From: a virus
DNA: 64,000 bases
IMG/VR virus record: IMGVR_UViG_3300046832_000578
Direction: 5' to 3' (one strand)
Shown: piece after piece, positions 1 through 64,000 of the stretch
Layout of the letters: every line of letters begins with the position of its first letter
How positions within the stretch are numbered: the first letter of the stretch is position 1
Notes under the pieces: model-generated
Databases searched by the model: none
Seen by the model: the letters and a program-made list of their open reading frames with translations, nothing else
What the model was told of the DNA's origin: nothing
Program-made: the position numbers and the translations under genes

Positions 1-1
1 A

Positions 2-577
2 ACTCTATTACTCGAATATATTAAACACAATTCCACTGCAAATATTGAGCAATTATTGGCCAGTGTTATTAAAAGTCTATTCTATCAAAAAGGATATAAT
101 TTATCTTTAGTTGATAATTCGAAATTAGACATTGAATTTTTACAAAAAAGTATTTTAACCAATTCTGAGATAGAGCACTTTGTTAAAGAAAACGAAGAAT
201 TGATTAAAGCACTTTGTGACATCTTAGATGGAACTTTACTATATGCAATTAAAAATTTAAATGCTTATAAAGAAGAACTTGGAGATTTTATAACAAATAA
301 CATAGTAGAAGAAAAACAAGAAATAGGAAAAACATTTGTTAATCTATTTCAAAACGAAACTTTTAATTCTCACTATTATGCATCAATTCCAAAATTTGAT
401 AAAATTAAATATTTTGATTTTTACTTTGATAGACCAATCTATTCAGGTAAGACACTTATGACTTATATAACAGGTGGTTGTATTATTTTCCCTCTGTTAA
501 AGATGATATTAGATAATTCATTTACTCCACAACAATTACAAAATATTTACGAAGAGACAAATGTTACATCTCTATAA
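2..577 (+). CDS. Hypothetical protein of the radical SAM cluster, 5'-truncated by the window edge
   Basis: The frame of ORF 56..577 is open back to position 2 (TLLLEYIKHNST...), so the true start probably lies upstream. Overlaps the next gene. No motif recognised. Confidence 0.6.
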   Translation, partial: TLLLEYIKHNSTANIEQLLASVIKSLFYQKGYNLSLVDNSKLDIEFLQKSILTNSEIEHFVKENEELIKALCDILDGTLLYAIKNLNAYKEELGDFITNNIVEEKQEIGKTFVNLFQNETFNSHYYASIPKFDKIKYFDFYFDRPIYSGKTLMTYITGGCIIFPLLKMILDNSFTPQQLQNIYEETNVTSL

Positions 578-1445
578 TTCTTGTTATGCATATCCATATG
601 CAATGTTCGATCCATCTTCTGCAGATTATATTGTAGTTGGCGACAAACACGCAATTTTAGGTGCGGGAGTTGAGAATAGTTTTTATTATAATAATGTGTT
701 CATACATCAGTGTTATGCTCGTTTTAAAACATACGAAGATTTTATTAATAGTAATCTACTATTACCTGCATTTAGCAACAAACAAAAATTTATCATCTAT
801 TGTGACAACGAAACTCTAATAAAATTATTTACTGCTAAACTTAAATCACATATTCAGTTTTTTGATAATAGTTTGTATTTTGATCTTGCTAAACTATTTG
901 GTGTTCGTTTAAAAATTAAATCAAAACTAATTGATTCTTCCAATAAAGAAATCATTAACGATCTTGGTGATACTTTTATAGAACTAAATTCAATACCAAA
1001 TGTTAGTAAATTTCCGATAGATCCTTATTGGGTTTGGGAGAATGCTGGAATTGAATGGAAAGTTGCAAATAGAAATTGTGGTGTTCCAAACAGTCACATT
1101 AACATATTAAACGATCTTGTGAATCGTTATGTTTATTCGTTTTTTGATGAAGCACAAGAAAGTTATCTTTCAAGAAAAACTGGTGGCTGGGCAGTAGATG
1201 TAAATAATCAGCGATTTAGTACAGTAGCTTCCATGAAAGAATTATACATGGAAATGCGAAAAGAAATAGCGTTGTTTACAGATCCATTAATTTTACAATT
1301 TTTTGAAACTGGGGTCACCGAAGAATTGTTAAATGATCCAAAATTTTTATTACTGGTATCCAATGATAAAGTAGATACTTGGTTGATTAGATGGTTAATG
1401 AGATTACCACAATCAAAAATCACACAGTTAGGTTTAATAGCATGA
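561..1445 (+). CDS. Hypothetical protein, probable paralogue of the next gene (IYCD motif)
   Basis: 294 aa ORF; N-terminus MLHLYNSCY and internal KFIIYCDNE resemble the next ORF; GAG-type SD upstream. Confidence 0.7.
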   Translation: MLHLYNSCYAYPYAMFDPSSADYIVVGDKHAILGAGVENSFYYNNVFIHQCYARFKTYEDFINSNLLLPAFSNKQKFIIYCDNETLIKLFTAKLKSHIQFFDNSLYFDLAKLFGVRLKIKSKLIDSSNKEIINDLGDTFIELNSIPNVSKFPIDPYWVWENAGIEWKVANRNCGVPNSHINILNDLVNRYVYSFFDEAQESYLSRKTGGWAVDVNNQRFSTVASMKELYMEMRKEIALFTDPLILQFFETGVTEELLNDPKFLLLVSNDKVDTWLIRWLMRLPQSKITQLGLIA

Positions 1446-2413
1446 TATATCTTTTCGATAATTGTTATCTATCAACTACAAATAGTATTGTTGAAAAATC
1501 TAAACAGATTTGGATAGGGTCTCATGCAAAATTAGATCGAGATCCAATGCTCAATCTTACATATGATATTTTACATTCATATAAAGAGGTCAACGATGAT
1601 GAGTTAGAAGAATTATTTAATGAAATTCATGAAGATTATTCGAATATTAAAACTGTAATTTATTGTGATGTTGAGAACTTTATGTATGTATACTCATACT
1701 TCTTTAATGGTGTATTAGAAGAATCTGCTGTTAAAGAATTATACTCATTCGATAGACTTAAAGAAAATTATAGAATTGGTGTATTCGCAACTAGAGATGT
1801 AGAGTTTGTAGATCTACCAAAGACTTTAAAGGGAACAGATACTGCATCTATCTTTTCTTCTTTATTGACTACAACAAGAATAGAAATTGCATTTGCAAAC
1901 GCTATGAGAGGTAATGAAGATGCCTTACAATTCTGCGTGGATCGTGCCACTGAAATGTATGATGGATCTCCTGGATTTTGGTCTAAAGATGCTGAACAAA
2001 ATTTACCAGCATTACTTTCAGATGAAGAATTTACAATTGCAAATTTAACTAATAATGAGTTTATTGATTCTTTTGTGGAACAGTTTGAGATCGATGAAGT
2101 ATTTCCAAATAAAATTGTAGATAAAATTAAAGAACATTTTGATTTTGATTATCTAGAACATTACTTTACTGTAATGAATAATACCACAGAATGGAAACCA
2201 ATGTGGGATCAAGATGCAAATATTTCTAAACAAAAATTTGTTGAGACTTACCTTTTAAATAAAGAGTTTGCGTCTGGCAATCAATTATTATTTCCTAACT
2301 ATTCTAATTTTGATTCAATTAATCCAATTTTCTGGAACACCATTCTCCATAAAAATACAGCATGGCTTGACAAGTATAAAGTGAAAAATGGAACTTATAA
2401 TCAAACCAACTGA
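1442..2413 (+). CDS. Hypothetical protein, probable paralogue of the previous gene (IYCD motif)
   Basis: Start moved to ATG 1442 (ATGA overlap with the upstream stop); MIYLFDNCY and KTVIYCDVE. Confidence 0.7.
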   Translation: MIYLFDNCYLSTTNSIVEKSKQIWIGSHAKLDRDPMLNLTYDILHSYKEVNDDELEELFNEIHEDYSNIKTVIYCDVENFMYVYSYFFNGVLEESAVKELYSFDRLKENYRIGVFATRDVEFVDLPKTLKGTDTASIFSSLLTTTRIEIAFANAMRGNEDALQFCVDRATEMYDGSPGFWSKDAEQNLPALLSDEEFTIANLTNNEFIDSFVEQFEIDEVFPNKIVDKIKEHFDFDYLEHYFTVMNNTTEWKPMWDQDANISKQKFVETYLLNKEFASGNQLLFPNYSNFDSINPIFWNTILHKNTAWLDKYKVKNGTYNQTN

Positions 2414-3434
2414 GTTATGTAATTTTAAGTGCACCTTTTGTTCATCAACCAAAATCGTAGAAGACAAAGCAAGCACTCTTGATCATCAGCACATTTTTGA
2501 TTTTTTAAAAAGATTTCCAAACACAAATAGTATTATTGTCAATGGCGGAGATCCGCTAATGATGAAACCAGAATACTACTTCACTATACTTGACTATATT
2601 GAAGAACACAATCTCCCAACAAACATAAGTTTCACCACAAATCTCTGGGCATTCTATAAGAAACCAGAGATGTGGACACCTTTATTCAAACACCCAAGAG
2701 TTGCAGTTACAACAAGTTTTCAATATGGATTTGGTCGTGTAATATCAGGAACCAGAGTCTATACTGAAAAAGACTTTTGGAATGTTAGCGATTTGTTCCT
2801 AAAAGAAGTTGGTTATCGTCCAGGATTTATTGCAGTTATCTCTGAAGAAAATGAGAAACATGCAATTCGTCATGTGGAGTTAGCCAAGAAAATGGATGTC
2901 CAATGTAAGTTAAACTATGCCATGGCATCTGGAGAACAATCATCACCATATCGCCTAAGTAAAATATACGAAATGTATATTGAAGTTTACGAACGAGGAC
3001 TTCATCCGTGGGAGTTTAATACTAAACAGATGATGACTCGTCTGAATAATATCGCTAATGTGTGTCCTCAAGCAAGAAATTGTGATGACCATATTAGAGC
3101 AATGAATCCAGAGGGTGATTATTACTCTTGTGGAGCGATGGGTGACGATAAAGAATATCCAATTAACTTTGTAAAGGAAGTTAAAGAAGGTGGTTTTATA
3201 ACTCCACTGCAAAACGCACCAGAGTTGTTTTCATTGAAAGATGAATGTGTTACTTGTCCGATGTTTAGTATTTGCAACGGATGTAAGAAAACGATTAAAG
3301 ATTTGAAACAGCATGGAATGGTTGAAGAGCATTGTTCTCATATGAAACAGTTGGCTCCAAGAATTATACAAATTAACAGTGAAACAGATTATGTCGAAGC
3401 AACTCAAAGAATCCATAAGAATCTCGTTTCTTAA
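2388..3434 (+). CDS. Radical SAM protein with SPASM/twitch-like C-terminal Cys cluster (anSME/peptide maturase-like)
   Basis: IIKPTELCNFKCTFC (CX3CX2C), NGGDPL motif, FTTNL; C-terminal CPQARNC...YSC...ECVTCPMFSICNGC...HC. Confidence 0.9.
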   Translation: MELIIKPTELCNFKCTFCSSTKIVEDKASTLDHQHIFDFLKRFPNTNSIIVNGGDPLMMKPEYYFTILDYIEEHNLPTNISFTTNLWAFYKKPEMWTPLFKHPRVAVTTSFQYGFGRVISGTRVYTEKDFWNVSDLFLKEVGYRPGFIAVISEENEKHAIRHVELAKKMDVQCKLNYAMASGEQSSPYRLSKIYEMYIEVYERGLHPWEFNTKQMMTRLNNIANVCPQARNCDDHIRAMNPEGDYYSCGAMGDDKEYPINFVKEVKEGGFITPLQNAPELFSLKDECVTCPMFSICNGCKKTIKDLKQHGMVEEHCSHMKQLAPRIIQINSETDYVEATQRIHKNLVS

Positions 3435-5268
3435 TATTGATTTAAGAGTTCCTATTGTAAGGTTGCCGATTAACTGGCTTAACTTTAAGAACTATTATAT
3501 TAAACACGGTAAGTATGCGTCACATGTAAAATGGGAAGAACCAATTCTAAATTTAGAAGATTGGTCATTTGAAGATATCGTTGACTACTACGATAAACAA
3601 GATTCTGACATTTATGCATTTTCTAGTTATCTTTGGAGTCACATGGCTATTATGGCTGTGGCAAAGGAACTAAAGGAAAGAAACCCAAAAAGAATTATTG
3701 TGCTTGGTGGTCCACATCTTAATATTACGCATAATAAAATTGATTGGTTCTTTAAGAATAAATTTATAGATGCTATTTGTGAACCCACCAGTTATGGTGA
3801 ATGGTTTATTAATGACATTCTTGATCAATTTGTTGAAGGTGATATAGACTGGAAAGAAGTTTCATTTTCAATCTATAAAACTGGTCGTGGTAAAAGCCCA
3901 AATAAAATTGACTTTGAGTTTCCTGGAAGTTTAATTGCAGGTAATGAAGACATTTTATTTAAATGTAAAAATATTGCACTGGAGCGAGGTGTTCCATTAG
4001 TTCTACCCATTGAGTTAACTCGTGGATGTCCCTACGAATGTGTGTTCTGCGAATGGGGTGGTGGAATTGGTGGTAAGGTTATCCGTAAATCTATGAACTT
4101 TATTAAAGAAGATCTAGATTGGATACCTCAGGTTGGTATTGATCAAATTCAAATTCTTGATGCCAACTATGGTATTTACAAAGAAGATGAAGATGTCTCA
4201 AAATATATTGAAGAAATAAAATCGTTTTCTGGTCTTCCAACTCATGTTGAGATTTATGGTATGACCAAGTCTAAACAAGAACGAAGATGGGCAACAATTG
4301 AACCACTGGCAAGAGCAGGTGTGGTTGAACGATATAAATTAAGTTTACAAACTCTTAACAACGAGGTTCTTCGTAACATTAAACGAACTGATATTCCTCG
4401 TGAAAAAGACTTTGAGTTTGCCAAGTATCTATTCGATGAATATGGTATTCGAGCAGACTTTGAATTTATGATGGGTCTTCCAGGTTATACTCAAAACGAC
4501 TTTTATGACGAAGTTGATATTCAGTATGAGTATGGTTATGGGTTGGAACGATACCTTTGGTTATTTCTACCAGACTCTCCTGCATACGATCCTGAATATA
4601 TTAAAAAGTTTAATATTAAAACTGAAAAGATTTGCATTGGTAAATCTAAAATGAATAGTTATTCTTACGATGACATTAATATCTTTAAAGATTACCATAT
4701 ATCATCTGATCCTAAATTTTTATCTGATGTAGAGTTTGTGGTCGAAGCAGATGGTTACACAAGAAAAGACTTTACGGAGTTTTTCTTTATGAATCATTGG
4801 ATACTTGAAAATGTTTCCATGATTGACTTTACAGATACGATAGTTAAGCACAATATTGCAATCGGTAGGCTAGAAAAACCTTCTTTAATTTTTAGGAAAA
4901 TTTATGAAGGTATTACCTCTCCCAGTGAAAATAAATATGTATTGGCAATGCAAGATCTTAATAGTCAGATGTATGATTTAATGATGGGTAACAGGAAAGA
5001 GATCGTAGATTATAAACAATTTAATTTACCGTTTACTGATGTATCTGTTGATTTTTCTTACATTTACAAAGTGTGTGTTTTAGTATTTGAAGAGGATTAT
5101 ATTAAATTTTTAATAGGTATTGGTAAAGAACTTAATCTTGAGATCCCAGAAAATATAGTGGAGCAGTTTAAAGAAAAATTGAATAGTTATAAGAATACTT
5201 TTTCACCAAAATATGATAAATTCTATCAGATAAGAACATACTATGAACGAGTTATTAGAGAAGGTTAA
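3391..5268 (+). CDS. Cobalamin (B12)-binding domain radical SAM protein (class B methyltransferase-like)
   Basis: N-terminal B12-binding-like segment FSSYLWS...AKELKERNPKRIIVLGGPH, then ELTRGCPYECVFCEWG, DANYG, SLQTLN..VLRNIKR, FMMGLPG. Start is ATG 3391 or GTG 3379. Confidence 0.88.
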   Translation: MSKQLKESIRISFLNIDLRVPIVRLPINWLNFKNYYIKHGKYASHVKWEEPILNLEDWSFEDIVDYYDKQDSDIYAFSSYLWSHMAIMAVAKELKERNPKRIIVLGGPHLNITHNKIDWFFKNKFIDAICEPTSYGEWFINDILDQFVEGDIDWKEVSFSIYKTGRGKSPNKIDFEFPGSLIAGNEDILFKCKNIALERGVPLVLPIELTRGCPYECVFCEWGGGIGGKVIRKSMNFIKEDLDWIPQVGIDQIQILDANYGIYKEDEDVSKYIEEIKSFSGLPTHVEIYGMTKSKQERRWATIEPLARAGVVERYKLSLQTLNNEVLRNIKRTDIPREKDFEFAKYLFDEYGIRADFEFMMGLPGYTQNDFYDEVDIQYEYGYGLERYLWLFLPDSPAYDPEYIKKFNIKTEKICIGKSKMNSYSYDDINIFKDYHISSDPKFLSDVEFVVEADGYTRKDFTEFFFMNHWILENVSMIDFTDTIVKHNIAIGRLEKPSLIFRKIYEGITSPSENKYVLAMQDLNSQMYDLMMGNRKEIVDYKQFNLPFTDVSVDFSYIYKVCVLVFEEDYIKFLIGIGKELNLEIPENIVEQFKEKLNSYKNTFSPKYDKFYQIRTYYERVIREG

Positions 5269-5938
5269 AACTATACCACATCTTCCTCTACTATTCTCAT
5301 TTGATGCTAAGCGAATAGAGAATGAGATTAGAGCGATGCCGTTTCCTCTAATGAGTTATAATGCAAATATACAAAAAGGATATAATCATAGCCCAGATGG
5401 TTGGAATAATCTTTCTTTGTATAGCTACGATGGAAGTATGTTTTGTGACACGAATGAAGGCGATGGTGGTAATGCTTTACTAGAAAGATTTGGTAAATTT
5501 CAAAAAACTGGATTGACAGAATATTTACCCTATACCTATGAGGTTTTAGAGGCTCTTGGTGCAGGAAAGTCTTTATGTAGAATTGAGGAAGTTATGCCGA
5601 GCACCATTATAGGTTGGCATAGCCATGTGTTAGAGTTTCATCAACCAGAGAACATATTGATAGTTCAGCTTCCTATTTGTATTCCAGAAGGATTTAAACA
5701 TTCGGTGGTGGATTATCGACAGTATAGAGGATCAGACTTTAATATAAAACCGATTGTTTCATATGACTCTAAATATATCGAAGGTGTTCCTTATATTTTT
5801 AACTCATATCATTATCACAATGTGTTTAATCATGGATCTACTCCAGCCCTTATGATAAGGTTTTTTGTGGATATAGATGATTTAAACCTAATAGAACCTG
5901 CAATAAATTGTTATTCTGGAGACCTAATCGTAGGTTGA
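5243..5938 (+). CDS. Aspartyl/asparaginyl beta-hydroxylase-like 2OG-Fe(II) oxygenase
   Basis: W..LSL motif, CRIEEVMPSTIIGWHSH (first His pair) and IFNSYHYHNVFNHG (distal His), typical of the cupin/AspH fold. Confidence 0.7.
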   Translation: MNELLEKVKTIPHLPLLFSFDAKRIENEIRAMPFPLMSYNANIQKGYNHSPDGWNNLSLYSYDGSMFCDTNEGDGGNALLERFGKFQKTGLTEYLPYTYEVLEALGAGKSLCRIEEVMPSTIIGWHSHVLEFHQPENILIVQLPICIPEGFKHSVVDYRQYRGSDFNIKPIVSYDSKYIEGVPYIFNSYHYHNVFNHGSTPALMIRFFVDIDDLNLIEPAINCYSGDLIVG

Positions 5939-5952
5939 CTAAATAATAAATA
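5939..5952 (+). promoter_or_regulatory. T4-type late promoter(s), CTAAATA/ATAAATA
   Basis: Two overlapping TAAATA boxes just upstream of the fibre gene at 5986; T4 late consensus is TATAAATA. Confidence 0.55.
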
Positions 5953-5985
5953 ACAAGTATGCTAAGAAACCATATAGGAATATAA

Positions 5986-6882
5986 ATGGCTGCGATTACA
6001 ACTAGAGAAACAGGAACTACTGGTGTCGGTGGAGTTACCAGAAAAAACCTGCCTTTGACGAATGGTGAGATTGACACTAATTTTATCAATCTAAACACTG
6101 ATAAGTTAGAAGCATCTTACACAGGAAATACTAATCTTGTTACTCTGGGAACAGTTACAACAGGAACTTGGAATGCGACTACAATTGCTACTACTCATGG
6201 TGGTACTGGTTTAACTTCCTTTACTTCTGGTGGTGCGGTTTATGCGACTAGCACCTCTGCTCTTACTACTGGAACATTACCTGTAGCTTCTGGTGGCACT
6301 GGAATCACAACTGCTCCGTCTAGTGGTACTCTTTTAATTGGAACATCTGCTGGTGGGTATTCTTCTGCCACATTGACTGGAACTGCAAATAGAGTCACAG
6401 TAACTAATTCCTCTGGTGGTATTACTTTATCTGCTCCGCAGGATATCGCAACAACTTCAAACCCACAGTTTGGTTCATTGGGTATTGGAACTGCTGCATC
6501 AGGAACTGCTGGTGAGATTCGAGCCACTAATCAGATTACATCATACTACTCTGATGAACGATTAAAAGAAGACATCGTAGAAATTACAGATGCCTTAGAA
6601 AAGGTTATGGCACTTCGTGGTGTAACCTACAAACCAAACTCTATTGCAGAGTCATTGGGTTACAAAAAACAAAATGAAGTTGGTGTAATTGCTCAAGATG
6701 TAGAAAAAGTTCTACCTGAAGCAGTGAAACCAGCACCATTTGATATTATGTTATTTGAAAATACAGAGATATCAAGATCTGGAGAGAACTACAAAACTGT
6801 CCAGTACGAAAAATTAGTTCCATTGCTAATCGAAGCAATCAAAGAACTAAATAAAGAAGTTCAGCAGCTAAAAGGGAAATAA
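5986..6882 (+). CDS. Tail fibre/spike-like protein with C-terminal intramolecular chaperone (peptidase S74) domain
   Basis: N-terminal LTNGEIDTNFINLN, Thr/Gly-rich body with GGTG repeats, YYSDERLKEDI auto-cleavage motif, GVIAQDVE, C-terminal coiled coil LLIEAIKEL. Confidence 0.85.
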   Translation: MAAITTRETGTTGVGGVTRKNLPLTNGEIDTNFINLNTDKLEASYTGNTNLVTLGTVTTGTWNATTIATTHGGTGLTSFTSGGAVYATSTSALTTGTLPVASGGTGITTAPSSGTLLIGTSAGGYSSATLTGTANRVTVTNSSGGITLSAPQDIATTSNPQFGSLGIGTAASGTAGEIRATNQITSYYSDERLKEDIVEITDALEKVMALRGVTYKPNSIAESLGYKKQNEVGVIAQDVEKVLPEAVKPAPFDIMLFENTEISRSGENYKTVQYEKLVPLLIEAIKELNKEVQQLKGK

Positions 6883-6887
6883 TTAGC

Positions 6888-6958
6888 TGCACAACCTAGA
6901 TTGGGGAATCTAGGTTTTCAAATGTTTAGGGGATTAAACATCATGCATAAAAAGGGGA
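6888..6958 (+). promoter_or_regulatory. Structured intergenic leader: two hairpins with GGGG(A) loops plus a GGGGA Shine-Dalgarno
   Basis: AACCTAGATT-gggg-AATCTAGGTT (6893-6916), ATGTTTA-ggggat-TAAACAT (6922-6941), third GGGGA at 6954-6958. Confidence 0.55.
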
Positions 6959-6965
6959 ATTCAAT

Positions 6966-8093
6966 ATGCCTTCTACAATCTTAGGCGAACACGCACTCAC
7001 AATTCCAACTGGAACAACCGCAGAAAGACCAGGATCTCCAGCTGCTGGTATGATGAGATTTAATACCAGCACTGGATATCTTGAATACTATAATGTAGGA
7101 ACAAGTTCTTGGTTGGGAATTGGTCAATTATCAGTTTCTGGAGGAACTGGAGCTACATATACCGATGGTGGAACAACTTATGGTGTTGCAGCATTCACAT
7201 CATCTGGATCTTTAAGTATTATTAATGGAGGAACTCTTGATCTTGTGGCTGTCGGTGGTGGTGGTGGTGGTGGTAGCTGGGTTCCAGGTGGTGGTGGAGC
7301 AGGTGGTTTAGTTTCTCTAACAGGACAATATGTTTCTGGTGGAACATATTCTGCAGTCGTTGGTACTGGTGGACCTGGACAGCTGAATCCAGGTAATTAT
7401 GCTTGGCAAACTGGCATCCGATATGGTGGTGATTCATATATTGCTCTAGGTTCTAGTTATGTTATTACTGCAATGGGTGGTGGTCTTGGTGGATCTTATG
7501 ACGGTAATGGCGGTGATGCCAACGCATTAGCTCAAAATGGTGGTTCTGGTGGAGGTAGGGGAATAAATACTGCTAGCAATGGAACTGGATTACAAGTATC
7601 AGGATCTGGCGTAACGACTTCTCCTAATGGAAATACAGTACCTGCAACATCATTAACTGGCGGTTTTGGTAATAATGGTGGAGGTAATGGTTCTAGTAAT
7701 GAAGGTTACGGACAATTATCTGGAGGTGGTGCTGGTGGTGCTCCTGCTGGATATGGTTCTACTAATGGTGGAATGAATGGTAGACAAGTAGGATGGGTTG
7801 GAACATTTAATCAATATGGCACCAATACATCGAATTCAACTTCAGGCACTCGTGGATATTTCTGTGGTGGCGGTGGACAAGGAAATCACTCTGGTGGACC
7901 AGTTGGTTCTGGCGGATATGGTGGCGGTGGAACTGGATCATCTGCCATGAACTCATCAACTCCGCAAGCCCAACAGCCTGGACAAGCCAATACTGGCGGT
8001 GGCGGTGGTGGTGGTGGTATGTCTGGTGGCCAAGCATCAAGAGGTGGAACTGGTGGGTCTGGTTTGCTTTTAGTTAGATATATCGCTTCATAA
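6966..8093 (+). CDS. Glycine-rich virion/tail fibre-associated protein
   Basis: N-terminal IPTGTTAERP...GMMRFN fibre module; VGGGGGGG...GGGGAGG, GGSGGG, ANTGGGGGGG and GGSGLLLVRY glycine-rich domain. Confidence 0.75.
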   Translation: MPSTILGEHALTIPTGTTAERPGSPAAGMMRFNTSTGYLEYYNVGTSSWLGIGQLSVSGGTGATYTDGGTTYGVAAFTSSGSLSIINGGTLDLVAVGGGGGGGSWVPGGGGAGGLVSLTGQYVSGGTYSAVVGTGGPGQLNPGNYAWQTGIRYGGDSYIALGSSYVITAMGGGLGGSYDGNGGDANALAQNGGSGGGRGINTASNGTGLQVSGSGVTTSPNGNTVPATSLTGGFGNNGGGNGSSNEGYGQLSGGGAGGAPAGYGSTNGGMNGRQVGWVGTFNQYGTNTSNSTSGTRGYFCGGGGQGNHSGGPVGSGGYGGGGTGSSAMNSSTPQAQQPGQANTGGGGGGGGMSGGQASRGGTGGSGLLLVRYIAS

Positions 8094-8107
8094 TAGGAAA
8101 AAATAAC

Positions 8108-8482
8108 ATGGCACACTTTGCTAGAATAGATAAAAATAATATAGTAACAGAAGTAATAGTTGTAGAGCAAGAAGTTATTAATTCTGGAGTATTTGGCGAG
8201 CCTGAACAATGGGTACAAACTTCATATAATACATATGGTGGTGTTCATGTTCATGGTGGCACACCTTTTAGAAAAAACTTTGCTGGTAAAGGTATGATTT
8301 GGGACGCAGATCGTGATGCTTTTTATGCACCTAAGCCATTTGCTTCTTGGGTTTTAAATGAAAGCACATGTTATTGGGAACCACCAATAGCAAGTCCAGG
8401 AGATACCGTTGATGAAGATGGTACTGTAAATTCTCATAAATGGGATGAAACTACACAAACATGGATACCCTTTAGTTACTAA
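8108..8482 (+). CDS. Conserved phage protein, typical partner of Gly-rich fibre proteins
   Basis: MAHFARID..NIVTEVIVV, WVQTSYN, FRKNFAG.G, DAFYAPKPFASWVLNE..CYWEPP, WDETTQTW; AGGA SD. Confidence 0.7.
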   Translation: MAHFARIDKNNIVTEVIVVEQEVINSGVFGEPEQWVQTSYNTYGGVHVHGGTPFRKNFAGKGMIWDADRDAFYAPKPFASWVLNESTCYWEPPIASPGDTVDEDGTVNSHKWDETTQTWIPFSY

Positions 8483-8487
8483 AATTA

Positions 8488-8509
8488 AAAACCACCTTTG
8501 GGTGGTTTT
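8488..8509 (+). terminator. Intrinsic terminator
   Basis: AAAACCACC-tttg-GGTGGTTTT hairpin directly after the stop at 8482. Confidence 0.7.
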
Positions 8510-8550
8510 AATATCTAATTTATAGATAAACAATTTATGAGTGAATAATA

Positions 8551-9159
8551 ATGAATTTTACTGAGGTTATACCTTTTGTTACACCACTATATGTAATAAC
8601 TGATTTGAATTATAATTGTATTTTTGAAGATGTCCAAGATATTAAAAATACAACAGGTCACTTCAACTATAGATACAACAATAATGGAAAACAAACATCT
8701 AATTTAATTGACACTACCTTATCCCAACAATATACTGATATTAATAGTTTATTAAATTATTCAGGTGAACTATGTTCTTCTATGCTATCCAGATGGGGAT
8801 TAAATAGAAAGGTAGAATTAACTAATTGGTGGATTAATATTGATGGTGATAGTAACTATTGTTCTACACATATGCATCCAGGTTCGATAATTAGTGGGGT
8901 GTACTATATTAATGTTCCTGAGGGATCAGGTGAAATAGAATTTGAACGACCAGATCCACTAGTGCATTATTTTTATGCAGAAGAACCAAATGAAACTTCA
9001 TACACAATTTATAAAGTTCAACCACAAAAAGGTATGATGATATTATTTCCTTCATACATAAAACATAGAGTTATAGAAAATAAATTTAAAGATAAATCGC
9101 TAGAAAGAATATCCTTAGCGTTTAATTATTCGTTAATACATTCAGATAGAGAAAAATAA
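8551..9159 (+). CDS. Putative 2OG-Fe(II) oxygenase (TIGR02466-like)
   Basis: WININ...HMHPGSIISGVYYI...LFPSYIKHRV...RISLAFN. Confidence 0.85.
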   Translation: MNFTEVIPFVTPLYVITDLNYNCIFEDVQDIKNTTGHFNYRYNNNGKQTSNLIDTTLSQQYTDINSLLNYSGELCSSMLSRWGLNRKVELTNWWINIDGDSNYCSTHMHPGSIISGVYYINVPEGSGEIEFERPDPLVHYFYAEEPNETSYTIYKVQPQKGMMILFPSYIKHRVIENKFKDKSLERISLAFNYSLIHSDREK

Positions 9160-9161
9160 TT

Positions 9162-9446
9162 ATGGCACATTTTAGAGTTTGCATGACTGGCGGTGAGGGT
9201 ATTTTTACCGACGACCAGATTGTTAAAGGAACCTGCACAGATTCTCCAGAGGTTAATTCAGAAATACTACATGTATGGACTACCTTTATGGAAATTGCAG
9301 AAGATGAAAATAAAAAGACTGGACATAAAATTACTGGTTTTATGATGTATGTAAATAATAAAAGAGTTCAAATAGAATATTGGGATCCATTTAATAATAT
9401 TACTATGGATCAATATGACCCTGATAGATTTAAAATGAAAAAGTGA
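9162..9446 (+). CDS. Hypothetical protein
   Basis: 94 aa ORF packed tightly between two oxygenase genes. Confidence 0.6.
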   Translation: MAHFRVCMTGGEGIFTDDQIVKGTCTDSPEVNSEILHVWTTFMEIAEDENKKTGHKITGFMMYVNNKRVQIEYWDPFNNITMDQYDPDRFKMKK

Positions 9447-9458
9447 AAGTGAGATTAA

Positions 9459-10037
9459 ATGTTAGAAGAAATTATACCATTTGCAACTAAAATTTATGTG
9501 TATAGAGTGACACAACCATATAAACACTTGGTTGAAAATATTAAACAACTTAGAGATAGTATTCCAGATGAACACAACATTGGAGCGTCCAATCGTGGTG
9601 GGTGGCAGAGTAAGTATTTTGACTATGGAACACAAGAATGGATTAAAGATATTTTACATGAAATAGCACCACAAGTTACAAAAATTTATAAAGACTATGG
9701 AATAAAACGAGATGTTAAATTAGGTAATTATTGGTTTAACATCAATAAAAAATATGATTATAACATCGCCCATTCTCACCCATGGACTAACATTGTTGGG
9801 GTTCTTTATATAAAAGTGCCAAAGGATAGTGGAGTTCTTAAATTAGTTAGACCTGATGAATGCCAAGAATGGTTAGTTCCAGACGAATTGTCTGAAATTA
9901 ATGCTGGTAACTTTGGAATTGTTCCAGAAGAAGGAATGTTAGTTTTATTCCCAGCATATCTTAAACATTATGTGGAACAGAATAGAACCGAAGACGAGAA
10001 TGACGAAAGAATATCCATATCATTTAATTTTAATTGA
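9459..10037 (+). CDS. Putative 2OG-Fe(II) oxygenase (TIGR02466-like)
   Basis: SNRGGWQS, WFNIN...HSHPWTNIVGVLYI...LFPAYLKHYV...RISISFN. Confidence 0.85.
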   Translation: MLEEIIPFATKIYVYRVTQPYKHLVENIKQLRDSIPDEHNIGASNRGGWQSKYFDYGTQEWIKDILHEIAPQVTKIYKDYGIKRDVKLGNYWFNINKKYDYNIAHSHPWTNIVGVLYIKVPKDSGVLKLVRPDECQEWLVPDELSEINAGNFGIVPEEGMLVLFPAYLKHYVEQNRTEDENDERISISFNFN

Positions 10038-10045
10038 GAAATATT

Positions 10046-10630
10046 ATGAAACAACAAATACCAAATACTACATGGGGTTTAGAAGTAGATACAGTTTCCA
10101 GGTGGGCATATGCTGAAGGTTTATTTACTAATGAAGAGTGTGATCAGATAATAAAACTTGGATATGAATATGAGTTAACTAAATCAGTGACTATTGGTGC
10201 AAGTTCTGAATATAGAGATAGTAGATCGGTCTTTCTAGAACCAAATCCAGATACAAGTTGGATTTATAAAAGACTCACAGATGCTGTTATGGAACTTAAC
10301 TCCAAATTCTTTAATTTTGATTTATTCGGCTTTACTGAAGGATTGCAGTTTACTGAGTATACCGCTCCAGGCGGAAAATATAACCCTCATATTGATAAAC
10401 TATACCTAAAATCTATCAGGAAACTTTCCATTACAGTTCAATTGACAGATCCAAATGAATATGAAGGTGGAGATTTTGAAATACTTGATGAGGTTCCAGG
10501 AGAAAAATTAAAAAGAACTCGTGGAACTTTACTAGCATTTCCAAGTTATACTTTACATGCAGTTACTCCAGTAACTAAGGGAACTAGAAACAGTCTAGTT
10601 AGTTGGATTAGTGGTAAACCTTTTAGATAA
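10046..10630 (+). CDS. 2OG-Fe(II) oxygenase, prolyl 4-hydroxylase/PKHD type
   Basis: FTNEECDQII, LQFTEY, YNPHID, RKLSITVQL, YEGGDF, FPSYTLHAVTPVTKGTRNSLVSW. Confidence 0.9.
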   Translation: MKQQIPNTTWGLEVDTVSRWAYAEGLFTNEECDQIIKLGYEYELTKSVTIGASSEYRDSRSVFLEPNPDTSWIYKRLTDAVMELNSKFFNFDLFGFTEGLQFTEYTAPGGKYNPHIDKLYLKSIRKLSITVQLTDPNEYEGGDFEILDEVPGEKLKRTRGTLLAFPSYTLHAVTPVTKGTRNSLVSWISGKPFR

Positions 10631-10632
10631 CT

Positions 10633-10655
10633 AAGACCCTCTTCGGAGGGTTTTT
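10633..10655 (+). terminator. Intrinsic terminator with UUCG loop
   Basis: ACCCTC-ttcg-GAGGGT followed by a T run. Confidence 0.8.
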
Positions 10656-10682
10656 GTTATTAGAAGTTGCAGTCTCTGGTAT

Positions 10683-10690
10683 TATAAATA
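10683..10690 (+). promoter_or_regulatory. T4-type late promoter TATAAATA
   Basis: Exact T4 gp55 consensus upstream of the virion gene block. Confidence 0.75.
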
Positions 10691-10718
10691 AGATGTATAG
10701 AATTTATTGGATTCCAGA

Positions 10719-11054
10719 ATGGCAACTATTAGCAATCTTTATGTGGACGCTGGAGCGACATACAGTAATATCATCACTGTAACTGCAGCCAATGGTCAGG
10801 CACTGAATCTGGCTGGGTACACTGTCGCTTCTCAAATCAGAAAATCCTACCAATCAAGCGTTGCATATGCTTTTACTGCATCTATATACGATGCTGCAAC
10901 TGGTAAAATCCGATTACAATTAACAAGTGGTCAATCCGAAGCCATTCCTGCGGGAAGATGGCTGTACGATGTAGAGATTACTTCTTCTTCTGGGACAAAA
11001 ACCAGAGTCGTGGAAGGTATCGTAACAGTAAATCCTCAAATTACTCAAATATAA
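10719..11054 (+). CDS. Conserved T4-like virion/baseplate-associated protein
   Basis: MATISNLYVDAGATYS...LNLAGYTVASQIRKSY...GRWLYDVEI...TRVVEGIVTVNP, a family common in aquatic T4-like phages. Confidence 0.7.
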   Translation: MATISNLYVDAGATYSNIITVTAANGQALNLAGYTVASQIRKSYQSSVAYAFTASIYDAATGKIRLQLTSGQSEAIPAGRWLYDVEITSSSGTKTRVVEGIVTVNPQITQI

Positions 11055-11056
11055 TT

Positions 11057-11311
11057 ATGGCAGAAATAACAGCAGTCGTAAACCCAGATGAGGCATTAAC
11101 AGTTGCCGTGTCAGAAGGCACATATGTGCTTAACACTTCAACGAATTTGGCTAATCCAGCCGTAGTAGAATCAGTTTCTAATATCGCAGATGTCGATGTA
11201 ACTACAAACGGACAAGTAAATGGATCAGTTTTAGTCTATAAAACAACAACAAATAAATGGACTTCCACTACAATTCTTGATGCGCAAGATGTAACTGGTG
11301 GACAATATTAA
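11057..11311 (+). CDS. Small virion-associated hypothetical protein
   Basis: Start moved to ATG 11057; DVDV...NGSVLVY...KW and terminal GGQY motif shared with fibre proteins. Confidence 0.6.
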   Translation: MAEITAVVNPDEALTVAVSEGTYVLNTSTNLANPAVVESVSNIADVDVTTNGQVNGSVLVYKTTTNKWTSTTILDAQDVTGGQY

Positions 11312-11325
11312 CGGAGAAATAAAAG

Positions 11326-14130
11326 ATGGCATCAATAATTAGAATAAAAAGATCGACCACAGCAGGGAATCCAACAACGCTTGGTGCTGGTGAGTTAGCG
11401 TATTCAGCACTTACCAATAACGACTCTAATGGTGGTGATCGTTTATACATTGGTATCGGTACAGAAACTGCTGGCGATGCAGCAAACCATATAGTTATTG
11501 GTGGTAAATACTTTACTGATTTACTGGATCATACTCGTGGTACACTAACTGCATCTTCTGCTTTAGTCGTTGACGCATCAAGTAAATTAGATAACCTTAA
11601 AGTTGATAACCTCGACTTAAATGGCAACACAATTAGCACTACGGACAGTAATGGCAATTTAGTTCTTGCTCCAAATGGTACTGGTGCAGTTAGTCTAACT
11701 TCTACTAATGCAGCAAGCAGCACTACTACTGGCGCATTAATTGTTGCAGGTGGTGTTGGTATCGCTGGTGCGTTGTATGTTGGTTCTTCAATTAGTGCTC
11801 AATCTGCTACATTCTCGAGTATTAACAATACTCCTATTGGTAATAGTACTCCAAGTACTGGCGCATTTACTGTGTTAGATACAGATAACATTAGAATTGA
11901 TGGTAACACTATCTCTTCTACTGATACCAACGGTAATATTACTCTAACTCCAAATGGCACTGGTAAATTAGTTCTTAATAATGTTTACATTAATGGAACA
12001 TCAGACACTCTTGCTGAGTTCATTTATGACACAGTCGGTGGCGCAGTAACTGGTGGTAATGGTATTGATATTACAAATTCTGATGGTGGTAATACTTCTA
12101 CAGTTGCTGTAAATACTGAATACATTCAAGATCTTGTTGGAGATATGATTTCTTCTAACACTGAATCTGGAATCTCAGTAACATATGACGACACAAATGG
12201 TAAGCTAGATTTTAATGTAAATGATCCTACTATTACTATTGATGGTGATGTAGACGGTAACGCTACAATGACCAACTTAGGTAACACAACTATTACAGTT
12301 ACCTTAGATACAGTAAATAGCAATGTCGGACAGTTTGGTTCTAGTACAGCAATACCAATTGTTACTGTTAATGGTAAAGGTCTTGTTACTGCTGTAAGCA
12401 CAGCTTCAATCACAACTTCTCTTGGTATTGCAGCCGACGCTGGTCAAGGCTCAGACACTATCGCTCTTGCCACTGATACATTAACATTCGCTGGCGGTGA
12501 AGGTATTGATACTTCTATCAATGCTTCTACAAATACTGTTACTATTTCTGGTGAAGATGCATCAACATCTAACAAAGGTGTAGCATCCTTCGCTGATGCA
12601 GACTTTAATGTATCTTCAGGTGCAGTTGAATTAAAAGATACAGTTGTCAAATCTGTTACAACAGACTCTGGCGCACTAACTCCTTCTACTCATAGTTTTT
12701 CTATTCTTGGTGGCGAAGGTATTGATGTAACTCACGCAGGTTCAACAATTACCGTTGCTGGTGAAGATGCATCTACATCCAATAAAGGTGTGGCATCTTT
12801 TGCTGATGCGAACTTTACTGTAAGCAGTGGTGCTGTTTCTACTAAAAATATTACTCTTGGTTCTTCAACACTAACCAATGGTTCTACAACTACATCTATT
12901 GCTGGAATAACAGAACTTACTGTAGATAATTTAAATTTTAATGGTAATACAATTACCTCATCAGATACCAATGGCGATATTATTTTATCCCCAAATGGTA
13001 CTGGTAAAGTTGATGTTTCTGGTTCTATTATTACAGGATTAAATGAACCTGTAAATGCTACTGATGCAGCAACAAAGAACTATGTTGATACTGTTGCTGA
13101 AGGTTTGCATGTTCACGAAGCTGCGCATTGTGCAACCACTAACACTCTTGCAGTTCTTTCTGGTGGTACTGTAACATATAACAATGGCACTTCTGGTGTA
13201 GGCGCAACACTTACTCTTTCTGCTGGTTTATCAGCGATTGACGGACATACATTAGTTAATGGCGATCGTATTCTTGTTAAGAATCAAGCAACTCAAGCCC
13301 ATAACGGTATGTATGTCCGTACCAGTGCGACAGTTCTTACTCGTGCCTCTGATTTTGACACTGCTGCTGAAATTGGTGGTGGTGACTTTACTTTCGTTGA
13401 AAATGGTACTACATATGGAAACACTGGTTGGGTTCAGACAGTTGAAGTATTAACTGTTGGTACAGATAATATTATCTGGCAACAGTTCTCTGGTACTGGT
13501 ACATTTACTGCTGGTTCTGGTTTAACAATCGCTGGTACAGAGTTCAATGTAGGTGGTACTGCAGATAGAATTACAGTAAATCCTGATAGTATTGATATTG
13601 CATCAACATATGTTGGTCAATCAACTATTACAACATTAGGTACAATCGGTACTGGTGTTTGGCAGGGTACTATTATTGCTGGTGAGTATGGCGGTACTGG
13701 TGTAAATAACTCTGGTAAAACTATTACTCTTGGTGGTAGTTTTACTCACACTGGTGCTCATAGTCTTGGTTTAACTACTACTGCTAATACTAGCATTACT
13801 CTACCAACAACTGGTACTGTTGCTACTCTAGCTGGTACTGAAACATTTACTAATAAAACTATTACTGGTGCAACTATTACCACTGGTAGTATTAACAATA
13901 CTCCAATTGGTGCTTCTACTGCAAATACTGGTGCGTTTACAACTCTTGCAGCTTCTGGAGCAGTAACACTTACTTCTGCCACTGACGCTACTAACTTAAC
14001 CACTGCAGCAGTTGTTCTTTCTGGTGGTTTGGCTGTTACTAAATCAATGTTTGTTGGTATAAATATTACTGGTGCTGGTGCAGGAACATCTACTCTCGAT
14101 GGATTTAACATCGATGGTGGCACTTATTAA
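11326..14130 (+). CDS. Long tail fibre-like structural protein with internal repeats
   Basis: IRIKRS...LGAGELAYS N-terminus; 3x DN.r.dGNTI.stdtNG.i.L.PNGTG; 2x GEDASTSNKGVASFADA; DAATKNYVD; GDRILVKNQ...NG.Y; ends IDGGTY. Confidence 0.8.
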   Translation: MASIIRIKRSTTAGNPTTLGAGELAYSALTNNDSNGGDRLYIGIGTETAGDAANHIVIGGKYFTDLLDHTRGTLTASSALVVDASSKLDNLKVDNLDLNGNTISTTDSNGNLVLAPNGTGAVSLTSTNAASSTTTGALIVAGGVGIAGALYVGSSISAQSATFSSINNTPIGNSTPSTGAFTVLDTDNIRIDGNTISSTDTNGNITLTPNGTGKLVLNNVYINGTSDTLAEFIYDTVGGAVTGGNGIDITNSDGGNTSTVAVNTEYIQDLVGDMISSNTESGISVTYDDTNGKLDFNVNDPTITIDGDVDGNATMTNLGNTTITVTLDTVNSNVGQFGSSTAIPIVTVNGKGLVTAVSTASITTSLGIAADAGQGSDTIALATDTLTFAGGEGIDTSINASTNTVTISGEDASTSNKGVASFADADFNVSSGAVELKDTVVKSVTTDSGALTPSTHSFSILGGEGIDVTHAGSTITVAGEDASTSNKGVASFADANFTVSSGAVSTKNITLGSSTLTNGSTTTSIAGITELTVDNLNFNGNTITSSDTNGDIILSPNGTGKVDVSGSIITGLNEPVNATDAATKNYVDTVAEGLHVHEAAHCATTNTLAVLSGGTVTYNNGTSGVGATLTLSAGLSAIDGHTLVNGDRILVKNQATQAHNGMYVRTSATVLTRASDFDTAAEIGGGDFTFVENGTTYGNTGWVQTVEVLTVGTDNIIWQQFSGTGTFTAGSGLTIAGTEFNVGGTADRITVNPDSIDIASTYVGQSTITTLGTIGTGVWQGTIIAGEYGGTGVNNSGKTITLGGSFTHTGAHSLGLTTTANTSITLPTTGTVATLAGTETFTNKTITGATITTGSINNTPIGASTANTGAFTTLAASGAVTLTSATDATNLTTAAVVLSGGLAVTKSMFVGINITGAGAGTSTLDGFNIDGGTY

Positions 14131-14136
14131 AGCGAA

Positions 14137-14143
14137 CTAAATA
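14137..14143 (+). promoter_or_regulatory. Late promoter-like CTAAATA followed by a hairpin
   Basis: CTAAATA, then GGTGGG-tgtaatt-CCCACC stem-loop, upstream of 14211. Confidence 0.5.
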
Positions 14144-14210
14144 CATGGTGGGTGTAATTCCCACCCCAGTATATACTGGTTGTTTTAAATTCTACATAGA
14201 ATAGGTTATT

Positions 14211-14867
14211 ATGGCTAACACAGTCGTTCTCAAACGAAGTGCCGTTCAAGGCAAAACTCCAACTACAGGCGATCTTGCGCTTGGCGAGTTAGCATTAAAC
14301 ACATACGATGGTAACCTATTCTTCAAAAAAGACAGTGGAACTGCTTCCATTATGTCTGTTGCCACTCTTACTGGCACACAAACCCTAACAAACAAAACTC
14401 TTACCAGTCCAACTGTCAATAGTGCAACTGCAAATAATCTTACACTTACTGGCACTTTAACTGCTGGTGGTGGTGCAGGTACTAATGGACAAGTGCTTGT
14501 TTCTACTGGAACTGGTGTTCAGTGGACAACTCAAAGTGTTTCAACATTAGATAGCTTGTCAGATGTTGTAATTAGTTCTCCAGCATCAGATCAAGTTCTT
14601 AAATATAATGGATCTGTCTGGGTAAACGCTGAATCAGATCAAGCAGTTGCTTCTGCAGTTTTTGCAGCAAACGCTGAATCAGATTTAGGATTAGTAACCG
14701 ATCTTGTTATAACTTTATCAGAAGATCTTGGTTTGGTCACTGATGTACCAGCTGAGTATATTTACAACATGGGTTCTCTAGTTGTAGATGGTATTGTATC
14801 GCTAAGTAACTTAGATCAATCTGTTAAAGCAGATTATATTTCTTATGCAATTATTTTTGGATTCTAA
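14211..14867 (+). CDS. Tail fibre-related structural protein
   Basis: LKRSAVQGKTP...LALGELALNTYDGNLF N-terminus, TLTGTQTLTNKTLTSP, LSDV...QVLKYNGSVWVN modules. Confidence 0.75.
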   Translation: MANTVVLKRSAVQGKTPTTGDLALGELALNTYDGNLFFKKDSGTASIMSVATLTGTQTLTNKTLTSPTVNSATANNLTLTGTLTAGGGAGTNGQVLVSTGTGVQWTTQSVSTLDSLSDVVISSPASDQVLKYNGSVWVNAESDQAVASAVFAANAESDLGLVTDLVITLSEDLGLVTDVPAEYIYNMGSLVVDGIVSLSNLDQSVKADYISYAIIFGF

Positions 14868-14877
14868 AGGATCATAA

Positions 14878-17739
14878 ATGGCTCGTCAGCTTATTGAAAA
14901 ATACATTTTTACACCTGGAGCAGCAAATGCTGGCACAGTAAAATTTCCAGGTAAAGTTGATGAAACTCAACTATTAATTATCACAAACAAAACCACTCAA
15001 GAGAATATTTACGCTCTTGGTGATCCAACTCGTTCTGGATCTTTGGTATATGATTCTTTAGACAGCACAACTTTCTTTTCAGAACAAGATGGTGTTACAA
15101 CAGTAACTCTAGCAAAAGATACATCTTCGATGCTATCTACACACAAGATAGCAGTTTATACAGACGCACCAAAATCTCAAGGTAATATTGTTCGTCCATA
15201 TGCTTTTGGTGTAGATGCTATTGAAAGAATTCGTATTTCAAATCCACAATCACTAATTGATGCTGACTTTGAATATGGTTTGCAAACCACAAAGTGGCAG
15301 AACTATGCAGAGATTCGTGGTGTTCCTGGAATTTATGAAAAACCTGGACTTGATATTTTCTTGTCTGGAGTTACAACCAATGGTGCTTCACCATCAACAA
15401 TCACCGTAACAACTTCTGTTGCGCATGGACTGTCGGTAAATGATGCAGTTATTATTTACGGTCTTGGTAATACCAGCACATCTGGTCGTGCCGAAGGTGC
15501 GTTTGTTATCGCCAGTGTTCCAACATCAACTACATTTACATACTTTGCCAAAGGTATCGTTGGTACAAATGCTCTGTCTTTATTTACTGGTATTACCTAT
15601 GCTCGTCGTGGTGGATTTTATACTGGTTCTTCACTACCAATTTCTTCAGTATCATCTAATGAAGCAAATCCATCTGTCATAACAGTAACTTGTTCTGCCA
15701 ATCATGGTCTAGTTCCAGGTGCTCCATTGGTTGGTATTGCATCTTCTGCTGGAACAAACCACGGATTATTAACTGGTAACTTTCTGGCAGAAACAGTTCC
15801 AACTGCCACTACATTTACATTTACTGCTCGTGTTGGTGGCGCAGTGGCTTCTGCTGGTATTACTATGACAATGTTTACTCGTTCTGATGCTTATGTATTA
15901 CATCGCCCATTTGATGGTGGTGTAACACTATCAAATTTTGTACCATCTCATGGTGCATCGATTTCTCGTCAGACTAAAAAGTACATGCGTTATCAATCAG
16001 GTAAAGGTGTTCTTTGGTCTTCAGGTGTTTCGTTAAACCCTGTTATTAACCTTGATCAAATTTCTGCTTCTGGAACTACTCCAGGTTCTTTAATTACTGT
16101 GACTACAGAATTAGATCATTCACTACAAGTTGGTGCGACTGTGCTTATTTCAGGTGTTGTTACATCAGGATATAATGGCACATATGGTGTTAATACAATC
16201 ACTGGAGAAAATACTTTTACTGTTATTGCATCTGGAACTTTAGGATCTGCCAGTGCAGTTATTACAAATATTCCTCGTGTAACAGTTAAGAATTGGCATG
16301 GTGCATCCGTTCGTGTTGGTCCATTTGATGATCAAAACGGATTGTTCTGGGAGTATGATGGACAAGAATTAGCAGTTGTTAAACGATCTGGTACATTTCA
16401 GTTGTCTGGTTTTATTGCAGTAACCGCAGCATCTCAAACAGTTACTGGAACAAGCACTCGTTTCACACAACAATTAAAAGTTGGTGATAATATTATTATT
16501 CGTGGTATGACTTATAAAGTTGGTAGTATTGCAAGTGATACTTCACTAACTATTAATCCAGAATATCGTGGTGTTAATAATTCATCTGGTATTAAGATGG
16601 CAGCTGTTATTGATAATCGTGTACCACAATCTCAATTTAATATTGACAAAGTAGATGGCACTGGCATTTCAGGTTACAACATGAACCTCAACAAAATGCA
16701 AATGTTGGGTATTTCATTCTCATGGTATGGTGCTGGTTTCGTTGACTTTATGTGTCGTGGTCCAGATGGAAACATGATGCTTGTTCATCGTATGAAACAA
16801 AATAATATTAACGATGAAGCGTATATGCGTACTGGTAATACGGCAGTTCGTTATCAAACAATTAATGAATCTGTTATTGGTCGTTTAGATGAAGACTTAG
16901 ATAATAGCGAAACAAGTATTGATATACTCGATGCTTCTAGATTTCCAGCTGCAGGTGGTACAATATTAATCGGTAATGAAGTTATTCCTTATACTGGTAA
17001 ATCTGGTAATACGCTAACTGGATGTACTCGTGGTGGCAGTTTTACAATGTTTATTGGTGGTGCCAATAGAACATTTACTGGTGGTGCTGCAGCATCACAT
17101 AGTAAAAACAATGGGTTTACTTCTGTGACTTTAATTAGTTGTACTGCAGCACCACAGTTAAATCACTGGGGTTCATCATACATCTTAGATGGCGGATTTG
17201 ATACAGATCGTGGTTACTACTTTAACTATGCAGAATTAAAAGTTGCTGTTACTGGTAATACTTCAAAAACAGCATTCTTTATTCGACTAGCACCATCAGT
17301 TTCAAACTCAATTGCAGGACAATTCGGAGATCGAGATCTAATCAATCGTTCTCAATTGCTTCTACAAAAATTACAACTTCAATCAGATAAGTCTGTGCAA
17401 GTTTATGGTATTTTAAATCCAGGAAATATTGATGCGTCATCGCTAACTTGGTCATCAGTTAATACTGTAGCACTTGGTTCACAACCATCGTTTGCTCAGA
17501 TTTCTACAAGTAATACTACAACCGCAACTCCTGGAGAACAGATTTTCTCCACACTTGGACCACCAGCTGGTTTTGCTGAGATTGATTTATCAACTCTTAA
17601 AGAATTATCTAACTCTGCCATTGGTGGTTTTAGTAACTTCCCAGATGGTCCCGATGTCTTGGCAGTTGTTATTAACAATCTTTCTGCAACAGCTGCTGAA
17701 GTTAACTTGAACTTATTCTGGTCTGAAGCACAAGCATAA
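14878..17739 (+). CDS. Large virion structural protein (baseplate/tail-associated)
   Basis: 953 aa; SNPQSLIDADFEYGLQ.TKW, three TVT..HGL repeats, RQTKKY.RYQSGKG, HWGSSYILDG; a type seen in aquatic T4-like phages. Confidence 0.75.
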   Translation: MARQLIEKYIFTPGAANAGTVKFPGKVDETQLLIITNKTTQENIYALGDPTRSGSLVYDSLDSTTFFSEQDGVTTVTLAKDTSSMLSTHKIAVYTDAPKSQGNIVRPYAFGVDAIERIRISNPQSLIDADFEYGLQTTKWQNYAEIRGVPGIYEKPGLDIFLSGVTTNGASPSTITVTTSVAHGLSVNDAVIIYGLGNTSTSGRAEGAFVIASVPTSTTFTYFAKGIVGTNALSLFTGITYARRGGFYTGSSLPISSVSSNEANPSVITVTCSANHGLVPGAPLVGIASSAGTNHGLLTGNFLAETVPTATTFTFTARVGGAVASAGITMTMFTRSDAYVLHRPFDGGVTLSNFVPSHGASISRQTKKYMRYQSGKGVLWSSGVSLNPVINLDQISASGTTPGSLITVTTELDHSLQVGATVLISGVVTSGYNGTYGVNTITGENTFTVIASGTLGSASAVITNIPRVTVKNWHGASVRVGPFDDQNGLFWEYDGQELAVVKRSGTFQLSGFIAVTAASQTVTGTSTRFTQQLKVGDNIIIRGMTYKVGSIASDTSLTINPEYRGVNNSSGIKMAAVIDNRVPQSQFNIDKVDGTGISGYNMNLNKMQMLGISFSWYGAGFVDFMCRGPDGNMMLVHRMKQNNINDEAYMRTGNTAVRYQTINESVIGRLDEDLDNSETSIDILDASRFPAAGGTILIGNEVIPYTGKSGNTLTGCTRGGSFTMFIGGANRTFTGGAAASHSKNNGFTSVTLISCTAAPQLNHWGSSYILDGGFDTDRGYYFNYAELKVAVTGNTSKTAFFIRLAPSVSNSIAGQFGDRDLINRSQLLLQKLQLQSDKSVQVYGILNPGNIDASSLTWSSVNTVALGSQPSFAQISTSNTTTATPGEQIFSTLGPPAGFAEIDLSTLKELSNSAIGGFSNFPDGPDVLAVVINNLSATAAEVNLNLFWSEAQA

Positions 17740-17742
17740 ATA
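17735..17742 (+). promoter_or_regulatory. Late promoter-like CATAAATA
   Basis: TAAATA box upstream of the fibre gene at 17765, with GAGG SD. Confidence 0.45.
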
Positions 17743-17764
17743 TACAAAATAGAGGAATTTTTAA

Positions 17765-20173
17765 ATGGCAACCCAAGTACAGTTTAGACGAGGAACAACT
17801 ACCCAAAACAATGCGTTTACTGGCGCAATTGCTGAACTCACTGTAGACACCGAAGCAAAAACACTAAGGCTACACGATGGTTCTACTGCTGGTGGTGGGG
17901 CAGTTGTTGCGACCCTTGCAGGCACTCAAACCTTTACAAACAAAACACTTTCAACCAATTCTGTTTGGCAAGGCACTGTCGTTGGATTAGCATATGGTGG
18001 TACTGCTGCATCTTTAACTGCTGTTGCTGGTGGAGTTTTATACTCTGGTGCTTCTGCATTAGCCATTTCTGCAGCTGGAACTTCTGGTCAAGTATTAACT
18101 TCTGCTGGAGCATCTTCACCAACTTGGACTGCTCAATCTTCACTGGTTGTTGGTACTGCCACTGTTGCCACAACAGCAACTAATATTGCTGGTGGTTCTG
18201 CTGGTAATCTTATTATTCAATTAGATACAAATCAAACCACTTTCGTTGCTGCTGGTGCAGCTGGCACATTCTTAAAATCAACTGGTGCTTCTACTGCGCC
18301 TGAGTTTGCTGCAGGTCAAATTACAATTGGTTCTACTGCAGTATCATTCGGTGATACTAGTAACGCTCTTGCTGGAGTAGCTTCTATAACTATGGGTAAT
18401 CGCACTTATGGTAATGCGTCTGTTGCTTCCGTGTCTGGTACTGGTCCATGGACAGCAACAATTACTGGCATATCATCAACTGCTGGCATTTTAGTTGGTC
18501 AAAATATTACTGCAACTGATGGAACTGGTTCTTTGTTTGGTGGTTCTCCTACAAGCGTATTAGTTGCAAGCATTGTTTCTGGAACAAGCATTACTGTAAC
18601 AGTCACTGGTGGAACTATACCAACTGTTGGCACTATTACTGCTATTACTATTTTTGGATTCTTACAAGTTCCAACTGGAACTACTGCTCAACGACCATAT
18701 GTACCAGCAAATGGTATGATTCGTTACAATACTACTCAATCTACATTTGAGGGTTATTCATCTAGTGCATGGTCATCTCTTGGTGGTGTTAAGTCTGTTG
18801 ATGGATTCACTTTTATTCAAGCAGAAACATCTGCTGGTAACTCAAATGGTGACTTAGATTTCTACGCTGAAGATAGTGCAGGAACTGCAGCCACTCAAAT
18901 TGGTCAGTGGAACAGAACAAACCTTAAAGATTATACTGGTACGCTAGTTGGAACACAAACTACACAGAATGTGTTTAATGCAACTGCCACTACTGTCAAT
19001 GCTTTCGGTGCAGCAACTACACTAGCGATTGGTAATGCTACTAGTGCAACTCTAACTCTTCGTCCAGGAACTGTTGTTGGATCTAATACCACTCAGAACT
19101 TATATAATACAGTTGCCACTACTTTAAACTTAGGTGGTGCAGCAACTACTATTTCTATCGGTGCTGCAACTGGTACGCTAACAATCAATAATGCAAATAC
19201 AGTTATTACTGGTAACTTAACTGTAAACGGCACAACTACTACTGTAAATTCAACTACTGTTGAAATTCAAAATGCTTTTGTGTTTGAAGGTGCTACTGCC
19301 GATGGCTTTGAAACAACATTATCCACAGTAGATCCTACTTCAGACAGAACAATACTTTTACCAAATGCCAGCGATACATTAGTTGGTAAAGCAACGACTG
19401 ATACACTAACAAACAAATCTATTAGTTTAACAAACAATACAGTTACATTTACTTCATTAGAATTAAAAACTGGTTGTTCTGACGAAACAGGTTCTGGTGC
19501 TCTAGTATTTGCTACTAGTCCTACTTTAGTGACTCCACTTCTTGGAACACCAACTTCTGGTACATTAACTAACTGTACTGGATTGCCAGTTAGTGGTATC
19601 ACTGCTTCTACTTCTACAGCACTTGGTGTTGGTAGTATTGAACTTGGACATGCTAGCGATACTACTATTGCTCGTTCAAGTGCAGGAGTTGTTACTATTG
19701 AGGGTAATACAATTTTAACATCAGGTAGCACTTCTGCATCAGTTCAATTTGGCTCGTTCGGTGTTGGTACTGCTGCATCTGGAACTACTGGTGAGATTCG
19801 TGCAACAAATGCAATCACATCTTTCTATTCGGACGAGCGTCTGAAAACAGATATTACAGAAATTTCTGGTGCTGTTGATAAGGTTATGCAGCTTCGTGGT
19901 GTTACATTCCGTGCAAATGAATTGGCAGAATCTTATGGTTATGTTTCTAATAAAGAACAAGTTGGTGTTATCGCACAAGATGTTGAAAAAGTATTGCCAC
20001 AAATTGTGGTTCCTGCTCCGTTTGATATTATGCAATTACAAGAAGGTGTAGAAATTTCTCGTTCTGGAGAAAATTATAAAACTGTTCACTATGAAAAACT
20101 TGTACCATTACTAATTCAAGCAATCAAAGAACAACAACTTATGATTGAAGAATTACAAAAGAAGGTAGGCTAA
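17765..20173 (+). CDS. Tail fibre protein with Mtd-like N-terminal domain and C-terminal S74 chaperone
   Basis: MATQVQFRRGTT..N.AFTGA..ELTVDT...LRLHDGSTAGG; PTGTTAQRP module; FYSDERLKTDI...GVIAQDVE...LLIQAIKE. Confidence 0.85.
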   Translation: MATQVQFRRGTTTQNNAFTGAIAELTVDTEAKTLRLHDGSTAGGGAVVATLAGTQTFTNKTLSTNSVWQGTVVGLAYGGTAASLTAVAGGVLYSGASALAISAAGTSGQVLTSAGASSPTWTAQSSLVVGTATVATTATNIAGGSAGNLIIQLDTNQTTFVAAGAAGTFLKSTGASTAPEFAAGQITIGSTAVSFGDTSNALAGVASITMGNRTYGNASVASVSGTGPWTATITGISSTAGILVGQNITATDGTGSLFGGSPTSVLVASIVSGTSITVTVTGGTIPTVGTITAITIFGFLQVPTGTTAQRPYVPANGMIRYNTTQSTFEGYSSSAWSSLGGVKSVDGFTFIQAETSAGNSNGDLDFYAEDSAGTAATQIGQWNRTNLKDYTGTLVGTQTTQNVFNATATTVNAFGAATTLAIGNATSATLTLRPGTVVGSNTTQNLYNTVATTLNLGGAATTISIGAATGTLTINNANTVITGNLTVNGTTTTVNSTTVEIQNAFVFEGATADGFETTLSTVDPTSDRTILLPNASDTLVGKATTDTLTNKSISLTNNTVTFTSLELKTGCSDETGSGALVFATSPTLVTPLLGTPTSGTLTNCTGLPVSGITASTSTALGVGSIELGHASDTTIARSSAGVVTIEGNTILTSGSTSASVQFGSFGVGTAASGTTGEIRATNAITSFYSDERLKTDITEISGAVDKVMQLRGVTFRANELAESYGYVSNKEQVGVIAQDVEKVLPQIVVPAPFDIMQLQEGVEISRSGENYKTVHYEKLVPLLIQAIKEQQLMIEELQKKVG

Positions 20174-20174
20174 C

Positions 20175-21134
20175 ATGGCTGTTTCTACAAGAGATGGATT
20201 AAAACAATACGCACTTCGTAATTTGGGTGCACCAGTTGTTGAAATTAATGTGGATGACGATCAATTAGAAGATCGTATTGATGAAGCATTAGAGCACTGG
20301 ATAAAATATCATTACGAGGGCACTGAACAGATTTATATGAAAGCACAGATTCGTGCTTCTGAAATTGTTTTAACCTCCTCAGTTGCTGCTAACTTTACAT
20401 TGTCTGAAACTATTACAGGTGGAACATCAGGTGCCACTGCACAAGTAACAAAAGAAACAGGTCGTTCTTCTTCTGGAACTTTACTTCTTGTTAGAAACAT
20501 TGTCGGAACATTTACGGTTGGTGAAGTAATTACTGGTGCAACATCTGGTCAAACTGCCACAACTTCCACTATCACAAAAAGAGAATACGATAATAAGTAC
20601 ATTACAGTAACTGATTCAGTATATGGTGTGACTAAAATTTTAGCCATAGGTCAGGCATCGTCATCTAAGAACATATTTGATTTACAATATCAATTGCGTC
20701 TGAATGACCTATATGACTTAACATCTACCTCTATCATTTATTACAAAACTGTAATGAGCCATTTGGCTCTACTTGATTTAGAGTTAAATGGTCATACTCT
20801 TTTTAGATTTAATCGTAGAACAAATAGAATTTATCTAGACATTAACTGGGAAACAGATATCCCTCTTGGTGATTATGTTATCGTTCAAGGATACCGTGCT
20901 TTAGATCCAACTGAATTTACAAAAGTTTATAACGAATCATTTTTAAAACATTATGTTACTGCATTATTTAAAAGACAGTGGGCTACAAATATTAAAAAGT
21001 TTTCTGGCATTCAACTTCCAGGTGGTGTCACATTAGATGGTGATAAACTATACGATGAAGCAGTTAATGAGATTAAAGAACTAGAGGATAGTTTACAAAA
21101 TAAGTCTGCACCATTAGACTTTTTTATAGGTTAA
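20175..21134 (+). CDS. gp13: Neck protein gp13
   Basis: LKQYALRNLGAPVVEINVDDDQLEDRIDEAL...KRQWATNIKKFSGIQLPGGVTLDG; synteny with gp14 and gp15. Confidence 0.93.
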   Translation: MAVSTRDGLKQYALRNLGAPVVEINVDDDQLEDRIDEALEHWIKYHYEGTEQIYMKAQIRASEIVLTSSVAANFTLSETITGGTSGATAQVTKETGRSSSGTLLLVRNIVGTFTVGEVITGATSGQTATTSTITKREYDNKYITVTDSVYGVTKILAIGQASSSKNIFDLQYQLRLNDLYDLTSTSIIYYKTVMSHLALLDLELNGHTLFRFNRRTNRIYLDINWETDIPLGDYVIVQGYRALDPTEFTKVYNESFLKHYVTALFKRQWATNIKKFSGIQLPGGVTLDGDKLYDEAVNEIKELEDSLQNKSAPLDFFIG

Positions 21135-21135
21135 T

Positions 21136-22068
21136 ATGTCAACAACTAATGTTTATTTTTCTCATGGTACGAGAAACGAACAGTACTTGATAGAAGATCT
21201 TATTATCGAATCTTTAAAGATTTACGGTAATGAGTTCTTTTATATTCCAAGAACATTAGTTTCTAAAGACGAGATTCTTGGTGAAGATCGTCTGTCTCAA
21301 TTCACATCATCATTTCCAATTGAAATGTATTTTGAAAATGTGGACAATCTTGCTGGGCAGGGAGCATTTATTCAAAAGTTTGGTTTAATGATGGAGCAGT
21401 CAGCTACATTGATAGTTGCTCGTCGTAGATGGGATCAGTTAGTTGGTCGCTATGGTCAAACTACTTTACCCAATCGCCCAAACGAGGGAGATTTAATTTA
21501 CTTTCCATTAACAAAAGGATTGTTTGAGATTAAATTTGTGACTCATCAAGATCCATTTTATCAACTTGGTAAACTATATGTTTATAAACTACAAGTTGAA
21601 TTGTTCCAGTATGCTTCTGAAAGAATTGATACTGGTATTGCAGCAGTGGATACATTTGAATCACTCAAATCATTTACCACAAATACAACTCGTTCACCAA
21701 ATGGTAAGGTTATAAGGATCGATGTGACAAATCAAGGTTCTGGATATAGCACAGTTCCAACAGTATCCTTTACTAGTTCAAGTGGTATTAATGCTGCAGC
21801 TACTGCTGTTCGTGGAACTGGCGCAAATGCCAATAAAATTGTTAGTATTACTGTAACTAATCAAGGATCTGGATATCAAACTGCTCCAGTAGTTTCTATT
21901 ACTGGTGGTGGGGGTGCTGGTGCTTTAGCAACTGCAGTTATTGAAGCAGACATTGATGCTGTTGAATCTTATGGTGATAATAATAAATTTAAGACTGCAG
22001 CAGCAACTGATTTATTCAGTGAATCAAATCCATTTGGTGAAATAGATAGAACCAGGAATACTGAATAA
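21136..22068 (+). CDS. gp14: Neck protein gp14
   Basis: EQYLIEDLIIESLKIYG..FYIPR, RPNEGDLIYFPL...LFEIKFV...PFYQLGK, FSESNPFG. Confidence 0.93.
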   Translation: MSTTNVYFSHGTRNEQYLIEDLIIESLKIYGNEFFYIPRTLVSKDEILGEDRLSQFTSSFPIEMYFENVDNLAGQGAFIQKFGLMMEQSATLIVARRRWDQLVGRYGQTTLPNRPNEGDLIYFPLTKGLFEIKFVTHQDPFYQLGKLYVYKLQVELFQYASERIDTGIAAVDTFESLKSFTTNTTRSPNGKVIRIDVTNQGSGYSTVPTVSFTSSSGINAAATAVRGTGANANKIVSITVTNQGSGYQTAPVVSITGGGGAGALATAVIEADIDAVESYGDNNKFKTAAATDLFSESNPFGEIDRTRNTE

Positions 22069-22814
22069 TGTTAAACAATAATGTATTTTATCACGGAACT
22101 ATTCGTAAGTGCATCGTAGCGTTTGGCACTCTATTCAGTGACATCTATATTGATCGTCGTGAAGGGAATTCTGTAACAGGAACAGTCGCACAGCGTTTAC
22201 AAATTCCTTTGGCATATGCTCCAAAAGAAAAATATCTAGTTCGTATTGAGCAAGATCCTAATTTAGAAAACAATACCTATGTCTCTTTACCAAGAATGTC
22301 TTTTGAGATTCTTGGATATAGCTACGATTCTAGTCGTAAGTTAAATCGTATGCAGCAAATAAAATGTGGTGATGGTACTACCACCATGGACGCTATCTAT
22401 ACTCCAGTTCCATATAACATTGATGTTAGTTTGTATATTTTAACTAAGACTCAAGAAGACGCATTACAAATTTTAGAACAAATCCTTCCAACATTTACTC
22501 CAGAATATACTCTAACGATTAACGCTGTTCCAGACATGAATGTTAAACTTGACATTCCTATCGTTTTAAATAGCGTAACCTCTTCTGACGAATATGATGG
22601 CGACTTTCAAACTCGTAGAAATGTTACACATACACTAACATTTACAATTAAAACCAATCTATTTGGTCCATTGGCTAACAAGAAAGTTATTGATGAAGTA
22701 TTTGCTAATGTTGGACAAAATGAAAACTTTAGCAATCCGAACAGAATCTATACAGCAGAGGGTGATGTCACTACTGCTACAGTTGATACAGAATCTTGGA
22801 CAAGTAATTTTTAA
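22068..22814 (+). CDS. gp15: Tail sheath stabiliser/terminator gp15
   Basis: FYHGTIRKCIVAFGTLF, IPLAYAPKEK, LPRMSFE, PVPYNI, LQILEQILPTFTP. Confidence 0.93.
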   Translation: MLNNNVFYHGTIRKCIVAFGTLFSDIYIDRREGNSVTGTVAQRLQIPLAYAPKEKYLVRIEQDPNLENNTYVSLPRMSFEILGYSYDSSRKLNRMQQIKCGDGTTTMDAIYTPVPYNIDVSLYILTKTQEDALQILEQILPTFTPEYTLTINAVPDMNVKLDIPIVLNSVTSSDEYDGDFQTRRNVTHTLTFTIKTNLFGPLANKKVIDEVFANVGQNENFSNPNRIYTAEGDVTTATVDTESWTSNF

Positions 22815-22816
22815 AT

Positions 22817-24394
22817 ATGGCTGAAATTTATAATGCGAATTCGAATCTAAAAGCAGCTGGTGTTGATGTTCAGTTTACTCCAGAAGATGTTAAGGAGTAT
22901 ATGAAATGTGCTGCAGATCCAATTTATTTTATTGAAAACTATTGTTACATTGTAACGCTAGATCATGGTCTTCAGTTATTTAAATTATATGATTGCCAAA
23001 AGAAAAAGATTGATGTTATTCATAACAATCGTCGTGTAATTCTTATGGAAGGTCGTCAGCAAGGTAAGACTACAACTTCAGCTGCTTATATTCTTTGGTA
23101 TACATTATTTCAACCGAATAAAAATGTGGGGGTTTTAGCAAACAAAGCAACAGCTGCACGAGAGGTTTTAGATCGTTATCAAACGATGTATGAATTACTC
23201 CCTAAATGGATGCAACAAGGTGTCACTACTTGGAACAAAGGTGACATCGAATTAGAAAATGGTTCAAAAGTATTTACTGCTGCAACTGGTAAATCTGGTA
23301 TTCGTGGTAAATCTGTAAACTTATTGTATGTTGATGAAGCTGCAATTATTCCGAACAATGTGGCAGAAGAATTCTTTACATCAGTTTACCCTACAATTTC
23401 TGCTGGTCAGACTACTAAGATTCTTCTAAGTAGTACACCATTAGGTTATAATCATTTCTGGAAGTTTTGGAATGATGCTGAGAATGGGCGAAATGGATTT
23501 GTTAATCTGTTTATTCCATACTGGGAAATTCCAGGTCGTGATGAGGCATGGGCAAATGAACAAAAAGCCATGCTCGGTGAACTTAAATATAATCAAGAGG
23601 TTTTGTGTAACTTCTTGGGATCAAGTTTAACACTTATTAATGCAGATACTATCGCACAAATGAGTGTAGCAAATAGAGTCTATGATAAAGATGGACTTGA
23701 TGTTTATGTAGAACCACAAGTTGGTCATACATATTGTTTAGTCGCTGATGTGGCTAAAGGAGTTGGTGGGGATTATTCTGCGTTTCAGATTATTGATATT
23801 ACAGAAACACCCTATCGAATTGTTGCAAAGTATAGAAACAATGAAATTAGTCCATTGCTCTATCCTAATATTATTTACAAAGTTGGTAGAGACTATAATT
23901 ACGCTTGGGTACTAATGGAGATTAATATATCAGAGCAAGTTGCTCATATTCTCTATTCTGAGATGGAATACGAAAACATTTTATTTGTTACAAGACATAC
24001 TCTTGGACAAACAGTTTCTGGTGGTTTCGGTGGTGGTAAAACCCAGCTAGGTGTAATGACAGATAAGAAAATTAAAAGAATTGGGTGCTCTAATTTTAAG
24101 GCACTAGTTGAAGAAAAGAAACTATTAATACAAGACGCAGACACTATATCAGAAATTTCTACATTTATTGAGACAAAGGGGTCTTATCAAGCAGACGAAG
24201 GTTATCATGATGACTTAGTTATGCCTTTAGTTTTGTTTGGCTGGTTGACAACTAACTCGTATTTTAAAGACCTAAATAATGTAAACCTTAGAGAAGTTAT
24301 GTATAAGAAACAGATGCAGGCTATCGAAGAAGAACTTACTCCATTTGGTTTTTATGACGATGGTGGTCCAGAAAAACCCCCTCTAAACTTCTAG
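22817..24394 (+). CDS. gp17: Terminase large subunit gp17
   Basis: KCAADPIYF, Walker A RQQGKTT, Walker B LLYVDEAA, SSTPLGYNHF, nuclease DVAKGVGGDYS and HDDLVM. Confidence 0.96.
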   Translation: MAEIYNANSNLKAAGVDVQFTPEDVKEYMKCAADPIYFIENYCYIVTLDHGLQLFKLYDCQKKKIDVIHNNRRVILMEGRQQGKTTTSAAYILWYTLFQPNKNVGVLANKATAAREVLDRYQTMYELLPKWMQQGVTTWNKGDIELENGSKVFTAATGKSGIRGKSVNLLYVDEAAIIPNNVAEEFFTSVYPTISAGQTTKILLSSTPLGYNHFWKFWNDAENGRNGFVNLFIPYWEIPGRDEAWANEQKAMLGELKYNQEVLCNFLGSSLTLINADTIAQMSVANRVYDKDGLDVYVEPQVGHTYCLVADVAKGVGGDYSAFQIIDITETPYRIVAKYRNNEISPLLYPNIIYKVGRDYNYAWVLMEINISEQVAHILYSEMEYENILFVTRHTLGQTVSGGFGGGKTQLGVMTDKKIKRIGCSNFKALVEEKKLLIQDADTISEISTFIETKGSYQADEGYHDDLVMPLVLFGWLTTNSYFKDLNNVNLREVMYKKQMQAIEEELTPFGFYDDGGPEKPPLNF

Positions 24395-24408
24395 AAATCG
24401 TGCAAAAA

Positions 24409-24415
24409 CTAAATA
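24409..24415 (+). promoter_or_regulatory. Late promoter-like CTAAATA
   Basis: Upstream of gp18, with AAGGAG SD. Confidence 0.55.
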
Positions 24416-24470
24416 AAATGTAGACATGAATTTTGTCTAAAAGTAAAACTTATTAACAAGGAGAATTACA

Positions 24471-26936
24471 ATGCCGTTTCAATTATCTCCAGGCGTTGCA
24501 GTCGTAGAAAAAGATTTCACTTCTATCGTTCCAGCCGTATCATCTTCAATTGGTGCTTTTGCTGGTGCATTTCCGTGGGGTCCAGTTATGGAACCTACCA
24601 CTGTTGGATCCGAAAACGAATTAGTTCGTCGCTTCGGTAAACCAGACGATAGTAACTTTAGTTCTTTCTTCACTGCTGCGAACTTCCTATCTTATACAAA
24701 TAACCTATTGCTAGTTCGTGCAGACGCTGGACACTTGAATGCTGTGGCAACCCCAACAGGTGGTCTAGGTACTGTAACTGTCACTGCTGCAGGATCTGGC
24801 TATACCTCTACTGCTGCTGCTCCTGCAGTAACAGTTGGTGCTCCAGATGATGCAGGTGGAACACAAGCTGTTGTTACCGCAACATTATCTGGTGGTACAG
24901 TTACTGCGATTGCAGTTTCAACTGCGGGTGCTGGATATGATTCCGCACCGACCGTAACTATTACTACAGCTGCAGGTGATACTGGTTCTGGTGCGACTGC
25001 TACTGCAGTAATGACCACACCAACTATTTCTGGATCTGCAGTTTCTGGTACTGGTGGTCAATTTACTTGTACTGGAACTACTATAACAGTTGGAGATTTA
25101 ATTACTCTTACTGGAACAATATCTGGTACAGCAACTATCACTGGTTATACAACTGGAACAACATATAAAGTTTCTGCTATCACTGGTTCTGGTGCTTCTG
25201 TAACAGGATTCACTTTAACTACCACAGGTGATGTGGCTATCGTTACTACTGCAGGTACAACAACTGGTTTAACTCTTAGCAACAATTCACAACAAACTGT
25301 TGCTTCGATTACAGTAGCCACAGCTGGATCTGGTTATAAAATTGCCCCAACAGTAGCATTATCTGGTGGTACACCAACTACTGCTGCAACACTTGGTGCG
25401 GTTACACTTTCCTCTTCTACTATTACTGGTCTTACCATCACTACAGTTGGAACTGGTTACTCTTCTGCTCCAACACTAACAATCGCAGCACCTCCATCTG
25501 GAACTACTGCGACTGCTACAGCAACTATTCAAACTGCTGGTCTAAAAATTATCAATGGTGAAACTTATACCTCTACCTTTTCCGCAGGTGCTGGTGTTGT
25601 CGGTACTTGGGCAGCAAAGTATCCAGGAACTTTAGGTAATAGCCTAAAAGTTTCTATAGCAGACTCTGCTGGTTTTACTGGTTGGACATACGCATCTGAA
25701 TTTGATGCTGCTCCAGGAACTTCTCCATACGCTGCAAGCGTAGGTGGGTCTGGTGATGAAGTTCATGTAATCGTTATCGATGAAGACGGATTATGGACTG
25801 GTACAGCGGGATCTGTTTTAGAGAAATTTGCATTTCTTTCAAAAGCATCTGATGGTAAAAAATCTGATGGTACAAATAACTATTACAAAGATGCCATCAA
25901 CAGTCGTTCAGAATATATCTGGTGGATGGATCACCCAACTGCAGTAACAGGCACTACTTCATGGGGTGCTACTGCTGCAGGTTCTACATTTAAAACACTA
26001 ACTGCCGTTCAAACTGTATCTCTTTCTGGTGGTACAGATGACTACGCATTAACTGATGGTGAAAAAACTAGTGCGTTTGCATTATTTGCCAATGCTGAAC
26101 AGTATGATGTTTCTCTAGTTATGCTAGGTAAAGCATCTACTACCGTTGCACAGTACGTAATTAGCAATATCTGCGAAACTCGTCTAGATTGTATCGCTTT
26201 GATTTCTCCAGAGAGAGTATCAAATGGTGATACAATTATCGGAGCAACCTCTACAGAAATTGGTTATATTACTGCATACCGTGATGCAATTTCAAGCACA
26301 TCATACGCAGTTATGGACTCTGGTGCTAAGTATCAATACGATCGTTACAATGACAAATATCGTTATGTCCCATTAAATGGTGATGTGGCTGGTCTGTGTG
26401 CTCGTACTGACTATACTAACGATCCATGGTTCTCTCCAGGTGGTCTAAATCGTGGTCAAATTAAGAATGTTGTTCGCTTAGCAGTTAATCCAACTAAGAC
26501 ACAGCGTGACACTCTTTACAAGAAAGGTGTTAATCCTGTTGTTACCTTCCCAGGAGAAGGAACTGTTCTATTCGGTGACAAGACTCTATTGGCTAAACCA
26601 AGTGCATTCGATCGTATCAATGTTCGTCGTCTATTCATCGTTATGGAAAAGGCGATTGCAACTGCTGCTAAATTCCAGTTGTTCGAATTCAACGATGGAT
26701 TTACTCGTGCACAGTTTAAGAACTTGGTGGAGCCATTCCTCCGTGATGTACAAGGTCGTCGTGGTATTACTGATTTCGTTGTTAAGTGCGATGAGTCTAA
26801 CAACACAGGTGAAGTTATCGATCGTAACGAATTCGTTGCTGATATCTTCGTTAAGCCAAATCGTTCTATCAACTTTATTACTCTCAACTTCGTTGCTGCT
26901 CGCTCTGCGATTAACTTCAGCGAAATTGGTGCTTAA
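24471..26936 (+). CDS. gp18: Tail sheath protein gp18 with a large Thr/Gly/Ala-rich insertion
   Basis: QLSPGV.VVEKD, FPWGP, FFTAANFLSY, YDRYND.YRYVPLNGD.AG, PWFSPGG, FDRINVRRLF, FEFND. Confidence 0.96.
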   Translation: MPFQLSPGVAVVEKDFTSIVPAVSSSIGAFAGAFPWGPVMEPTTVGSENELVRRFGKPDDSNFSSFFTAANFLSYTNNLLLVRADAGHLNAVATPTGGLGTVTVTAAGSGYTSTAAAPAVTVGAPDDAGGTQAVVTATLSGGTVTAIAVSTAGAGYDSAPTVTITTAAGDTGSGATATAVMTTPTISGSAVSGTGGQFTCTGTTITVGDLITLTGTISGTATITGYTTGTTYKVSAITGSGASVTGFTLTTTGDVAIVTTAGTTTGLTLSNNSQQTVASITVATAGSGYKIAPTVALSGGTPTTAATLGAVTLSSSTITGLTITTVGTGYSSAPTLTIAAPPSGTTATATATIQTAGLKIINGETYTSTFSAGAGVVGTWAAKYPGTLGNSLKVSIADSAGFTGWTYASEFDAAPGTSPYAASVGGSGDEVHVIVIDEDGLWTGTAGSVLEKFAFLSKASDGKKSDGTNNYYKDAINSRSEYIWWMDHPTAVTGTTSWGATAAGSTFKTLTAVQTVSLSGGTDDYALTDGEKTSAFALFANAEQYDVSLVMLGKASTTVAQYVISNICETRLDCIALISPERVSNGDTIIGATSTEIGYITAYRDAISSTSYAVMDSGAKYQYDRYNDKYRYVPLNGDVAGLCARTDYTNDPWFSPGGLNRGQIKNVVRLAVNPTKTQRDTLYKKGVNPVVTFPGEGTVLFGDKTLLAKPSAFDRINVRRLFIVMEKAIATAAKFQLFEFNDGFTRAQFKNLVEPFLRDVQGRRGITDFVVKCDESNNTGEVIDRNEFVADIFVKPNRSINFITLNFVAARSAINFSEIGA

Positions 26937-26941
26937 TAACA

Positions 26942-26949
26942 GATAAATA
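26942..26949 (+). promoter_or_regulatory. Late promoter-like GATAAATA
   Basis: Upstream of gp19, with AAGGAG SD. Confidence 0.5.
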
Positions 26950-26972
26950 AAGATAAGAACAAGGAGAATTAA

Positions 26973-27560
26973 ATGGCAAATATTGCTGATTTTAAAGCGC
27001 AAATGATTGGTGGCGGTGCTCGCCCGAATCAGTTCCGTGTTGAATTATCTTTCCCATCTTATGTTACATTGGGTGTGGTAGCAGGACAGCGTGCACAGTT
27101 TTTGTGTAAAGCTGCTCAGTTACCTGCTTCTACAATCGAGACACTTCCTGTTCTCTATCGTGGTCGCCCAGTGAACTTTGCTGGTGAAAGAACTTTCCAA
27201 CCATGGACAGTAACAATTTACAACGATACAACTTTTGGTATCCGTAATGCACTAGAACAGTGGCAATCTGGTATTCAGAATTATAATACTACCAATGGTC
27301 GTATTAACCCAACTGATTATCAAGTTGACTTGAATGTTCACCAACTAGATCGCAACGGAGCAATTATCAAGAGTTATAAATTTGTAGATGCATTCCCAAC
27401 TGCTATCTCAGCTGTTGGCTTAGATTACGAGCAACAAAATGCAATTGAACAGTTTGACGTAGAGTTTACATATAACTTCTTTACTTCAAACACTGGGGCA
27501 GCTGCTGGATTTGGTGTCAATGTTTCTATCGACACTCCAGTTGGTTCGTTCCCTCTTTAA
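26973..27560 (+). CDS. gp19: Tail tube protein gp19
   Basis: GGGARPNQFRV, FLCKAAQLPAS, AGERTFQPWTVTIYND, IEQFDVEFTY. Confidence 0.95.
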   Translation: MANIADFKAQMIGGGARPNQFRVELSFPSYVTLGVVAGQRAQFLCKAAQLPASTIETLPVLYRGRPVNFAGERTFQPWTVTIYNDTTFGIRNALEQWQSGIQNYNTTNGRINPTDYQVDLNVHQLDRNGAIIKSYKFVDAFPTAISAVGLDYEQQNAIEQFDVEFTYNFFTSNTGAAAGFGVNVSIDTPVGSFPL

Positions 27561-27583
27561 TAATTAACTGAGGTTTTTACATT

Positions 27584-29242
27584 ATGCAACTATTTGGCTT
27601 TGAGATAAAGCGTAAACAAGGACAGGAACTACCGAGTGTAGTTCCTCCTAGTCCAATTGAGACAGGATCAACTGTAGTAAACACTGGTGTTAATGCTGGT
27701 GGGCACTACGGTATGGTCATGGATCTTGAGGGCACGATTAAAAATGAAAATGATTTAATTCGTCGTTATCGTGAGGTTTCTCAGTATAGCGATTGTGATG
27801 GTGCGATTGAAGATATCGTAAATGAAGCAATCGTTGCAGATGAGGATAAACGATCTGTTGAGTTAAAATTAGATGAATTAAAAGTTTCTGCTTCAATTAA
27901 AAGTAAAATTAAAGAAGAATTTGATAATGTACTCCGTATATTAAAGTTTGATGAAAGAGCACATGAACTTTTTCGTTCATGGTATATCGATGGAAGATTA
28001 TATTATCAAATTCTTATAGACGAAAATAATATTAAACAGGGTATCGTTGAACTCCGTTACATCGATCCTCGTAAAATTCGTCGCATTAAGAATATTAAAA
28101 AAGAGAGAAACAAACAAGGTGTTGATGTTGTAAAAGAGATCGAAGAATATTATCTTTACAACGACAAAGGAATTACAGAGCAAACAACACAAGGTGTTAA
28201 GTTGGCTCTTGATTCAGTGGTCTATGCTCCATCAGGATATGTAGATCAAAATACTGGAATGATGATGTCTTATCTACATAAGGCAATCAAACCAGTAAAT
28301 CAATTAAAGATGATTGAAGACTCTTTGGTCATCTATCGTATCAGCCGTGCACCTGAACGAAGAATTTTTTACATTGATGTTGGTAATTTACCAAAGTTGA
28401 AAGCAGAGCAGTATGTAACGGACATTATGAATAAGTTCCGTAACAAGATTGTTTATGATGCAACTACTGGTGAAACTCGTGACGATCGTCGTCACTTGTC
28501 AATGATGGAAGACTTCTGGATGCCTCGTCGTGAGGGTGGTAAAGGCACAGAGATTACTACTCTTCCAGGTGGACAAAATCTGGGTGAGATTCAGGACATC
28601 GAATACTTCCAAGGTAAACTTTATCATGCATTGAATGTGCCAATTAGTCGTCTACAACCACAACAAGGTTTTAGTATTGGTCGTTCACAAGAGATTTCTC
28701 GTGATGAAGTTAAGTTTAATAAGTTTATTGTTAGACTTCGTAAGAAATTTAGCGTGTTGTTCTCTAACGCATTAAGAGTACAACTAATCGCAAAGGGTGT
28801 TATTCGTGCAGATGAATGGGATGAGATTCGTCCATTCTTGAAGTATGATTATCTAGAAGACAATCACTTCTCTGAACTAAAAGATTCTGAAATTCTAATG
28901 CAAAGAATTCAAAGTCTGCAAGCATTGGATCCATATGTTGGTAAATATTATAGCCAAACTTGGGTTCGTAAAAATATTCTTCGTTTAGATGAAGATGAGA
29001 TTGAGCAGATTGAAAAAGAAATCTCTGATGAACAAGAAATTCAACTTGGTCAAGCAGAAAAAGCAGGAATGTTAGATGGTGCACAACAAGCTGCAACACA
29101 AAATTATATGGCACAGAATACTGAACAACCTGAAGAGCAAGAACAACAGCCACAAGAAGATGATCAAGCAACAGAGGAACAACCAGTACAACGAGAGTCA
29201 GCTAAAGTTAAACAACTAAAAACTGGCACTTGGCCAAATTAA
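27584..29242 (+). CDS. gp20: Portal vertex protein gp20
   Basis: WYIDGRL, IDPRKI, SYLHKAIK.VNQLKMIEDSLVIYRISRAPERRIFYIDVGNLPK.KAEQY, EDFWMPRREGGKGTEITTLPGG. Confidence 0.97.
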   Translation: MQLFGFEIKRKQGQELPSVVPPSPIETGSTVVNTGVNAGGHYGMVMDLEGTIKNENDLIRRYREVSQYSDCDGAIEDIVNEAIVADEDKRSVELKLDELKVSASIKSKIKEEFDNVLRILKFDERAHELFRSWYIDGRLYYQILIDENNIKQGIVELRYIDPRKIRRIKNIKKERNKQGVDVVKEIEEYYLYNDKGITEQTTQGVKLALDSVVYAPSGYVDQNTGMMMSYLHKAIKPVNQLKMIEDSLVIYRISRAPERRIFYIDVGNLPKLKAEQYVTDIMNKFRNKIVYDATTGETRDDRRHLSMMEDFWMPRREGGKGTEITTLPGGQNLGEIQDIEYFQGKLYHALNVPISRLQPQQGFSIGRSQEISRDEVKFNKFIVRLRKKFSVLFSNALRVQLIAKGVIRADEWDEIRPFLKYDYLEDNHFSELKDSEILMQRIQSLQALDPYVGKYYSQTWVRKNILRLDEDEIEQIEKEISDEQEIQLGQAEKAGMLDGAQQAATQNYMAQNTEQPEEQEQQPQEDDQATEEQPVQRESAKVKQLKTGTWPN

Positions 29243-29254
29243 CAGGAGAATATT

Positions 29255-29467
29255 ATGAATGAAACAGTACACAATTTAGTAGATGCGATTGCCTCTGGTG
29301 ATGCTTTAGGAACACAAAATGCTTTTGCAGCTGCAATGGCAGAAAAATTATCTACAAGATTAGATACTATGCGTGCTGATGTAGCACAAAGCATGTTTGC
29401 TGGACAGGAAACTCAAGAAGAAGTTGTTGAAGAAAATCCTGTTGAGCCAGAACAACAAGTTGGCTAA
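29255..29467 (+). CDS. Small acidic prohead core-like protein (gp67 position)
   Basis: 70 aa with an acidic C-terminus, directly after the portal gene; AGGAG SD. Confidence 0.55.
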   Translation: MNETVHNLVDAIASGDALGTQNAFAAAMAEKLSTRLDTMRADVAQSMFAGQETQEEVVEENPVEPEQQVG

Positions 29468-30012
29468 TGTATTATACTGAGTTTACCAAATCTATTAAAA
29501 GATCTAATGTTGTTGAAAGCATTAGATCTTATCTTCAGTTAATTGAAAAGACTGATGACGGTAAAATTTTAATAAATGGTATTGAAACAGAGTTTACAGA
29601 GTTAGAAGAAGCAAGAGAACATATTAAACAAGACTACATTTCGCATCAATTAGAAGAAGAAGTATCAAAAGAACTATACGAGGAATTGTCTGAACATACA
29701 GTAGCGAATATTATTAAAGAATATTACGATGTTAAAGTTACAGATACGCTAATCGAAACATACTTACAGCTTGCTTCTTCTCATATGTTTAGTGTAGACC
29801 CAGTTGTTCATGAAATTAGAAAGTTAAATAAACTTGATAGACTTGTTGAAAATAAATTGCATTATGTACTTGAAGACGATTCAATTGTAGCAATTGATTT
29901 GCGAACTCAAGAACACCTAAATAATTTATTACAAAAACAAACAGAGATTATTGAGTATATGAGAGAATCAAAAGAGAATTTCTTTCATGTGCTTAAACAA
30001 ATAGAGGAATAA
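29467..30012 (+). CDS. Hypothetical prohead-region protein
   Basis: 181 aa ORF between gp20 and gp21. Confidence 0.6.
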   Translation: MYYTEFTKSIKRSNVVESIRSYLQLIEKTDDGKILINGIETEFTELEEAREHIKQDYISHQLEEEVSKELYEELSEHTVANIIKEYYDVKVTDTLIETYLQLASSHMFSVDPVVHEIRKLNKLDRLVENKLHYVLEDDSIVAIDLRTQEHLNNLLQKQTEIIEYMRESKENFFHVLKQIEE

Positions 30013-30014
30013 AG

Positions 30015-30443
30015 ATGGCAGTTACTAAAACAGTTCTTAAAAATACAAATCAGGAAACCATTATTAAGGTTGCTGGCACTGCTGCAAGTTCAACTATTGA
30101 TTTACAAACTGACTGTTTAGCTAGCACGCAAGCAATATCTGGTGCGACACAAACAGCTAATATTGTTGCATGTAAATGGTGCGGATTAAATAACAGTACT
30201 ATTACTATCACTAGAAATTCAGTTAACATTTTAACACTTAATGGTGCTGATGCTGGTGATTTAGATTTTTCTGCTGGTTACGGATTTGTTGACAGTATTG
30301 AAAATACCAGTGATGTTGTTGTCACAGTTGCTGGCGCAGAAGCACAAGTATACTTAACTTTACGCAAAGTTGGTGGTTATGCTACTAAGGTAGAAACTGC
30401 AGTATTCGGTGCATACGATGATCAAACTGCAGTAGGGAGTTAA
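30015..30443 (+). CDS. Hypothetical virion-associated protein
   Basis: 142 aa beta-rich ORF; GAGG SD; CTAAATA box at 29917-29923 upstream. Confidence 0.6.
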   Translation: MAVTKTVLKNTNQETIIKVAGTAASSTIDLQTDCLASTQAISGATQTANIVACKWCGLNNSTITITRNSVNILTLNGADAGDLDFSAGYGFVDSIENTSDVVVTVAGAEAQVYLTLRKVGGYATKVETAVFGAYDDQTAVGS

Positions 30444-30447
30444 TTAA

Positions 30448-31101
30448 ATGAGACTTATTAGAGAAGTTACAGAAAAAGTTAATCTTGTTACTGAACTCCA
30501 TGAGGGTAAGGGTAAAGAATATTTTATTGAAGGTGTATTCCTTCAATCAGAAATCACTAACCGCAACAATCGTATGTACAAAGAAAGTACAATGGATCGT
30601 GAAGTTGCTCGTTACATTAAAGAGTCTGTTGATAATAATCGTGCCTATGGCGAACTAGGTCACCCAGACACCCCATCAATTAACCTTGATAGAGTATCCC
30701 ACCTAATCACTTCTTTGAAAAAAGAAGGTACAAATTATATCGGCAGAGCAAAGATTCTTGAAACTCCAATGGGTCAAATTGCTCGTGGTCTTTTAGATGG
30801 CGGTGCTAACCTTGGAGTTTCTAGTCGAGCACTTGGATCTCTTAAAGTAAATGAAGATGGTATTCAAGTTGTTCAAGACGATTTTATGCTGTCCACTGCA
30901 GCTGACATCGTTGCCGACCCTTCTGCTCCTGACGCTTATGTTAGAGGCATTATGGAGAATAAAGAGTGGGTATTTGTTGATGGAAAGTTTGTGGAAAAAC
31001 ATATTGAAGAAGTTAAAGCTATTATTAGAAAAACTTCTTCTCGTAATTTAGAGGAAGCAAAGATAGTCGCTTTCCAAAAGTTTCTGAGTAAAATCAGATA
31101 A
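30448..31101 (+). CDS. gp21: Prohead core protease gp21
   Basis: YFIEGVFLQ...NRNNRMY, RAYGELGHP, LGVSSRALGSL, DIVADPSAPDAYV. Confidence 0.96.
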   Translation: MRLIREVTEKVNLVTELHEGKGKEYFIEGVFLQSEITNRNNRMYKESTMDREVARYIKESVDNNRAYGELGHPDTPSINLDRVSHLITSLKKEGTNYIGRAKILETPMGQIARGLLDGGANLGVSSRALGSLKVNEDGIQVVQDDFMLSTAADIVADPSAPDAYVRGIMENKEWVFVDGKFVEKHIEEVKAIIRKTSSRNLEEAKIVAFQKFLSKIR

Positions 31102-31111
31102 ATAATAAATA
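31097..31111 (+). promoter_or_regulatory. Tandem late promoter-like boxes (GATAAATA/ATAAATA)
   Basis: Upstream of gp22-gp23. Confidence 0.55.
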
Positions 31112-31145
31112 ATATAACAGAACTATCCAGTTACAGGAGAAAACG

Positions 31146-32117
31146 ATGTCAATCGAACAAAAAATTGCTGAAATCTTAGCAGAATCTAAAAAAGCAAAAC
31201 TTGCTGAGCAAGTAGCAGACGAGGTTGTGGAAGAGATCACTGAAGAAGAAGTTAAACCTGCTGCAGAAAATCCAAACCCAGACAATGCTAAAAACAATGT
31301 CGAAGATGAAAAAGAAGCAGAGGGTGGTACTTCTAAGAAAGAAAACGCAGCGACCAAAGGTGCGGTTGCAGCTGAGCCTAGCCACCTAAAAGGTGTCAAG
31401 GAAGATATTGATGCACTTATGAATGGTGAAGAACTTTCTGAAGAGTTCAAAGCGAAAGCAACTACCATTTATGAAGCTGCAGTTATGAGTCGTGTTAAGC
31501 AAGAAGTAGCACGATTAGAAGAAGAATTCGAAAGCAAACTTGCTGAGCAAGTTGCAAAGAATGTAGAGGGTCTTGTTGAACAAGTTGATGGATATCTCGG
31601 CTATGTAGCTGAGCAGTGGATGAAAGATAATGAAATTGCCCTAGAGCGTGGAATGAAGTCTGAAATTCTTGAGAGTTTCGTGGCTGGTATGAAGAACCTA
31701 TTCGAAGAGCACTACATCGATGTTCCTGAAGAGCGTTTCGATGTGCTTGGCGAAATGGAAAACAAGATTGAAGAACTTGAAGCAAAACTTAATGAACAGA
31801 TGGCAACTAACATCGAGATGTCTAAGACTATCGCTGAACAGAAGCGTGCTGAAATCGTTAAGTCAATCAGTGAAGGTCTAACTGACACTGAAGTAGAAAA
31901 GTTTACTGGTCTTGTTGAAGAGTTGTCATACGAAGATGCACAATCTTTTGAGACTAAAGTAAAGACTATCCGTGAAAATTATTTCACAACAAAGGCAACT
32001 GCTGATGTTAAATCAGTTGTTACTGATGCTCCAGTAGAAACATTGACAGAAGAGAACAAGCCAAAACTTGATCCAACTATGTCTGCGTATCTATCAGCAC
32101 TCAACAAAAATAAATAA
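31146..32117 (+). CDS. gp22: Prohead core scaffold protein gp22
   Basis: LSEEFKAKATTIYEAAV, VDGYLGYVAEQWM..NEIA, LFEEHYIDVPEE, KTIRENYF. Confidence 0.93.
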   Translation: MSIEQKIAEILAESKKAKLAEQVADEVVEEITEEEVKPAAENPNPDNAKNNVEDEKEAEGGTSKKENAATKGAVAAEPSHLKGVKEDIDALMNGEELSEEFKAKATTIYEAAVMSRVKQEVARLEEEFESKLAEQVAKNVEGLVEQVDGYLGYVAEQWMKDNEIALERGMKSEILESFVAGMKNLFEEHYIDVPEERFDVLGEMENKIEELEAKLNEQMATNIEMSKTIAEQKRAEIVKSISEGLTDTEVEKFTGLVEELSYEDAQSFETKVKTIRENYFTTKATADVKSVVTDAPVETLTEENKPKLDPTMSAYLSALNKNK

Positions 32118-32128
32118 AGGAAAATAAA

Positions 32129-33439
32129 ATGACTATCAATCGTCAAGATTTAGTTAAGAAGTGGGCTCCAGTTCTGAACTCAGAAGCTGCATCCCCAATC
32201 AAAAATAACTACATTAAAGAAGTTACTGCAGTTCTATTAGAAAATCAAGAGCGTGAATTGCGTCGTGGTCACGAAGCAATGGGCGAGTTGAACGAAGCAG
32301 CACCAGCTAACGCTGTTGGCTCTTATGGTGATACTGGCGGTTTCGCTAAGTTTGATCCAGTTCTAATCTCTTTGGTTCGTCGTGCAATGCCACAACTTAT
32401 CGCTTATGATGTTGCTGGTGTTCAACCAATGACTCAACCAACTGGCTTAATTTTCGCAATGAAGTCACGTTACAGCACTCAAGGTGGTACTGAGGCTCTA
32501 TTCAACGAAGCAGATACTGACTTCGCTGGTACTGGCACTCACTCTGGTGTTTATGACTTCGGTGGTTCTGAAACTACTGGTACTGGTCTAGCAACATCTG
32601 CAGCAGAGCGTCTTGGTCAAGGTGGCACTGGTGATGGTTCTTTCGGTGCAATGGCTTTCTCTATCGAGAAAACTTCTGTAACTGCTAAGACTCGTGCCTT
32701 GAAAGCTGAGTACTCAATCGAACTAGCACAAGATATGAAATCTGTTCATGGTCTTGATGCTGAAGGCGAATTGAGCAACATTCTTTCAACAGAGATCCTT
32801 GCTGAAATCAATCGTGAAGTTATCCGTACAATCTACAAAACTGCAAAAGCAGGTGCAGCAGTTGGTACTACTACTGCTGGTACTTTCGACTTAGATACTG
32901 ATTCTAATGGTCGTTGGTCTGTTGAGAAGTTCAAAGGTTTAATGTTCCAAATCGAGCGTGAAGCCAATGCAATCGGTCAACAAACTCGTCGTGGTCGTGG
33001 TAACTTCATCATCACTTCAGCTGACGTAGCGTCTGCTCTAGCGATGGCTGGTGTTCTTGACTACACTCCAGCACTACAAGGTAACAGTGCATTGAATATC
33101 GATGATACTTCTACTACTTTTGCTGGTGTTCTAAACGGCAAGTACAAAGTATATGTTGATCCATACACTGCCAACGTATCTGCAACTCAGTTCTTCGTAG
33201 TTGGTTACAAGGGTACTTCAGCATTCGATGCTGGTTTGTTCTATTGCCCATATGTTCCACTACAAATGGTTCGTGCTGTTGATCCAAACAGCTTCCAACC
33301 AAAGATCGGCTTCAAGACTCGTTATGGTCTAGTTGCTAATCCATTCGTTGACCTAGATGATGCATCTGGTTCAACTGGTGATCTAACTGCGAACGCAAAC
33401 TACTACTACCGTCGTGTTAAAGTAACTAACTTGATGTAA
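32129..33439 (+). CDS. gp23: Major capsid protein gp23
   Basis: KKWAPVL, AVLLENQ, DPVLISLVRRAMP.LIAYD..GVQPMTQPTGLIFAM, RALKAEYS.ELAQD, FYCPYVPL, FQPKIGFKTRYG. Confidence 0.98.
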   Translation: MTINRQDLVKKWAPVLNSEAASPIKNNYIKEVTAVLLENQERELRRGHEAMGELNEAAPANAVGSYGDTGGFAKFDPVLISLVRRAMPQLIAYDVAGVQPMTQPTGLIFAMKSRYSTQGGTEALFNEADTDFAGTGTHSGVYDFGGSETTGTGLATSAAERLGQGGTGDGSFGAMAFSIEKTSVTAKTRALKAEYSIELAQDMKSVHGLDAEGELSNILSTEILAEINREVIRTIYKTAKAGAAVGTTTAGTFDLDTDSNGRWSVEKFKGLMFQIEREANAIGQQTRRGRGNFIITSADVASALAMAGVLDYTPALQGNSALNIDDTSTTFAGVLNGKYKVYVDPYTANVSATQFFVVGYKGTSAFDAGLFYCPYVPLQMVRAVDPNSFQPKIGFKTRYGLVANPFVDLDDASGSTGDLTANANYYYRRVKVTNLM

Positions 33440-33480
33440 TCCATCGAGTTGGCACTAAGCCGACATAGAAGCGGTACTTT

Positions 33481-33507
33481 AGAGGGATCTTCGGATCCCT
33501 CTTTTTT
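33481..33507 (+). terminator. Intrinsic terminator after gp23
   Basis: AGAGGGATC-ttcg-GATCCCTCT plus T run; CTAAATA late box follows at 33512-33518. Confidence 0.85.
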
Positions 33508-33548
33508 ATTCCTAAATAATAGTATGACACTTATCCAGAAAAGACAAA

Positions 33549-34079
33549 ATGGCTAGTACAATCACATGTCCTGTTCCAACTAACATAAATCCATTATCAC
33601 CTAATGGATTCCTGTTTAACATTCAAAAATTACCGAAAATTTCTTTTTTCTGTCAGTCTGTTAATCTTCCTGGAATTACTTTGGGTGCACCTGAGTTTGG
33701 TAATCCATTTAATATTGCTCCAATTCCTGGTGAAACATTAACATATGATCAACTTACAGTGCAGTTTCTAGTTGATGAAAATATGGAAAACTATCAATCA
33801 ATCTACAATTGGATTGTTGCTCTTGGTTTCCCAGAATCATATGATCAGTATATAACATTCACAGGTAATGACACTGCTAATTATAGCGAGTTGGCAAAAA
33901 ATTATTCTGATGCTACACTACAGATCTTAACAGCCAACAATGCTACTGCAAAGACAGTGCAATTTATTGATCTATTTCCTATTGGTATTGACTCTCTGCA
34001 ATTTGCAGGAACAAATAATGATGTCCAATATCTAATTGGAAATGCAACTTTCCGATACGCACTTTACAAATTCTTGTAA
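33549..34079 (+). CDS. gp3: Tail completion/tube terminator protein gp3
   Basis: NPLSPNGF.F.I.KLP...FFCQSVNLPGI, L.VQFLVDENMENY..IYNWI, YSDATLQIL, F.DLFP. Confidence 0.88.
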   Translation: MASTITCPVPTNINPLSPNGFLFNIQKLPKISFFCQSVNLPGITLGAPEFGNPFNIAPIPGETLTYDQLTVQFLVDENMENYQSIYNWIVALGFPESYDQYITFTGNDTANYSELAKNYSDATLQILTANNATAKTVQFIDLFPIGIDSLQFAGTNNDVQYLIGNATFRYALYKFL

Positions 34080-34086
34080 GACAAAT

Positions 34087-34115
34087 TTGATTTTTTGTAA
34101 TAACTGTGGTATAAT
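34087..34115 (+). promoter_or_regulatory. Sigma70-type promoter for uvsY
   Basis: TTGATT-17 bp-TATAAT; TATAAATG late-like box also at 34124-34131. Confidence 0.6.
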
Positions 34116-34141
34116 AGCAGTTATATAAATGTGAGGTTATT

Positions 34142-34579
34142 ATGAATATTGAACAATTGCAAGAAGAGTGGGACAAAGATTGTCAGATCGATGACAATTA
34201 TCTCGGTGAAAATTCCACAGCAACTCCCAAACTACATGCAAAGTATTTAAAGATACTTGTGCAGGTTAAACTCAAGCACACCAAACTCTCATCAGATTAC
34301 AACCTAACTCGTAAGAATAAGTTTCGCTACTATCGTGGCGAACTTTCTCGTGATGAGTTACAAGATCTGCAGTGGGATCAATGGCAAGGTGTCAAACCAA
34401 TCAAGAATGAAATGGATGAATTCCTAAAAGGTGATGCCGAACTCAACACTATGGATATCAAAATCAAATATCTTGAAACGATGATTTATTTTCTTGAATC
34501 AGTTCTTCAACAAATTAAAGCCAGAGACTGGCAGATTAAAACTGCAGTTGAATGGAAGAAATTCTTGGCAGGAATGTAA
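34142..34579 (+). CDS. uvsY: Recombination mediator UvsY
   Basis: W.KD..ID...L...S...PKLHAKYL, YYRG, R.WQIK.AVEW.KF.AG; precedes uvsW. Confidence 0.9.
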   Translation: MNIEQLQEEWDKDCQIDDNYLGENSTATPKLHAKYLKILVQVKLKHTKLSSDYNLTRKNKFRYYRGELSRDELQDLQWDQWQGVKPIKNEMDEFLKGDAELNTMDIKIKYLETMIYFLESVLQQIKARDWQIKTAVEWKKFLAGM

Positions 34580-36060
34580 TGGTAACTATTGAGAAGTTAG
34601 ATGAAGTCTACATGCGTGTGTTTTCTGATGCTAGTATTGAACAGGAACTAACAGACTTCTTTACCTATGAATATCCAGGTGCAAGATTTACACCACAATA
34701 TCGTGCCAGACTATGGGATGGTAAAGTTCGTTTATATGACCAAGTAAGAAAAACTCTTTACATTGGTTTGATTGAATATGTTCAGCAGTTCTGCGAACGA
34801 AATGATTATTCAATTACATACAAAACAGATATCTCTACATCCAATGGTATAACGCACGAACAGATTGAAGATTATGCCAAATCATTACAGCCGATGGGTC
34901 ATGGCAAACCTATTGAGATTCGTGACTATCAAGTCGAAGCAGTAAAGACTGCACTTGATAGAGAGCGAACACTTCTACTATCTCCAACTGCATCAGGTAA
35001 ATCATTTATCATTTATACAACGATGCGTTGGCATTTAGAAAATAATCGTAAATGTATCATTATAGTTCCAACAACATCTCTGGTTGAACAGTTGTATACG
35101 GACTTTGAAGATTATTCTTCTGCCAATGGTTGGGAAACAAAACAACATTGCCAAAAATTGTATAGTGGATTCACTAAAGAATTCACTAAAGATGTTTTAA
35201 TTACAACATGGCAATCAGTTTATCTACAACCAAAGTCTTGGTTCAAACAATTCGATGTTATCTTTGGTGATGAAGCACATCAATTCAAAGCAAAGTCTTT
35301 AACGACTGTTATGGAAAAGATGGATTCAATTCGTTATAGAGTTGGAACCACTGGTACTATCGATAACAAGAAAGTTCATCGTTTGGTATTGGAAGGGATC
35401 TTTGGTCCAATCCATAGGGTAACTACTACCAAAGCATTGATGGATTCTAATAAACTCGCAACACTAAATATTATGTGTCTTATTTTGAAATACTCAGAAG
35501 AGATTCGTAAGGAAAGAAAGAACAATACGTATCAAGAGGAAATTGATTGGCTTGTAGGTTGTGAACAAAGAAATAAATTTATTCGTAATCTGGCAATCAA
35601 TTCAACAGGAAACACGCTTGTTCTATTTCAGTATGTTGAAAAACATGGAAAGATTCTCTACGAGTTAATTAAGAATAAAGCACATGATACTAGAAAGGTA
35701 TTTTTTGTATATGGTGGGACAGAAGTCACCGATCGTGAAGCAATTCGTCACATTACAGAAGACGAAAGTGATGCTATTATTATTGCTAGTTTTGGTACAT
35801 TCTCAACTGGGATCAATATACCGTCTATCGAGAATGTCGTTTTCGCATCGCCAAGTAAATCCAAGATTCGTAATCTGCAAAGTATTGGTCGTGGATTAAG
35901 ATTAAAAGATGGTAAAACATCCTGTAATTTATTTGATATAGCGGATGACCTTCATTGGAAGTCTTGGAAAAACCATACTCTAAATCATGCAGCAGAAAGG
36001 TATAAAACCTATGCTGAAGAGGAATTTAAAACTAAAATAGTAGAGGTGGACTTATGTTAG
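34579..36060 (+). CDS. uvsW: DNA helicase UvsW
   Basis: WDGKVRLY, RDYQ, SPTASGKS, DEAH, GTTGT, FSTGINI, LQSIGRGLR. Confidence 0.95.
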   Translation: MVTIEKLDEVYMRVFSDASIEQELTDFFTYEYPGARFTPQYRARLWDGKVRLYDQVRKTLYIGLIEYVQQFCERNDYSITYKTDISTSNGITHEQIEDYAKSLQPMGHGKPIEIRDYQVEAVKTALDRERTLLLSPTASGKSFIIYTTMRWHLENNRKCIIIVPTTSLVEQLYTDFEDYSSANGWETKQHCQKLYSGFTKEFTKDVLITTWQSVYLQPKSWFKQFDVIFGDEAHQFKAKSLTTVMEKMDSIRYRVGTTGTIDNKKVHRLVLEGIFGPIHRVTTTKALMDSNKLATLNIMCLILKYSEEIRKERKNNTYQEEIDWLVGCEQRNKFIRNLAINSTGNTLVLFQYVEKHGKILYELIKNKAHDTRKVFFVYGGTEVTDREAIRHITEDESDAIIIASFGTFSTGINIPSIENVVFASPSKSKIRNLQSIGRGLRLKDGKTSCNLFDIADDLHWKSWKNHTLNHAAERYKTYAEEEFKTKIVEVDLC

Positions 36061-36524
36061 ATGGCACAGAGTTGTATGTTATATTGAAATTAACATCTGG
36101 TGAACAGATGATGGCTGTCTTGCGTGAAGAAGATGATGATGCAATTCTACTTGAAACTCCAATGTGCATTCGCACCATTCCAGTCTTAGAAGCAAATCGT
36201 GAACACATCACTGCATCTCCGCTTTGTCAATTCTCCGATGATAGAGTTTTTGTAATACATAAAAAAGATATAGTCTTTTGTAAGAAACTTCATCATCTTT
36301 TTATTCCTCACTATCGTCGTATTGTTGCAGAGCATGAGAAAGTATCTTTTATGTCAAAAGAGGGTACAAAAGAAACCAAAGAAGAACTTACTTGGGAAGA
36401 TGAACCTCTTACGGTAGAAGAAGTCAGAAAGAGAATCAATATGCTACAAGAGATTGTCGGTGGTGAACCGACAGAGAAAGAGGAAGAAAGAACTTATATT
36501 CAAGGAAACGATACAGTACACTAA
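36054..36524 (+). CDS. Conserved T4-like hypothetical protein (Sm-like fold)
   Basis: ILKLTSGEQMMA motif; usual position between uvsW and gp55. Confidence 0.65.
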   Translation: MLDGTELYVILKLTSGEQMMAVLREEDDDAILLETPMCIRTIPVLEANREHITASPLCQFSDDRVFVIHKKDIVFCKKLHHLFIPHYRRIVAEHEKVSFMSKEGTKETKEELTWEDEPLTVEEVRKRINMLQEIVGGEPTEKEEERTYIQGNDTVH

Positions 36525-36549
36525 TCTCTTTATCAACCCTAACACAGTG

Positions 36550-36578
36550 ATTATGCCCCAAGACAAATATAAAAGCAA
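36550..36578 (-). promoter_or_regulatory. Possible minus-strand sigma70-type promoter, divergent from gp55
   Basis: Reverse complement reads TTGCTT-17 bp-CATAAT. Confidence 0.4.
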
Positions 36579-36604
36579 ATCTAAATTGTAACAATAAAAA
36601 AGAT

Positions 36605-36633
36605 TTGTCTTTTCAATAACTTTGATGTATACT
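36605..36633 (+). promoter_or_regulatory. Sigma70-type promoter for gp55
   Basis: TTGTCT-17 bp-TATACT. Confidence 0.7.
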
Positions 36634-36667
36634 TACGGTATATTAATTATGAAAGAACTCCCATGCT

Positions 36668-37228
36668 ATGGCTCAATACGTAAACAACGCTGATTTTCTT
36701 GCAGCTATCTCAGAGTATCGACTGAAAGTTCAACACGCTAAAGAAAACAATTTACCGAAACCACAAATTAGTAATTATATCGGTGAGTGTATTCTAAAAA
36801 TAGCAACCCATCTTTCTTATAAACCAAATTTTATAAACTACTCGTATCGTGATGATATGATTAGCGATGGTATTGAAAATTGCATTCAGTATATTGATAA
36901 CTTCGATCCCTCAAAATCTAACAATCCATTTGCTTATTTCACCCAAATTATATGGTATGCTTTTCTTCGCAGGATTGCCAAAGAAAAGAAGCAGAGTTAT
37001 ATTAAAGGTAAGTTGATTCAAGATATGCCATTTGAGATGTTTGAAGTCCAAGAGGGTGATGATAAAGATTATCATAATGCATATATGGATTTTATGCAAC
37101 AGAATCATACTTTCGATGATACATTTATAGAACGCAAAAAAGCGAAGAAAAAGAAACAAACGAATTTAGATGACTTTATAGGTGAAGATGATGACAGTGA
37201 GCAGATCGATAAGAGACTTGATTCGTGA
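36668..37228 (+). CDS. gp55: Late transcription sigma factor gp55
   Basis: YVNNADFL, YIGECILKIATHLSYKPNFINYSYRDDMISDGIENC.QY..NFDP.KS.NPFAYFTQI...AFLRRI.KEKKQ; C-terminal LDDF. Confidence 0.96.
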   Translation: MAQYVNNADFLAAISEYRLKVQHAKENNLPKPQISNYIGECILKIATHLSYKPNFINYSYRDDMISDGIENCIQYIDNFDPSKSNNPFAYFTQIIWYAFLRRIAKEKKQSYIKGKLIQDMPFEMFEVQEGDDKDYHNAYMDFMQQNHTFDDTFIERKKAKKKKQTNLDDFIGEDDDSEQIDKRLDS

Positions 37229-38360
37229 CTTGGGTGATGGTACTGTTGGATTTCAACCAGCACTAGCAAGAGCAAGTCGAAGATCTAAAGTAAGAGCAAA
37301 AAAGCGTACTGAAAGATTTCTTAGAAAATTTACATGGGATGCCACTGATGGGCAGTTTAATTTGAAAGATATTATGGAAGATAATAAAATATTTTTGGGT
37401 GTTTCTGATTTTGATGATCTAATCACATCTCAGATTATGGAACGTCGTGTGATTGCCAACAACTCCACTGTTCAACGAGAGACAACTGTTCTCGCAAATC
37501 GTGACACATGGAAAACCTGGGCAGAAGCAAACTTTAAAGATTTTCTTTTTGTTCAAACAAATTCTTCTAATGGATTTATTATTGAAGAAGAAACAAATAA
37601 CTTTATCAAGTTCGATGTAAACAGCAACTCAACAACTGTTCGTGCATTCGGTGATACTGATTTTGCTGATGATGTTATCGAAATCGTTGAAGAAAACTTC
37701 TCTGTTGTAACTTCATACATTGAATGGATTTATGGTAGTGATGGCAACTCTGTAAATGTTCCATTAAATCGTGATCGTCTTCCTGTCGAAGAAATGTACC
37801 CATTTCTTAAAGACGAGTCACTAGAATCTTATTACGATCGTTACATGGAATCTTCTGCAAACATTCTCCTACTAATTGGACCTCCAGGAACTGGCAAGAC
37901 TACATTTATTCGTGGTCTGCTTGCACATCGTAATTGTTCAGCAATCGTTACATATGACGCAGCAATTCTTGAGAAGGATGCTTTCTTTGCTCGCTTTATC
38001 GAAGATGATGCAGAAGTTATGGTTCTTGAAGACAGCGATGCATTCCTGAAGTCACGTAGCGATGGCAATACAATGATGCATCGATTCTTAAATGTTGGTG
38101 ATGGTCTTGTTACAACCAAAGGTAAGAAGATGATCTTCTCTACCAATCTCCCAAGTATCCGTGACATTGATTCTGCATTAGTTCGTCCAGGAAGATGCTT
38201 TGACATTGTCACATTTGATGTATTAAATTATGGACAGGCAACTACTTTAGCGAAAAAACTTAATGTCGATTTGCCAGAAATTAAAGACAGTTATTCTATC
38301 GCTGAAGTGTTCAACGAACAACAGCACAAAGCGAAAGAAAGAAAGGTAGGTTTTCTTTGA
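37188..38360 (+). CDS. AAA+ ATPase (classical AAA clade)
   Basis: LIGPPGTGKTT, VLEDSD, LNVGDG, IFSTN, IDSALVRPGRCFD (second region of homology). Start uncertain (37188 or 37374). Confidence 0.85.
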   Translation: MMTVSRSIRDLIRDLGDGTVGFQPALARASRRSKVRAKKRTERFLRKFTWDATDGQFNLKDIMEDNKIFLGVSDFDDLITSQIMERRVIANNSTVQRETTVLANRDTWKTWAEANFKDFLFVQTNSSNGFIIEEETNNFIKFDVNSNSTTVRAFGDTDFADDVIEIVEENFSVVTSYIEWIYGSDGNSVNVPLNRDRLPVEEMYPFLKDESLESYYDRYMESSANILLLIGPPGTGKTTFIRGLLAHRNCSAIVTYDAAILEKDAFFARFIEDDAEVMVLEDSDAFLKSRSDGNTMMHRFLNVGDGLVTTKGKKMIFSTNLPSIRDIDSALVRPGRCFDIVTFDVLNYGQATTLAKKLNVDLPEIKDSYSIAEVFNEQQHKAKERKVGFL

Positions 38361-39412
38361 AAGTAGCCATTATTACAGATCAACACTTTGGTGCAAGAAA
38401 TGATAGTATTGCATTCTTAGATTTCTTCCAAAAATTCTATGATAACACTTTCTTTACTACACTTGATCAGCAGGGTATTGATACTGTTCTCATTCTTGGT
38501 GACACTTTTGATCGTAGGAAATATGTTAATTTCTACGCACTCCAACGAGCCAAAGAAATGTTCTTTAACAAACTTTCTGATCGAGGCATTTCTGTTTATA
38601 TGCTTGCTGGTAATCATGACACTTACTATAAGAATACTAATGATGTGAACTCACCAGACCTTCTATTAAAAGAATATAAAAACATTAAAGTTATAGACAA
38701 ACCCACAACGATTGATGTTGGTGGGTTTAACATTTGTATGATGCCATGGATATGTCCAGAAAACTATCAGGCATCATTGGATGAATTAGAAACTACAACT
38801 GCCGAAATTTGCATGGGACATTTCGAGATCGCAGGATTCGCCATGTATAGAGGAATGCAATCCAATGAAGGATTATCTAAAGAAACATTTAATAAGTTTG
38901 ACCTTGTGTTTTCTGGTCATTATCATCATCGTTCAGATGATGGTCATATTTACTATCTCGGCAATCCCTATGAACTTACTTGGCAGGATTACAAAGACAC
39001 TAGAGGATTCCACCTGTTTGATCTCAACAACAGAGGACTCGAATTCATACCAAATCCAAATACTATGTTTGAAAGAATCGAATACAACGACAAAGAGCAA
39101 GAGCCCATCGACCTCGATGCAATCGATCTAAATCAAAAGTTTGTAAAACTGGTTGTTGTGAATAAAAATGACTTCTATAAATTTGACAAGTTTATTCAGA
39201 AGTTGTATAATAAGGGATGTTATGAAATCAAAATTATTGAAGATCTATCAGAGTTTGAAGATGGTGAGATCGGTGAGGAAATTAACCTTGAAGATACGCT
39301 ATCTGTACTTGCTAATTACATTGACTCGGTTGAGACGGATGTTGATAAAGAACAGATCAAAACTTTTATGAGGACTCTGTATACTGAAGCAGTTAATGTG
39401 GAGGTGGTATAA
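38357..39412 (+). CDS. gp47: Recombination endonuclease subunit gp47 (Mre11/SbcD-like)
   Basis: ITDQHFG, LGDTFDRRK, GNHD, GHFE, FSGHYH, YLGNP. TTG start. Confidence 0.95.
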   Translation: MKVAIITDQHFGARNDSIAFLDFFQKFYDNTFFTTLDQQGIDTVLILGDTFDRRKYVNFYALQRAKEMFFNKLSDRGISVYMLAGNHDTYYKNTNDVNSPDLLLKEYKNIKVIDKPTTIDVGGFNICMMPWICPENYQASLDELETTTAEICMGHFEIAGFAMYRGMQSNEGLSKETFNKFDLVFSGHYHHRSDDGHIYYLGNPYELTWQDYKDTRGFHLFDLNNRGLEFIPNPNTMFERIEYNDKEQEPIDLDAIDLNQKFVKLVVVNKNDFYKFDKFIQKLYNKGCYEIKIIEDLSEFEDGEIGEEINLEDTLSVLANYIDSVETDVDKEQIKTFMRTLYTEAVNVEVV

Positions 39413-39720
39413 TGCAACAACTTAACATAGAGTATTTCTTTCCACTGACAGAACAGATTCCACTTGAGTTGGATTATGAACCAAGTAGATTATATGCAAA
39501 AGAACTGAATCGTCAAAGAAGCATTGATGGTAGTTCAGGACAGTTTCTAATAAATGGTGGAACTAATAGTACATGGACTACCTTGTCTACTAATCTAGGT
39601 AGCCCATCCTTTACTATTAATGTTGATGCCATGCCAATTACTATTATCTCTAAAAAGAAACCCAATTTTATAATGAAGTTCATTTATAAGTCTATGGGTA
39701 TGAAATGGAAAGCTGAATGA
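39412..39720 (+). CDS. Hypothetical protein
   Basis: 102 aa ORF with GGAGG SD between gp47 and gp46. Confidence 0.6.
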   Translation: MQQLNIEYFFPLTEQIPLELDYEPSRLYAKELNRQRSIDGSSGQFLINGGTNSTWTTLSTNLGSPSFTINVDAMPITIISKKKPNFIMKFIYKSMGMKWKAE

Positions 39721-41432
39721 TAGAATTTAAGTCTGTACAATGGAAGAACTTTTTATCCACTGGTAATTCACCGAATAAAGTATTACTAAACAAATCCCCA
39801 ACAACTCTTATTATTGGTAAGAATGGTGAAGGTAAGAGCACAATCTTAGATGCATTGTGCTTTTCGTTATTTGGTAAACCATTTCGTAATATTAATAAGG
39901 GGCAGTTGGTCAACTCCATCAATGGAAAGAACTGTCTTGTTGAAATAGAACTTTCTATAGGTACAAAAGATTATAAAATCATCCGTGGAATAAAGCCAAA
40001 TGTATTTGAGATTTGGTCTGATGGAGACTTACTCAATCAAGATGCAGCATCTCGTGATTATCAAAAAGTTCTTGAACAACAAATCCTAAAGTTAAACTAC
40101 AAAACATTCACACAGGTTGTCATTCTTGGTTCTGCGTCGTTTGTTCCATTTATGCAGTTACCAACAACTCAACGAAGAGAAGTTATTGAAGACATTCTTG
40201 ACATTCGCATTTTCTCTACAATGAATCAACTCTTGAAAGAAAAGGCACAGGAAACTAAAGATGCCATATTCAAAATTGAAAACGAGATTGCCAGTGCAAA
40301 AGATAAGGTTGACTCACAACAAGCGATTATCAAAACAATCACTGAAGCGAAAACAGAAAATATCAACAACATCTTATCCAAGATTTCTGCAAACTCTACT
40401 GAGATTTTATCTGTCGAGGGCGAGATCGAACTTATCATTTCGCAGATCGATACTCTTAAAGCAAGCATCAATGATAAGGAAGATGTTACTGAAGGAATTG
40501 AGAAAGCCAAATCAATCAAATCAAAGTTGCTTCAAAAGATCGAAACTTGCGAGCATAACACAGAGTTCTTTAGTGAGCACCATGTATGTCCAAGCTGTAA
40601 CCAAGATATCGCAGAAGAATACAAAGAGACCATTATCAAAGACCTTAATGCAAAAATGTTGGACAACAACAAAAAGATTGGTGAACTTGAAACTGTCCTC
40701 TCCAATCTTAATGAAAAGTTATCTCGAATCAATGAAGTACAATCGCAAATTACCGATAAGAATATTGAACTATCTACAAGAAACTCAACAATCACCCTGC
40801 TCAATAAACAGATTAAAGAAATGCAGGCTGAAGTTGAAAGCACAAAAACTGATACGACAAATATCGATGAAGAGAAGCGTAAGTTAAAAGAACTTGCTAC
40901 TGATGCCATTACTAAAATTAGTACCAAAACATCTTTACAAGAACAAAGAAATCTAGAAGAAGTTGCTTCGATTCTTTTAAAAGACACTGGAATTAAGACA
41001 GCAATTATTCGTGAGTATTTACCTGTAATGAATAAACTCATCAACAAGTATTTAAATGCTATGGATGCGTATATTCATTTCGAGTTAGATGAAGCATTCA
41101 ATGAGATTGTTAAGTCAAGACATCGTGATGACTTTACATATGCTTCTTTCTCTGAAGGTGAGAAGATGCGTATTGACTTATCAATTCTATTCACATGGCG
41201 ACAGATTGCCAAGATGAAAAACTCTGTCAATACAAACCTACTACTGCTTGATGAGATCTTTGATTCATCTTTAGATACGGCAGGAACAGATTACTTCCTA
41301 TCATTGATGGGTTCATTCGGTGAAAACACCAACATATTTGTAATCTCTCACAAAGGTGATCAACTGTTTGACAAGTTTAGATCCGTTATTAAGTTTGAAA
41401 AACGCAACGATTTTTCAGTTATTGCAACTTAG
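39717..41432 (+). CDS. gp46: Recombination endonuclease ATPase subunit gp46 (Rad50/SbcC-like)
   Basis: WKNFLSTGN, GKNGEGKST, zinc hook CPSC, FSEGEKMRID, LLDEIFDSSLD, VISH. Confidence 0.96.
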   Translation: MIEFKSVQWKNFLSTGNSPNKVLLNKSPTTLIIGKNGEGKSTILDALCFSLFGKPFRNINKGQLVNSINGKNCLVEIELSIGTKDYKIIRGIKPNVFEIWSDGDLLNQDAASRDYQKVLEQQILKLNYKTFTQVVILGSASFVPFMQLPTTQRREVIEDILDIRIFSTMNQLLKEKAQETKDAIFKIENEIASAKDKVDSQQAIIKTITEAKTENINNILSKISANSTEILSVEGEIELIISQIDTLKASINDKEDVTEGIEKAKSIKSKLLQKIETCEHNTEFFSEHHVCPSCNQDIAEEYKETIIKDLNAKMLDNNKKIGELETVLSNLNEKLSRINEVQSQITDKNIELSTRNSTITLLNKQIKEMQAEVESTKTDTTNIDEEKRKLKELATDAITKISTKTSLQEQRNLEEVASILLKDTGIKTAIIREYLPVMNKLINKYLNAMDAYIHFELDEAFNEIVKSRHRDDFTYASFSEGEKMRIDLSILFTWRQIAKMKNSVNTNLLLLDEIFDSSLDTAGTDYFLSLMGSFGENTNIFVISHKGDQLFDKFRSVIKFEKRNDFSVIAT

Positions 41433-41483
41433 TAAGTAGTCACTCTCCCTTCAACCCCTGTAGATTCGGGGTAAAAATAATTG

Positions 41484-41512
41484 TTGTCTTTAATTCAATT
41501 TTAGTCCATAAT
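41484..41512 (+). promoter_or_regulatory. Early promoter cassette TTGTCTTTAATT
   Basis: TTGTCT-17 bp-CATAAT, preceded by ACCCC...GGGGT hairpin. Confidence 0.7.
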
Positions 41513-41537
41513 TCAATCTATCGTTATGGAGAAAATT

Positions 41538-41711
41538 ATGGAAAATCAATGGAGTGGTTTTGATGACTTTGAATTGGCATGTTTGTGTGCTGACTACGGA
41601 TACGAAGATGCACTTGAGATTGTAGAAATCTTGCCTGTGAAATTAGGTAATCGTGCACAAATTGAAACACTGCTAACCCAGCACGAATTTGAAATGGCAT
41701 TCGGAGAATAA
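41538..41711 (+). CDS. Small hypothetical early protein
   Basis: GGAG SD, immediately downstream of a promoter. Confidence 0.6.
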   Translation: MENQWSGFDDFELACLCADYGYEDALEIVEILPVKLGNRAQIETLLTQHEFEMAFGE

Positions 41712-41718
41712 ATATATT

Positions 41719-43902
41719 ATGGAAATGAAAGCATCTGATCTATCCGCAAGACTTCTTGCCACTGAAAATCTTTCAGTGATTCGTGCAAGAACTCGCACTG
41801 CATCTTTCGACATCAAGTCACGAGTGTTGACTCTTCCGATGTGGAAAGACATGACTCCCGAAATTGAAGACATGCTCATTGGGCACGAAGTTGGTCACGC
41901 ATTATATACGCTAGACCAGTATACAGACCCAATTAAAGAAAACCCTAAGATTATGGGTTACATGAATGTTCTCGAAGATGTTCGTATCGAGAAACTAATC
42001 AAACGCAAGTATCCAGGATTGCGTAAACGCATGAATGAAGGATACCGACAACTCAACGATCGTGATTTCTTTGGCACTAAACAAGTCCAAAACTTTGCAG
42101 ATCTTCTCTTGATTGACAAAATCAATTTATACTTCAAAGCAGGATTCTCTTGTGGTGTTACATTCACACCTGATGAAAAGATATTTGTGAATCGTGCAGA
42201 GCGTACTGAAACAGTTGAAGAAGTTATTGAATTGGCACAAGATGTTTATGCATATGCCAAACAACAGGCTGAAGAGCGCAAGCAACGCATGAAAGAAGAA
42301 AACCCTCAAGACTTCGAAGATGAAGACGAGGAAGATCCAATTTATGCTGACTTTGATGATTTGGATATGGATGGTGATTGGGATGAACAGGAAGACGATG
42401 AACCTGATTTGAAACCAACATCTTCACCGAAGAATCAAAACGATGAACGCAAACAGGAAGACGATGAACCTGATTTGGAATCTCAAACAGATCGTGCCTT
42501 CCAAAGTAAACTTGAGGATCTTGCAGACGAAAATACAGAGTACAAGTATTGGAAGTTTGATACTGCACCTAAAGATATTATTGTTGGGTACAAACAAATT
42601 CTAAATGAAACTAAATCACCTGAACTCTGGTCTCAAGAAGAAACAGATGGTAGATATCGTTATGTCAATAAAGAAGACATGCAACGAATCTTTGAGGCAC
42701 AATCAAAAGATTTTGATAACTTCAAGACAGAATCAATTCGTACTGTAAATTATCTTGTCAAAGAATTTGAGATGAAAAAGTCTGCACAATTGTATAAGCG
42801 TGCACAAGTATCAAAGATTGGCTCTCTTGACATGAAGAAACTCTATGCATACAAATTGCAAGATGATTTGTTCAAGCGTGTCACAACGATTCCTAAAGGT
42901 AAGAATCATGGTATGATTCTACTTGTTGATTGGTCTGGTTCGATGAGTGAAGTCTTACAAGATACATTGAAACAAGTTATTAACTTGGCGATGTTCTGTA
43001 ATCGTGTTCAGATTCCATATCGTGTCTTTGCATTCACTGATGGATACAAAGATAAAGCCAATAAAGTTGCTGCAGAGGATTGGGCTGCACACTGCGAAAA
43101 ACTAAAAGAAATTTACAACGCAAAGGTAGAACAAGGCGATATCATTAAGATCGAGGGTTTCCATCTTCTTGAATTGTTTAGCAACAAAATGACTACCAGC
43201 GAGTTTAATAACATGGCTCGTCGTGTATTGGATTATCGTTTCCAATGGAATGAAGGATACAGCACTGGTGGAACACCATTGAATGAAGCATTGGTCTGGT
43301 GTTATCAGAACATTGGTGATTACATGAAGAACAATTCTATTGAGAAGATGACATTCATTACTCTTACTGATGGCGAGGGTGCATCATTGAGTGGTTATGG
43401 ACATCGTTATCTTGAAGAATCTAGAACTGAAATTATTGGCAGTGAATACAAGCGTATCAAAACCAAACATCTTATGCGTGATGAAGTTACTCAGAAAACA
43501 TATGAGATGAGTCGTTACTCAAACTTCCAAGCAGAAATGATTTTGCGTATGATGAAAGATCGTTATGGTATTGCATTGGTAGGATTCCATATCTGTCGTA
43601 ACACTCGTCGTGATTTGTCTGGTGTTCTGAATGCTAATCTACCATCTTTCCGTGGCGATCAATTCTCAGTCATTGAAACATGGAGAAAAGATTTCCGTGC
43701 ACAAGGGTTTGCATCTATCAAAAACACTGGTCGTGATGACTTGTTTATTATCCCACAATCTTCTACCAGAATTGAAGAGGGTGAGTTGGATGTAAAGGCA
43801 GATGCAAATGCAAAAGCGATTGCAAGAAACTTTGGCAAATTCTTGAATGTCAAGAAGACTAGCCGAGTCCTACTCAATCGTTTCGTGGCTCTAGTAGCGT
43901 AA
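41719..43902 (+). CDS. Zincin-like (HEXXH) plus VWA domain protein, CobT-like partner of the CobS/MoxR ATPase
   Basis: HEVGH and NVLEDVRIE, acidic linker, MIDAS DWSGSM, GGTPL, LTDGEG. Confidence 0.85.
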   Translation: MEMKASDLSARLLATENLSVIRARTRTASFDIKSRVLTLPMWKDMTPEIEDMLIGHEVGHALYTLDQYTDPIKENPKIMGYMNVLEDVRIEKLIKRKYPGLRKRMNEGYRQLNDRDFFGTKQVQNFADLLLIDKINLYFKAGFSCGVTFTPDEKIFVNRAERTETVEEVIELAQDVYAYAKQQAEERKQRMKEENPQDFEDEDEEDPIYADFDDLDMDGDWDEQEDDEPDLKPTSSPKNQNDERKQEDDEPDLESQTDRAFQSKLEDLADENTEYKYWKFDTAPKDIIVGYKQILNETKSPELWSQEETDGRYRYVNKEDMQRIFEAQSKDFDNFKTESIRTVNYLVKEFEMKKSAQLYKRAQVSKIGSLDMKKLYAYKLQDDLFKRVTTIPKGKNHGMILLVDWSGSMSEVLQDTLKQVINLAMFCNRVQIPYRVFAFTDGYKDKANKVAAEDWAAHCEKLKEIYNAKVEQGDIIKIEGFHLLELFSNKMTTSEFNNMARRVLDYRFQWNEGYSTGGTPLNEALVWCYQNIGDYMKNNSIEKMTFITLTDGEGASLSGYGHRYLEESRTEIIGSEYKRIKTKHLMRDEVTQKTYEMSRYSNFQAEMILRMMKDRYGIALVGFHICRNTRRDLSGVLNANLPSFRGDQFSVIETWRKDFRAQGFASIKNTGRDDLFIIPQSSTRIEEGELDVKADANAKAIARNFGKFLNVKKTSRVLLNRFVALVA
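42386..42477 (+). repeat. 26-bp direct repeat within the acidic linker
   Basis: AACAGGAAGACGATGAACCTGATTTG at 42386-42411 and 42452-42477 (EDDEPDL twice). Confidence 0.8.
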
Positions 43903-43963
43903 GTTGTTGTTTTTACAGGGGAAACTAATCCCCTGTGACGTGTAGGGTTATTGCAAATAATGC

Positions 43964-43992
43964 TTGTCTTTAATTGCGATTTAGGTAATAAT
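43964..43992 (+). promoter_or_regulatory. Early promoter cassette TTGTCTTTAATT
   Basis: TTGTCT-17 bp-AATAAT, preceded by ACAGGGGA...TCCCCTGT hairpin. Confidence 0.6.
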
Positions 43993-44026
43993 TATGGATG
44001 TAATACTTGATTATGGAGAAAATGTG

Positions 44027-45187
44027 ATGGCAAAAACCGATACCCTGTTCCGTGAACAGTTTGAAGCAAAGATGCACGAATTGCACCCAGATGTGCAAAC
44101 TCGTGGTACTGTATCCCGTCCAGAATTGCTGGCTGTGATGCAAGCATTAAAGACTGAGAAATATCCTCTTTGGCTTATGAAAGATAAAGTTGGTCGTGGT
44201 CTATATGCAATTGATGGTGGTACTCATGCAGTTGTTGGAAACACTGCACTGAAACCTAAGGTTGAAACAAAACAAGAATCATTTATTGTGGACTACACTA
44301 ACACTGAAGCACTCATTCCAAAGAAAGATCCGAACTTTGTACCATTCGGTAACTACAATGATTTGGAACATATTATCAAGTCAGGTATCTTTTATCCTGC
44401 ATACATTTCTGGTCCAACTGGGAATGGCAAGTCAACGATGGTCGAACAAATTTGTGCAAAGCATAAGCGTCCATTGATTCGTGTTAATCTTAACATGATG
44501 ACTGACGAAGAACAACTCATCGGTTCCAAAACATTGGAAAATGGTAATGTGGAGATTATCGAGGGTCCAGTTCTTATCGCCATGCGCAATGGTACTGCAC
44601 TCTTGCTTGATGAGATTGATGCTGGCTCTGCCAATACTCTGCTCTGCTTGCAACCAATTCTTGAGGGTAAACCATACTACTTCAAACTCAAGAATGAGAT
44701 GATTGTTCCAGCTGAAGGATTCAACGTCTTTGCCACTGCCAATACTAAGGGTAAGGGTTCAGATGATGGTCGTTACATCGGTACAAACATTTTGAACGAA
44801 GCATTCTTGGAGCGATTCGCTGTGACATTCGAACAGGAATATCCTAATGCGAAGATCGAAGTTAAGATTATTAAGAATCTCATGGAAACTTATTCATGCT
44901 TAAATGAACAGTTTGCAGAGACACTCGTGAAGTGGGCGGATGCAATTCGTCGTACTTTCGAGGATGGTGGTGTGGATGAAACTATTACTACTCGTCGTAT
45001 GATTCACATTGTTCGTGCTTATGCAATCTTTAAGACCGAACAGAAAGCAGTTGAGTTATGTTGCAATCGTTTCGATGCTGCAACAAAGACTGCATTCATC
45101 GACTTGTATGATAAAGTTGCAAATCCGCAACCAGAGGTTGTCGTGGAGCAACCAGTTGCAACACCAGAAGACGAGGTTCCATTTTAA
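44027..45187 (+). CDS. cobS: CobS-like MoxR AAA+ ATPase
   Basis: PKKDPNFVPFG, GPTGNGKS, LLLDEID, LQPILEG, ATANTKGKGSDDGRYIGTNILNEAFLERF, ITTRR. Confidence 0.9.
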   Translation: MAKTDTLFREQFEAKMHELHPDVQTRGTVSRPELLAVMQALKTEKYPLWLMKDKVGRGLYAIDGGTHAVVGNTALKPKVETKQESFIVDYTNTEALIPKKDPNFVPFGNYNDLEHIIKSGIFYPAYISGPTGNGKSTMVEQICAKHKRPLIRVNLNMMTDEEQLIGSKTLENGNVEIIEGPVLIAMRNGTALLLDEIDAGSANTLLCLQPILEGKPYYFKLKNEMIVPAEGFNVFATANTKGKGSDDGRYIGTNILNEAFLERFAVTFEQEYPNAKIEVKIIKNLMETYSCLNEQFAETLVKWADAIRRTFEDGGVDETITTRRMIHIVRAYAIFKTEQKAVELCCNRFDAATKTAFIDLYDKVANPQPEVVVEQPVATPEDEVPF

Positions 45188-45189
45188 AC

Positions 45190-45218
45190 TTGTCTTTAAT
45201 TAGAAACTGTAGTATACT
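45190..45218 (+). promoter_or_regulatory. Early promoter cassette TTGTCTTTAATT
   Basis: TTGTCT-17 bp-TATACT. Confidence 0.72.
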
Positions 45219-45252
45219 TACATCTTGTTATCATTGAAAAAGGAAATTTATT

Positions 45253-45741
45253 ATGTTGAAATTTGCAAACTTGACCCTGTCCCAAAAACGATTCGTTGTG
45301 TCTGTTCTTGAGACCAACAAACAATACAAGAAAGATGGTCGCATTACTTTGAAAGAATGCGCATCGATCTATTACACTCTCCGTGACCAGCGTACTGGTG
45401 CGAAGAACGAGAAGATTGGTTACCCTAACTGGTTGTTCAATAAGAACAAAGTCGAGCGTGGTGTATATCAACTTCCCTTGCCTACTGAGTCAGACATGAC
45501 TGCATACAGCAAAGAACTCGCTGACAAGCAGACTCCAAAAGTCACTAAGGCGAAAGCCAAAGTTGCTAAACTTGCAAAGGCTAAAACTGTTAAAGTAAAA
45601 GCACCTAAGCAAGTTGAAGCACAGAAGACTGATGCATTGGAATCTTCTCGTCTGCAAAAAATCATCGATGATTCCATTCCTGTGGATGACGATATAGAAG
45701 ACTTTAATGCAATTCTTAAAGAGAATGGCATCGAAGTTTAA
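45253..45741 (+). CDS. Hypothetical basic protein
   Basis: AGGA SD; YPNWL..NKVERGVY resembles YPLWL.KDKVGRGLY in the CobS N-terminus; Lys/Ala-rich linker. Confidence 0.65.
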   Translation: MLKFANLTLSQKRFVVSVLETNKQYKKDGRITLKECASIYYTLRDQRTGAKNEKIGYPNWLFNKNKVERGVYQLPLPTESDMTAYSKELADKQTPKVTKAKAKVAKLAKAKTVKVKAPKQVEAQKTDALESSRLQKIIDDSIPVDDDIEDFNAILKENGIEV

Positions 45742-45756
45742 TTAAGATTTTTCGTG

Positions 45757-45791
45757 TCATCTGGGGTTAGCCATCCCCCAGATGATTTTTT
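45757..45791 (+). terminator. Intrinsic terminator
   Basis: TCATCTGGGG...CCCCAGATGA 10-bp stem plus T run. Confidence 0.7.
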
Positions 45792-45822
45792 CATTTGATG
45801 GTTTATTATGGAGATTTATTAT

Positions 45823-46083
45823 ATGTCTAAACAAGAACTGTTGTTGACCCACCTGCAAAAAGGTAAAGAGTTTACTGCAAAGCAGATCAAGTCCTCTTTT
45901 GGTATTGCACATCCTGCCAGCACTATTCGCAATTTGCGTGATCAAGGTTACTGTGTATACTCAAACCCAGCAGTTGTGAACGGCACTGAAGTGGTTAAGT
46001 ATCGCATTGGTCGTCCAACTCGCAAAATGGTAGCAATTGCTAATGCAGTAGCTGGATCATCTGTATTTACTCGTACAGCCTAA
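45823..46083 (+). CDS. Winged helix-turn-helix DNA-binding protein
   Basis: LL.HL..GKEFTAKQIKSSFGIAHPASTIRNLRDQGYCVYSN...YRIG. Confidence 0.7.
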   Translation: MSKQELLLTHLQKGKEFTAKQIKSSFGIAHPASTIRNLRDQGYCVYSNPAVVNGTEVVKYRIGRPTRKMVAIANAVAGSSVFTRTA

Positions 46084-46097
46084 TTAAGTGAGTAATC

Positions 46098-46124
46098 AAT
46101 GGACATTCTTCGGAGTGTCCATTT
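46098..46124 (+). terminator. Intrinsic terminator with UUCG loop
   Basis: AATGGACATTC-ttcg-GAGTGTCCATT. Confidence 0.7.
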
Positions 46125-46145
46125 GTTGTTTCATTTGGAGAGATT

Positions 46146-46517
46146 ATGGCAACCAAAGAAGATATTGTTCCTGTACCAGCAAATACTAAAAAAGGTTTAC
46201 AGGCTATAAAAGATAGTCAAACAGCTACGACTGGTGGACGAAAATTCGATGGAGGTAAACTACAATATGGTTTACTACCACCACTTGCATTAAAAGCAAC
46301 TGTAGAAATTCTAACATTTGGTGCGGAGAAATACGAACCAGATAATTGGAAGAATGTTCCAGACTCTAAACGAAGATACTTTGACGCAATGCAAAGACAT
46401 CTATGGGCATGGAAAGAGGGAGAGCAAGACGATCCCGAAACTGGAAAGAATCACTTGGCACATGCAATGTGCTGCCTTATGTTCTTATATGAACACGATG
46501 TTAAGTATTCAAAATAA
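46146..46517 (+). CDS. dATP/dGTP diphosphohydrolase-like protein (DUF5664)
   Basis: GRKFDGGK..Y.LLPP, GAEKYEPDNW, RYFDAMQRHL.AW..GE..DPETG.NHLAHA.CCL.FL. Confidence 0.85.
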   Translation: MATKEDIVPVPANTKKGLQAIKDSQTATTGGRKFDGGKLQYGLLPPLALKATVEILTFGAEKYEPDNWKNVPDSKRRYFDAMQRHLWAWKEGEQDDPETGKNHLAHAMCCLMFLYEHDVKYSK

Positions 46518-46519
46518 AT

Positions 46520-46548
46520 TTGTCAAAAACCTCGTTCTGAGGTATAAT
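46520..46548 (+). promoter_or_regulatory. Sigma70-type promoter for gp45
   Basis: TTGTCA-17 bp-TATAAT. Confidence 0.7.
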
Positions 46549-46591
46549 GTTTTATACATAGTAATGTAATCATTTGAATGGAGAAAAGTAA

Positions 46592-47251
46592 ATGAAACTT
46601 AGTAAAGAAACTGTATCGCTAATTAAGAATTTCGCAGGAATCAATTCGAACCTGCTTCTTAAGAGTGGTAATAAACTAGCAACAATCAGTGCACAGAAGA
46701 ATGTGATGGCTGATGCAACTATCACGGAGACATTCCCTGACTTTGGCATCTACGATCTCAATGAGTTCTTGGGTGCGATGTCTTTGTTTGACGATCCTGA
46801 ACTTGAGTTTGCAGAGAAATTTGTCTCAATCAAACAAGGTAACATGAACATTAAGTTCTTTGCTGCAGACCCAACTGTGCTAACTGCTCCACAAAAAGCA
46901 ATTACATTCCCTGAAGCAGAAATTAACTTTAGTATGTCTGCGAATATGTTAAGTATGATTAACAAAACAGCATCTGTTCTTCGTGCAGCAGATGTGGCAA
47001 TCGTTGGTGATGGTTCAACAATCACTGCAGTGGTTGGAGATAAAAAGAATGCAACAGGAAACTCTTACAGTGAACCTGTTGGAACTACTGACAAAACTTT
47101 TAAGGTAAACTTAAAGGTTGAAAACCTAAAGATGCTTCCAGGAGATTATGAAGTATCAATTTCAAGTAAAAAGATTTCTCGTTTTAAATCTCCGAGCAGT
47201 GACTTGGTTTATTATGTAGCAGTGGAAGCAGATTCTACATTTGAGTTTTAA
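46592..47251 (+). CDS. gp45: Sliding clamp gp45
   Basis: MKLSKET..LIKNFAGIN, FGIYDLNEFL, ENLKMLPGDY.V.IS, YYVAVE. Confidence 0.95.
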   Translation: MKLSKETVSLIKNFAGINSNLLLKSGNKLATISAQKNVMADATITETFPDFGIYDLNEFLGAMSLFDDPELEFAEKFVSIKQGNMNIKFFAADPTVLTAPQKAITFPEAEINFSMSANMLSMINKTASVLRAADVAIVGDGSTITAVVGDKKNATGNSYSEPVGTTDKTFKVNLKVENLKMLPGDYEVSISSKKISRFKSPSSDLVYYVAVEADSTFEF

Positions 47252-47301
47252 TTTCAGAGAGGATATAATTCCTCTCTATTCTATATTATGTGGAGATTTA
47301 T

Positions 47302-48255
47302 ATGATTGAAAGTCGTGATGAGCAGTTCTTGTGGGTTGAGAAATATCGCCCACAAAAGATTGATGATTGTATTCTTCCTGAGTCTTTAAAGAAGACATTC
47401 AAGGATTATGTTGCACAAGGTGAGTTGCCTCACTTTCTATTGTGTGGCACGGCAGGTGTAGGTAAAACTACCATCGCCAAAGCATTGTGTAACGAAATCG
47501 GTGCAGAGTATGTAATTCTTAATGGTTCAGATACTGGTGGTCATATCGATACACTCCGTACTACTATTAAGGGTTTTGCTACATCTGTGTCGCTAACTGA
47601 TGCTAAGAAAGTTATTATCTTAGACGAAGCAGATTATCTACAAGCAAACTCCACCCAACCAGCACTCCGTAATTACATGGAAGAATTCTCTGCCAATTGC
47701 AGATTTATCTTCACTGCTAATTATAAGAATCGTATCATTGAACCGATTCATTCTCGCTGTGCTGTTATTGAATTTAAGATTGACTCTAAAGAGAAGCAAG
47801 AGATTGCTGCAGCATTCTTTAAACGAGCAACTGCTATTCTCAAACAAGAAAACATTGAGTTCGATCCTAAAGTTGTAGCAGAACTAATCACCAAACACTT
47901 TCCTGATTATCGTCGTATTCTTAATGAGATGCAACGATACTCTGTGTCAGGTAAAATCGACTCAGGCATTCTCGTCAATATGTCTGAAGAATCTTTCAAA
48001 GGTTTAATTAAACTTATGAAGGACAAAGACTTTACTGAAGTGCGTAAATGGGTTGCCAAAAACTCTGATGCAGATACAACTGCATTGTTTCGTGAATTGT
48101 ATGACAACGCATCCGTAAATATGGATGTGAATAGTATTCCACCAATGGTTCTTATCCTAGCAGACTATCAATACAAAGCAGCATTTGTGGCTGACCATGA
48201 ACTAAATATTATGGCAGCACTAACTGAGATTATGGCTCAGTGCAAATTCAAATGA
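47302..48255 (+). CDS. gp44: Clamp loader ATPase subunit gp44
   Basis: LWVEKYRP..IDDCILP, GTAGVGKTT, IILDEAD, RFIFTAN, SRC, FPDYRR. Confidence 0.95.
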   Translation: MIESRDEQFLWVEKYRPQKIDDCILPESLKKTFKDYVAQGELPHFLLCGTAGVGKTTIAKALCNEIGAEYVILNGSDTGGHIDTLRTTIKGFATSVSLTDAKKVIILDEADYLQANSTQPALRNYMEEFSANCRFIFTANYKNRIIEPIHSRCAVIEFKIDSKEKQEIAAAFFKRATAILKQENIEFDPKVVAELITKHFPDYRRILNEMQRYSVSGKIDSGILVNMSEESFKGLIKLMKDKDFTEVRKWVAKNSDADTTALFRELYDNASVNMDVNSIPPMVLILADYQYKAAFVADHELNIMAALTEIMAQCKFK

Positions 48256-48262
48256 GGATGCC

Positions 48263-48583
48263 ATGGAATTTCTTATACTCTTTGCCGTACTAGTAGTGGG
48301 TATCCACTGGGGCTGGACTGCTCGTGAAGCAGTTGCTAAACGAAGAGCAGACTTTCTTTTATCTAAATTACAAGAGATAGAAGAAGATACTCCAGAAGAT
48401 ATTATCCGTATTAATATTGAAAAAGATAATGGTGTGCTCTTTGCATACTACGAACAAGATAGTCGTTTTATAGTACAAGCAAACAGTCGTGAAGAACTGG
48501 AGAATAAACTAAAAGAATTGTTTCCAGGAAAACGATTTGGTTGTTCTCCAGAAACCTTAAGAAAATGTGGCTTTATATTATGA
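48263..48583 (+). CDS. Hypothetical protein with N-terminal membrane anchor
   Basis: Hydrophobic MEFLILFAVLVVGIHWG; GAGG SD. Confidence 0.6.
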   Translation: MEFLILFAVLVVGIHWGWTAREAVAKRRADFLLSKLQEIEEDTPEDIIRINIEKDNGVLFAYYEQDSRFIVQANSREELENKLKELFPGKRFGCSPETLRKCGFIL

Positions 48584-48957
48584 CTCCCTTTGACTTTATT
48601 AATGCAATTAACCTAACCAAAAAGAATCTGTTCGAAGATCCACAAGCAGAGAAAGACTATCTCCCCTTTCTTGTGAACAGGGGTTTGTCTTATTTTCCCG
48701 ATACAGTCCTTTATGCCAACGAGATGAATCGTAACTCTGGCATCCCAAAAGACTGGCAATTTTCCTTTTTCCTAAATACTATACCAAAGAAAAAGAGATT
48801 CAGTAAGTGGCATAAAAAAGATGCCGATTCTGATTCCTTGACACTCGTTAAAGAGTACTTTGGTTACTCATCAGAGAAAGCATTAGAAGCATTGAGCATT
48901 CTCTCCGATGAACAGTTGGCTATGATAAAAGAAAAATTATACAAAGGTGGAAAATAA
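48580..48957 (+). CDS. gp62: Clamp loader subunit gp62
   Basis: PFDFINAIN..K, Y.PFLVNRGLSYF.DT..YANEMN, KKKRFSKW.K, VKEYFGYS..KA. Confidence 0.92.
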   Translation: MTPFDFINAINLTKKNLFEDPQAEKDYLPFLVNRGLSYFPDTVLYANEMNRNSGIPKDWQFSFFLNTIPKKKRFSKWHKKDADSDSLTLVKEYFGYSSEKALEALSILSDEQLAMIKEKLYKGGK

Positions 48958-49376
48958 TGACTGTTGAGATGATTTACTACGACTGGACTCCCGAGTCCAT
49001 GCTTGAAGTGATACTGCCAGAACCAGACAATTTTTTAAAGGTTCGTGAGACACTTACTCGCATCGGCATCGCATCCAGAAAAGAAAACAAACTGTATCAA
49101 TCGTGCCATATCTTGCATAAGCAGGGTAGGTATTTCATCGTGCATTTTAAAGAATTGTTCGCTCTTGATGGTAAAGAATCAAACATCACGAGTGGAGATA
49201 TTGAGAGAAGAAACGCTATTGCTAGTTTATTGCAAGACTGGGATCTTTTAAAGATTCTAAATAATGCATTGGTAGAACAAAAAGCATCACTCTCTCAAAT
49301 TAAGGTGGTCTCTTATAAAGAAAAAGACCAGTGGGAATTAGTTCCAAAATATAACATAGGAAAAAAATCAAAATGA
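48957..49376 (+). CDS. regA: Translational repressor RegA
   Basis: PDNFLKVRETLTRIGIAS, LYQSCHILHKQGRYFIVHFKELF.LDG, W.LVPKYNIG. Confidence 0.96.
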   Translation: MTVEMIYYDWTPESMLEVILPEPDNFLKVRETLTRIGIASRKENKLYQSCHILHKQGRYFIVHFKELFALDGKESNITSGDIERRNAIASLLQDWDLLKILNNALVEQKASLSQIKVVSYKEKDQWELVPKYNIGKKSK

Positions 49377-49546
49377 TCAAACTTGAATTGACAGTAGATG
49401 AGTGCAATACTATTCTTCGTGTATTAGGTAAGCACCCATTTGAGGAAGTTGTAACAATTATTAACAAGATTAAAGCACAAGGCGAGCCACAAGTGCTAGC
49501 CATGGCAGAAGCAGAAAAATCTGCAGCTGAAGAACCAAAAGCATAA
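49373..49546 (+). CDS. Small hypothetical protein (57 aa), not in the ORF track
   Basis: ATGA overlap with the regA stop, AGGA SD; MIKLELTVDECNTILRVLGKHPFEEVVTIINKIKAQGEPQVLAMAEAEKSAAEEPKA. Confidence 0.7.
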   Translation: MIKLELTVDECNTILRVLGKHPFEEVVTIINKIKAQGEPQVLAMAEAEKSAAEEPKA

Positions 49547-49650
49547 ATACCATTAGGCATAACTAATGATTTTACTTAGGTTGTTTTTATGTTCTCCGTT
49601 ATAAGTATAAATGTCCTCTATGGACACTAACTTAATTAAGGAGAAAGATT

Positions 49651-49722
49651 ATGTGGACAACACCGACAGCAACAGACATGAGATTCGGATTCGAAGTAAC
49701 AATGTATGTGATGAACAGATAA
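49651..49722 (+). CDS. pqqA: Pyrroloquinoline quinone precursor peptide PqqA
   Basis: Translates to MWTTPTATDMRFGFEVTMYVMNR* (23 aa), with the MW..P...R.GFEVT.Y signature and the ExxxY core; strong AAGGAG SD 8 nt upstream. Confidence 0.93.
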   Translation: MWTTPTATDMRFGFEVTMYVMNR

Positions 49723-49802
49723 GTTTAGAACCTACAAAAGAAGATAAAGAAATAAATATGCAAAAGTTACTTGAAAGTTTAAGTGACTGTGTATAAAAAT
49801 TC

Positions 49803-49898
49803 ACCTTAGGACCACTAAGTTACGAATCGTTATAAAGCAGACATGACGCACGATGTCGCTGGAATTGTAACCAGCATCTGATATGCCTTCGGGGTATC
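49803..49898 (+). ncRNA. Candidate structured RNA / 5' leader of hsp20 (four stem-loops)
   Basis: CTTAG/CTAAG (49805-49819), GACAT/ATGTC (49840-49857), GCTGG/CCAGC (49858-49875), GATATGCC-ttcg-GGGTATC (49880-49898). Confidence 0.45.
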
Positions 49899-49933
49899 AA
49901 TTTTAATTTAACTCGCTTAATAGGAGAAACAAA

Positions 49934-50440
49934 ATGGTAAGACAATTCATCCCCACAATTTTTGGTGAACACTTCAAAGACTTTGATAAGGTGTTCGTAG
50001 GTTTTGACGACCAGTTCTCGAAGATGCAAAGTCTTCATGACGAACTAACCAAAAACATCCCTAACTATCCTCCATTCAATGTTCGTAAGAACGGTAATAC
50101 CTACACGATTGAAATCGCTGTAGCAGGTTTCGCACAAAACGAAATCGACATTACCATCGATGGTGGCAAACTAATCGTTAAGGGTAACTCTGAATCAAAA
50201 GATCCAGAAGATACTGATTACTTGTTCAAAGGTATTGGCATGCGTGCGTTTACTCGTGCATGGGCAATCGGTGACCAGTATGAAGTTAAAGATGCTGAAC
50301 TGTTCAATGGTGTTCTAAAGATTGCTCTTGATCAATTGATTCCAGAAACACAGAAAGCAAAAAAAGTTCCAGTGAAGACTAAAGGGCAAAAAGAATTCTT
50401 ACGAGAGGACGCATATGACAAAGCTGCTGAAACTCTTTAA
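49934..50440 (+). CDS. hsp20: Small heat shock protein Hsp20 (IbpA-like)
   Basis: VGFD, NYPPFNV, IEIAVAGF, YLFKGIGMRAFTR, A.L.NGVLKI.L. Confidence 0.93.
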   Translation: MVRQFIPTIFGEHFKDFDKVFVGFDDQFSKMQSLHDELTKNIPNYPPFNVRKNGNTYTIEIAVAGFAQNEIDITIDGGKLIVKGNSESKDPEDTDYLFKGIGMRAFTRAWAIGDQYEVKDAELFNGVLKIALDQLIPETQKAKKVPVKTKGQKEFLREDAYDKAAETL

Positions 50441-50516
50441 GGATGTGTCTAGTGGGCTATATGAAGGTCTTCTTATGATGAGAAAACATAAAGCCGACAG
50501 GTTCAATAGATTATGA
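50415..50516 (+). CDS. Small hypothetical peptide (33 aa), not in the ORF track
   Basis: GAGG SD; MTKLLKLFKDVSSGLYEGLLMMRKHKADRFNRL; overlaps the hsp20 end. Confidence 0.45.
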   Translation: MTKLLKLFKDVSSGLYEGLLMMRKHKADRFNRL

Positions 50517-50590
50517 CTAACTGGATCCCAATGACAGATGATGATTGGGATTGGGTGAACGGTAAACAACCTAAACCAGTCAAGTCGTAG
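50513..50590 (+). CDS. Small Trp/Asp-rich peptide (25 aa), not in the ORF track
   Basis: ATGA-coupled to the previous ORF; MTNWIPMTDDDWDWVNGKQPKPVKS; ends just before a terminator. Confidence 0.5.
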   Translation: MTNWIPMTDDDWDWVNGKQPKPVKS

Positions 50591-50594
50591 AAAT

Positions 50595-50620
50595 TTTAGG
50601 GAGTCTTCGGATTCCCTAAA
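50595..50620 (+). terminator. Intrinsic terminator with UUCG loop
   Basis: TTTAGGGAGTC-ttcg-GATTCCCTAAA; its 3' arm overlaps a CTAAATA late-like box. Confidence 0.7.
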
Positions 50621-50628
50621 TACTTTCT

Positions 50629-50835
50629 ATGATGAGAGCAAAACTATCACCCAACATGATTTCATTTGTCACAGTTCGTCGTGGCGAATGGGTCTTAAAA
50701 ATATCTGTGTTTAAGAACAGACAGATAATGGTAGTTGCACAGCATTGTTATGAGTTGGAAAGATTGCTTGTTAGATTCTTTATTGACCAAAATCATGCTG
50801 CAGATTTTATTGAACAACTTGTTATAGAGGAATAG
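50629..50835 (+). CDS. Hypothetical protein
   Basis: 68 aa ORF following a CTAAATA box. Confidence 0.55.
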   Translation: MMRAKLSPNMISFVTVRRGEWVLKISVFKNRQIMVVAQHCYELERLLVRFFIDQNHAADFIEQLVIEE

Positions 50836-50836
50836 A

Positions 50837-51130
50837 ATGAACGACATTAGAGTATTTAAATTGATCAGTGGTGAAGAACTTATTGCACAGATTTTCAATC
50901 ATTACGATCGCCACATTGAATTAAAGAAACCCGCATCAATAGTAATGCAGAGAACTGAACAAGGTGTTGGAGTTGGACTCGCACCATATATGCCTTATGC
51001 GACAGGAAACATTGATCTACACAGAACTGCCATCGCATCAGACGCTGAACCCGACACTCAACTAGTCAACGAATATAGCCGACTTTTTGGCTCTGGCATC
51101 CAAATAGCCTCAGCATCGGCTCTTAAGTAA
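50837..51130 (+). CDS. Conserved T4-like hypothetical protein (Sm-like fold)
   Basis: VFKLISGEELIA, LAPYMPY, LVNEY..LFGSGI. Confidence 0.7.
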   Translation: MNDIRVFKLISGEELIAQIFNHYDRHIELKKPASIVMQRTEQGVGVGLAPYMPYATGNIDLHRTAIASDAEPDTQLVNEYSRLFGSGIQIASASALK

Positions 51131-51182
51131 GTAAGTGCTAACTTACTAGAGACGAGAGACCCTGTAGAGACAGGGCTAGAAT

Positions 51183-51207
51183 AACCCTACTTTCAGTAGG
51201 GTTTTTT
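51183..51207 (+). terminator. Intrinsic terminator
   Basis: AACCCTAC-tttca-GTAGGGTT plus T run. Confidence 0.7.
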
Positions 51208-51218
51208 GCATTTAGTTG

Positions 51219-51247
51219 TTGTCTTTAATTGCAACTTAGGGCATAAT
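51219..51247 (+). promoter_or_regulatory. Early promoter cassette TTGTCTTTAATT
   Basis: TTGTCT-17 bp-CATAAT, followed by AGTTATATTATGATG. Confidence 0.72.
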
Positions 51248-51277
51248 AGTTATATTATGATGAAGAAAGGTGATAAG

Positions 51278-51619
51278 ATGAAATACGATGTTTACCAGTT
51301 TGTGCTTAGCAACTCAATGATTGATGAAGTGAATTCTTCTGATAGTCAGCGTCCTGCTTTCTATGAAAAGTATTTAAATGTGACTTGGAAACCGACTGCT
51401 GAGTCGATCCTCGAAGCAAAAGAATATTTTAAGAAAGTTGCTACGATCGAAGCAGAAAACTTCGGGCAGGTTTTTGAAATCGGTAATATTGGTCCAGAAG
51501 AAAATATTACTCGTCACGATCGCATGCACTCTGTTTCTGTTGGTGATGTGGTTGTTCGTGAAGATGGAACTGCAAAATTTGTAGATCGCATCGGGTTTGG
51601 CTCTGTGTTGTTTAACTAA
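51278..51619 (+). CDS. Hypothetical protein (YodL-like motif)
   Basis: RMHSVSVGDVVV...FVDRIGF; start moved to ATG 51278 after AAGG SD. Confidence 0.6.
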   Translation: MKYDVYQFVLSNSMIDEVNSSDSQRPAFYEKYLNVTWKPTAESILEAKEYFKKVATIEAENFGQVFEIGNIGPEENITRHDRMHSVSVGDVVVREDGTAKFVDRIGFGSVLFN

Positions 51620-51633
51620 AAGGGAAATATATT

Positions 51634-51873
51634 ATGAAAAACAAAAAAATTGTTGCAGTGATTTACAATCGGTCTACACAGACTAAAGCAGAGATCCGTG
51701 CTGAAGGTGAGAAAGCATTGAAAGCATTCTTACGCAAAGGTGGTGTGATTCAAGTTGACGAGAAAAAACGTCGTGTACCTAAGTCCAAGATGTCTGCAAA
51801 GTCGTCTCGTGGCTTTGTGTCTGGAACTGGTGGGTTTGCAACTGGATTCCCACGCAAAAGTCTTGCAATTTAA
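51634..51873 (+). CDS. Small basic hypothetical protein
   Basis: 79 aa; AFLRKGGVIQ motif; AAGGG SD. Confidence 0.6.
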   Translation: MKNKKIVAVIYNRSTQTKAEIRAEGEKALKAFLRKGGVIQVDEKKRRVPKSKMSAKSSRGFVSGTGGFATGFPRKSLAI

Positions 51874-51876
51874 TAG

Positions 51877-51905
51877 TTGTCTTTAATTGCGAGTTGATGT
51901 ATAAT
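51877..51905 (+). promoter_or_regulatory. Early promoter cassette TTGTCTTTAATT
   Basis: TTGTCT-17 bp-TATAAT, followed by AGTTATATTATGATG. Confidence 0.75.
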
Positions 51906-51929
51906 AGTTATATTATGATGGAGAATGTG

Positions 51930-52295
51930 ATGCAATCTTGGGAAGAAATGACTGTGTTGGAGCAAATGCAATGCCAGTTCTGGGATATGTATAAGGATGC
52001 CTATGGTGTCCGTCCTCGTGGTATCGATACCACTAGCTGGACTGAGGCTGACTTCGAAGCCGAATTCCAAATGCTGGGTAAGGTTATCGAGCAAGAGGAC
52101 ATTGCTCGCAAAGAAGCAGAAGCAGAAGCCACTGCTAAGTTTGAACAGCATGTTACCAATACCATCTGTATGGGTGCGAAAGATCGTGCCACTGCACTCC
52201 GCTGGATCATGGATGCCAGCCAAGCAGGTGATGACTGGGAATACTTCTGTTTCCTCAATGGTCTACCCTATGGTTACTTTAGGGAAGCAGCATGA
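51930..52295 (+). CDS. Conserved hypothetical early protein
   Basis: WDMYKDAYGVRPR, GAKDRATALRWI; GGAG SD. Confidence 0.7.
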   Translation: MQSWEEMTVLEQMQCQFWDMYKDAYGVRPRGIDTTSWTEADFEAEFQMLGKVIEQEDIARKEAEAEATAKFEQHVTNTICMGAKDRATALRWIMDASQAGDDWEYFCFLNGLPYGYFREAA

Positions 52296-52639
52296 TTCTC
52301 GCTAAAGAGATCACTGTCTGGTCTACAGACTTTCAACCAAATCATACATATCTAATGAATGATTCGATGGATAAAATCATTGGGTATTTCAAATGGAACA
52401 ATCCAAAAGACTTTACGAAGTTTAAGAATCCTCTAAGATTCGATACTCGTTATCGCAAATTCAAAATCCTCCAGCGTTATGAAGACAAAACAAATGCCAA
52501 GCGATGGAAGATTAATGGTAGTAAAGACCATGTGTATTATGTAGAAGAAACCGACAATGGAATGTCATGCACATGCATCGGTCACAAATATCATGGCAAG
52601 TGTAAACATATTGAACAGGTGAAGAATGAACATCAATAA
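52292..52639 (+). CDS. SWIM zinc-finger protein
   Basis: GSK..VYYV...MSCTCIG.KY.GKCKHI (CxC...CxH). Confidence 0.75.
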   Translation: MILAKEITVWSTDFQPNHTYLMNDSMDKIIGYFKWNNPKDFTKFKNPLRFDTRYRKFKILQRYEDKTNAKRWKINGSKDHVYYVEETDNGMSCTCIGHKYHGKCKHIEQVKNEHQ

Positions 52640-53930
52640 ATTTTTAGATAGTCTAGCTGCGAATGCCTCACGCAATTTCAAGATCGACCAATTAAACGCA
52701 CAGAGCGATAACGAAACTCTGCGTGAGGTCATTCGTCTGGCTCTCGACCCATTTACGCAATTCTATCAGCGTAAGATCCCTCAGTATGTTACTGATTCTA
52801 AACAAACCTCTTTGGAGAATGCACTTGGAGCACTTTATGATTTATCTTCTCGCACTGTTACAGGTAATGCAGCAATCGAATATCTACGCATGTTGCTCGC
52901 ATCTTTATCACCAGATGATGCTAAAGTTATCGAACGAATCATTCAGAAAGATCTGAAATGTGGTGTTGATGTATCCACTGCCAATAAAGTTTGGAGTGGA
53001 TTAATTGCAGAGTATCCATGTATGTTATGCAGTCCATTCGAACAGAAGTTGGTTGACAAGATTAAGTTCCCAGCCTATGCTCAGATGAAGATGGATGGTA
53101 TGCGATTCAATGCCATTGTTCGTGATGGTAAGGTAGAATTCCGTAGCAGAAATGGTAAACAGATTCATCTGTTGGGCAATCTGGAACAAGAATTTGCTAC
53201 ACTGGCAGGGAATATCGATTGTGTCTTTGATGGTGAGTTGTTGGTTATGCTTGAGGGTGATCATCAGTTTGCAGATCGTCAGACAGGTAATGGTATCCTT
53301 AACAAAGCAAACAAGGGTACAATTTCTGCTGAAGAAGCATCGATGGTACATGCATCTGTTTGGGATTTAATTCCGTATGTGATGTTTGAAGCAGGACAAT
53401 GTTCAACTCCATACTCAAAACGATTCTCGACTTTGGAACAGATTGTAAACAATCAGAAGTCAGATGGTAAAAAGATATGGACAGTATCATCTACAATTGT
53501 AGAAACAATAGAACAAGCACAAGAGATCTTCCAAGAATACTTGTCTCTTGGTTACGAAGGTATCATCCTCAAAGATGGTAATGGTATCTGGGAAGACAAA
53601 CGAAGCAAGACTCAGATTAAATTCAAAGGTGAATTGGAATGCGATCTGAAGATTGTTGCAGTTGAAGAAGGTAAAGGTAAGGCTACAGGAATGCTTGGTG
53701 CAATTATCTGCGAGTCTGCAGATGGGATTGTAAAGGTAAATGTAGGATCTGGTTTCAATGATGCACAAAGAAAGCAATATTGGAAAGAAAATTTAGTTGA
53801 CAAAATCGTGGCAGTGAAGTATAATGCTAGAATCAAAAACAAACAAGGTGAAGAGAGTCTGTTCCTACCTGTCTTTGTAGAAATCCGTGACGACAAAGAT
53901 GTTGCAGATTCTTCAAAAATTATTAAATGA
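52626..53930 (+). CDS. gp30: ATP-dependent DNA ligase gp30
   Basis: KDLKCGV, motif I KMDGMR, FDGEL, EGIILK, KFK, VGSGF, SLFLPVF. Confidence 0.95.
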   Translation: MNINKFLDSLAANASRNFKIDQLNAQSDNETLREVIRLALDPFTQFYQRKIPQYVTDSKQTSLENALGALYDLSSRTVTGNAAIEYLRMLLASLSPDDAKVIERIIQKDLKCGVDVSTANKVWSGLIAEYPCMLCSPFEQKLVDKIKFPAYAQMKMDGMRFNAIVRDGKVEFRSRNGKQIHLLGNLEQEFATLAGNIDCVFDGELLVMLEGDHQFADRQTGNGILNKANKGTISAEEASMVHASVWDLIPYVMFEAGQCSTPYSKRFSTLEQIVNNQKSDGKKIWTVSSTIVETIEQAQEIFQEYLSLGYEGIILKDGNGIWEDKRSKTQIKFKGELECDLKIVAVEEGKGKATGMLGAIICESADGIVKVNVGSGFNDAQRKQYWKENLVDKIVAVKYNARIKNKQGEESLFLPVFVEIRDDKDVADSSKIIK

Positions 53931-54172
53931 TACTCGAAAGCAGATTAAAACCAAAAAGATTTTTTGATGTTAAATCAAAACAGGATATGAGTCTTGTAAA
54001 AAGATTCGTCAAAGACCAGACATGGGGAACTGAAGGATGTCCATTTTATCTTGAGTTTCCTTACACAACAATTCCAGATATGGTTAAAGACAAAGTCATA
54101 CATCATACACTGGGAATAAAATTCAATAGATTCCATCATGTATTTGGAGAACAAAATGAAAGTAGTAATTAA
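53927..54172 (+). CDS. Hypothetical protein
   Basis: WG..GCPFYLEFPY..IPDM motif; coupled to the ligase stop. Confidence 0.6.
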   Translation: MILESRLKPKRFFDVKSKQDMSLVKRFVKDQTWGTEGCPFYLEFPYTTIPDMVKDKVIHHTLGIKFNRFHHVFGEQNESSN

Positions 54173-54521
54173 TAGATGTTTTGGTGGGTTCGGTATCTCA
54201 AATTTAGCATTTGAGAAATTACTTGAACGCAAGGGTATTGCATTTGATAAAGTGCCTGCCAAATATCCAATTCGTGGAAATGACTCAGACTATTACAAAG
54301 CTGGTAGTCCACAATCTGATGCGACATACCTAAGTGAGCATGAGTTCTATGAACAACGCAATGATCCAGATTTGATTGCAGTGATTGAAGAGTTGGGTAA
54401 AGATTCATGGGGTTGGGCATCAGAACTGGCAATCTTGGATATTCCAGATGATGTTGAATGGCATATCAGTGAATACGATGGACTTGAACATGTGGCAGAA
54501 AATCATAGGACTTGGTCATGA
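54156..54521 (+). CDS. Conserved phage hypothetical protein
   Basis: MKVVINRCFGGFGIS...RNDPDLIAVIEELG...IPDDVEWHISEYDGLEHVAE.HRTW. Confidence 0.75.
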   Translation: MKVVINRCFGGFGISNLAFEKLLERKGIAFDKVPAKYPIRGNDSDYYKAGSPQSDATYLSEHEFYEQRNDPDLIAVIEELGKDSWGWASELAILDIPDDVEWHISEYDGLEHVAENHRTWS

Positions 54522-55066
54522 AAAAAGAATTAGATGAAGCACTCTGTGCAAAGTATCCGCTGATCTTTAGAGATCGTCATGCGAATATGCAAACCACAGC
54601 CATGTGTTGGGGATTTGAATGCGGTGATGGTTGGTATAACATCATCGATGTTCTTTGTGGACTATTGACTTCTGAATATCGTGGTGCGAAAAGTCAATAC
54701 GAATACATTAAAGATAAAGTGAATCAACCAACATATGGTTTTAAAGATAATGGTGACCCTGTTGGTAAAATTATCACTCAAGAACTGATTGATGAACGTA
54801 AAGCAAAGATGGAAGAAGAAGAATTGAAAGTTCCAGTCGCTTCTCAGGTTAAAGAAAAGTTCGGTGGACTAAGATTCTATGTTCATGGTGCAACTGATAC
54901 ACATTATAAGTATATCACCTTTGCAGAGAGTATGAGTTATCGTACATGCGAAGAATGTGGTGCTCCAGGAAAAACATACACTGATGGTTGGCATACTACT
55001 CTGTGTGATATTCATGCAGCGATGGCTGGTCGTGAGGAAGAATATGAGTATGAGGAGAATGAATAA
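54518..55066 (+). CDS. Conserved phage hypothetical protein with Zn-binding C-terminus
   Basis: ECGDGW, QVKEKFGGLRFY, CEECG...TLCDIH. Confidence 0.75.
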   Translation: MKKELDEALCAKYPLIFRDRHANMQTTAMCWGFECGDGWYNIIDVLCGLLTSEYRGAKSQYEYIKDKVNQPTYGFKDNGDPVGKIITQELIDERKAKMEEEELKVPVASQVKEKFGGLRFYVHGATDTHYKYITFAESMSYRTCEECGAPGKTYTDGWHTTLCDIHAAMAGREEEYEYEENE

Positions 55067-55431
55067 TGTTTTATGGTAAAGACTCTATTGAGGAAAACTT
55101 TTCTCTTGTTTTAAAGAAACTTGATGAACAAGAATTGTTTCTGTTTGAACCAATGCCAAGTTATAAATTAAACGAAAGATGGACTGATGAATTTCGTATT
55201 CGTGATGGTCATACTAAACTTGCTGATGGTTCATGGGTAACTATTCATAAATTAACTACATATGTTGAGTCCCTAAAGAAAAGTACTACAGAATTATACG
55301 AACACTATCAAGAAACTCTTAGTCAGTTGAATATGGTGAGACAACAAAAGCGTGAGATGGAATTTGGTCTGCGTACTGCGCAGAAATCTTTGGATAAAGC
55401 ACTAGCAATGAAAGGTGATAGAGATGAGTAA
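55066..55431 (+). CDS. Hypothetical protein (coiled-coil C-terminus)
   Basis: 121 aa ORF in a tightly packed operon. Confidence 0.6.
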   Translation: MFYGKDSIEENFSLVLKKLDEQELFLFEPMPSYKLNERWTDEFRIRDGHTKLADGSWVTIHKLTTYVESLKKSTTELYEHYQETLSQLNMVRQQKREMEFGLRTAQKSLDKALAMKGDRDE

Positions 55432-55864
55432 AGAATATATTGAGATGTTAAAACAAGAACGACAGGTTCTACTTGATCGTTACGATCCTTACAATGAGGG
55501 TACTGGCCATTTTAATACTGCTGTTAGCGTATTGACTGCTCGTATTGAAGAGTTGGAAACTCCATCTAAAATCAAAGAAGGTTCAGTGTGGGTATTGGTT
55601 GAAGCAATTCAATCATATCGTATGCGTTACATGATTGAAACACCAGCAACTAATCCAGAGTATGCCATGGATGATGTTACCTGTGAAGATGCTAAAGAGT
55701 TTTCTCAATTGGCATTACCAGAAGTGATTACATCGCATCGTGTTGTTTCTGAAGAAGAAGCATTGATTCTTTGTGACATTGATAATGATTACACTAATGG
55801 TTGGACTAAAGAGCAAAAGATTAATGCATTCTTCACTAAAGAAGGTGAAGGTCGGGGATTCTAA
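55424..55864 (+). CDS. Hypothetical protein
   Basis: ORF in a packed operon; AKEFSQ motif. Confidence 0.6.
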   Translation: MSKEYIEMLKQERQVLLDRYDPYNEGTGHFNTAVSVLTARIEELETPSKIKEGSVWVLVEAIQSYRMRYMIETPATNPEYAMDDVTCEDAKEFSQLALPEVITSHRVVSEEEALILCDIDNDYTNGWTKEQKINAFFTKEGEGRGF

Positions 55865-56433
55865 TGTTTATGTTTGATGTAGAAACGCTGGGAGTAGAAT
55901 CAACTTGTGTGATTCTCTCTGCAGCTATGGTTCATTTTGATCCAGAAAAGCGACCAACATATCAAGACTTGTTGGACAATTCATGTTTCGTAAAGTTTGA
56001 TGTGAAGGAACAACTACAACTTGGAAGAACATCATCCAAGGGCACACTTGATTGGTGGAAAGGTCAACACGAATATGTTCGTAAGGTTTCTTTGGATCCA
56101 TCTCGTGAAGATATGACTGTCGAAAATGGCTTGAATGCATTCTATAACTACATGAGTAAGTTTGCAAATGCTGATAAACAAACAATGTGGGCACGAGGTT
56201 CACTTGATCAGATGGCGATTGATTCATTGGCAGTTAGAGTTGGCATGCAAGAAATTACAGGGTATAATGTATGGAGAGATGTCAGAACTGCAGTTGATAT
56301 TCTCTACGGCACTACAAATGGATATGTAGATGTAGATCATCCTTTGTTTAAGCGACATGAAGTCATCAAACATCATCCTGTTCACGACTGTGCACTTGAT
56401 GCAATGCAACTAATGTATGGAAAAATAACTTAA
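55864..56433 (+). CDS. DEDDh 3'-5' exonuclease (DexA-like)
   Basis: MFDVETLG, TLDWW..Q, WARG..D, RDVRT, HHPVHDCALD. Confidence 0.85.
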   Translation: MFMFDVETLGVESTCVILSAAMVHFDPEKRPTYQDLLDNSCFVKFDVKEQLQLGRTSSKGTLDWWKGQHEYVRKVSLDPSREDMTVENGLNAFYNYMSKFANADKQTMWARGSLDQMAIDSLAVRVGMQEITGYNVWRDVRTAVDILYGTTNGYVDVDHPLFKRHEVIKHHPVHDCALDAMQLMYGKIT

Positions 56434-58919
56434 TGGAATTTTACACAAGCGTCCATCCACTGGGCGATAAGATACTCGTTAGAGGGTACGATAAAGGAAG
56501 AGCATATCAGCGTAAGGTAGATTTCTACCCTACGCTTTTTGTCACTTCTAAGAAGCAATCTAAGTGGAAGACTTTGGATGATACATATGTTGATGAAGTA
56601 AAACCTGGAACGATTAAAGATACAAGAGAGTTTGTCAAACGCTACGAAGATGTAGAAGGTTTTGCTGTGTATGGTAATACCAATTACGCATATCAATATA
56701 TCAGCGACACTTATCAAGACGATGTCAATTGGGACATGGAACAAATCAAAGTATTCACCATTGACATTGAGACTGCCACTGAGAATGGATTCCCAGATAT
56801 CCGTAGTGCCAATGAAGAGATTCTTCTAATCACAATTAAGAATCTACAAACGAAAAACATTATCACCTTTGGCACTAAGCCATATGAAAACAAACGAGAA
56901 GATTGTCAGTATGTTTATTGTCGTGATGAACAACAACTACTAAAAGAGTTTATCATTTGGTGGCAACAGAACTATCCAGATTGTATCACTGGTTGGAATA
57001 CAGACTTCTTTGATGTGCCATATCTTATCAAACGATTGGACAGAGAACTTGGTGATTCATTCTCCAAGAAAGTTAGTCCATGGGGTTACATCAATGAACG
57101 CAAGACATTCATTAAAGGCAACGAAGAACTTCACTATGACATTCTAGGTATTTCTCAACTAGACTATCTCGAACTTTATAAAAAATATACATATACAAAG
57201 CAGGAGTCTTATCGTCTGGATTATATCGCACAAGAAGAACTTGGTGATAAGAAGAAAGAGAATCCAGGAACAGACTTTAAAGATTTCTATACAAACTATT
57301 GGGATAAGTTTGTTGAATATAACATTCACGATGTGGAGTTAGTTGATCAACTCGAAGACAAGATGCGTTTGATTGAACTGCATCTGACTATGGCATACAA
57401 TGCTAAGATTAATCCTGAAGATGTTTACTCACAAGTTCGTATGTGGGATACTATCATCTACAATCACCTGCGTAAGAAAGGTATTGTTATTCCAGCAAAG
57501 ACTTCTTCAGGTAAAGATGCACAGTTCGAAGGTGCTTTCGTTAAAGATCCAATTATCGGTATGCATAAATGGGTAGCATCCTTTGACTTAAACAGTTTGT
57601 ATCCGCACTTGATTATGCAATACAACATTAGTCCTGAGACCCTGACCAGTGAGAAACTCTCTGTCACAGTTGATAAATTGCTTAATCAAGAAGTGGATAC
57701 ATCTTATATTAAACGAAGAGATCTAACTCTGACTGCAAATGGATGGACATATCGTAAAGACATCAAAGGTTTTATGCCTGAGTTGATGGAGCATATGTAT
57801 GTTAATCGCTCCAAGTTTAAAAAACAGATGTTGAAAGTTGAACAAGAATACCAAAACGATAAGACAAAGGTTCATCTATTAAAAGATATTTCTCGTCTAA
57901 ACAATCTGCAGATGGCGATGAAGATTGCTCTTAACTCTGCTTATGGTGCGATGGGTAATCAATACTTCCGTTACTTTGATATTCGTATGGCTGAAGGTAT
58001 TACCACTTCTGGTCAGTTATCCATTCGTTGGATGGCAAACAAACTCAATGCATTCCTCAACAAAACTCTCAAGACAGAGGGTAAAGATTTCGTCATTGCC
58101 ATTGATACAGATTCGATCTATCTAACATTGGAAGATTTGATTGAGAAGGTTTGTGAAGGTAAAACTACTGAACAGAAAATCAAAACAATGGACAAGATCT
58201 GTGAAGAAGTTTTTCAACCATTTATTGATCAAGGATATGATGAACTTGCTGACTATATGAATGCGTATGGTCAGAAGATGCAAATGAAACGAGAAGTACT
58301 GGCTGACAAAGCAATCTGGACTGCCAAGAAACGATATGTTATTAATGTTCATAATTCGGAAGGAGTGCAATTTGCGAAACCTAAAATCAAAGTTATGGGT
58401 TTGGAGATGGTCAAGTCGTCTACACCTGCGGTTATTCGTGACAAACTTAGGGATTCGTTACAAGTTATTCTTGCTGGCGATCAAAAAGACCTACATACAT
58501 ATGTAACAGCATTTAAGAAAGAGTTCGATAAACTTCCAGTGCATGAAGTAGCATTTCCTCGTGGTGTGAATGGTATGAAACAGTATGCTGGTTCTCCGAT
58601 TTATACAAAGGGAACACCAATTCATGTTCGTGGTGCGTTGCTCTACAATCATCACTGTAAGCGTATGGGACTAGATAAAAAGTATCAACCAATTCGTGAT
58701 GGTGATAAGATTAAGTTTGTTTATGTTCGTACACCAAACCCTCTGCAAGAAGATGTGATTGCTTTTAGTCAGCATCTTCCAAAAGAGTTTGGACTGGAAG
58801 CATACATAGATTATGATAAACAATTTGAAAAAGTATTTCTTGATGCTCTACAGATTGTTATTCAACCACTAGGTTGGAAGACTCAAGAAGAAAGTTCATT
58901 GGAGGATTTCTTTGGCTAA
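56433..58919 (+). CDS. gp43: DNA polymerase, family B (gp43)
   Basis: Exonuclease DIET, GWN..FFD, YN..D; polymerase SFDLNSLYP, KIALNSAYG, IDTDS, KKRY; C-terminal SLEDFFG. Confidence 0.98.
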   Translation: MEFYTSVHPLGDKILVRGYDKGRAYQRKVDFYPTLFVTSKKQSKWKTLDDTYVDEVKPGTIKDTREFVKRYEDVEGFAVYGNTNYAYQYISDTYQDDVNWDMEQIKVFTIDIETATENGFPDIRSANEEILLITIKNLQTKNIITFGTKPYENKREDCQYVYCRDEQQLLKEFIIWWQQNYPDCITGWNTDFFDVPYLIKRLDRELGDSFSKKVSPWGYINERKTFIKGNEELHYDILGISQLDYLELYKKYTYTKQESYRLDYIAQEELGDKKKENPGTDFKDFYTNYWDKFVEYNIHDVELVDQLEDKMRLIELHLTMAYNAKINPEDVYSQVRMWDTIIYNHLRKKGIVIPAKTSSGKDAQFEGAFVKDPIIGMHKWVASFDLNSLYPHLIMQYNISPETLTSEKLSVTVDKLLNQEVDTSYIKRRDLTLTANGWTYRKDIKGFMPELMEHMYVNRSKFKKQMLKVEQEYQNDKTKVHLLKDISRLNNLQMAMKIALNSAYGAMGNQYFRYFDIRMAEGITTSGQLSIRWMANKLNAFLNKTLKTEGKDFVIAIDTDSIYLTLEDLIEKVCEGKTTEQKIKTMDKICEEVFQPFIDQGYDELADYMNAYGQKMQMKREVLADKAIWTAKKRYVINVHNSEGVQFAKPKIKVMGLEMVKSSTPAVIRDKLRDSLQVILAGDQKDLHTYVTAFKKEFDKLPVHEVAFPRGVNGMKQYAGSPIYTKGTPIHVRGALLYNHHCKRMGLDKKYQPIRDGDKIKFVYVRTPNPLQEDVIAFSQHLPKEFGLEAYIDYDKQFEKVFLDALQIVIQPLGWKTQEESSLEDFFG

Positions 58920-59463
58920 TATCAGAGTAATTAAAAAAGGAATAAATGTATCCAAGATACTGAAACAATTACATCAGTATCCAGAGGATTGGGGTGCTCA
59001 GAAAAACATTGATGGTGTAGGAGATCTTGTAGACGATTGCGGATTCCCTGCAGTTGAAGCAGGTGTTCTACAGTTAGTCATGGGAGTTGTCTCATCTAAA
59101 GATCAGTATGTGGGTGATAGTGAGATGTCTGCATCAACACCTGCATATAGTCATCATACAGAAATTATTTCATTCTTAAAGAGACACTTCAAGAAATTTG
59201 ATAGGTGTGGATTCTTATCATTACCCATTGCTGGTGTCGTTGGTCAACATATTGATATTGGATCTTACTATCAAACACGAGATAGATATCATCTTGCAAT
59301 TCAAGGTGCATATGATTATACAGTTGGAGGAGAGACTGTAAGAGTAGAAGAAGGTGACTTGATTTGGTTTGATAATAAACAATCACATGGAACAAAGAAT
59401 GTTGGAGATGCTGTAAGAATTACATTTGTGTTTGATGTTCCGCATGCCAAGAACAATCCATAA
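58912..59463 (+). CDS. Aspartyl/asparaginyl beta-hydroxylase-like 2OG-Fe(II) oxygenase
   Basis: VGQHIDIGSYY...RYHLAI, WFDNKQSHGTKN...RITFVFD. TTG start. Confidence 0.8.
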   Translation: MANIRVIKKGINVSKILKQLHQYPEDWGAQKNIDGVGDLVDDCGFPAVEAGVLQLVMGVVSSKDQYVGDSEMSASTPAYSHHTEIISFLKRHFKKFDRCGFLSLPIAGVVGQHIDIGSYYQTRDRYHLAIQGAYDYTVGGETVRVEEGDLIWFDNKQSHGTKNVGDAVRITFVFDVPHAKNNP

Positions 59464-59492
59464 TTGTCTTGCAACAAAAGTTACTGTATAAT
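59464..59492 (+). promoter_or_regulatory. Sigma70-type promoter for thioredoxin-uvsX
   Basis: TTGTCT-17 bp-TATAAT. Confidence 0.7.
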
Positions 59493-59503
59493 AGGAGATA
59501 TAA

Positions 59504-59755
59504 ATGAAAGTTTTAAAATTTTATGCCGACTGGTGTGGTCCATGCAAAGCATTGACAAGAATTATTGAAATCGCTGGAGAGAAAGTTACAATCCCAGTTG
59601 AAAATGTAAACATTGATGAGAACATTTTTCTTGCACAAGAGTTTAAAGTTCGTTCAGTTCCGACTATGATATTGGTTGATGATACTGAAAATGAAATTAA
59701 ACGACATGTCGGTTTAGTGAATGAAGAGAAATTATTAGAATTCCTGAAAGGTTAA
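59504..59755 (+). CDS. trxA: Thioredoxin
   Basis: KFYADWCGPCK, VRSVPT. Confidence 0.92.
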   Translation: MKVLKFYADWCGPCKALTRIIEIAGEKVTIPVENVNIDENIFLAQEFKVRSVPTMILVDDTENEIKRHVGLVNEEKLLEFLKG

Positions 59756-59756
59756 T

Positions 59757-60830
59757 ATGAGCATACTAGACAAAATTAAAAAGAATACAACAATCAAAGA
59801 TTCAGCAATTCTTGCTCAATCAAAATTCTTCGCTAAGAAGGACATGATTCCAACCTCAGTACCAATTATCAATGTGGCTTTATCTGGTCGTCTTGATGGT
59901 GGATTAGTTCCAGGATTGACGATGTGGGCTGGTCCAAGCAAGCACTTTAAAACTGCTTTCTCTTTGCTTATGGCAAAATCTTATTTGGACAAGTATGAAG
60001 ATGCAGCGTTATTGTTTTATGATTCTGAATTTGGTACTCCTCAGTCTTACTTTGATACCTTTGGTATTGATACTAAGCGAGTGCTTCACACTCCTGTTAC
60101 AGATGTTGAACAACTCAAGTTTGATATCATGCAGCAACTGTCAACCATCGAGCGTGGAGATCACCTCATTATCGTCATTGATTCGATAGGAAATCTCGCT
60201 TCCAAGAAAGAAGTAGAGGATGCATTGGACCAGAAAGCAGTTGCTGATATGAGTCGTGCAAAGCAGATGAAGAGTTTGTTCCGTATGGTTACACCTCATT
60301 TGTCCATGAAAGATATTCCACTTGTTGTAGTGAATCATACATATAAAGAGATTGGTCTTTATCCTAAAGACATCGTTGGTGGTGGTACTGGTTCTTACTA
60401 CTCAGCGGACAACATCTTTATTCTTGGTCGTCAGCAAGAGAAAGATGGAACTGAATTAACAGGTTACAATTTTATTATTAATGTTGAGAAGAGTCGTTAT
60501 GTTAAAGAAAAATCTAAGATACCTGTTAGCGTATCTTTTGATGGTGGTCTTAGTAAGTGGAGCGGTTTGCTTGATATTGCTCTTGAGTCCAAACATGTGG
60601 TCAAACCATCCAATGGTTGGTATTCCAAATGTGATCCAGTTACAGGAGAAGTAGAAGAAAAGAAATATCGTTTGAAAGATACTGACACTAAAGAGTTCTG
60701 GTTACCACTTCTTACAGATAAAACATTTTATGACTATGTCAAGAACAAATATTCAATGGGTCAGGGTGATATGATTAGAGCAGATGAGTTGGATAAGGCA
60801 CTTGAGGAATTGGAATTCGATGAAGAGTAA
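59757..60830 (+). CDS. uvsX: RecA-like recombinase UvsX
   Basis: INVALSG, AGPSKHFKT, FYDSEFG, IDSIGNLASKKE, VNHTY, GGTG.YYSAD, KSRYVKE. Confidence 0.95.
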   Translation: MSILDKIKKNTTIKDSAILAQSKFFAKKDMIPTSVPIINVALSGRLDGGLVPGLTMWAGPSKHFKTAFSLLMAKSYLDKYEDAALLFYDSEFGTPQSYFDTFGIDTKRVLHTPVTDVEQLKFDIMQQLSTIERGDHLIIVIDSIGNLASKKEVEDALDQKAVADMSRAKQMKSLFRMVTPHLSMKDIPLVVVNHTYKEIGLYPKDIVGGGTGSYYSADNIFILGRQQEKDGTELTGYNFIINVEKSRYVKEKSKIPVSVSFDGGLSKWSGLLDIALESKHVVKPSNGWYSKCDPVTGEVEEKKYRLKDTDTKEFWLPLLTDKTFYDYVKNKYSMGQGDMIRADELDKALEELEFDEE

Positions 60831-61152
60831 TTTACCCATAATTGTTACAGAAAACAAACACAATGGACTTCAAGCAATTAAATTGACAGAAGGTGCATTT
60901 GAGGGTATAATTTATACCTATGGGAAAGTTAGTATTGATGCAGATGAAGAGAATGATAAGATTCATCTAAAATTTGAATATGAAATTCTTGATTATGCGG
61001 ATAAAGGGTTGACAGACATGAAACCTTTTGAAGCATACATAGGTAAGATACTTGAAGGATTAATCCACGAGGGTGTCGAAGAAAATAATTTAACATACAC
61101 AGGCGGAGTTGATGAGAATAGAACAGAAGATTCTAAGCAATCTGATACATGA
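60820..61152 (+). CDS. Hypothetical protein at the gp40 position
   Basis: G.FEGIIYTYGKV...LKFEYEI; lies between uvsX and gp41. Confidence 0.6.
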   Translation: MKSNLPIIVTENKHNGLQAIKLTEGAFEGIIYTYGKVSIDADEENDKIHLKFEYEILDYADKGLTDMKPFEAYIGKILEGLIHEGVEENNLTYTGGVDENRTEDSKQSDT

Positions 61153-62500
61153 TGAGCATTATTGTCGTAAGGTAATTCCGTTTCTAAAGAAAGAGTATTT
61201 CACAGATCGTAAAGAAGCAATCCTTACAAGTGAGATTGTTTCCTTCTTCACAAAATACAACAAACCTGCAACAAAAGAAATTCTATCTATTGAAGTTGGA
61301 AATAGAAAAGATCTTAATGACAAAGAGTTAGTTGAACTTGCCGATTATATCGGTAGTTTAAATCATGAGCCAGTTAATGAAGACTGGATGCTAGAAAACA
61401 CTGAGAAGTTTTGTAAAGATAGAGCGGTTTATAATGCGATCCTTAATTCAATTAGTATCATCGATGGGCGAGACAAAATTCATACTAAAGATGCGATACC
61501 TAGCATCCTTAGCGATGCACTCGCTGTTTCTTTTGATAATCACATCGGTCATGACTATCTGGATGACCACCTTTCGAGGTTTGATTTTTATCACAGGGTT
61601 GAAGAGAAAATTCCTTTCGACCTTGACATGTTCAACAAAATCACCAAAGGTGGACTCTCAAAGAAAACCTTAAACATCGCACTTGCTGGCACTGGTGTTG
61701 GTAAGTCATTGTTCATGTGTCACATGAGTGCTGGTTGTTTGACACAAGGTAAAAATGTTTTATACATAACTATGGAAATGGCAGAAGAAAGAATCGCTGA
61801 GAGGATTGATGCGAATCTCTTGAACCTTACCATGGATGAATTGAAAGTTATTGATAAGGATATCTTTGAATCTCGTATCGCAAAGATTACAAGTAAGACT
61901 AAAGGTAAACTAATTGTCAAAGAATATCCAACTGCAAGTGCTCACTCTGGGCACTTTCGTGCATTGCTGGAAGAATTAAAACTGAAACGAGACTTTAGAC
62001 CTGATATAATCTTCATTGATTATCTTAACATCTGTGCGAGTCAGCGAATGAAGCAAGGTGGAAGTATTAACTCTTATACATATATTAAGGCAATCGCAGA
62101 AGAGTTGAGAGGTTTGGCAGTAGAGTATAATGTGCCAATCGTTTCAGCAACTCAAACAACTCGTTCTGGGTATACAAATTCAGATCCAGGACTAGAAGAT
62201 ACGAGTGAATCATTTGGTTTGCCAGCGACCGCTGACTTCATGTTTGCTTTGGTCAGCAATGAAGAATTAGAAGCGTTAAATCAAATCCTTGTAAAACAAT
62301 TAAAGAATCGTTACAACGATCCTAGTTTTTACAAACGATTTGTGATTGGAATTGATAGAGCAAAGATGAAATTGTATGACACAGAAGCATCTGCTCAAGT
62401 TAATATAAGTGACTCTGGTCAAGATGATGAGCCAGTGTTTGATAAGAGTAGTTTTGGTCGCAGACAAAAAGCAGAATCATTCGAGGGATTTAAGTTTTAG
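61112..62500 (+). CDS. gp41: Replicative DNA helicase gp41
   Basis: AGTGVGKS, YITMEMAEE.IAERIDAN, IVKEYPT, FIDYLNI, SATQTTR, SESFGLPATAD, KQLKNRY. Confidence 0.96.
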   Translation: MRIEQKILSNLIHDEHYCRKVIPFLKKEYFTDRKEAILTSEIVSFFTKYNKPATKEILSIEVGNRKDLNDKELVELADYIGSLNHEPVNEDWMLENTEKFCKDRAVYNAILNSISIIDGRDKIHTKDAIPSILSDALAVSFDNHIGHDYLDDHLSRFDFYHRVEEKIPFDLDMFNKITKGGLSKKTLNIALAGTGVGKSLFMCHMSAGCLTQGKNVLYITMEMAEERIAERIDANLLNLTMDELKVIDKDIFESRIAKITSKTKGKLIVKEYPTASAHSGHFRALLEELKLKRDFRPDIIFIDYLNICASQRMKQGGSINSYTYIKAIAEELRGLAVEYNVPIVSATQTTRSGYTNSDPGLEDTSESFGLPATADFMFALVSNEELEALNQILVKQLKNRYNDPSFYKRFVIGIDRAKMKLYDTEASAQVNISDSGQDDEPVFDKSSFGRRQKAESFEGFKF

Positions 62501-62509
62501 GAGAAAGAT

Positions 62510-63823
62510 ATGGTAAAAGTTATTGTAGCAAAACAGAAACATGATATGACTCATATGTTGGGACAGTTCCCTGATGAGTCGCATTATGATCATCTTATCG
62601 AGGAAGATACAGATGTATACATGCCAGAGATTCCAGGACATCCAGAGATGACATTCTCTGAAGAGAGGATTGTTCTGAAGTTTCGTAAGAATTATTTTAC
62701 AAAAGAACAACAAGACCAAGCATACATTGGACTTCGTGAAGCTGCAACTGAGACGCAGAATCGTGGACTTGCAGCTGGACCAAGAGCAGAGAAGTTAGGT
62801 AATCGTGAATGGGTCACTGAGTATGAATATGACATCGTTGATTACTTCAGTAATCCCAAAGCCAATCTATTTGGTGAAGATCCAATTGAAGCAATTCGTC
62901 AGGCACATAAGAACAAGAAGCCATCTCCGTCTAATCGTAATAATGTTTGGGGTATTTCTACTGTAAAGAAAGACAACTTCGTCTTTGAAGACTGGGTTGA
63001 AGCAACAAGAAAACTTTCTGAGAATGAAATGCGTGCAGAAGCAAAACGAGTTGCTGAGAAATATATCTGTGCAACAACCTATGCCAATGGTGTGTTCTCT
63101 GGTATTGCTGGATGGTTCGATCGTTATCCTCGCATTCCTTATGGTCGTGCAACATCTTATACTGCGAATCATCCAGACAAATTTGCTATGGCGTATCCAT
63201 TCCTACAGCAACTTGCACAGGGTTTTAAAGATCTGTTGCCATGGAGATATGGTAATCAGATGGAAGCAGCAAATAAAATGGATCCTCGTTTCTTAGTTCC
63301 AGAAACTCCATTCACTACTGTCACTGTGAATAGATCTTTTAGAACTGCGTGTCACTTTGATGCAGGTGACCTAACTTCTGGTCTATCAAATCTACTGACA
63401 TTATCAAACAATGGTAATTATCGTGGTTGCCATCTTGTTGCACCAGAGTATCGTGTCGCAGTAAATCCCAGACCTGGAGATCTACTTTTGATTAACAATC
63501 ATGAAGTAATGCATGGTAATACTCAGATTGAATTGCTTGATGATGTGGCAGAGAGAATTTCATTGGTTGTGTACTTCCGTGAGAAGATGCTTGAGTTAGG
63601 ATCTAAAGAGTATGAAGATTGTCGTTTTGACTTTGTTGAATCTCGCAGACTTAATAAAGAACATCCAGAACAACGACCATTGTGGAATGGTGTATCACCA
63701 TCAATGTGGGATTCTAAAGAATGGTTTGATTATCTAGAATCAAAACTAGGTACAGAAGTATTGAACAAGTATCATCCACCAAAGACTACAACTGTTAATG
63801 CACTCGAGGAGTTCTTCGGATAA
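62510..63823 (+). CDS. TET/JBP-family 2OG-Fe(II) DNA base dioxygenase
   Basis: PFTTVTVNRSFRTACHFDAGD (HxD), G.HLVAPEYRVAVN.RPGDLLL...HEVMHGNT (distal H), ERISLVVYFREKM (2OG-binding R); C-terminal LEEFFG. Confidence 0.85.
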   Translation: MVKVIVAKQKHDMTHMLGQFPDESHYDHLIEEDTDVYMPEIPGHPEMTFSEERIVLKFRKNYFTKEQQDQAYIGLREAATETQNRGLAAGPRAEKLGNREWVTEYEYDIVDYFSNPKANLFGEDPIEAIRQAHKNKKPSPSNRNNVWGISTVKKDNFVFEDWVEATRKLSENEMRAEAKRVAEKYICATTYANGVFSGIAGWFDRYPRIPYGRATSYTANHPDKFAMAYPFLQQLAQGFKDLLPWRYGNQMEAANKMDPRFLVPETPFTTVTVNRSFRTACHFDAGDLTSGLSNLLTLSNNGNYRGCHLVAPEYRVAVNPRPGDLLLINNHEVMHGNTQIELLDDVAERISLVVYFREKMLELGSKEYEDCRFDFVESRRLNKEHPEQRPLWNGVSPSMWDSKEWFDYLESKLGTEVLNKYHPPKTTTVNALEEFFG

Positions 63824-64000
63824 TGTGTGCCGTAATTGGAACAATCATTCAGAATCCTTCAACAAAGGATTTTGAAAATCTACTTCGTGTATTCCATGAG
63901 TCTAAGATTCGTGGAATGCATGCTACAGGAATCTCATATGTTAAGCATGGTAAAATCCATACTGAGAAACACCCAGTGCCAGCTAATAATTTTCCTTTTG
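63823..64000 (+). CDS. Class II (Ntn) glutamine amidotransferase-like protein, 3'-truncated by the window edge
   Basis: Not in the ORF track. MCAVIG...ESKIRGMHATGISY: Cys2 nucleophile and RG..A.G motif; start overlaps the TET/JBP stop (TAATG). Confidence 0.75.
   Translation, partial: MCAVIGTIIQNPSTKDFENLLRVFHESKIRGMHATGISYVKHGKIHTEKHPVPANNFPF

What the first reader, a model, noticed from the sequence alone, without database searches (positions are those of the whole stretch)
2..5938. Phage-borne radical SAM/oxygenase tailoring cluster abutting the tail-fibre genes
Seen: six overlapping, apparently co-translated genes (three unknown proteins, a SPASM radical SAM, a B12-binding radical SAM, an AspH-like hydroxylase) that end 47 bp before the first fibre gene. 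The cluster continues beyond the left edge. Established: SPASM radical SAMs typically modify peptides or proteins; B12-dependent radical SAMs usually methylate unactivated carbons; AspH-type enzymes hydroxylate protein residues. This combination resembles a RiPP-type tailoring pathway. Inference: the phage installs post-translational modifications on a peptide or on virion proteins such as the adjacent fibres. No precursor peptide is visible in this window.
Basis: partly seen in the sequence, partly recalled or inferred. Interest (0 to 1): 0.8.

Follow-up and report, generated by a model that had tools for sequence, protein, structure and literature searches.

The report
Radical-SAM kit for Cys-His-tailed virion protein
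This marine T4-like phage carries, inside its tail-fibre gene block, a set of iron-sulfur "radical SAM" enzymes, a vitamin-B12-dependent methylase and a hydroxylase. They most likely chemically modify the invariant Cys-His repeat tail of a small protein encoded just left of the window; a distant homologue of that protein is found in purified particles of another phage, and no paper I found describes such chemistry in a virus.

Summary
Six overlapping same-strand genes fill 2-5938 and end 47 bp before a fibre gene with a Peptidase_S74 chaperone domain.

The window is cut inside a larger cassette. Contigs 98.7-99.4% identical over the shared stretch show three more elements upstream:
- the rest of gene 1
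- a 171-181-aa protein ending EEFY-(CHSN)(CHGS)(CHGS)-L/I
- a second SPASM-type radical SAM enzyme ("rSAM_A")

The order rSAM_A, tail protein, gene-1 protein, SPASM enzyme recurs in all 47 viral loci I fetched, in cultured jumbo phages, and in most of the 8 bacterial MAG loci (6 of them Bdellovibrionota).

In four lineages the cassette lies beside fibre or baseplate genes. The Atu_ph07 homologue, gp170, is in the published virion proteome; the enzymes are not.

The tail is under strong purifying selection. The body of the protein varies along with the fibre genes.

The B12 radical SAM (TokK/CysS-like) and the AspH-like cupin are accessories special to this T4-like clade, whose tails lack the usual RGRR ending. 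Related B12 enzymes sit beside cassette genes in Bdellovibrionota.

The chemistry is unknown, and I found no paper describing the system. Earlier runs of this scan found the same system on other DNA.

The likely target is this dedicated small protein, not the fibres.

The parts
2..577 (+). 3' part of the gene for a 252/262-aa conserved partner protein ('05'). Its function and fold are unknown. In relatives it always follows the tail-protein gene directly.
   Evidence: Full length in L004:3987-4775:-. It hits phrog_20767 at 3.7e-26. There are 113 representative homologues. It is present after the tail protein wherever the contig reaches that far. The AF2 model has pLDDT 93.5 with no PDB match (Foldseek E>=0.4, VIA Z<=3.3).
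561..1445 (+). 294-aa protein ('06'), function unknown. It belongs to the same family as the ~350-aa genes at this position in jumbo-phage cassettes.
   Evidence: No Pfam, NCBIfam or PHROG hit. 90 homologues, all >=37% identical apart from fragments. Its N-terminal ~90 aa is homologous to the next gene (hhalign 82%, E 1e-5). N-terminal motifs are shared with DT01_063 and SURPRISE13_073. It is not related to the rSAM profile.
1442..2413 (+). 323-aa protein ('07'; 340 aa if started at 1391). It is a paralogue of 06 in the N-terminal domain, has no radical SAM motif, and its function is unknown.
   Evidence: It holds the same position in all relatives of the clade.
2388..3434 (+). Radical SAM/SPASM enzyme (348 aa), one of the two core maturases of the cassette.
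   Evidence: CX3CX2C plus the SPASM Cys pattern. Pfam and NCBIfam hits to peptide maturases such as DynA at 3.1e-14, all far below family cut-offs. phrog_1802 at 1.2e-54. 49-60% identical in cultured jumbo phages. E about 1e-145 to Bdellovibrionota copies. 80-100% conserved within the clade.
3379..5268 (+). Cobalamin-dependent (class B) radical SAM enzyme, 629 aa, probably a C-methyltransferase. It is a clade-specific accessory.
   Evidence: B12-binding domain plus Radical_SAM. KedN5 1.5e-36 (125.8 bits against cut-off 700). TokK 3.8e-28 and CysS 2.3e-24. CX3CX2C present. No GenBank phage hit. Present in all 9 clade loci in L013-L036 with enough downstream DNA. Homologues 30-34% identical lie beside cassette genes in 4 Bdellovibrionota MAGs.
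5243..5938 (+). AspH-like cupin metallo-oxygenase, 231 aa, a putative hydroxylase. Its start overlaps the end of the B12 gene.
   Evidence: PF05118 in 20 of 23 family members. Invariant H126, H128, H190, H192, N193 and R113. One or two copies sit at this position in every clade locus. More distant relatives occur without the cassette.
5986..6882 (+). Tail-fibre protein with a C-terminal Peptidase_S74 intramolecular chaperone. It is context, not part of the enzyme kit.
   Evidence: It is conserved directly downstream of the cassette in the clade. S74 fibre-like genes also flank the cassette in a Bdellovibrio MAG.

Best explanation
The six genes are the right-hand two thirds of a conserved maturation cassette. 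Its substrate is a small protein (171-181 aa) with a predicted folded body and a disordered C-terminal tail reading EEFY-CHSN-CHGS-CHGS-L/I. In near-identical phages that gene lies just left of the window.

Proposed sequence of events:
- Two paralogous radical SAM/SPASM enzymes act on the (Cys-His-x-Ser)x3 tail: rSAM_A (off-window) and the enzyme at 2388-3434. RiPP maturases of this type make thioether or carbon-carbon cross-links, so that is the likely chemistry.
- In this T4-like clade a TokK/CysS-like B12 radical SAM then adds C-methyl group(s), and an AspH-like cupin probably hydroxylates a side chain.
- The three unknown proteins (05, 06, 07) evolve at the pace of the substrate, not of the enzymes. 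I take them to be substrate-specific adaptors or chaperones.
- The product stays attached to the protein and is built into the fibre/baseplate region of the virion.

Shown: the gene content, the synteny, the conservation pattern, and virion presence of one distant homologue.

Inferred: that the tail is the substrate, the type of chemistry, the roles of 05, 06 and 07, and where the protein sits in the particle.
For: 1. Linkage. In all 47 IMG/VR loci fetched through the tail motif, rSAM_A lies directly upstream of the tail protein. Protein 05 and the SPASM enzyme lie downstream wherever the contig allows. The same holds in SURPRISE13/RSL2, Phosso, Atu_ph07 and DT01 and in most of the 8 bacterial MAG loci, 6 of them Bdellovibrionota.

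2. The tail is constrained as protein. Cys and His are invariant in 39 distinct sequences. Within the clade, 21 tails come in 16 DNA versions that differ almost only at synonymous sites. AF2 predicts a folded body (pLDDT 79.9) and a disordered tail.

3. The enzymes are of the peptide-maturase type. Both have CX3CX2C plus SPASM cysteines, invariant across both paralogues. Their best NCBIfam hits are DarE, DynA and other peptide maturases.

4. Virion link. Atu_ph07 gp170 (296 aa, 31.89 kDa, ending CHSSCHASCHNSRSRR) is in the published virion proteome with 8 unique peptides and 35% coverage. It is most abundant in the top gel slice. The neighbouring enzymes are absent from that list (PMC6102473 Table S5).

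5. Fibre or baseplate neighbours in four lineages.

6. Evolution. Between two near-identical phages the enzymes and partner proteins 05-07 are 98-100% identical, but the substrate is 86%. That matches the neighbouring structural proteins: the giant structural protein at 78%, the small structural protein at 86% and the fibre at 89%.

7. The genes overlap in one direction, from the giant structural gene through to the fibres.

8. A precedent exists. In the HXS system, radical SAM enzymes modify an HxS repeat in a folded 214-aa protein (PMC13128918).
Against: - No modification of any family member has been measured.
- The substrate gene is not in the window. It is inferred from contigs 98.7-99.4% identical over the shared stretch.
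- No RRE or other known substrate-binding domain was found in any cassette protein.
- The substrate body and protein 05 have no reliable fold match. The TssK/baseplate-like matches at Z 4.4-4.8 are below a trustworthy level.
- The virion evidence comes from one phage, whose substrate is only about 25% identical to ours.
- More distant relatives of the AspH-like gene occur in viral contigs without the cassette. It could be an independent oxygenase gene of the kind common in marine phages.
- The exclusive pairing of B12/AspH with RGRR-less tails rests on a single clade. Bdellovibrionota combine B12 enzymes with RGRR tails.
- An earlier scan note warns that part of a similar claim failed a check on other DNA. 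I do not know which part.
Confidence: 0.6

Rival explanations
1. Classical RiPP. The ~160-aa body is a long leader. The modified 13-17-residue Cys/His tail is cut off and released as a free peptide such as a metallophore, toxin or signal.
For: The cassette has the layout of a RiPP cluster, with precursor and core next to SPASM maturases. Long structured leaders are known in proteusins (abstract of PMC10858898). The Cys/His composition would suit metal binding.
Against: No protease, exporter or immunity gene was found in any version of the cassette. The body has a confidently predicted fold and is hypervariable like host-recognition proteins. A distant homologue was recovered from virions with peptides covering 35% of the protein. 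The cassette sits inside late structural operons.
Confidence: 0.12
2. The enzymes modify the adjacent fibre proteins or other virion proteins, and the Cys-His-tailed protein is not the substrate. It could be a scaffold, or an Fe-S or metal carrier for the enzymes.
For: Fibre or baseplate genes flank the cassette in four lineages. Cys/His repeats could bind iron or zinc.
Against: The flanking fibres are not homologous between lineages: DUF4815/S74 here, phrog_2163/13857 in jumbo phages, gp180 in Atu_ph07. The tail protein is the one constant non-enzyme partner with an invariant motif. A carrier for the enzymes would not be expected in purified virions without them.
Confidence: 0.1
3. Small-molecule or cofactor pathway. 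The radical SAM enzymes, the B12 methylase and the oxygenase build or alter a metabolite, lipid, sugar or nucleotide. TokK, CysS and KedN5 all act on small molecules.
For: The nearest characterised relatives of the B12 enzyme work on small molecules. Two genes in the SURPRISE13 cassette are annotated as dihydrofolate reductase.
Against: The two core enzymes carry SPASM domains and score best against peptide maturases. No sugar, lipid or nucleotide enzymes lie in the T4-like version. The invariant tail protein is unexplained under this reading.
Confidence: 0.08
4. Only part of the six-gene block belongs to the pathway. The AspH-like cupin, and perhaps the B12 enzyme, are independent auxiliary genes that happen to sit between the cassette and the fibre gene.
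For: AspH-like relatives about 30% identical occur alone or as tandem triplets in viral contigs that lack the cassette. Three more 2OG oxygenase genes lie a few kb downstream. Such genes are common in marine T4-like phages.
Against: The AspH-like start overlaps the B12 stop by 26 nt. One or two copies hold this exact position in every clade locus, across 37-100% sequence divergence. Jumbo-phage and Bdellovibrionota cassettes also contain cupin or 2OG oxygenases. B12 homologues sit next to cassette genes in Bdellovibrionota.
Confidence: 0.25

Closest known systems
HXS antiphage system (HxsA matured by radical SAM enzymes HxsB and HxsC, with HxsD; Li et al., Nat Commun 2026, PMC13128918)
   Same: Two radical SAM enzymes plus small partner protein(s) act on short His-x-Ser repeats in a folded protein of about 200 aa. 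The product stays a protein rather than a released peptide. Each repeat here contains H-x-S.
   Different: Here the repeat is Cys-His-x-Ser, exactly three copies, at the extreme C-terminus. There is no peptidoglycan-binding domain or signal peptide. The enzymes score far below the HxsC cut-off (31.8 against 267.9 bits) and nothing hits HxsA or HxsD models. The setting is a phage structural operon, not a bacterial defence locus. Extra B12 and cupin enzymes are present.
Radical SAM/SPASM RiPP maturases: triceptide cyclophane synthases (YhhB/XyeB type), daropeptide DarE/DynA, and sacti-/ranthipeptide thioether synthases (PapB, RumMC)
   Same: CX3CX2C plus SPASM auxiliary-cluster cysteines. The best (weak) NCBIfam hits are to these families. 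The substrate has a thrice-repeated short motif containing an aromatic-type residue (His) and Cys, as in three-residue cyclophanes or thioether peptides.
   Different: Every family score is 10-20 times below its cut-off. The substrate is a protein of about 175 aa with a predicted folded body. No RRE, protease or exporter was found. The cross-link chemistry is untested.
Class B cobalamin-dependent radical SAM methylases TokK/ThnK, CysS and KedN5
   Same: N-terminal B12-binding domain followed by a radical SAM domain. The match is E 1e-24 to 1e-36 over about 320 residues.
   Different: The C-terminal ~250 residues are unmatched. The enzyme scores below the KedN5 cut-off (125.8 against 700). Its context predicts a protein substrate, not a carbapenem, cystobactamid or enediyne. 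It forms a sub-family of its own with Bdellovibrionota cassette-linked enzymes.
Aspartyl/asparaginyl beta-hydroxylase family (PF05118) and phage PF13759 2OG-Fe(II) oxygenases
   Same: 20 of 23 family members match PF05118 and 7 match PF13759. The family has cupin-type invariant His residues.
   Different: The window's protein is just under the Pfam cut-off. A profile of the family finds no PDB relative. The metal motif is HxH...HxH-N rather than the two-His site I recall for human AspH (from memory). The substrate residue is unknown: one clade member with two copies has no Asn or Asp in its tail.
Anaerobic sulfatase-maturating enzyme (anSME) and QhpD/QhpC-type protein maturation
   Same: SPASM radical SAM enzymes that modify Cys or Ser in a whole protein rather than a leader-core peptide. 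anSME is the only PDB sequence hit of the core enzyme (7.6e-4).
   Different: The match covers only the N-terminal ~80 residues. The NCBIfam score is 36.6 against a cut-off of 349. The tail has no C/S-x-P/A-x-R sulfatase motif.

Membership tests
Radical SAM/SPASM-dependent RiPP-type maturation pathway | Radical SAM enzyme with a CX3CX2C cluster motif and C-terminal SPASM auxiliary-cluster cysteines | tested here: met
   Motifs were read. In a joint alignment of both paralogues from phages and Bdellovibrionota, C34/C38/C41 and six C-terminal Cys are invariant. The SPASM model TIGR04085 scores 24.9 and 23.4 bits, just under its cut-off of 27.
Radical SAM/SPASM-dependent RiPP-type maturation pathway | A genetically linked precursor with a conserved core motif | tested here: met
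   A tail protein ending (CHxS)x3 lies directly after rSAM_A in 47 of 47 viral loci and in most of the 8 MAG loci. It is off-window here, in contigs 98.7-99.4% identical over the shared stretch.
Radical SAM/SPASM-dependent RiPP-type maturation pathway | An RRE (PqqD-like) or other leader-recognition domain | tested here: inconclusive
   No Pfam or NCBIfam hit in any cassette protein. The confident model of protein 05 matches no known fold. Proteins 06 and 07 were not modelled.
Radical SAM/SPASM-dependent RiPP-type maturation pathway | A leader protease and/or exporter that releases a small peptide | tested here: not met
   None was detected in the T4-like, jumbo-phage or Bdellovibrionota versions. 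The Atu_ph07 homologue was recovered from virions with peptides covering 35% of the protein.
Radical SAM/SPASM-dependent RiPP-type maturation pathway | A demonstrated post-translational modification of the core | not testable with these tools
   This needs mass spectrometry of the tail.
HXS system (HxsABCD) | HxsB/HxsC equivalog radical SAM enzymes | tested here: not met
   The SPASM enzyme scores 31.8 bits on TIGR03977 (HxsC) against a cut-off of 267.9, over residues 8-91 only. rSAM_A has no Hxs hit.
HXS system (HxsABCD) | An HxsA-type effector with His-Xaa-Ser repeats and a peptidoglycan-binding domain, plus HxsD | tested here: not met
   H-x-S is embedded in each CHxS repeat. The tail protein and its partners hit no NCBIfam or Pfam model.
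Class B cobalamin-dependent radical SAM methylase | An N-terminal B12-binding domain followed by a radical SAM domain with CX3CX2C | tested here: met
   PF02310 1.2e-06 (28.8 bits, under the cut-off of 32.1) plus PF04055 4.5e-13. The CX3CX2C motif reads CPYECVFC. Matches to TokK and CysS span both domains. Most homologues carry both Pfam domains.
Class B cobalamin-dependent radical SAM methylase | Membership of a named sub-family (KedN5, PhpK, RiPP C-methyltransferase TIGR03975) | tested here: not met
   KedN5 125.8 against 700 bits, PhpK 40.2 against 600, TIGR03975 38.0 against 281.85.
Aspartyl/asparaginyl beta-hydroxylase (PF05118) | Score above the Pfam gathering threshold | tested here: inconclusive
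   The window's protein scores 20.7 bits against a cut-off of 22.6. 20 of 23 aligned relatives match at E<=0.01, best 1.9e-10.
Aspartyl/asparaginyl beta-hydroxylase (PF05118) | Conserved metal-binding His residues of the cupin core | tested here: met
   H126, H128, H190 and H192 are invariant in 23 sequences. The structure was not modelled, so which residues bind the metal is inferred.
Phage virion structural protein (for the tail-protein substrate) | Detected in purified particles | tested here: met
   This holds for the distant homologue only. Atu_ph07 gp170 is in Table S5 of PMC6102473, and identity was confirmed by length, mass (31.89 kDa) and gene order. It was not tested for this phage.

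The most novel reading that the evidence does not exclude
A virus uses RiPP-type radical chemistry (SPASM cross-linking, B12-dependent C-methylation, hydroxylation) to finish a structural protein. The modified Cys-His tail forms a covalent or metal-bridged staple. That staple fixes a small, hypervariable accessory protein onto the fibre/baseplate apparatus. This would explain why the 32-kDa Atu_ph07 homologue is most abundant in the top slice of an SDS gel. The same kit would serve fibre-like surface structures of predatory Bdellovibrionota.
Probability: 0.3. Interest if true: 0.9.

Novelty: new variant of a known kind. Interest (0 to 1): 0.76.

Why it matters
Radical SAM maturation is known for secreted peptides, for a few enzymes and, since 2026, for one antiphage effector. 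As far as I could find, it is not known for virus particles.

If the tail is modified as proposed, phage host-recognition machinery includes a class of covalent chemistry that standard virion proteomics and structure prediction miss. It would include rare B12-dependent methylation of a protein.

The system is widespread: marine T4-like phages, several jumbo-phage groups and predatory bacteria.

It is directly testable. Cultured carriers exist (Atu_ph07, RSL2/RSF1, SURPRISE13, DT01, Phosso), and the substrate is a short, invariant, easily synthesised motif.

It also supplies four protein families without functional annotation (05, 06, 07 and the body of the tail protein). For 05 and the tail-protein body, models were searched and no known fold matched.

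Tried and rejected
- Nucleotide search of 1-6000 against GenBank phages: no match.
- tblastn of the B12 enzyme and the AspH-like protein against GenBank phages: no match.
- No whole genome is held for the window.
I used an alignment-driven scan instead.
The contexts of the intermediate B12 relatives (P0157-P0165) and of most AspH-like relatives could therefore not be read. A viral scan with P0157 only re-found this clade.
- Fold searches: protein 05 has no match in Foldseek PDB or VIA wide (best Z 3.3). The substrate body has no match in Foldseek PDB. Its best VIA score is Z 5.0, with TssK/baseplate rows at Z 4.4-4.8, too weak to use. BFVD returns only family members.
- ESM Atlas look-ups for 05 and 06 scored below 0.9.
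- A profile of the AspH-like family against PDB sequences found nothing.
- hhalign of 05, 06 and 07 against the radical SAM profile found no relation, so they are not degenerate radical SAM proteins.
- T4 late-promoter and sigma-70/terminator scans gave nothing above chance.
- Idea rejected: the AspH-like enzyme hydroxylates the clade-specific Asn of the first repeat. One clade member (L036) has two AspH-like copies and no Asn or Asp in its tail.
- Idea weakened: B12/AspH replace the enzymes that handle RGRR. Bdellovibrionota have B12 enzymes with RGRR tails.
- The phiRP31 virion protein ORF78, which lies near radical SAM genes, could not be tied to this family. RP12 and RP31 did not appear in my tblastn hits.
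- Literature searches found no description of the system.

Full report
**What is in the window**

One search shows six + strand ORFs: 2-577 (open at the left edge), 561-1445, 1391/1442-2413, 2388-3434, 3379-5268 and 5243-5938. Each overlaps the next. A 47-bp gap follows, and then an ORF at 5986-6882.

Domain assignments:
- 2388-3434 is a radical SAM enzyme with a SPASM-type C-terminus.
- 3379-5268 has a B12-binding domain plus a radical SAM domain. Its nearest characterised relatives are KedN5 (1.5e-36), TokK (3.8e-28) and CysS (2.3e-24).
- 5243-5938 is a weak PF05118 (AspH-like) match.
- 5986-6882 is a tail fibre with a Peptidase_S74 chaperone.

The cluster motifs can be read directly.

The rest of the window is a T4-like structural and replication module: terminase, sheath, portal, major capsid protein and DNA polymerase. 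The capsid protein is 63-65% identical to Methylophilales phage Melnitz, pelagiphage HTVC008M and cyanomyophages. The phage is therefore an uncultured marine T4-like myophage.

GC content in the first 6 kb is 29-33%, against about 35-42% over most of the rest of the window.

**The cluster continues to the left, and the missing precursor is there**

An exact-word scan found IMG/VR contig IMGVR_UViG_3300032326_000475. It is 99.4% identical to window 1-4563. A second contig (L009) is 98.7% identical over window 1-10884.

Both contigs show the same genes upstream of the window:
- a giant DUF4815 structural protein
- a 78-aa virion protein (phrog_473)
- a 404-aa fibre-like protein
- a second radical SAM/SPASM enzyme of 359 aa ("rSAM_A")
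- a 173-176-aa protein
- the full-length form of the window's first gene

The 173-176-aa protein ends in EEFY-CHSN-CHGS-CHGS-L. The window itself holds no such motif. In the relatives the motif lies about 220 bp left of position 1.

**The cassette is conserved far beyond this phage**

The SPASM enzyme and rSAM_A have homologues 39-60% identical in cultured jumbo phages: RSL2, RSF1, FLC phages, SURPRISE13, RsoM3USA, Phosso, Atu_ph07 and pPa_SNUABM_DT01.

In the cassettes I read in full (SURPRISE13, Phosso, Atu_ph07, DT01), the gene after the rSAM_A homologue encodes a protein ending (CHxS)x3-R[GS]RR. RSL2 and its close relatives carry an 82-89% identical copy of the SURPRISE13 tail protein at the same position.

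A motif-driven scan of IMG/VR returned 47 loci.
- In every one, rSAM_A lies directly upstream of the tail protein.
- Wherever the contig reaches, the homologue of the window's gene 1 ("05") and the SPASM enzyme lie downstream.

A scan of one genome per prokaryotic species found 8 loci, 6 of them in Bdellovibrionota MAGs. Where the contigs reach, they show the same module. The SPASM copies score about 1e-145 against the phage enzyme.

I tested this independently. Earlier notes of this scan describe the same family on other DNA.

**Why the tail protein is the likely substrate**

- Cys and His of the three repeats are invariant in 39 distinct sequences whose bodies fall to about 20% identity.
- Within the T4-like clade, 21 tails come in 16 DNA versions. 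They differ almost only synonymously: TGC/TGT, CAT/CAC, AGY/TCN, GGN. The constraint therefore acts on the peptide.
- AlphaFold predicts a folded body (mean pLDDT 79.9, pTM 0.75). The last ~12 residues are disordered. That is the geometry expected for an enzyme-accessible core.
- Both core enzymes keep CX3CX2C and the SPASM cysteines. They score best, though far below cut-offs, against peptide maturases such as DarE, DynA and YhhB.

**Why the product is probably a virion protein and not a released peptide**

First, no protease, exporter or immunity gene occurs in any version.

Second, Atu_ph07 gp170 is listed among virion proteins identified by ESI-MS/MS.
- I matched gp170 to the tail protein by gene order from gp180, by length (296 aa) and by computed mass (31.89 kDa, identical to the table).
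- It has 8 unique peptides and 35.16% coverage.
- The adjacent enzymes and partner proteins are not listed (PMC6102473).
- It was found in gel slices 1-9 and was most abundant in slice 1, where ~90-130-kDa proteins run. Other ~30-kDa proteins peak in slices 7-8.
- This could mean an SDS-stable high-mass form. It is one table from one phage, so I treat it as a lead only.

Third, the cassette lies beside fibre or baseplate genes in four lineages:
- In this clade: DUF4815 giant, phrog_473 and a fibre-like protein upstream, and an S74 fibre downstream.
- In the jumbo-phage contigs (over 100 kb) among the fetched loci: phrog_2163/13857 tail proteins and a phrog_3216 baseplate protein.
- In Atu_ph07: the giant gp180 and baseplate wedge gp181/182.
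- In a Bdellovibrio MAG: three Peptidase_S74 proteins.

Fourth, the substrate evolves like the neighbouring structural proteins. Between two near-identical phages the enzymes and proteins 05-07 are 98-100% identical, while the substrate is 86%. The giant protein is 78%, the 78-aa protein 86% and the fibre 89%.

Across the clade, rSAM_A and the SPASM enzyme stay at 87-97% in four of the five comparisons (63-80% at the extremes). The substrate and proteins 05, 06 and 07 drop to 47-73%.

**The three unknown proteins**

- Protein 05 forms a family of 113 representative clusters. Its model is very confident (pLDDT 93.5, pTM 0.91). It has no PDB match by Foldseek or VIA-align.
- Proteins 06 and 07 share an N-terminal domain (hhalign 82%, E 1e-5). 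Their N-terminal motifs resemble those of the ~350-aa genes at the same position in jumbo-phage cassettes.
- None of the three is related to the radical SAM profile.

Their substrate-like evolutionary rate suggests they handle the variable body, as adaptors or chaperones. This is inference.

**What is special here: the B12 enzyme, the cupin and the short tail**

All 24 loci of the T4-like clade have tails ending in a single Leu or Ile. The other 23 viral loci and all seven bacterial tails end in RGRR-type residues (RGRR, RSRR or RTRR).

All 9 clade loci in L013-L036 with enough downstream DNA carry the B12 enzyme and one or two AspH-like genes. None of the 23 RGRR viral loci does. Those carry extra radical SAM paralogues instead, together with JmjC/cupin and 2OG oxygenases.

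The B12 enzyme has no GenBank phage hit. Four Bdellovibrionota MAGs carry homologues 30-34% identical and of the same length. In three of them the gene sits beside or near cassette genes: a radical SAM paralogue and a 2OG oxygenase in two, and the main cassette itself in the third. In a FastTree phylogeny these group with the phage enzymes, apart from about 45 other metagenomic relatives (midpoint-rooted, branch supports not inspected).

So the B12 enzyme is a recurring accessory of the system, and it is not tied to loss of RGRR.

The AspH-like family is supported at family level: 20 of 23 members hit PF05118, and HxH...HYHN is invariant. Relatives about 30% identical occur in viral contigs without the cassette. 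Its role in the pathway rests on position and on translational overlap with the B12 gene.

**Mechanism and its limits**

I propose the following order of events:
1. The two SPASM enzymes install intramolecular cross-links in the Cys-His repeats. These could be Cys-derived thioethers or His-centred three-residue links.
2. The B12 enzyme adds methyl groups at unactivated carbons.
3. The cupin hydroxylates a side chain.
4. The matured protein joins the fibre/baseplate apparatus.

Only the gene-level facts are shown. The chemistry is inferred from family-level behaviour.

The closest characterised analogue is the HXS defence system. There two radical SAM enzymes, together with the small partner HxsD, mature a folded 214-aa protein carrying HxS repeats (PMC13128918). 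Membership in HXS fails on every sequence criterion.

**Novelty**

Four literature searches found no description of the system. The scan has met this family before on other DNA.

This window adds:
- the RGRR-less tail variant
- the B12/AspH accessory set and its Bdellovibrionota counterpart
- codon-level evidence for constraint on the tail
- an independent check of the Atu_ph07 virion record

Noticed in passing
window 8551-9159, 9459-10037, 10034-10630: Three tandem 2OG-Fe(II) oxygenase genes (PF13759 3.4e-22 and 2.2e-19; PF13640 1.3e-14) lie between the fibre genes and the next large structural gene. They are only 23-31% identical to the oxygenases inside jumbo-phage cassettes, and they are not conserved next to the cassette in more distant clade members. 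They may be unrelated auxiliary genes.
   Followed up: partly
L013-L036 (relatives of window 5243-5938): Clade members with one AspH-like gene have tails ending in Leu. Those with two copies have tails ending in Ile, in the 8 loci where both features can be read. The sample is small and phylogenetically confounded, but it hints that the last residue matters.
   Followed up: partly
L063:8056-8946 (Atu_ph07 gp170): In the published virion gel, the 31.9-kDa tail protein is most abundant in the top slice, together with ~90-130-kDa proteins. It may be an SDS-stable multimer or a covalent adduct.
   Followed up: partly
L040:7995-8678: One jumbo-phage member (227 aa) has an expanded tail with about ten CHxS-type repeats before RGRR, instead of three.
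   Followed up: no
L065:2706-6448: In a Bdellovibrio MAG, three proteins with Peptidase_S74 chaperone domains lie directly upstream of the cassette. Two of them show weak pilin-like N-terminal methylation motifs (below the Pfam cut-off).
   Followed up: partly
L084:385-2579: A viral contig carries three tandem AspH-like paralogues followed by a 2OG oxygenase. No radical SAM genes are in view.
   Followed up: no
window 1-6000: The cassette is more AT-rich (GC 0.29-0.33) than most of the rest of the window (about 0.35-0.42). That fits a mobile or separately evolving island.
   Followed up: no
window 41689-45187: A 737-aa phrog_459 'peptidase' with no Pfam hit is followed by a CbbQ/NirQ/NorQ-type AAA+ ATPase (PF07728 7.1e-17, CbbQ_C 7.3e-05) inside the replication module.
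   Followed up: no
phiRP31 ORF78 (PMC5468394, Table S3): A 22.9-kDa virion protein of unknown function is encoded among radical SAM genes (ORF72-76) of Ralstonia phage RP31. I could not link it to the CHxS family, because RP12 and RP31 did not appear in my tblastn hits.
   Followed up: partly

Follow-up and report, generated by a model that had tools for sequence, protein, structure and literature searches.

Viruses that carry pqqA, the gene for the PQQ precursor peptide, are already known, and the copy described here adds one more case. Coutinho et al. (2020, Microbiome 8:163; PMC7678222) found that T4-like viruses of Methylophilaceae from Lake Baikal encode PqqA and methanol dehydrogenase, and they proposed the same role that is considered below, the support of methanol oxidation. 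A 2026 reservoir study (PMC13188868) lists viral pqqA, pqqD, and pqqE among auxiliary metabolic genes (AMGs). The original prediction for the locus examined here had cautioned that viral pqqA might already be published, and these two reports show that it was right to do so. In PQQ synthesis PqqD binds PqqA, and the radical-SAM enzyme PqqE cross-links a Glu of the peptide to a Tyr; proteolysis, PqqB, and PqqC then complete PQQ, with one peptide consumed per cofactor (PMC9851590; PMC7678222). For each single set of pqqBCDE, members of the Methylophilaceae have 3-12 copies of pqqA, and their dominant PQQ enzymes are XoxF and MxaF (PMC4109929). The orphan copies of pqqA rank with the most highly expressed ones when PQQ output increases, and PqqA added to cell extracts is converted to PQQ at 70-80% (PMC9851590).

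The DNA analyzed here, called the window, is a 64-kb stretch of a viral genome. The Baikal population VP_266 resembles it in being a T4-like uncultured myophage with a low GC-content (35%, compared with about 37% in the window), a predicted Methylophilaceae host, and PqqA without the pqq enzymes. It differs in that it was reported with viral methanol dehydrogenase and SAM-cycle genes, whereas the 64-kb window contains no methanol dehydrogenase. The two were compared by published description, and their likeness thus does not imply that they are the same lineage. The orphan pqqA genes of Methylophilaceae chromosomes are also similar to the window copy, since they have 23 residues, the same core, a nearly identical leader, and a location away from pqqBCDE; the window copy, however, is on a phage genome and has Thr6, Asp9, and Arg23. 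Cultured methylophages (Melnitz, Venkman, MEP301, MEP401/402, and P19250A) likewise contain pqqA with its own Shine-Dalgarno (SD) sequence and 73-87% peptide identity to the window copy, but at other genomic positions and in other phage types. The features of the window around pqqA are as follows.

47290-48255, gp44 clamp loader, about 60% identical to its best relatives in pelagimyophage HTVC008M and cyanomyophages
48541-48957, gp62
48957-49376, RegA (PF01818, 156 bits)
49373-49546, unnamed 57-codon ORF between regA and pqqA
49551-49573, + strand, AT-rich hairpin (CATTAG / CTAATG) and T run after the 57-codon ORF, read from the sequence
49606-49613, + strand, TATAAATG, T4-late-promoter-like box, candidate promoter, 45 nt before the ATG
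49638-49643, + strand, Shine-Dalgarno sequence AAGGAG, 7 nt before the start codon
49651-49722, + strand, pqqA, PQQ precursor peptide with Glu15 and Tyr19 as the predicted cross-linked pair (PF08042, TIGR02107, dN/dS)
49723-49796, + strand, 74-nt lineage-specific insert containing a 12-codon mini-ORF (49758-49796)
49799-49875, + strand, three-hairpin element (hairpins 49799-49827, 49840-49857, and 49858-49875)
49879-49909, + strand, terminator-like GC hairpin (49879-49899) with a T-rich tail, from the consensus fold
49934-50440, Hsp20 (PF00011)

Positions 49651-49722 of the + strand form an ATG-start ORF of 23 codons plus a stop. Its translation agrees exactly with the 23-residue peptide quoted in the original prediction, which had assigned it to PqqA and had proposed a search with PqqA models. 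That search bore out the assignment: the peptide scored 39.0 bits with the Pfam model PF08042 (cut-off 21.1; E = 7.5e-10; model positions 1-19 of 19) and 37.9 bits with the NCBIfam model TIGR02107 (cut-off 20; model positions 1-21 of 21). The Glu-X3-Tyr motif is intact (Glu15-Val-Thr-Met-Tyr19), and the FGFEVTMY core is whole. PqqA peptides have about 20-40 residues and are independently translated; here there are 23 codons, an ATG, and the predicted AAGGAG, 7 nt upstream. The ORF is not linked in cis to pqqBCDE in the window, but this is no argument against membership in the family, because orphan copies are the rule in Methylophilaceae. We conclude that the ORF is a genuine PqqA, with a match far beyond chance.

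The genes for gp44, gp62, RegA, and Hsp20 are present in T4 order, and the window comes from the genuine phage genome of a T4-like myophage rather than being a fragment of host DNA. The pqqA gene is in its replication-gene region, separated from hsp20 by a spacer of 212 nt. The predicted location between regA and hsp20 was correct, with the 57-codon ORF also lying in that interval. The tblastn queries were every ORF of a Methylophilaceae pqq operon (L250) and of three methanol dehydrogenase loci; they gave no credible match to pqqB, C, D, or E or to methanol dehydrogenase anywhere in the 64-kb window. This search with a whole operon agrees with the statement in the original prediction that pqqBCDE are absent, and it also answers, for the 64-kb window, the proposed check for other pqq or methanol dehydrogenase (xoxF) genes. 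A megablast search with the 5 kb around pqqA gave no match among GenBank phages, and the nearest virus record, G001, gave no PqqA match; that record is 35 kb long and 22% complete and is uninformative about the window phage.

The sequences flanking pqqA were examined for expression signals. The SD sequence is conserved, being present as AAGGAGAA or AGGAGAA before the pqqA ATG in 10 of 10 syntenic contigs; SD-like sequences also precede pqqA in cultured phages. The original prediction had in addition described two late-promoter-like boxes, and these are present, CATAAATA at 49542-49549 and TATAAATG at 49606-49613. Their assignment as promoters fared less well, because exact copies of the T4 late box TATAAATA show no enrichment in the window (2 vs. 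5.7 expected) and the box upstream of pqqA is not maintained in the syntenic relatives, which have TATAAGTG in L054 and others in L079 and L023. The cores ATAAATA and TATAAAT are about ninefold enriched in the intergenic gaps of the window, often 30-41 nt before gene starts. A scan with consensus promoters and terminators gave no convincing hit for pqqA. The hairpin and T run at 49551-49573, which that scan did not flag, are also present in L054, L079, L023, and L053 and could possibly be a weak terminator separating pqqA from the regA transcript.

Downstream of pqqA, the window, L111, and L054 share the 74-nt insert, which L079 lacks and which is probably outside pqqA function. The three-hairpin element that follows is nearly the same in the window and in L111, L054, and L079, within DNA that is otherwise only 77-86% identical. 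The consensus fold of these four sequences keeps all of the stems, with differences mostly in the loops; because the stems hardly vary, there is no covariation support for the fold. Rfam gave no match in the whole window at the gathering level, nor in 49500-49960 even at E = 1, and ARAGORN detected neither tRNA nor tmRNA genes in the window, so the element is no tRNA. Possible identities are a small RNA, the 3' part or untranslated region of the pqqA transcript, and an hsp20 leader. The hairpin at 49879-49899 differs in L054 by two base pairs in which both partners have changed and still pair, and it was missed by a simple terminator scan because of one stem mismatch; with its T-rich tail it probably forms the 3' terminus of the pqqA unit of the window phage. 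In L023, L107, L028, L061, and L032, a canonical GC hairpin and T run lie directly 3' of the pqqA stop. Taken with these flanking signals, pqqA looks like a stand-alone cassette. Five of the T4-like relatives (L107, L028, L061, L075, and L032) also share a motif about 60-90 nt upstream of pqqA, consisting of CTCAAGGTAGAC, a 12-20 nt spacer, and CTCTACTGA; it can form a hairpin, marks one subgroup of these relatives, and is absent from the window.

IMG/VR was scanned for DNA encoding the eight-residue core FGFEVTMY, for which fewer than one match was expected by chance. At least 120 contigs matched; all of those listed hold a complete PqqA ORF, and no frameshifted or start-less copy was seen among them. 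Ten of the matches listed are syntenic T4-like contigs with pqqA after regA (L111, L054, L079, L023, L053, L107, L028, L061, L032, and L075). Of these, L111 has 97.7% DNA identity to the window and an identical peptide, and L054 has 86% DNA identity. Another viral contig, L093, shares Asp9 and Arg23 with the window peptide.

The matches listed included 113 viral copies of 23 codons, with 101 distinct DNA sequences and only 40 peptides. Because the retrieval pattern fixes eight residues, including the Glu15-Tyr19 stretch, the uniformity of the core arises by construction, and only the dN/dS outside the core is a fair measure. For the 14 codons outside the fixed core, pS was 0.52 and pN was 0.14, giving a dN/dS of 0.17, and W2, P5, and R11 were invariant among the viral copies though free to vary. 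Over the whole pqqA frame of the 113 copies dN/dS was 0.08, a value biased by the pattern-fixed residues. Synonymous sites were near saturation across the viral copies (pS 0.5-0.8), compared with a pN of 0.13. Ungapped identity was 83% for the ORF and 35% and 28% for its 72-nt flanks. These results demonstrate that viral pqqA is under purifying selection and is thus, as expected of an AMG, a host homologue kept by selection; the copy in the window is most likely such an auxiliary metabolic gene.

PqqC was looked for in 50 long pqqA-bearing IMG/VR records, of which 7 have a completeness of at least 90%. None of the 50 had a match, and the positive control detected PqqC in 5 of 5. One 72-kb IMG/VR contig (G015, the contig of L036) encodes, in addition to pqqA, a full-length 628-residue PQQ-dependent dehydrogenase of the methanol/ethanol family (L253/L254), which scored 608 bits on TIGR03075, in line with the findings of Coutinho et al.

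To place the peptide among cellular sequences, one genome per prokaryotic species was scanned for DNA coding for EVTMYVMN, which gave at least 120 loci. Nearly all of those listed were from Methylotenera, Methylophilus, Methylopumilus, Methylobacillus, or unnamed Methylophilaceae, and two dominant peptides accounted for 75 and 33 of the loci listed; the same two peptides were the commonest in viruses among the matches listed. The window peptide is identical to the commonest host form among the loci listed at 20 of 23 positions, differing by Thr6, Asp9, and Arg23. These changes are conservative, and the three positions also vary among the viral copies. Neither the Thr6/Asp9/Arg23 combination nor the Asp9...Arg23 variant was found in 301 Methylophilaceae genomes. 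Because the window copy has diverged conservatively within its phage lineage, it is not a fresh capture.

The original prediction had attributed this peptide form to Methylophilaceae, and the near confinement of EVTMYVMN loci to that family, together with named phage hosts that are all Methylophilales, shows that the attribution was correct. From the peptide form we infer that the window phage infects a methylotroph of the Methylophilaceae; the methylotrophic host that had been proposed is supported by the same form, by the Methylophilaceae loci, and by the Methylophilales phage hosts. PqqC scored above the cut-off in all four Methylophilaceae genomes tested (complete or near-complete), with one PqqC in each, the link of the phage to this family being drawn from the peptide form. 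Five Methylophilaceae genomes had 3-5 PqqA genes each, with most copies far from pqqC. Several homologues of PQQ-type dehydrogenases were also present in the host genomes.

A tblastn search of 50,697 GenBank phage records with the window peptide, a check suggested with the original prediction, returned named phages of Methylophilales hosts only, once two contigs excluded below are set aside. The matches had 87% peptide identity in P19250A, 83% in Venkman and MEP301, 74% in MEP401 and MEP402, and 73% in four Melnitz records; the remaining matches were only one uncultured podophage and two contigs of 'Acinetobacter phage MD-2021a'. Nine records of cultured Methylophilales phages, with OM43 or LD28 hosts, thus carry a complete pqqA. 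Both 'Acinetobacter phage MD-2021a' records were excluded as phage examples; the larger (L126; CAKLQF020000010.1) is 144 kb long, is filed as phage, and resembles a bacterial chromosome, with ppk and a full pqqABCDE.

The genomic context of pqqA differs among these phages. Melnitz has it beside tRNA genes and upstream of the baseplate hub. In the siphophages it lies in or next to the recombination module: antisense to the recombination genes on either side, and followed by a hairpin, in Venkman and MEP301, and just downstream of the module in P19250A. The copy in the podophage MEP402 lies close to the end of the record. That the contexts differ argues that unrelated phages either captured the gene repeatedly or have long retained it. 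Considering the IMG/VR contigs (at least 120) and GenBank together, complete pqqA copies span four unrelated genome types. None of the GenBank phage records inspected has an annotation of pqqA, and neither the Melnitz paper nor the MEP401/402 paper mentions it. In the Melnitz record MZ577097.1 (L121), pqqA is on the + strand at 3501-3566, adjoining tRNA-Leu, and a 31-codon hypothetical CDS (gene 152) is called over it on the opposite strand, a likely mis-annotation.

We consider it probable, on the strength of these sequence comparisons, that the window carries a functional phage pqqA, organized as a stand-alone unit, which would feed the host enzymes and so sustain PQQ synthesis and methanol oxidation during infection. 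We infer that the gene is expressed in infection, that its product is processed by host enzymes, and that the phage benefits. The unit would consist of a candidate promoter, a strong ribosome-binding site, the 23 codons, and a hairpin terminator. With no PQQ-synthesis enzymes of its own in the 64-kb window, the phage would rely on those of the host. Because the phage peptide is almost the same as that of the host, host PqqD would be expected to bind it and host PqqE to cross-link Glu15 to Tyr19, with host proteases, PqqB, and PqqC then finishing PQQ; since the window variant is absent from the 301 host-family genomes, this scheme presumes that the variant suits the host enzymes perfectly. One peptide is destroyed per PQQ made while the enzymes turn over, so an additional pqqA message from the phage could maintain or raise the PQQ supply. 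The sustained PQQ would serve the periplasmic methanol dehydrogenases (XoxF/MxaF) and could thereby provide energy while host transcription fades. Supply of the consumed component, the mechanism put forward in the original prediction, fits the purifying selection, the 0 of 50 viral records with PqqC, and the many host pqqA genes per single pqqBCDE set.

Other explanations were weighed against this one. Two of them concern the coding capacity of the locus. An overlapping ORF of 61 codons in another frame (49611-49796) might be the real gene, with the PqqA frame a coincidence, and a length-based gene caller would prefer it because it is longer. In L079, however, the DNA corresponding to window positions 49723-49796, which encodes its C-terminal part, is missing, and the ORF is therefore destroyed there; across the viral copies the two alternative frames have dN/dS values of 2.3 and 3.1, and it is the PqqA frame that matches two curated models. 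These results refute the 61-codon ORF as a gene, and we give practically no weight to a coincidental PqqA frame. A pqqA that is simply a passenger, acquired by recent capture of host DNA or serving as a patch of recombination homology and having no selected coding role, is extremely improbable. The 3-12 near-identical host copies would offer many chances of capture, and siphophage pqqA does sit in recombination modules, but conservation is at the level of the peptide and not of the DNA (pS and pN as given above), the SD sequence and terminator are kept, and the copies listed are free of frameshifts and lost starts. Moreover, the window variant has diverged, conservatively, from all host copies searched, and a T4-like lytic phage does not integrate.

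The other two explanations accept the peptide and assign it a different effect. It could act as a decoy, an over-produced PqqA look-alike that occupies PqqD and PqqE and thereby stops PQQ synthesis or diverts the host. The absence of the Thr6, Asp9, and Arg23 variant from 301 host-family genomes means that it is no plain host copy, which speaks for a decoy. Glu15, Tyr19, and the entire FGFEVTMY core are nevertheless intact, and most viral peptides among the matches listed are identical to the commonest host forms, an identity that blocking would not require; the methanol dehydrogenase carried by some pqqA phages also points to boosting of the pathway. We regard a decoy as very unlikely. It is unlikely, too, that the peptide is processed to PQQ with a benefit other than methanol oxidation, through another PQQ enzyme, an antioxidant effect, or a shared good. 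Host identity is here the sole tie of pqqA to methanol dehydrogenase, and the several PQQ-type dehydrogenase homologues in the host genomes would provide other destinations for the cofactor. Nevertheless, XoxF and MxaF dominate among the PQQ enzymes of Methylophilaceae (PMC4109929), and related phages carry methanol dehydrogenase itself.

If phage pqqA does feed host PQQ synthesis, a functional parallel may be psbA of cyanophages, which encodes the D1 protein and whose expression and function in infection have been demonstrated experimentally. Viral pqqA would be like psbA in that only the fast-consumed part of a host energy machine is carried by the phage and the rest is taken from the host; it differs in pathway and molecule, and its role is predicted from sequence. 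We put at about even the chance that pqqA is the methylotroph counterpart of psbA, a near-universal hallmark of Methylophilaceae phages captured independently by at least four unrelated lineages (T4-like myophages, two siphophage lineages, and Zobell-type podophages). If this were so, the precursor peptide, and not the enzymes, would limit PQQ and methanol-derived energy in infected cells, and the 72-nt pqqA would be a simple marker of methylotroph hosts for uncultured viruses.

Methylophilaceae, represented in marine waters by OM43 and in lakes by LD28/Methylopumilus, are major methanol consumers whose methanol oxidation is entirely PQQ-dependent. Phage supply of the consumed PQQ precursor would let viruses tune one-carbon turnover in surface waters. 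Because gene callers and the GenBank methylophage records miss pqqA, surveys of AMGs undercount it, and the generality of the gene across cultured methylophages, which lack its annotation in the GenBank records inspected, is possibly under-appreciated.

At the other end of the window, the radical-SAM proteins encoded at 2388-5268 were considered as candidates for PqqE and rejected, because PqqE was not among their NCBIfam matches and the neighboring ORFs have no PqqD domain. The gene at 2388-3434 is a generic radical-SAM/SPASM gene resembling peptide maturases, and that at 3379-5268 encodes a B12-binding radical-SAM protein (KedN5-like, 126 bits, below the cut-off of that model). The row of genes at 2388-5938 also holds a weakly matching cupin like the Asp/Asn hydroxylases, and three ORFs without a family match precede it. 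As judged from these family matches, the row is a RiPP-like cassette, separate from pqqA and 45 kb away from it.

Follow-up and report, generated by a model that had tools for sequence, protein, structure and literature searches.

Why should an enzyme that oxidises DNA bases end in nearly the same peptide as the DNA polymerase of the same phage? This question is raised by a TET/JBP-like gene in the window, by which we mean the whole 64,000-nucleotide stretch of DNA, from an uncultured T4-like phage, analysed here. The original prediction was that the enzyme rides the gp45 sliding clamp by means of this peptide, so that nascent phage DNA is modified at the fork and host DNA is spared. As judged from sequence comparisons and gene content, we regard it as probable that the TET enzyme oxidises thymine in polymeric DNA, that its tail docks on gp45, and that modification is thereby held at or behind the replication fork.

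The product of the gene is a TET/JBP-family Fe(II)/2-oxoglutarate dioxygenase. PF12851 (Tet_JBP) matched residues 228–358 with 88.2 bits against a Pfam cut-off of 34.9, and a profile of the TET family matched TET2 chains in the PDB at 5e-08. In an alignment of 50 TET sequences sharing 30–86% identity, the HxD...H triad and the basic 2-oxoglutarate residue (H282, D284, H335 and R349) are all invariant. The AF2 model has a pLDDT of 91.9 and possesses the double-stranded beta-helix fold of the DNA-acting TET type, with TET2-DNA, CcTet, CMD1 and NgTET1 as its best Foldseek matches (E values from 4e-11 to 2e-08). The family assignment of the original prediction is thus borne out by the profile score, the four invariant residues and a fold like that of TET2, NgTET1 and CcTet; the gene also lies where it had been placed, directly after the gp41 helicase, its start being 9 nt past the helicase end. 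More than 2,500 TET relatives were found at E <= 1e-10 in environmental data, many of them on contigs of 150–170 kb. Homologues in cultured phages, namely the T4-like Stenotrophomonas phage DLP6, Caulobacter phage Cr30 and phage C48C1, are wrongly annotated as 'SNF2 DNA repair protein'.

Table 1. Features of the window that bear on the TET enzyme and its proposed docking partner.
Feature	Coordinates	Strand	Remarks
gp55 late sigma factor	36668..37228	+	phrog_234
gp45 sliding clamp, proposed docking partner	46592..47251	+	phrog_223 3e-72, PF09116
gp43 DNA polymerase	56433..58919	+	ends ...QEESSLEDFFG
gp41 DnaB-type replicative helicase	61109..62500	+	directly upstream of TET
TET/JBP-family (5mYOX) Fe(II)/2OG dioxygenase	62510..63823	+	437 aa; PF12851, AF2, Foldseek
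Tet_JBP catalytic domain	63191..63583	+	residues 228–358, Pfam match
Iron ligands H282 and D284	63353..63361	+	invariant, 50-sequence alignment
Iron ligand H335	63512..63514	+	invariant, 50-sequence alignment
Putative 2OG-binding R349	63554..63556	+	invariant, 50-sequence alignment
Variable disordered linker	63776..63799	+	residues 423–430; low pLDDT, high column entropy
C-terminal peptide ALEEFFG, putative gp45-binding motif	63800..63820	+	residues 431–437; predicted helix 431–436
Class II glutamine amidotransferase (GATase) start, MCAVIG...	63823..64000	+	runs off window 177 nt in

The GATase gene is the first gene 3′ of TET in a hypermodification operon. TET is missing from the nearest record, the fragment G001, and the comparisons used contig L007 together with four complete relatives with terminal repeats (G002–G005). 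L007 encodes an identical TET and shares 97.7% identity over the DNA that it has in common with the end of the window. Its gene order is TET, GATase (231 aa), GNAT acetyltransferase (213 aa), AADT of PF18724 (339 aa), a 131-aa protein and a P-loop kinase of PF18751 (202 aa); the profile scores are 45.7 bits for PF18751 and 70.9 bits for PF18724, and both genes lie beyond the window's end. L007 therefore co-encodes a kinase and an AADT with a putative source of 5hmU (TET), the combination by which a hypermodification cluster is recognised. Such a kinase and AADT are the known machinery that turns 5hmU in DNA into hypermodified thymidines (PMC13229309, PMC6449724).

The gene content also bears on the substrate, for which both T and 5mC had been named. 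In G002–G005, no C5-cytosine methyltransferase, no ThyA-family enzyme (hydroxymethylase) and no ParB (ParB_N) match was found, and no ParB was present among the TET neighbours in the window or in L007. In view of these absences thymine rather than 5mC is the likely substrate, and TET acting on polymer thymine would be the sole visible source of 5hmU. Of the two named bases, 5mC is unlikely given the lack of a C5-methyltransferase in the four genomes.

The proposed docking partner is a genuine gp45 clamp: it matched the T4 gp45 structure 1CZD with an E value of 3e-27, and its matches to the T4 and RB69 gp45 structures are full-length. In T4, the hydrophobic-acidic C-terminal tails of gp43, gp55 and gp33 are gp45-binding epitopes and are interchangeable (Geiduschek and Kassavetis review, PMC2988020). 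The last eight residues of gp43 in the window, SSLEDFFG (58893..58916), are the counterpart of the clamp-binding tail KASLDFLFG of T4 gp43. The gp55 motif, TNLDDFIG (residues 165–172, 37160..37183), is followed by an acidic tail, EDDDSEQ..., as is the motif of T4 gp55 (PSLDFLYEAND). A gp33 gene was not found in the 64,000-nt window and was found in the relatives by PF16805; gp33 of the window's lineage has an abbreviated motif at its end, KLEDV or QLDI/V, in which the FF pair is lacking. The window's own ligase has no loop of the T4-ligase type EPEGLDFLFD.

The TET protein itself terminates in ...TTTVNALEEFFG, and the end of the 437-residue protein is also given as ...HPPKTTTVNALEEFFG. Its last seven residues stand beside SLEDFFG of gp43 and NLDDFIG of gp55, all at the positions from which the shared tail had originally been read. 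When every + strand ORF of at least 60 aa in the window was scanned, the motif turned up four times, in gp43, TET, gp55 and one 319-aa structural protein, and in each case at the C-terminus or close to it. Conservation of the tail among homologues had been named as a test of the prediction, and it was passed strongly: 201 of the 210 distinct long-type TET homologues end in L-x-x-Ar-Ar followed by 0–2 residues, and in five further ones Ile or Val replaces Leu. Across the 201 homologues the column entropy is 0–1.4 bits within the motif and 2.3–2.9 bits in the preceding six or seven linker residues.

The same peptide is found on other modification enzymes. In 80 related IMG/VR loci the motif was present on gp43 (36/36, SLEDFFG-like), on 79 TETs, on GNAT (35/35, PSLEEFL.) and on AADT (41/41, GLE.F.), while more than 20 other neighbouring gene families of these loci had no motif, with the exception of thioredoxin. 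The thioredoxin tail LLEFLKG forms the last helix of the fold and was discarded as a false positive. In L007 the tails are PSLEEFLV for GNAT and GLEIFA for AADT, and the AADT model consists of a core, a low-confidence coil (residues 316–333) and a terminal helix (334–338). The kinase carries at best a degenerate version (LExxFxx), and no tail was seen on GATase. In an independent T4-like contig, L208, gp33 ends in NLDAF, TET in HLDEFF and a downstream TAGT glycosyltransferase in DLSDFF; gp33 is an established clamp ligand in T4 (PMC2988020). Taken together, the peptide occurs on three or four unrelated folds (DSBH, GNAT, AADT and GT), in T4-like phages only. Its presence on TET and on later enzymes of the pathway suggests that the modification pathway works while riding the replication clamp.

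Two further gene arrangements were noted among these contigs. The L208 TET lies between two TAGT-family glycosyltransferases and a sugar nucleotidyltransferase (L208:5350–9490), a gene set that points to a glycosylated, base J-like 5hmU which would be made on the clamp. A natural fusion of a TET domain to a PF18751-type P-loop kinase (P0239, at L094:1259–3235) ends in DLSEMFG.

The distribution of the tail among phage TETs was then compared with that of the clamp. None of the 76 short TETs (~300 aa) of small-phage contigs has the tail; these proteins (L122–L201) share a basic C-terminal segment, ...CGSxxEELERAKxRKRGxPL, instead, probably the same extension that has been described at the C-terminus of the ParB-dependent subclass. 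The short TET of Pelagibacter phage HTVC112P adjoins a ParB gene. Synechococcus phage S-CBWM1 encodes a long-type TET without the tail, and no gp45 homologue was detected in its complete genome. DLP6, C48C1 and Cr30 all encode gp45. The TET of DLP6 ends in TLGDFFV (gp43 tail TLDSFFA) and that of C48C1 in SLEEFFV (gp43 tail TLEDFFG); for Cr30 the ends are GATLF and DLSSLFD, and this short match is the weakest. The gp45 comparison covered S-CBWM1, DLP6, C48C1 and Cr30; the contigs of P0146, P0165, P0133 and P0239 are too short to include replisome genes. Within these bounds the tail appears to be restricted to clamp-encoding phages and to track the presence of gp45. In L203, a different myovirus lineage, TET, AADT and kinase are all without the tail, which indicates that the peptide is an add-on and not part of the folds.

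The TETs of C48C1, DLP6 and a related contig (L003:8375–9385; L001:4274–5965; L202:3635–5194) adjoin genes for UDP-galactopyranose mutase or a sugar nucleotidyltransferase, not AADT and kinase. Sugar genes in place of AADT and kinase suggest different end-products after the same clamp-tailed TET.

Could the tail serve something other than recruitment to gp45? One alternative is that it binds another common partner, such as a replisome or scaffold protein or the host beta clamp, and so assembles the polymerase and the modification enzymes. Short hydrophobic-acidic motifs of this class are generic for clamp-type and other peptide-in-groove contacts, and the gp43 and TET tails of Cr30 resemble bacterial beta-clamp motifs. 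However, the gp43 tail has the position and nearly the sequence of the gp45-binding tail of T4 and RB69 (PMC2988020), gp55 and gp33 in these phages bear related tails, and the tail follows gp45 from genome to genome. We therefore consider another partner unlikely.

A second alternative is that no recruitment is involved, and that the tail either serves contacts within the enzyme or its oligomerisation or has arisen by chance convergence. That AF2 predicts a short helix for it, and that similar ends occur on thioredoxin (as part of the fold) and on two virion proteins, would be in keeping with such a role. The virion proteins are the 319-aa protein (PLDFFIG) and a T4_baseplate-family protein of G005 (LEGLDSFF), and they set a background of ~1% for mere resemblance. 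The structural model of TET argues otherwise: the folded body extends to about residue 422, pLDDT falls below 50 at residues 427–430, and the short helix (431–436) that follows this disordered linker of variable length is not packed against the core, just as in the AADT model. Moreover, TET, AADT and kinase homologues of other lineages fold without the tail, and unrelated folds share it in T4-like phages only. When all predicted proteins of the complete relatives G002 (260 proteins) and G005 (233) were ranked by how closely their C-termini resemble the gp43 tail, TET ranked first and GNAT second in both, i.e. TET was first among ~250. Chance resemblance was rejected on the strength of this ranking and of the family-wide conservation, and the alternative as a whole is, in our estimation, very improbable.

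The third alternative holds that the conservation reflects a constraint on the nucleotides or a C-terminal degron that times the enzyme level. The GATase ATG overlaps the TET stop codon (ATAATG, in the region 63800..63826), and in the window the L-E-E codons of the tail contain a Shine-Dalgarno sequence, GAGGAG, 12 nt before that ATG, so that TET and GATase are probably translationally coupled. This alternative can hardly be credited, since the invariant Leu of the tail uses all six Leu codons, Phe is a mixture of TTT and TTC and the Glu codons vary as freely, which shows selection on the peptide and not on an embedded ribosome-binding site, since the tail is kept where the downstream genes differ, and since gp43 would have to share the degron. 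A role as the Shine-Dalgarno sequence of the next gene was rejected by this codon analysis. To our knowledge, no known degron resembles the TET tail.

We return to docking of TET on the clamp, which is favoured by the confinement of the tail to gp45-encoding phages, by the disordered linker and by the recurrence of the peptide on pathway enzymes; on the basis of these comparisons we infer that TET binds gp45. Several observations speak against it. The gp33 tails of the window's own lineage are short and lack the FF pair, the GATLF end of Cr30 TET is a weak match, and GATase has no tail. The kinase, which is also expected to act on DNA, has a degenerate tail at best, and the two virion proteins with similar ends supply the background given above.

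The mechanism that we propose is as follows. After replication, TET would oxidise thymine in phage DNA to 5-hydroxymethyluracil, and this would be the first step of the thymidine hypermodification encoded downstream by GATase, GNAT, AADT and a P-loop kinase like the 5hmU DNA kinases. The last seven residues of TET would act as a short linear motif on a flexible linker, copying the peptide of gp43, gp55 and gp33 for the hydrophobic pocket of gp45. As the tail copies the gp43-type clamp peptide, TET would be retained by clamps at or behind the fork, i.e. by those loaded at the fork and left on the DNA. AADT and GNAT would be held by the other two subunits of the clamp, or in turn, and in another lineage the glycosyltransferase would be held likewise. 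The thymines of new phage DNA could then be oxidised and elaborated at once and processively, and modification would be confined to DNA that carries a loaded phage clamp. By analogy, gp45 would serve TET as the DNA-clamping partner ParB serves the ParB-dependent T-dioxygenases. Quick and complete modification of nascent DNA, with less exposure to host nucleases, may be a benefit at least as likely as the sparing of host DNA that was first envisaged. In its widest form, the proposal is that the whole post-replicative thymidine-hypermodification line of T4-like phages is tethered to gp45 as a tool-belt, with TET, AADT and GNAT here and a glycosyltransferase and a TET-kinase fusion elsewhere; to this we lean slightly.

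Compared with the gp43, gp55 and gp33 epitopes of T4 (SLDFLFG, SLDFLY), the TET tail is likewise short, hydrophobic-acidic and borne on a variable linker at the C-terminus or close to it, whereas its carrier is a base-modifying dioxygenase and not a polymerase or transcription factor. A closer parallel in method is T4 ligase, whose loop EPEGLDFLFD was spotted by similarity to the gp43 tail and binds gp45 with a Kd of ~11 uM (2018, PMC6212786); each clamp subunit takes up one peptide, which lies in the hydrophobic pocket as an amphipathic helix (PMC6212786). The TET tail was likewise found by gp43-tail similarity, and like the flexible, helical ligase loop the TET and AADT tails are given a short helix by AF2. 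The ligase motif is internal and experimentally verified, whereas that of TET is terminal and predicted from sequence.

A DNA-modifying enzyme on this clamp has a precedent in T4 alpha-glucosyltransferase, which co-purifies with gp45 (Sommer 2004; confirmed in PMC13216743). As is proposed for TET, this enzyme of a T4-type phage modifies DNA after replication and associates with the clamp. In contrast to TET, it has no gp43-like tail, and the 5hmC on which it acts is made before replication; the tail seen here is explicit and sits on the enzyme that would start the pathway.

The phage T-dioxygenases described by O'Toole et al. (2026, PMC13229309) belong to the same superfamily, have no C5-methyltransferase neighbour and are linked to GATase, P-loop kinase and AADT. 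For the ParB-dependent ones, the DNA-clamping partner is a requirement on dsDNA only (PMC13229309). Members of that class have a cognate ParB gene and a short basic C-terminal extension, and the window TET has neither: no ParB occurs in the complete relatives, ~220 extra residues are present at the N-terminus, the tail is acidic-hydrophobic and not basic, and the proposed partner is the replication clamp. In 5-HMUDK plus aGPT-Pplase/AADT hypermodification (Lee et al. 2018, as cited in PMC6449724 and PMC13229309), a PF18751 kinase and a PF18724 AADT are co-encoded, as here. Phages M6, ViI and phiW-14 acquire 5hmU via the nucleotide pool; in contrast, a ThyA-type hydroxymethylase is lacking here and TET would make 5hmU on the polymer.

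Eukaryotes couple a DNA-modifying or repair enzyme to the clamp by a short peptide in DNMT1-PCNA (PIP box) and ALKBH2-PCNA (APIM), and the coupling proposed here would be a parallel to DNMT1-PCNA as well as to the ParB requirement of the small-phage T-dioxygenases. The proteins and clamps of the eukaryotic pairs are unrelated to those of the phage, and their role is maintenance methylation or repair rather than hypermodification.

The enzyme family, the downstream machinery and the gp45-binding peptides are each known, and it is their combination that is new; a full-text literature search found no proposal of a clamp-binding motif on phage TETs or other hypermodification enzymes. Why phages modify their DNA after replication and not by the nucleotide-pool route of the T-even phages has been called a mystery (PMC13229309), and post-replicative modification leaves new phage DNA briefly unprotected. 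A clamp peptide on the pathway enzymes would offer a concrete answer: the tool-belt to which polymerase, ligase and late-transcription factors attach would also link modification to replication. If this is true, docking on gp45 would add a third way of activating phage T-dioxygenases to the stand-alone and the ParB-dependent modes, and the list of gp45 clients would extend to base-modifying enzymes. A need for the clamp could also account for the inactivity of some ParB-less phage TETs when expressed alone in E. coli, and the addition of clamp and loader would be a practical remedy in heterologous assays of inactive phage TETs.

Some minor observations concern neighbouring genes. The 319-aa virion protein (20175..21134, + strand) has PHROG neck/fibre matches and ends in SAPLDFFIG, a tail that is kept in G005 (97956..98915), and the G005 protein ending in LEGLDSFF is a T4_baseplate protein (PF12322). 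These virion-protein tails may be chance, a structural element or a hint of a clamp link to virion or packaging proteins. A cupin/AspH-like oxygenase gene (58912..59463, + strand) overlaps the gp43 end, and in L007 an additional 2OG-Fe(II) oxygenase gene (PF13759, L007:6336–6953), missing from the window, is inserted after it; both sit inside the replication module. The last eight residues of gp41 form a conserved peptide of their own, SF[ED]GFKF, in 75 related loci, and this may be a docking motif for another partner, e.g. the primase or the helicase loader.

Follow-up and report, generated by a model that had tools for sequence, protein, structure and literature searches.

A stand-alone glutamine amidotransferase of uncultured T4-like phages looks like the nitrogen donor for an amino acid:DNA transferase in a predicted thymidine-hypermodification operon

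The glutamine amidotransferase (GATase) whose gene opens at position 63823 of the window, that is, of the whole 64,000-nucleotide stretch of viral DNA analysed here (IMG/VR record IMGVR_UViG_3300046832_000578), appears to supply nitrogen to an amino acid:DNA transferase (AADT). Its sequence identifies the complete product, of 231 aa, as a stand-alone class II (Ntn) glutamine amidotransferase that is distinct from GlmS, PurF, and AsnB. The best explanation of its gene is that it is the second one in a post-replicative thymidine-hypermodification operon of an uncultured T4-like phage. The operon runs in the order TET, GATase, GNAT, AADT, a 131-aa ORF, and 5-hydroxymethyl-dU (5-hmdU) DNA kinase, which bears out the base-hypermodification operon proposed by the first-pass annotation. 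The rest of the GATase gene and the four genes that follow it all lie beyond the window end, and their coordinates are those of two loci that continue the cassette.

62510..63823, + strand: TET/JBP-family Fe(II)/2-oxoglutarate dioxygenase gene, 437 aa (ORF reading and Pfam Tet_JBP)
63806..63811, + strand: GAGGAG, candidate ribosome-binding site for the amidotransferase gene (read from sequence)
63823..64000, + strand: stand-alone class II (Ntn) glutamine amidotransferase, first 59 codons (63823..63999 in the ORF list, open at the 3' end)
L005:11303-11941: GNAT, 213 aa
L005:11944-12960: AADT, 339 aa (PF18724, E 1.7e-19)
Between the AADT and the kinase: ORF of 131 aa
L004:14041-14646: 5-hydroxymethyl-dU DNA kinase, 202 aa (Ploopntkinase3 PF18751, E 7e-12)

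The protein encoded upstream of the GATase matched the Tet_JBP profile of Pfam (E 4.6e-25, residues 228-358), the HFD...HGN...R motifs are readable in its translation, and homologues of 42-48% identity were found in phages DLP6, Cr30, and C48C1. Its stop codon TAA (63821-63823) shares one base with the ATG of the amidotransferase gene (63823-63825), and the GAGGAG placed 12 nt upstream of this ATG, within the 3' end of the TET gene, is likely the ribosome-binding site of the amidotransferase gene. A megablast search of the window end against cultured phages returned only 71-76% matches, to cyanophage primase-helicase. TET/JBP, the first gene of the cassette, is a predicted thymine dioxygenase that would yield 5-hmdU in finished DNA. 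The substrate base of the operon would be thymine, not cytosine. A complete relative genome, G002 (100% complete), carries ThyX, and profile searches of it found neither a ThyA-like hydroxymethylase nor a C5-methyltransferase (PF00145). The presence of Tet_JBP and ThyX together with the absence of a ThyA-like hydroxymethylase fits post-replicative thymine oxidation, the activity itself being predicted. The observation of the first-pass annotation that no DNA methyltransferase or glycosyltransferase is visible in the window also holds, PF00145 having no match in this relative. In published work (PMC13229309), some ParB-less clade C1 TET/JBP enzymes showed no activity when assayed on T or 5mC, which weighs against the proposed pathway; a clamp or some other factor may be required.

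The 59-codon ORF (MCAVIG...SKIRGMHATG...) runs past the window end, and the 59-aa fragment by itself gave no Pfam match. Contigs bearing the identical TET protein were used to extend the cassette beyond the window. Locus L005, on a metagenome contig, is 99.975% identical to window positions 60001-64000, and L005:10621-11313 completes the amidotransferase frame to 231 aa, so that the reading frame described earlier as overlapping the TET/JBP stop (TAATG, 63821-63825) and open at the window end proved to be a genuine gene start. On the near-identical L004 copy, Pfam assigned GATase_6 (42.3 bits, cut-off 27) and GATase_7 (27.5 bits, cut-off 25). The fold model (pLDDT 95.7) was matched by Foldseek to the glutaminase domains of PurF (1ao0; E 3.2e-11, TM 0.70) and GlmS (1xff); EgtC was also among the matches (4zfl, 4zfj; E about 4e-10, TM 0.63), and a PDB sequence search returned marginal GlmS matches only (E 0.06). 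We found 1862 homologues at E<=1e-3 (90% identity clusters) and 755 clusters at 50% identity, and a chance ORF is therefore excluded. Cultured phages hold no close homologue of the full-length GATase, the best match being 28.6% identical. The longer amidotransferases of BroderSalsa and CW02 were dropped as candidate close relatives, since they were weak tblastn matches of the 59-aa fragment and belong to amidoligase/ATP-grasp clusters of another kind.

In class II enzymes, the glutamine site consists of an Arg for the carboxylate, an Asn-Gly oxyanion hole, and an Asp for the alpha-amino group. Cys2, encoded together with Met1 inside the window, is the N-terminal nucleophile in the position directly after the initiator Met, and it was invariant in an alignment of 54 diverse family members. 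Also invariant there were R78 (HCRYST), N100-G101 of the oxyanion hole (HNG), and D124 (NDTE), all in register with the GlmS motifs. An EgtC-like gamma-glutamyl hydrolase would conserve R78 and D124 just as well. With PurF, GlmS, AsnB, and GltS the protein shares the Ntn fold, the Cys1 nucleophile, and the Arg / Asn-Gly / Asp glutamine site, and also the arrangement in which a glutaminase precedes in the chain, or docks on, an acceptor domain with a phosphorylated or adenylated substrate. Unlike in those enzymes, the glutaminase here is a separate polypeptide, and the acceptor proposed for it is a base of polymeric DNA that a helix-hairpin-helix-type transferase would hold; the literature examined describes no such acceptor for any amidotransferase. 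No further Pfam domain follows the GATase in the 231-aa protein, which contains no SIS, phosphoribosyltransferase, or asparagine synthase domain, and nearly all members of the family are 200-250 aa long. The ordinary GlmS, PurF, or AsnB that the first-pass annotation had weighed against its own proposal is thus not what the completed frame encodes.

The cassette was compared among 157 related viral loci (79 close and 78 divergent; 32-97% identity), and contigs of the family reach 187 kb. It was found in all 79 close loci wherever flank exists, with the kinase in every one that has enough flank. The GATase adjoins TET/JBP in 74 of the 74 close loci having upstream sequence and in 73 of the 78 divergent ones, so the link between the two genes, first noted in a single window, is repeated elsewhere. 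Among the 78 divergent loci, TET was present in 73, AADT in 72, GNAT in 71, and kinase in 63, while 37 carried an Amidoligase_2-like gene (Pfam PF12224) directly after the GATase. A minimal cassette, L105, consists of TET-GATase-AADT-kinase, and L104 and L096 are likewise devoid of GNAT and amidoligase. These distributions bear on the possibility that the gene is an auxiliary metabolic one, a truncated PurF/GlmS/AsnB-like glutaminase that enhances the nucleotide or amino-sugar metabolism of the host and is next to TET by chance. Source annotations do name homologues "glutamine phosphoribosylpyrophosphate amidotransferase", and distant phage homologues carry a GlmS label. However, the 231 aa include no synthase domain, GlmS and PurF proteins of known structure are at best weakly similar (the E value of 0.06 above), fusions of GATase to AADT are known, and the cassette position is kept across the 157 loci. 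We consider a metabolic role highly improbable, and for practical purposes it is refuted by the neighbourhood data.

The other products of the operon were also characterised. In alignment, E241 and C245 of the AADT fall on the ETxLC motif found in M6 gp51 and ViI-like AADTs, and the matching Glu and Cys are essential in M6 gp51 and ViI gp247 (PMC8989533). The GNAT (P0002) matched Acetyltransf_1 at 26.8 bits (cut-off 20.7); it showed no specific similarity to gp48, the 5-NmdU acetyltransferase of PaMx11 (BLASTP E 8.3), and no homologue of it was found in cultured phages. There is no FAD oxidoreductase among the cassette proteins, and no amidoligase in the cassette of the window lineage or anywhere in the complete relative genome. 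A 238-aa HExxH protein encoded after the kinase was considered as a hidden ParB or a cassette member and rejected as a core part, only 7 of the 78 divergent cassettes carrying one; it had no Pfam or PDB sequence match and weak fold matches only.

Four diverged natural fusions (P0239, P0277, P0278, and P0279) join an N-terminal GATase to a C-terminal AADT. The clusters that encode them use a ThyA-like enzyme and HMUDK in place of TET, and the GATase therefore tracks the AADT, not TET. TET itself, a candidate partner on account of its constant adjacency to the GATase, was ruled out because the GATase persists, fused to the AADT, where TET is missing. The predicted complex of GATase and AADT reached an ipSAE of 0.87 (runs 0.88, 0.83, and 0.87), compared with 0.00 for the best control; of solved complexes, 58 of 80 reach this ipSAE mark, as against 2 of 110 mismatched pairs, a calibration that is rough here since our own alignments were used. 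Contacts agreed by at least 98% between runs, with partner pLDDT of at least 90. A high score for this complex may reflect a folding model that has seen the fused relatives. On the GATase, the modelled face includes residue 1 and the invariant R30/G31/H33, Y79-T81, G101, Q105, R166/P167, and S181. On the AADT, 13 interface residues (R39, E41, N43, E45, Q46, N68, E69, F70, P71, D72, R80, G280, and I281) are near-invariant in 135 GATase-linked AADTs and the four fusions (37-43% overall identity). This signature is not retained in 7 AADTs of cultured phages without a GATase. It is partly phylogenetic, as GATase-linked AADTs are at least 36% identical to one another and 15-28% identical to GATase-free AADTs.

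The GATase is also found fused to GNAT (P0274 and P0275) and to amidoligase (P0140 and P0276), and fusion thus indicates a common pathway, not necessarily an ammonia channel. These latter fusions join adjacent genes and could be assembly frameshifts. Those with amidoligase belong to a different scenario, in which the AADT, like those of M6, PaMx11, and ViI, would attach an amino acid, and ammonia from the GATase would serve a carboxylate-amidating enzyme, so that the base would be amidated, not aminated. The amidoligase gene next to the GATase in 37 divergent cassettes points the same way, as do the GATase and amidoligase pairs of unrelated phage clusters, for example, BroderSalsa and CW02. 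Nevertheless, the window lineage and its complete relative lack an amidoligase and their GATase keeps all catalytic residues, the minimal cassette L105 holds nothing besides TET, GATase, AADT, and kinase, and the GATase-AADT fusion clusters are without amidoligase. We judge amidation to be unlikely.

Another potential function is that of an EgtC-like Ntn hydrolase, which would act on a DNA-bound intermediate (e.g., one with glutamine or glutamyl attached by the AADT), split its gamma-glutamyl amide, free glutamate, and leave an amine or a shorter side chain. EgtC, of the ergothioneine pathway, is likewise a stand-alone class II GATase-like protein of ~230 aa whose structures match the fold, and conservation of the residues that contact the alpha-amino and alpha-carboxylate groups of the glutamyl moiety would be expected on this reading too. 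But EgtC acts on a small molecule without an ammonia acceptor, whereas the phage protein has a transferase as its fusion partner or its predicted docking partner. The AADT buries the Cys2 face in the modelled complex, an arrangement that would suit gas transfer and hinder a DNA-borne substrate, and in the four diverged fusions the GATase domain precedes the acceptor domain, as in canonical amidotransferases. Moreover, PurF and GlmS are the best fold matches, and glutamine, with its weakly nucleophilic amide nitrogen, is ill suited to the AADT step. This hydrolase role seems to us quite unlikely.

In the standard logic of amidotransferases, phosphorylation activates the acceptor and ammonia then attacks. 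Based on the fusions, the minimal cassettes, the modelled complex, and the interface signature, we lean slightly towards a pathway in which glutamine-derived ammonia would replace the amino acid as the AADT nucleophile, giving 5-aminomethyl-dU that would then be acylated by the GNAT. ThyX, which was found in relatives, would supply normal dTMP and hence thymine in DNA; TET/JBP, from its family and context, would oxidise this thymine to 5-hydroxymethyl-dU, and the P-loop kinase, from its homology to characterised 5-HMUDKs, would phosphorylate the product to 5-PmdU. The conserved Cys of the AADT would attack C6 and expel the phosphate, leaving an exocyclic methylene, as shown for the M6 and ViI homologues, and the methylene intermediate of AADTs is known to take outside nucleophiles (PMC8989533). 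In the step that would be new, the AADT-docked GATase would hydrolyse free glutamine and pass its ammonia to the methylene, forming 5-aminomethyl-dU. Acylation of the new primary amine by the GNAT would give 5-acetylaminomethyl-dU as the simplest product, and in sister lineages the added amidoligase would acylate or amidate the side chain further. Because the kinase would phosphorylate 5-hmdU and the AADT would displace the phosphate, the earlier idea of oxidation followed by nitrogen transfer is chemically plausible, and of the aminated or amidated pyrimidine that it foresaw, the aminated one agrees with our best reading, in which the product is predicted. Its novelty was overrated, since the association of TET/JBP with GATase, kinase, and AADT is in print (PMC8989533; PMC13229309).

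Metavirome clusters for thymidine hypermodification initiated by TET_JBP/5mYOX were described from uncultured phages (Lee et al. 2021, NAR, PMC8989533; O'Toole et al. 2026, PNAS, PMC13229309), and the cassette type is therefore already published. Those clusters likewise combine TET_JBP, GATase (PF13522/PF13537), P-loop kinase PF18751, and AADT PF18724, without a dUMP hydroxymethylase or a C5-methyltransferase. In contrast, they are tied mainly to the ParB-dependent dioxygenase subclass, whereas here ParB_N (PF02195) was absent from the complete relative and three other records by Pfam profile, which a highly divergent ParB could escape, and no cassette protein matched ParB in Pfam. The function of the GATase was left open in both papers ("functions are not yet known"). 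Our evidence for the GATase-AADT pairing (fusions, minimal cassettes, complex, and interface signature) is absent from the literature examined; Iyer et al. 2013 may hold a similar prediction.

The predicted end product is the same as, or similar to, the N-acylated 5-aminomethyl-dU of Pseudomonas phage PaMx11, whose 5-acetylaminomethyl-dU pathway comprises gp46 (AADT), gp47 (FAD lyase), gp48 (acetyltransferase), and gp49 (5-HMUDK). Both pathways would employ a kinase, an AADT, and a GNAT-family enzyme on 5-hmdU in DNA. However, PaMx11 makes its 5-hmdU before replication with a ThyA-like hydroxymethylase, whereas TET is predicted to act after replication here. In PaMx11 the amine arises in two steps, glycine transfer and FAD-dependent cleavage, while here there is no FAD enzyme and the GATase would achieve the same in one. 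The AADTs of the two systems share only ~15% identity and have different residues at the predicted interface, and the GNATs are not specifically related. A choice of the same kind is made on the wobble uridine of tRNA, where the C5-methylene intermediate of MnmEG takes glycine (cmnm5U) or ammonium (nm5U), mirroring glycine-using and ammonia-using AADTs, although the enzymes and cofactors are unrelated, the substrate is tRNA and not DNA, and there is no glutaminase subunit. The parallel of these pathways with cmnm5U was drawn previously (PMC8989533).

Thymidine hypermodifications guard phage DNA against nucleases, those of restriction included, and are a source of enzymes for DNA chemistry. Published pathway work counts amidotransferases among the cassette genes without an assigned function, and our evidence names a likely partner (AADT), a likely substrate (5-PmdU in DNA), and a nitrogen source (the glutamine amide). 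The expected products are nucleosides of 257 u (5-aminomethyl-dU) and 299 u. As a broader hypothesis, whose chances we hold to be even, GATase and AADT would be the two subunits of a glutamine-dependent "DNA amidotransferase", merged into one chain in the fusions, that converts phosphorylated 5-hydroxymethyl-dU to 5-aminomethyl-dU in one step and would be the first with a polymeric-DNA nucleobase as ammonia acceptor; GNAT and amidoligase would then diversify the amine, so that these abundant uncultured T4-like phages would carry a family of N-acyl thymidine hypermodifications. If true, this would allow an amine handle to be placed on DNA enzymatically in one step and extend the amidotransferase principle to a DNA-polymer acceptor. 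Considering the 1862 clusters at 90% identity, the modified base would be common in the sampled environments.

The TET/JBP ORF stops with a TAA at 63821-63823, and its last base is shared with an ATG at 63823 that opens a Met-Cys frame of 59 codons, running past the window end. GAGGAG lies 12 nt 5' of this ATG. The fragment alone, which is too short, gave no Pfam match, and the gene was completed through contigs encoding a TET protein exactly identical to that of the window. Contig L005 was 99.975% identical to the final 4 kb (L008 was equally close), and in it the frame reaches 231 aa (P0001). Thus, the amidotransferase ORF claimed by the first-pass annotation is real. The downstream order was common to all six contigs; neighbouring genes touch or share a few bases and therefore form one operon, which is placed behind a gp41-like helicase.

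Genes of the cassette, in order.
62510..63823, + strand: TET/JBP ORF, 437 aa, Pfam Tet_JBP (E 4.6e-25)
231-aa protein: glutamine amidotransferase (GATase), Pfam GATase_6/GATase_7
213-aa protein: GNAT, Pfam Acetyltransf_1
339-aa protein: AADT, Pfam ADDT PF18724 'amino acid:DNA transferase'
131-aa protein: no Pfam match
202-aa protein: P-loop kinase, Pfam Ploopntkinase3 PF18751

An AlphaFold model of the GATase built from 54 relatives was confident (pLDDT 95.7) and matched the glutaminase domains of PurF and GlmS (E 3e-11 to 4e-10, TM about 0.7). Cys2, R78, N100-G101, and D124 were invariant throughout the family; they correspond to the nucleophile, carboxylate clamp, oxyanion hole, and alpha-amino clamp of class II amidotransferases, respectively. 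No synthase domain was found in the 231 aa, and almost all of the 755 clusters at 50% identity were 200-250 aa long. The fold matches, the invariant residues, and the missing synthase domain thus place the protein among the class II amidotransferases, as a predicted glutaminase and not an ordinary GlmS, PurF, or AsnB, the identities that the first-pass annotation had set against its own reading. The stand-alone Ntn hydrolase EgtC was also among the fold matches, and a less probable rival explanation makes the GATase an EgtC-like gamma-glutamyl hydrolase. Bruynogheviruses (PaP3, LUZ24-like and others, H65-H96) carry a distant stand-alone class II GATase of ~210 aa, about 24% identical and routinely annotated GlmS, which is probably another partner-dependent glutaminase.

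That the GATase is a metabolic auxiliary gene is another rival, a very unlikely one in view of its neighbours. Scanning IMG/VR with P0001 gave 79 loci (45-97% identity). TET was present in all 74 that had upstream sequence, directly upstream of the GATase in 73 and downstream in 1 (L089), and AADT and kinase followed the GATase in every locus on a sufficiently long contig. A further scan that started from divergent family members added 78 loci, and HMMs built from the cassette proteins detected in them TET (73), AADT (72), GNAT (71), kinase (63), and an Amidoligase_2-like gene (37); in 2 loci, a ThyA-like enzyme and HMUDK/HMUD2 replaced TET. The linkage to TET/JBP noticed in the window was thus confirmed in close and divergent loci alike. 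In fact, this association is already published: GATases, P-loop kinases, and AADTs are described as 'consistently linked' to a ParB-linked TET/JBP subclass (PMC13229309). The window cassette, from a T4-like phage (37% G+C), lacks both ParB and amidoligase and belongs to a class that is in print but biochemically uncharacterised.

O'Toole et al. (PMC13229309) proved that a TET/JBP enzyme of a phage can act as a thymine dioxygenase, and metavirome clusters are known with TET_JBP substituting for the hydroxymethylase (PMC8989533). The complete relative genome G002 (100% complete, 163.6 kb) encodes ThyX, and no ThyA-family enzyme, C5-methyltransferase, ParB_N, or amidoligase was found in it. Ordinary dTMP is therefore made, and TET is the only visible route to a hydroxymethyl-pyrimidine, which points to thymine as the TET substrate. 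Cultured phages have TET homologues (42-48% identical) in DLP6 (L001:6001-7347), Cr30 (L002:6001-7329), and C48C1 (L003:5938-7356); their annotation as 'SNF2 DNA repair protein' or hypothetical looks like misannotation. In Cr30, an AADT (L002:9027-10256) lies 1.7 kb downstream of TET, no GATase match was found, and the AADT has no interface signature (described below); thymine hypermodification in this phage may rely on another nucleophile.

Fusions, minimal cassettes, a predicted complex, and an interface signature point to the AADT as the enzyme served by the GATase. Four natural fusions (P0239, P0277, P0278, and P0279) have an N-terminal GATase and a C-terminal AADT, 37-43% identical to that of the window. 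All four clusters contain a ThyA-like enzyme and HMUDK/HMUD2 and no TET; therefore, it is the AADT, and not TET, that the GATase accompanies. GATase-GNAT and GATase-amidoligase fusions exist too, which is a caveat, and a further rival holds that the ammonia serves an amidoligase. However, one minimal cassette (L105) consists of TET, GATase, AADT, and kinase alone, and another (L096) of nothing but a GATase-AADT fusion, a ThyA-like gene, and a pair of HMUD2 genes, so the GATase does not need GNAT or amidoligase.

The predicted AADT-GATase complex scored an ipSAE of 0.87 (best control 0.00), which may reflect fused relatives known to the folding model. At least 98% of contacts agreed among three runs, and partner pLDDT was at least 90. 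Among solved complexes, 58 of 80 reached this mark, against 2 of 110 among mismatched pairs, counts that are rough because of custom alignments. The modelled GATase interface comprised residue 1, R30/G31/H33, Y79-T81, G101, Q105, R166/P167, and S181, all but residue 1 listed as family-invariant; the predicted surface meeting the AADT is the active-site face. Moreover, thirteen AADT interface residues were near-invariant in 135 GATase-linked AADTs and the four fusions, but not conserved in seven GATase-free cultured-phage AADTs (M6, PaMx11, ViI-like SKML-39, Cr30, Cygsa01, VPALA, and Montesquieu), although this signature is partly phylogenetic.

Similar C-terminal tails occur in DNA polymerase (SSLEDFFG, window 58896-58919), TET (NALEEFFG, window 63797-63820), GNAT (PSLEEFLV, L005:11921-11941), and AADT (NGLEIFA, L005:12940-12960), and GNAT homologues in amidoligase-type cassettes end in L-[DEN]-x-[FIL]. 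These tails resemble the clamp-binding tail of T4-type polymerases. GATase and kinase have no such tail, which for the GATase would fit a protein riding on the AADT.

Other genes were variable. Variant cassettes carry extra genes between GATase and AADT (L061:8727-10147, L088:2975-5452, L069:10173-11459, and L073:10190-11737), namely Amidoligase_2-like, low-molecular-weight phosphotyrosine-phosphatase-like, and GT1 glycosyltransferase genes and 428-515-aa proteins without Pfam match, which suggests that the final bases form a family whose members are related without being identical. In some relatives, L012:2423-3151 and about a dozen more loci, a 242-aa ORF without Pfam match is inserted between GNAT and AADT and accounts for a gap of some 670 bp; L005 lacks this ORF, and the window's phage presumably does too. 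A 2OG-FeII_Oxy_5 oxygenase gene (201-205 aa) lies between TET and GATase in some near-identical relatives (L014:2399-3004, L040, and L054) and between a cupin gene and thioredoxin in L004:6336-6953. It is absent from the window at both places and seems to be an accessory oxygenase that is mobile or varies between genomes. The window itself encodes a 183-aa cupin/Asp-Arg-hydroxylase-like protein (58912-59463), whose gene overlaps the DNA polymerase gene end. Directly after the kinase, about 4.7 kb past the window end, follows a conserved 238-aa protein (L004:14671-15387) with invariant MHELIHF (HExxH). Its model was confident (pLDDT 90), its fold matches were weak only (HExxH-domain oxygenase 8s5f, E 0.011; ArdC; SPRTN), and just 7 of the 78 divergent cassettes contained it; that it clears stalled AADT-DNA adducts is pure speculation.

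5-HMUDK phosphorylates 5-hmdU in DNA (Lee et al., PMC8989533), and AADTs expel the phosphate via a Cys-C6 adduct and an exocyclic methylene that is open even to outside nucleophiles (PMC8989533). We infer that TET would oxidise thymine in DNA to 5-hmdU, which the kinase would phosphorylate to 5-PmdU; the AADT, via C245 and E241, would generate the methylene intermediate; ammonia freed from glutamine at Cys2 of the docked GATase would attack it to give 5-aminomethyl-dU; and GNAT would acylate the amine, most simply to 5-acetylaminomethyl-dU. Of this scheme, just the family assignments and the conserved residues are established. PaMx11 reaches 5-acetylaminomethyl-dU by glycine transfer, an FAD lyase, and GNAT (PMC8989533); in contrast to this glycine-plus-lyase route, the proposed one would need a single step. 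It follows the usual logic of amidotransferases, in which channelled ammonia attacks a phosphorylated acceptor. The first-pass interpretation, oxidation followed by nitrogen transfer, is supported, with all chemical steps inferred, and the outcome is a hypothesis on GATase function that lends itself to sharp tests.
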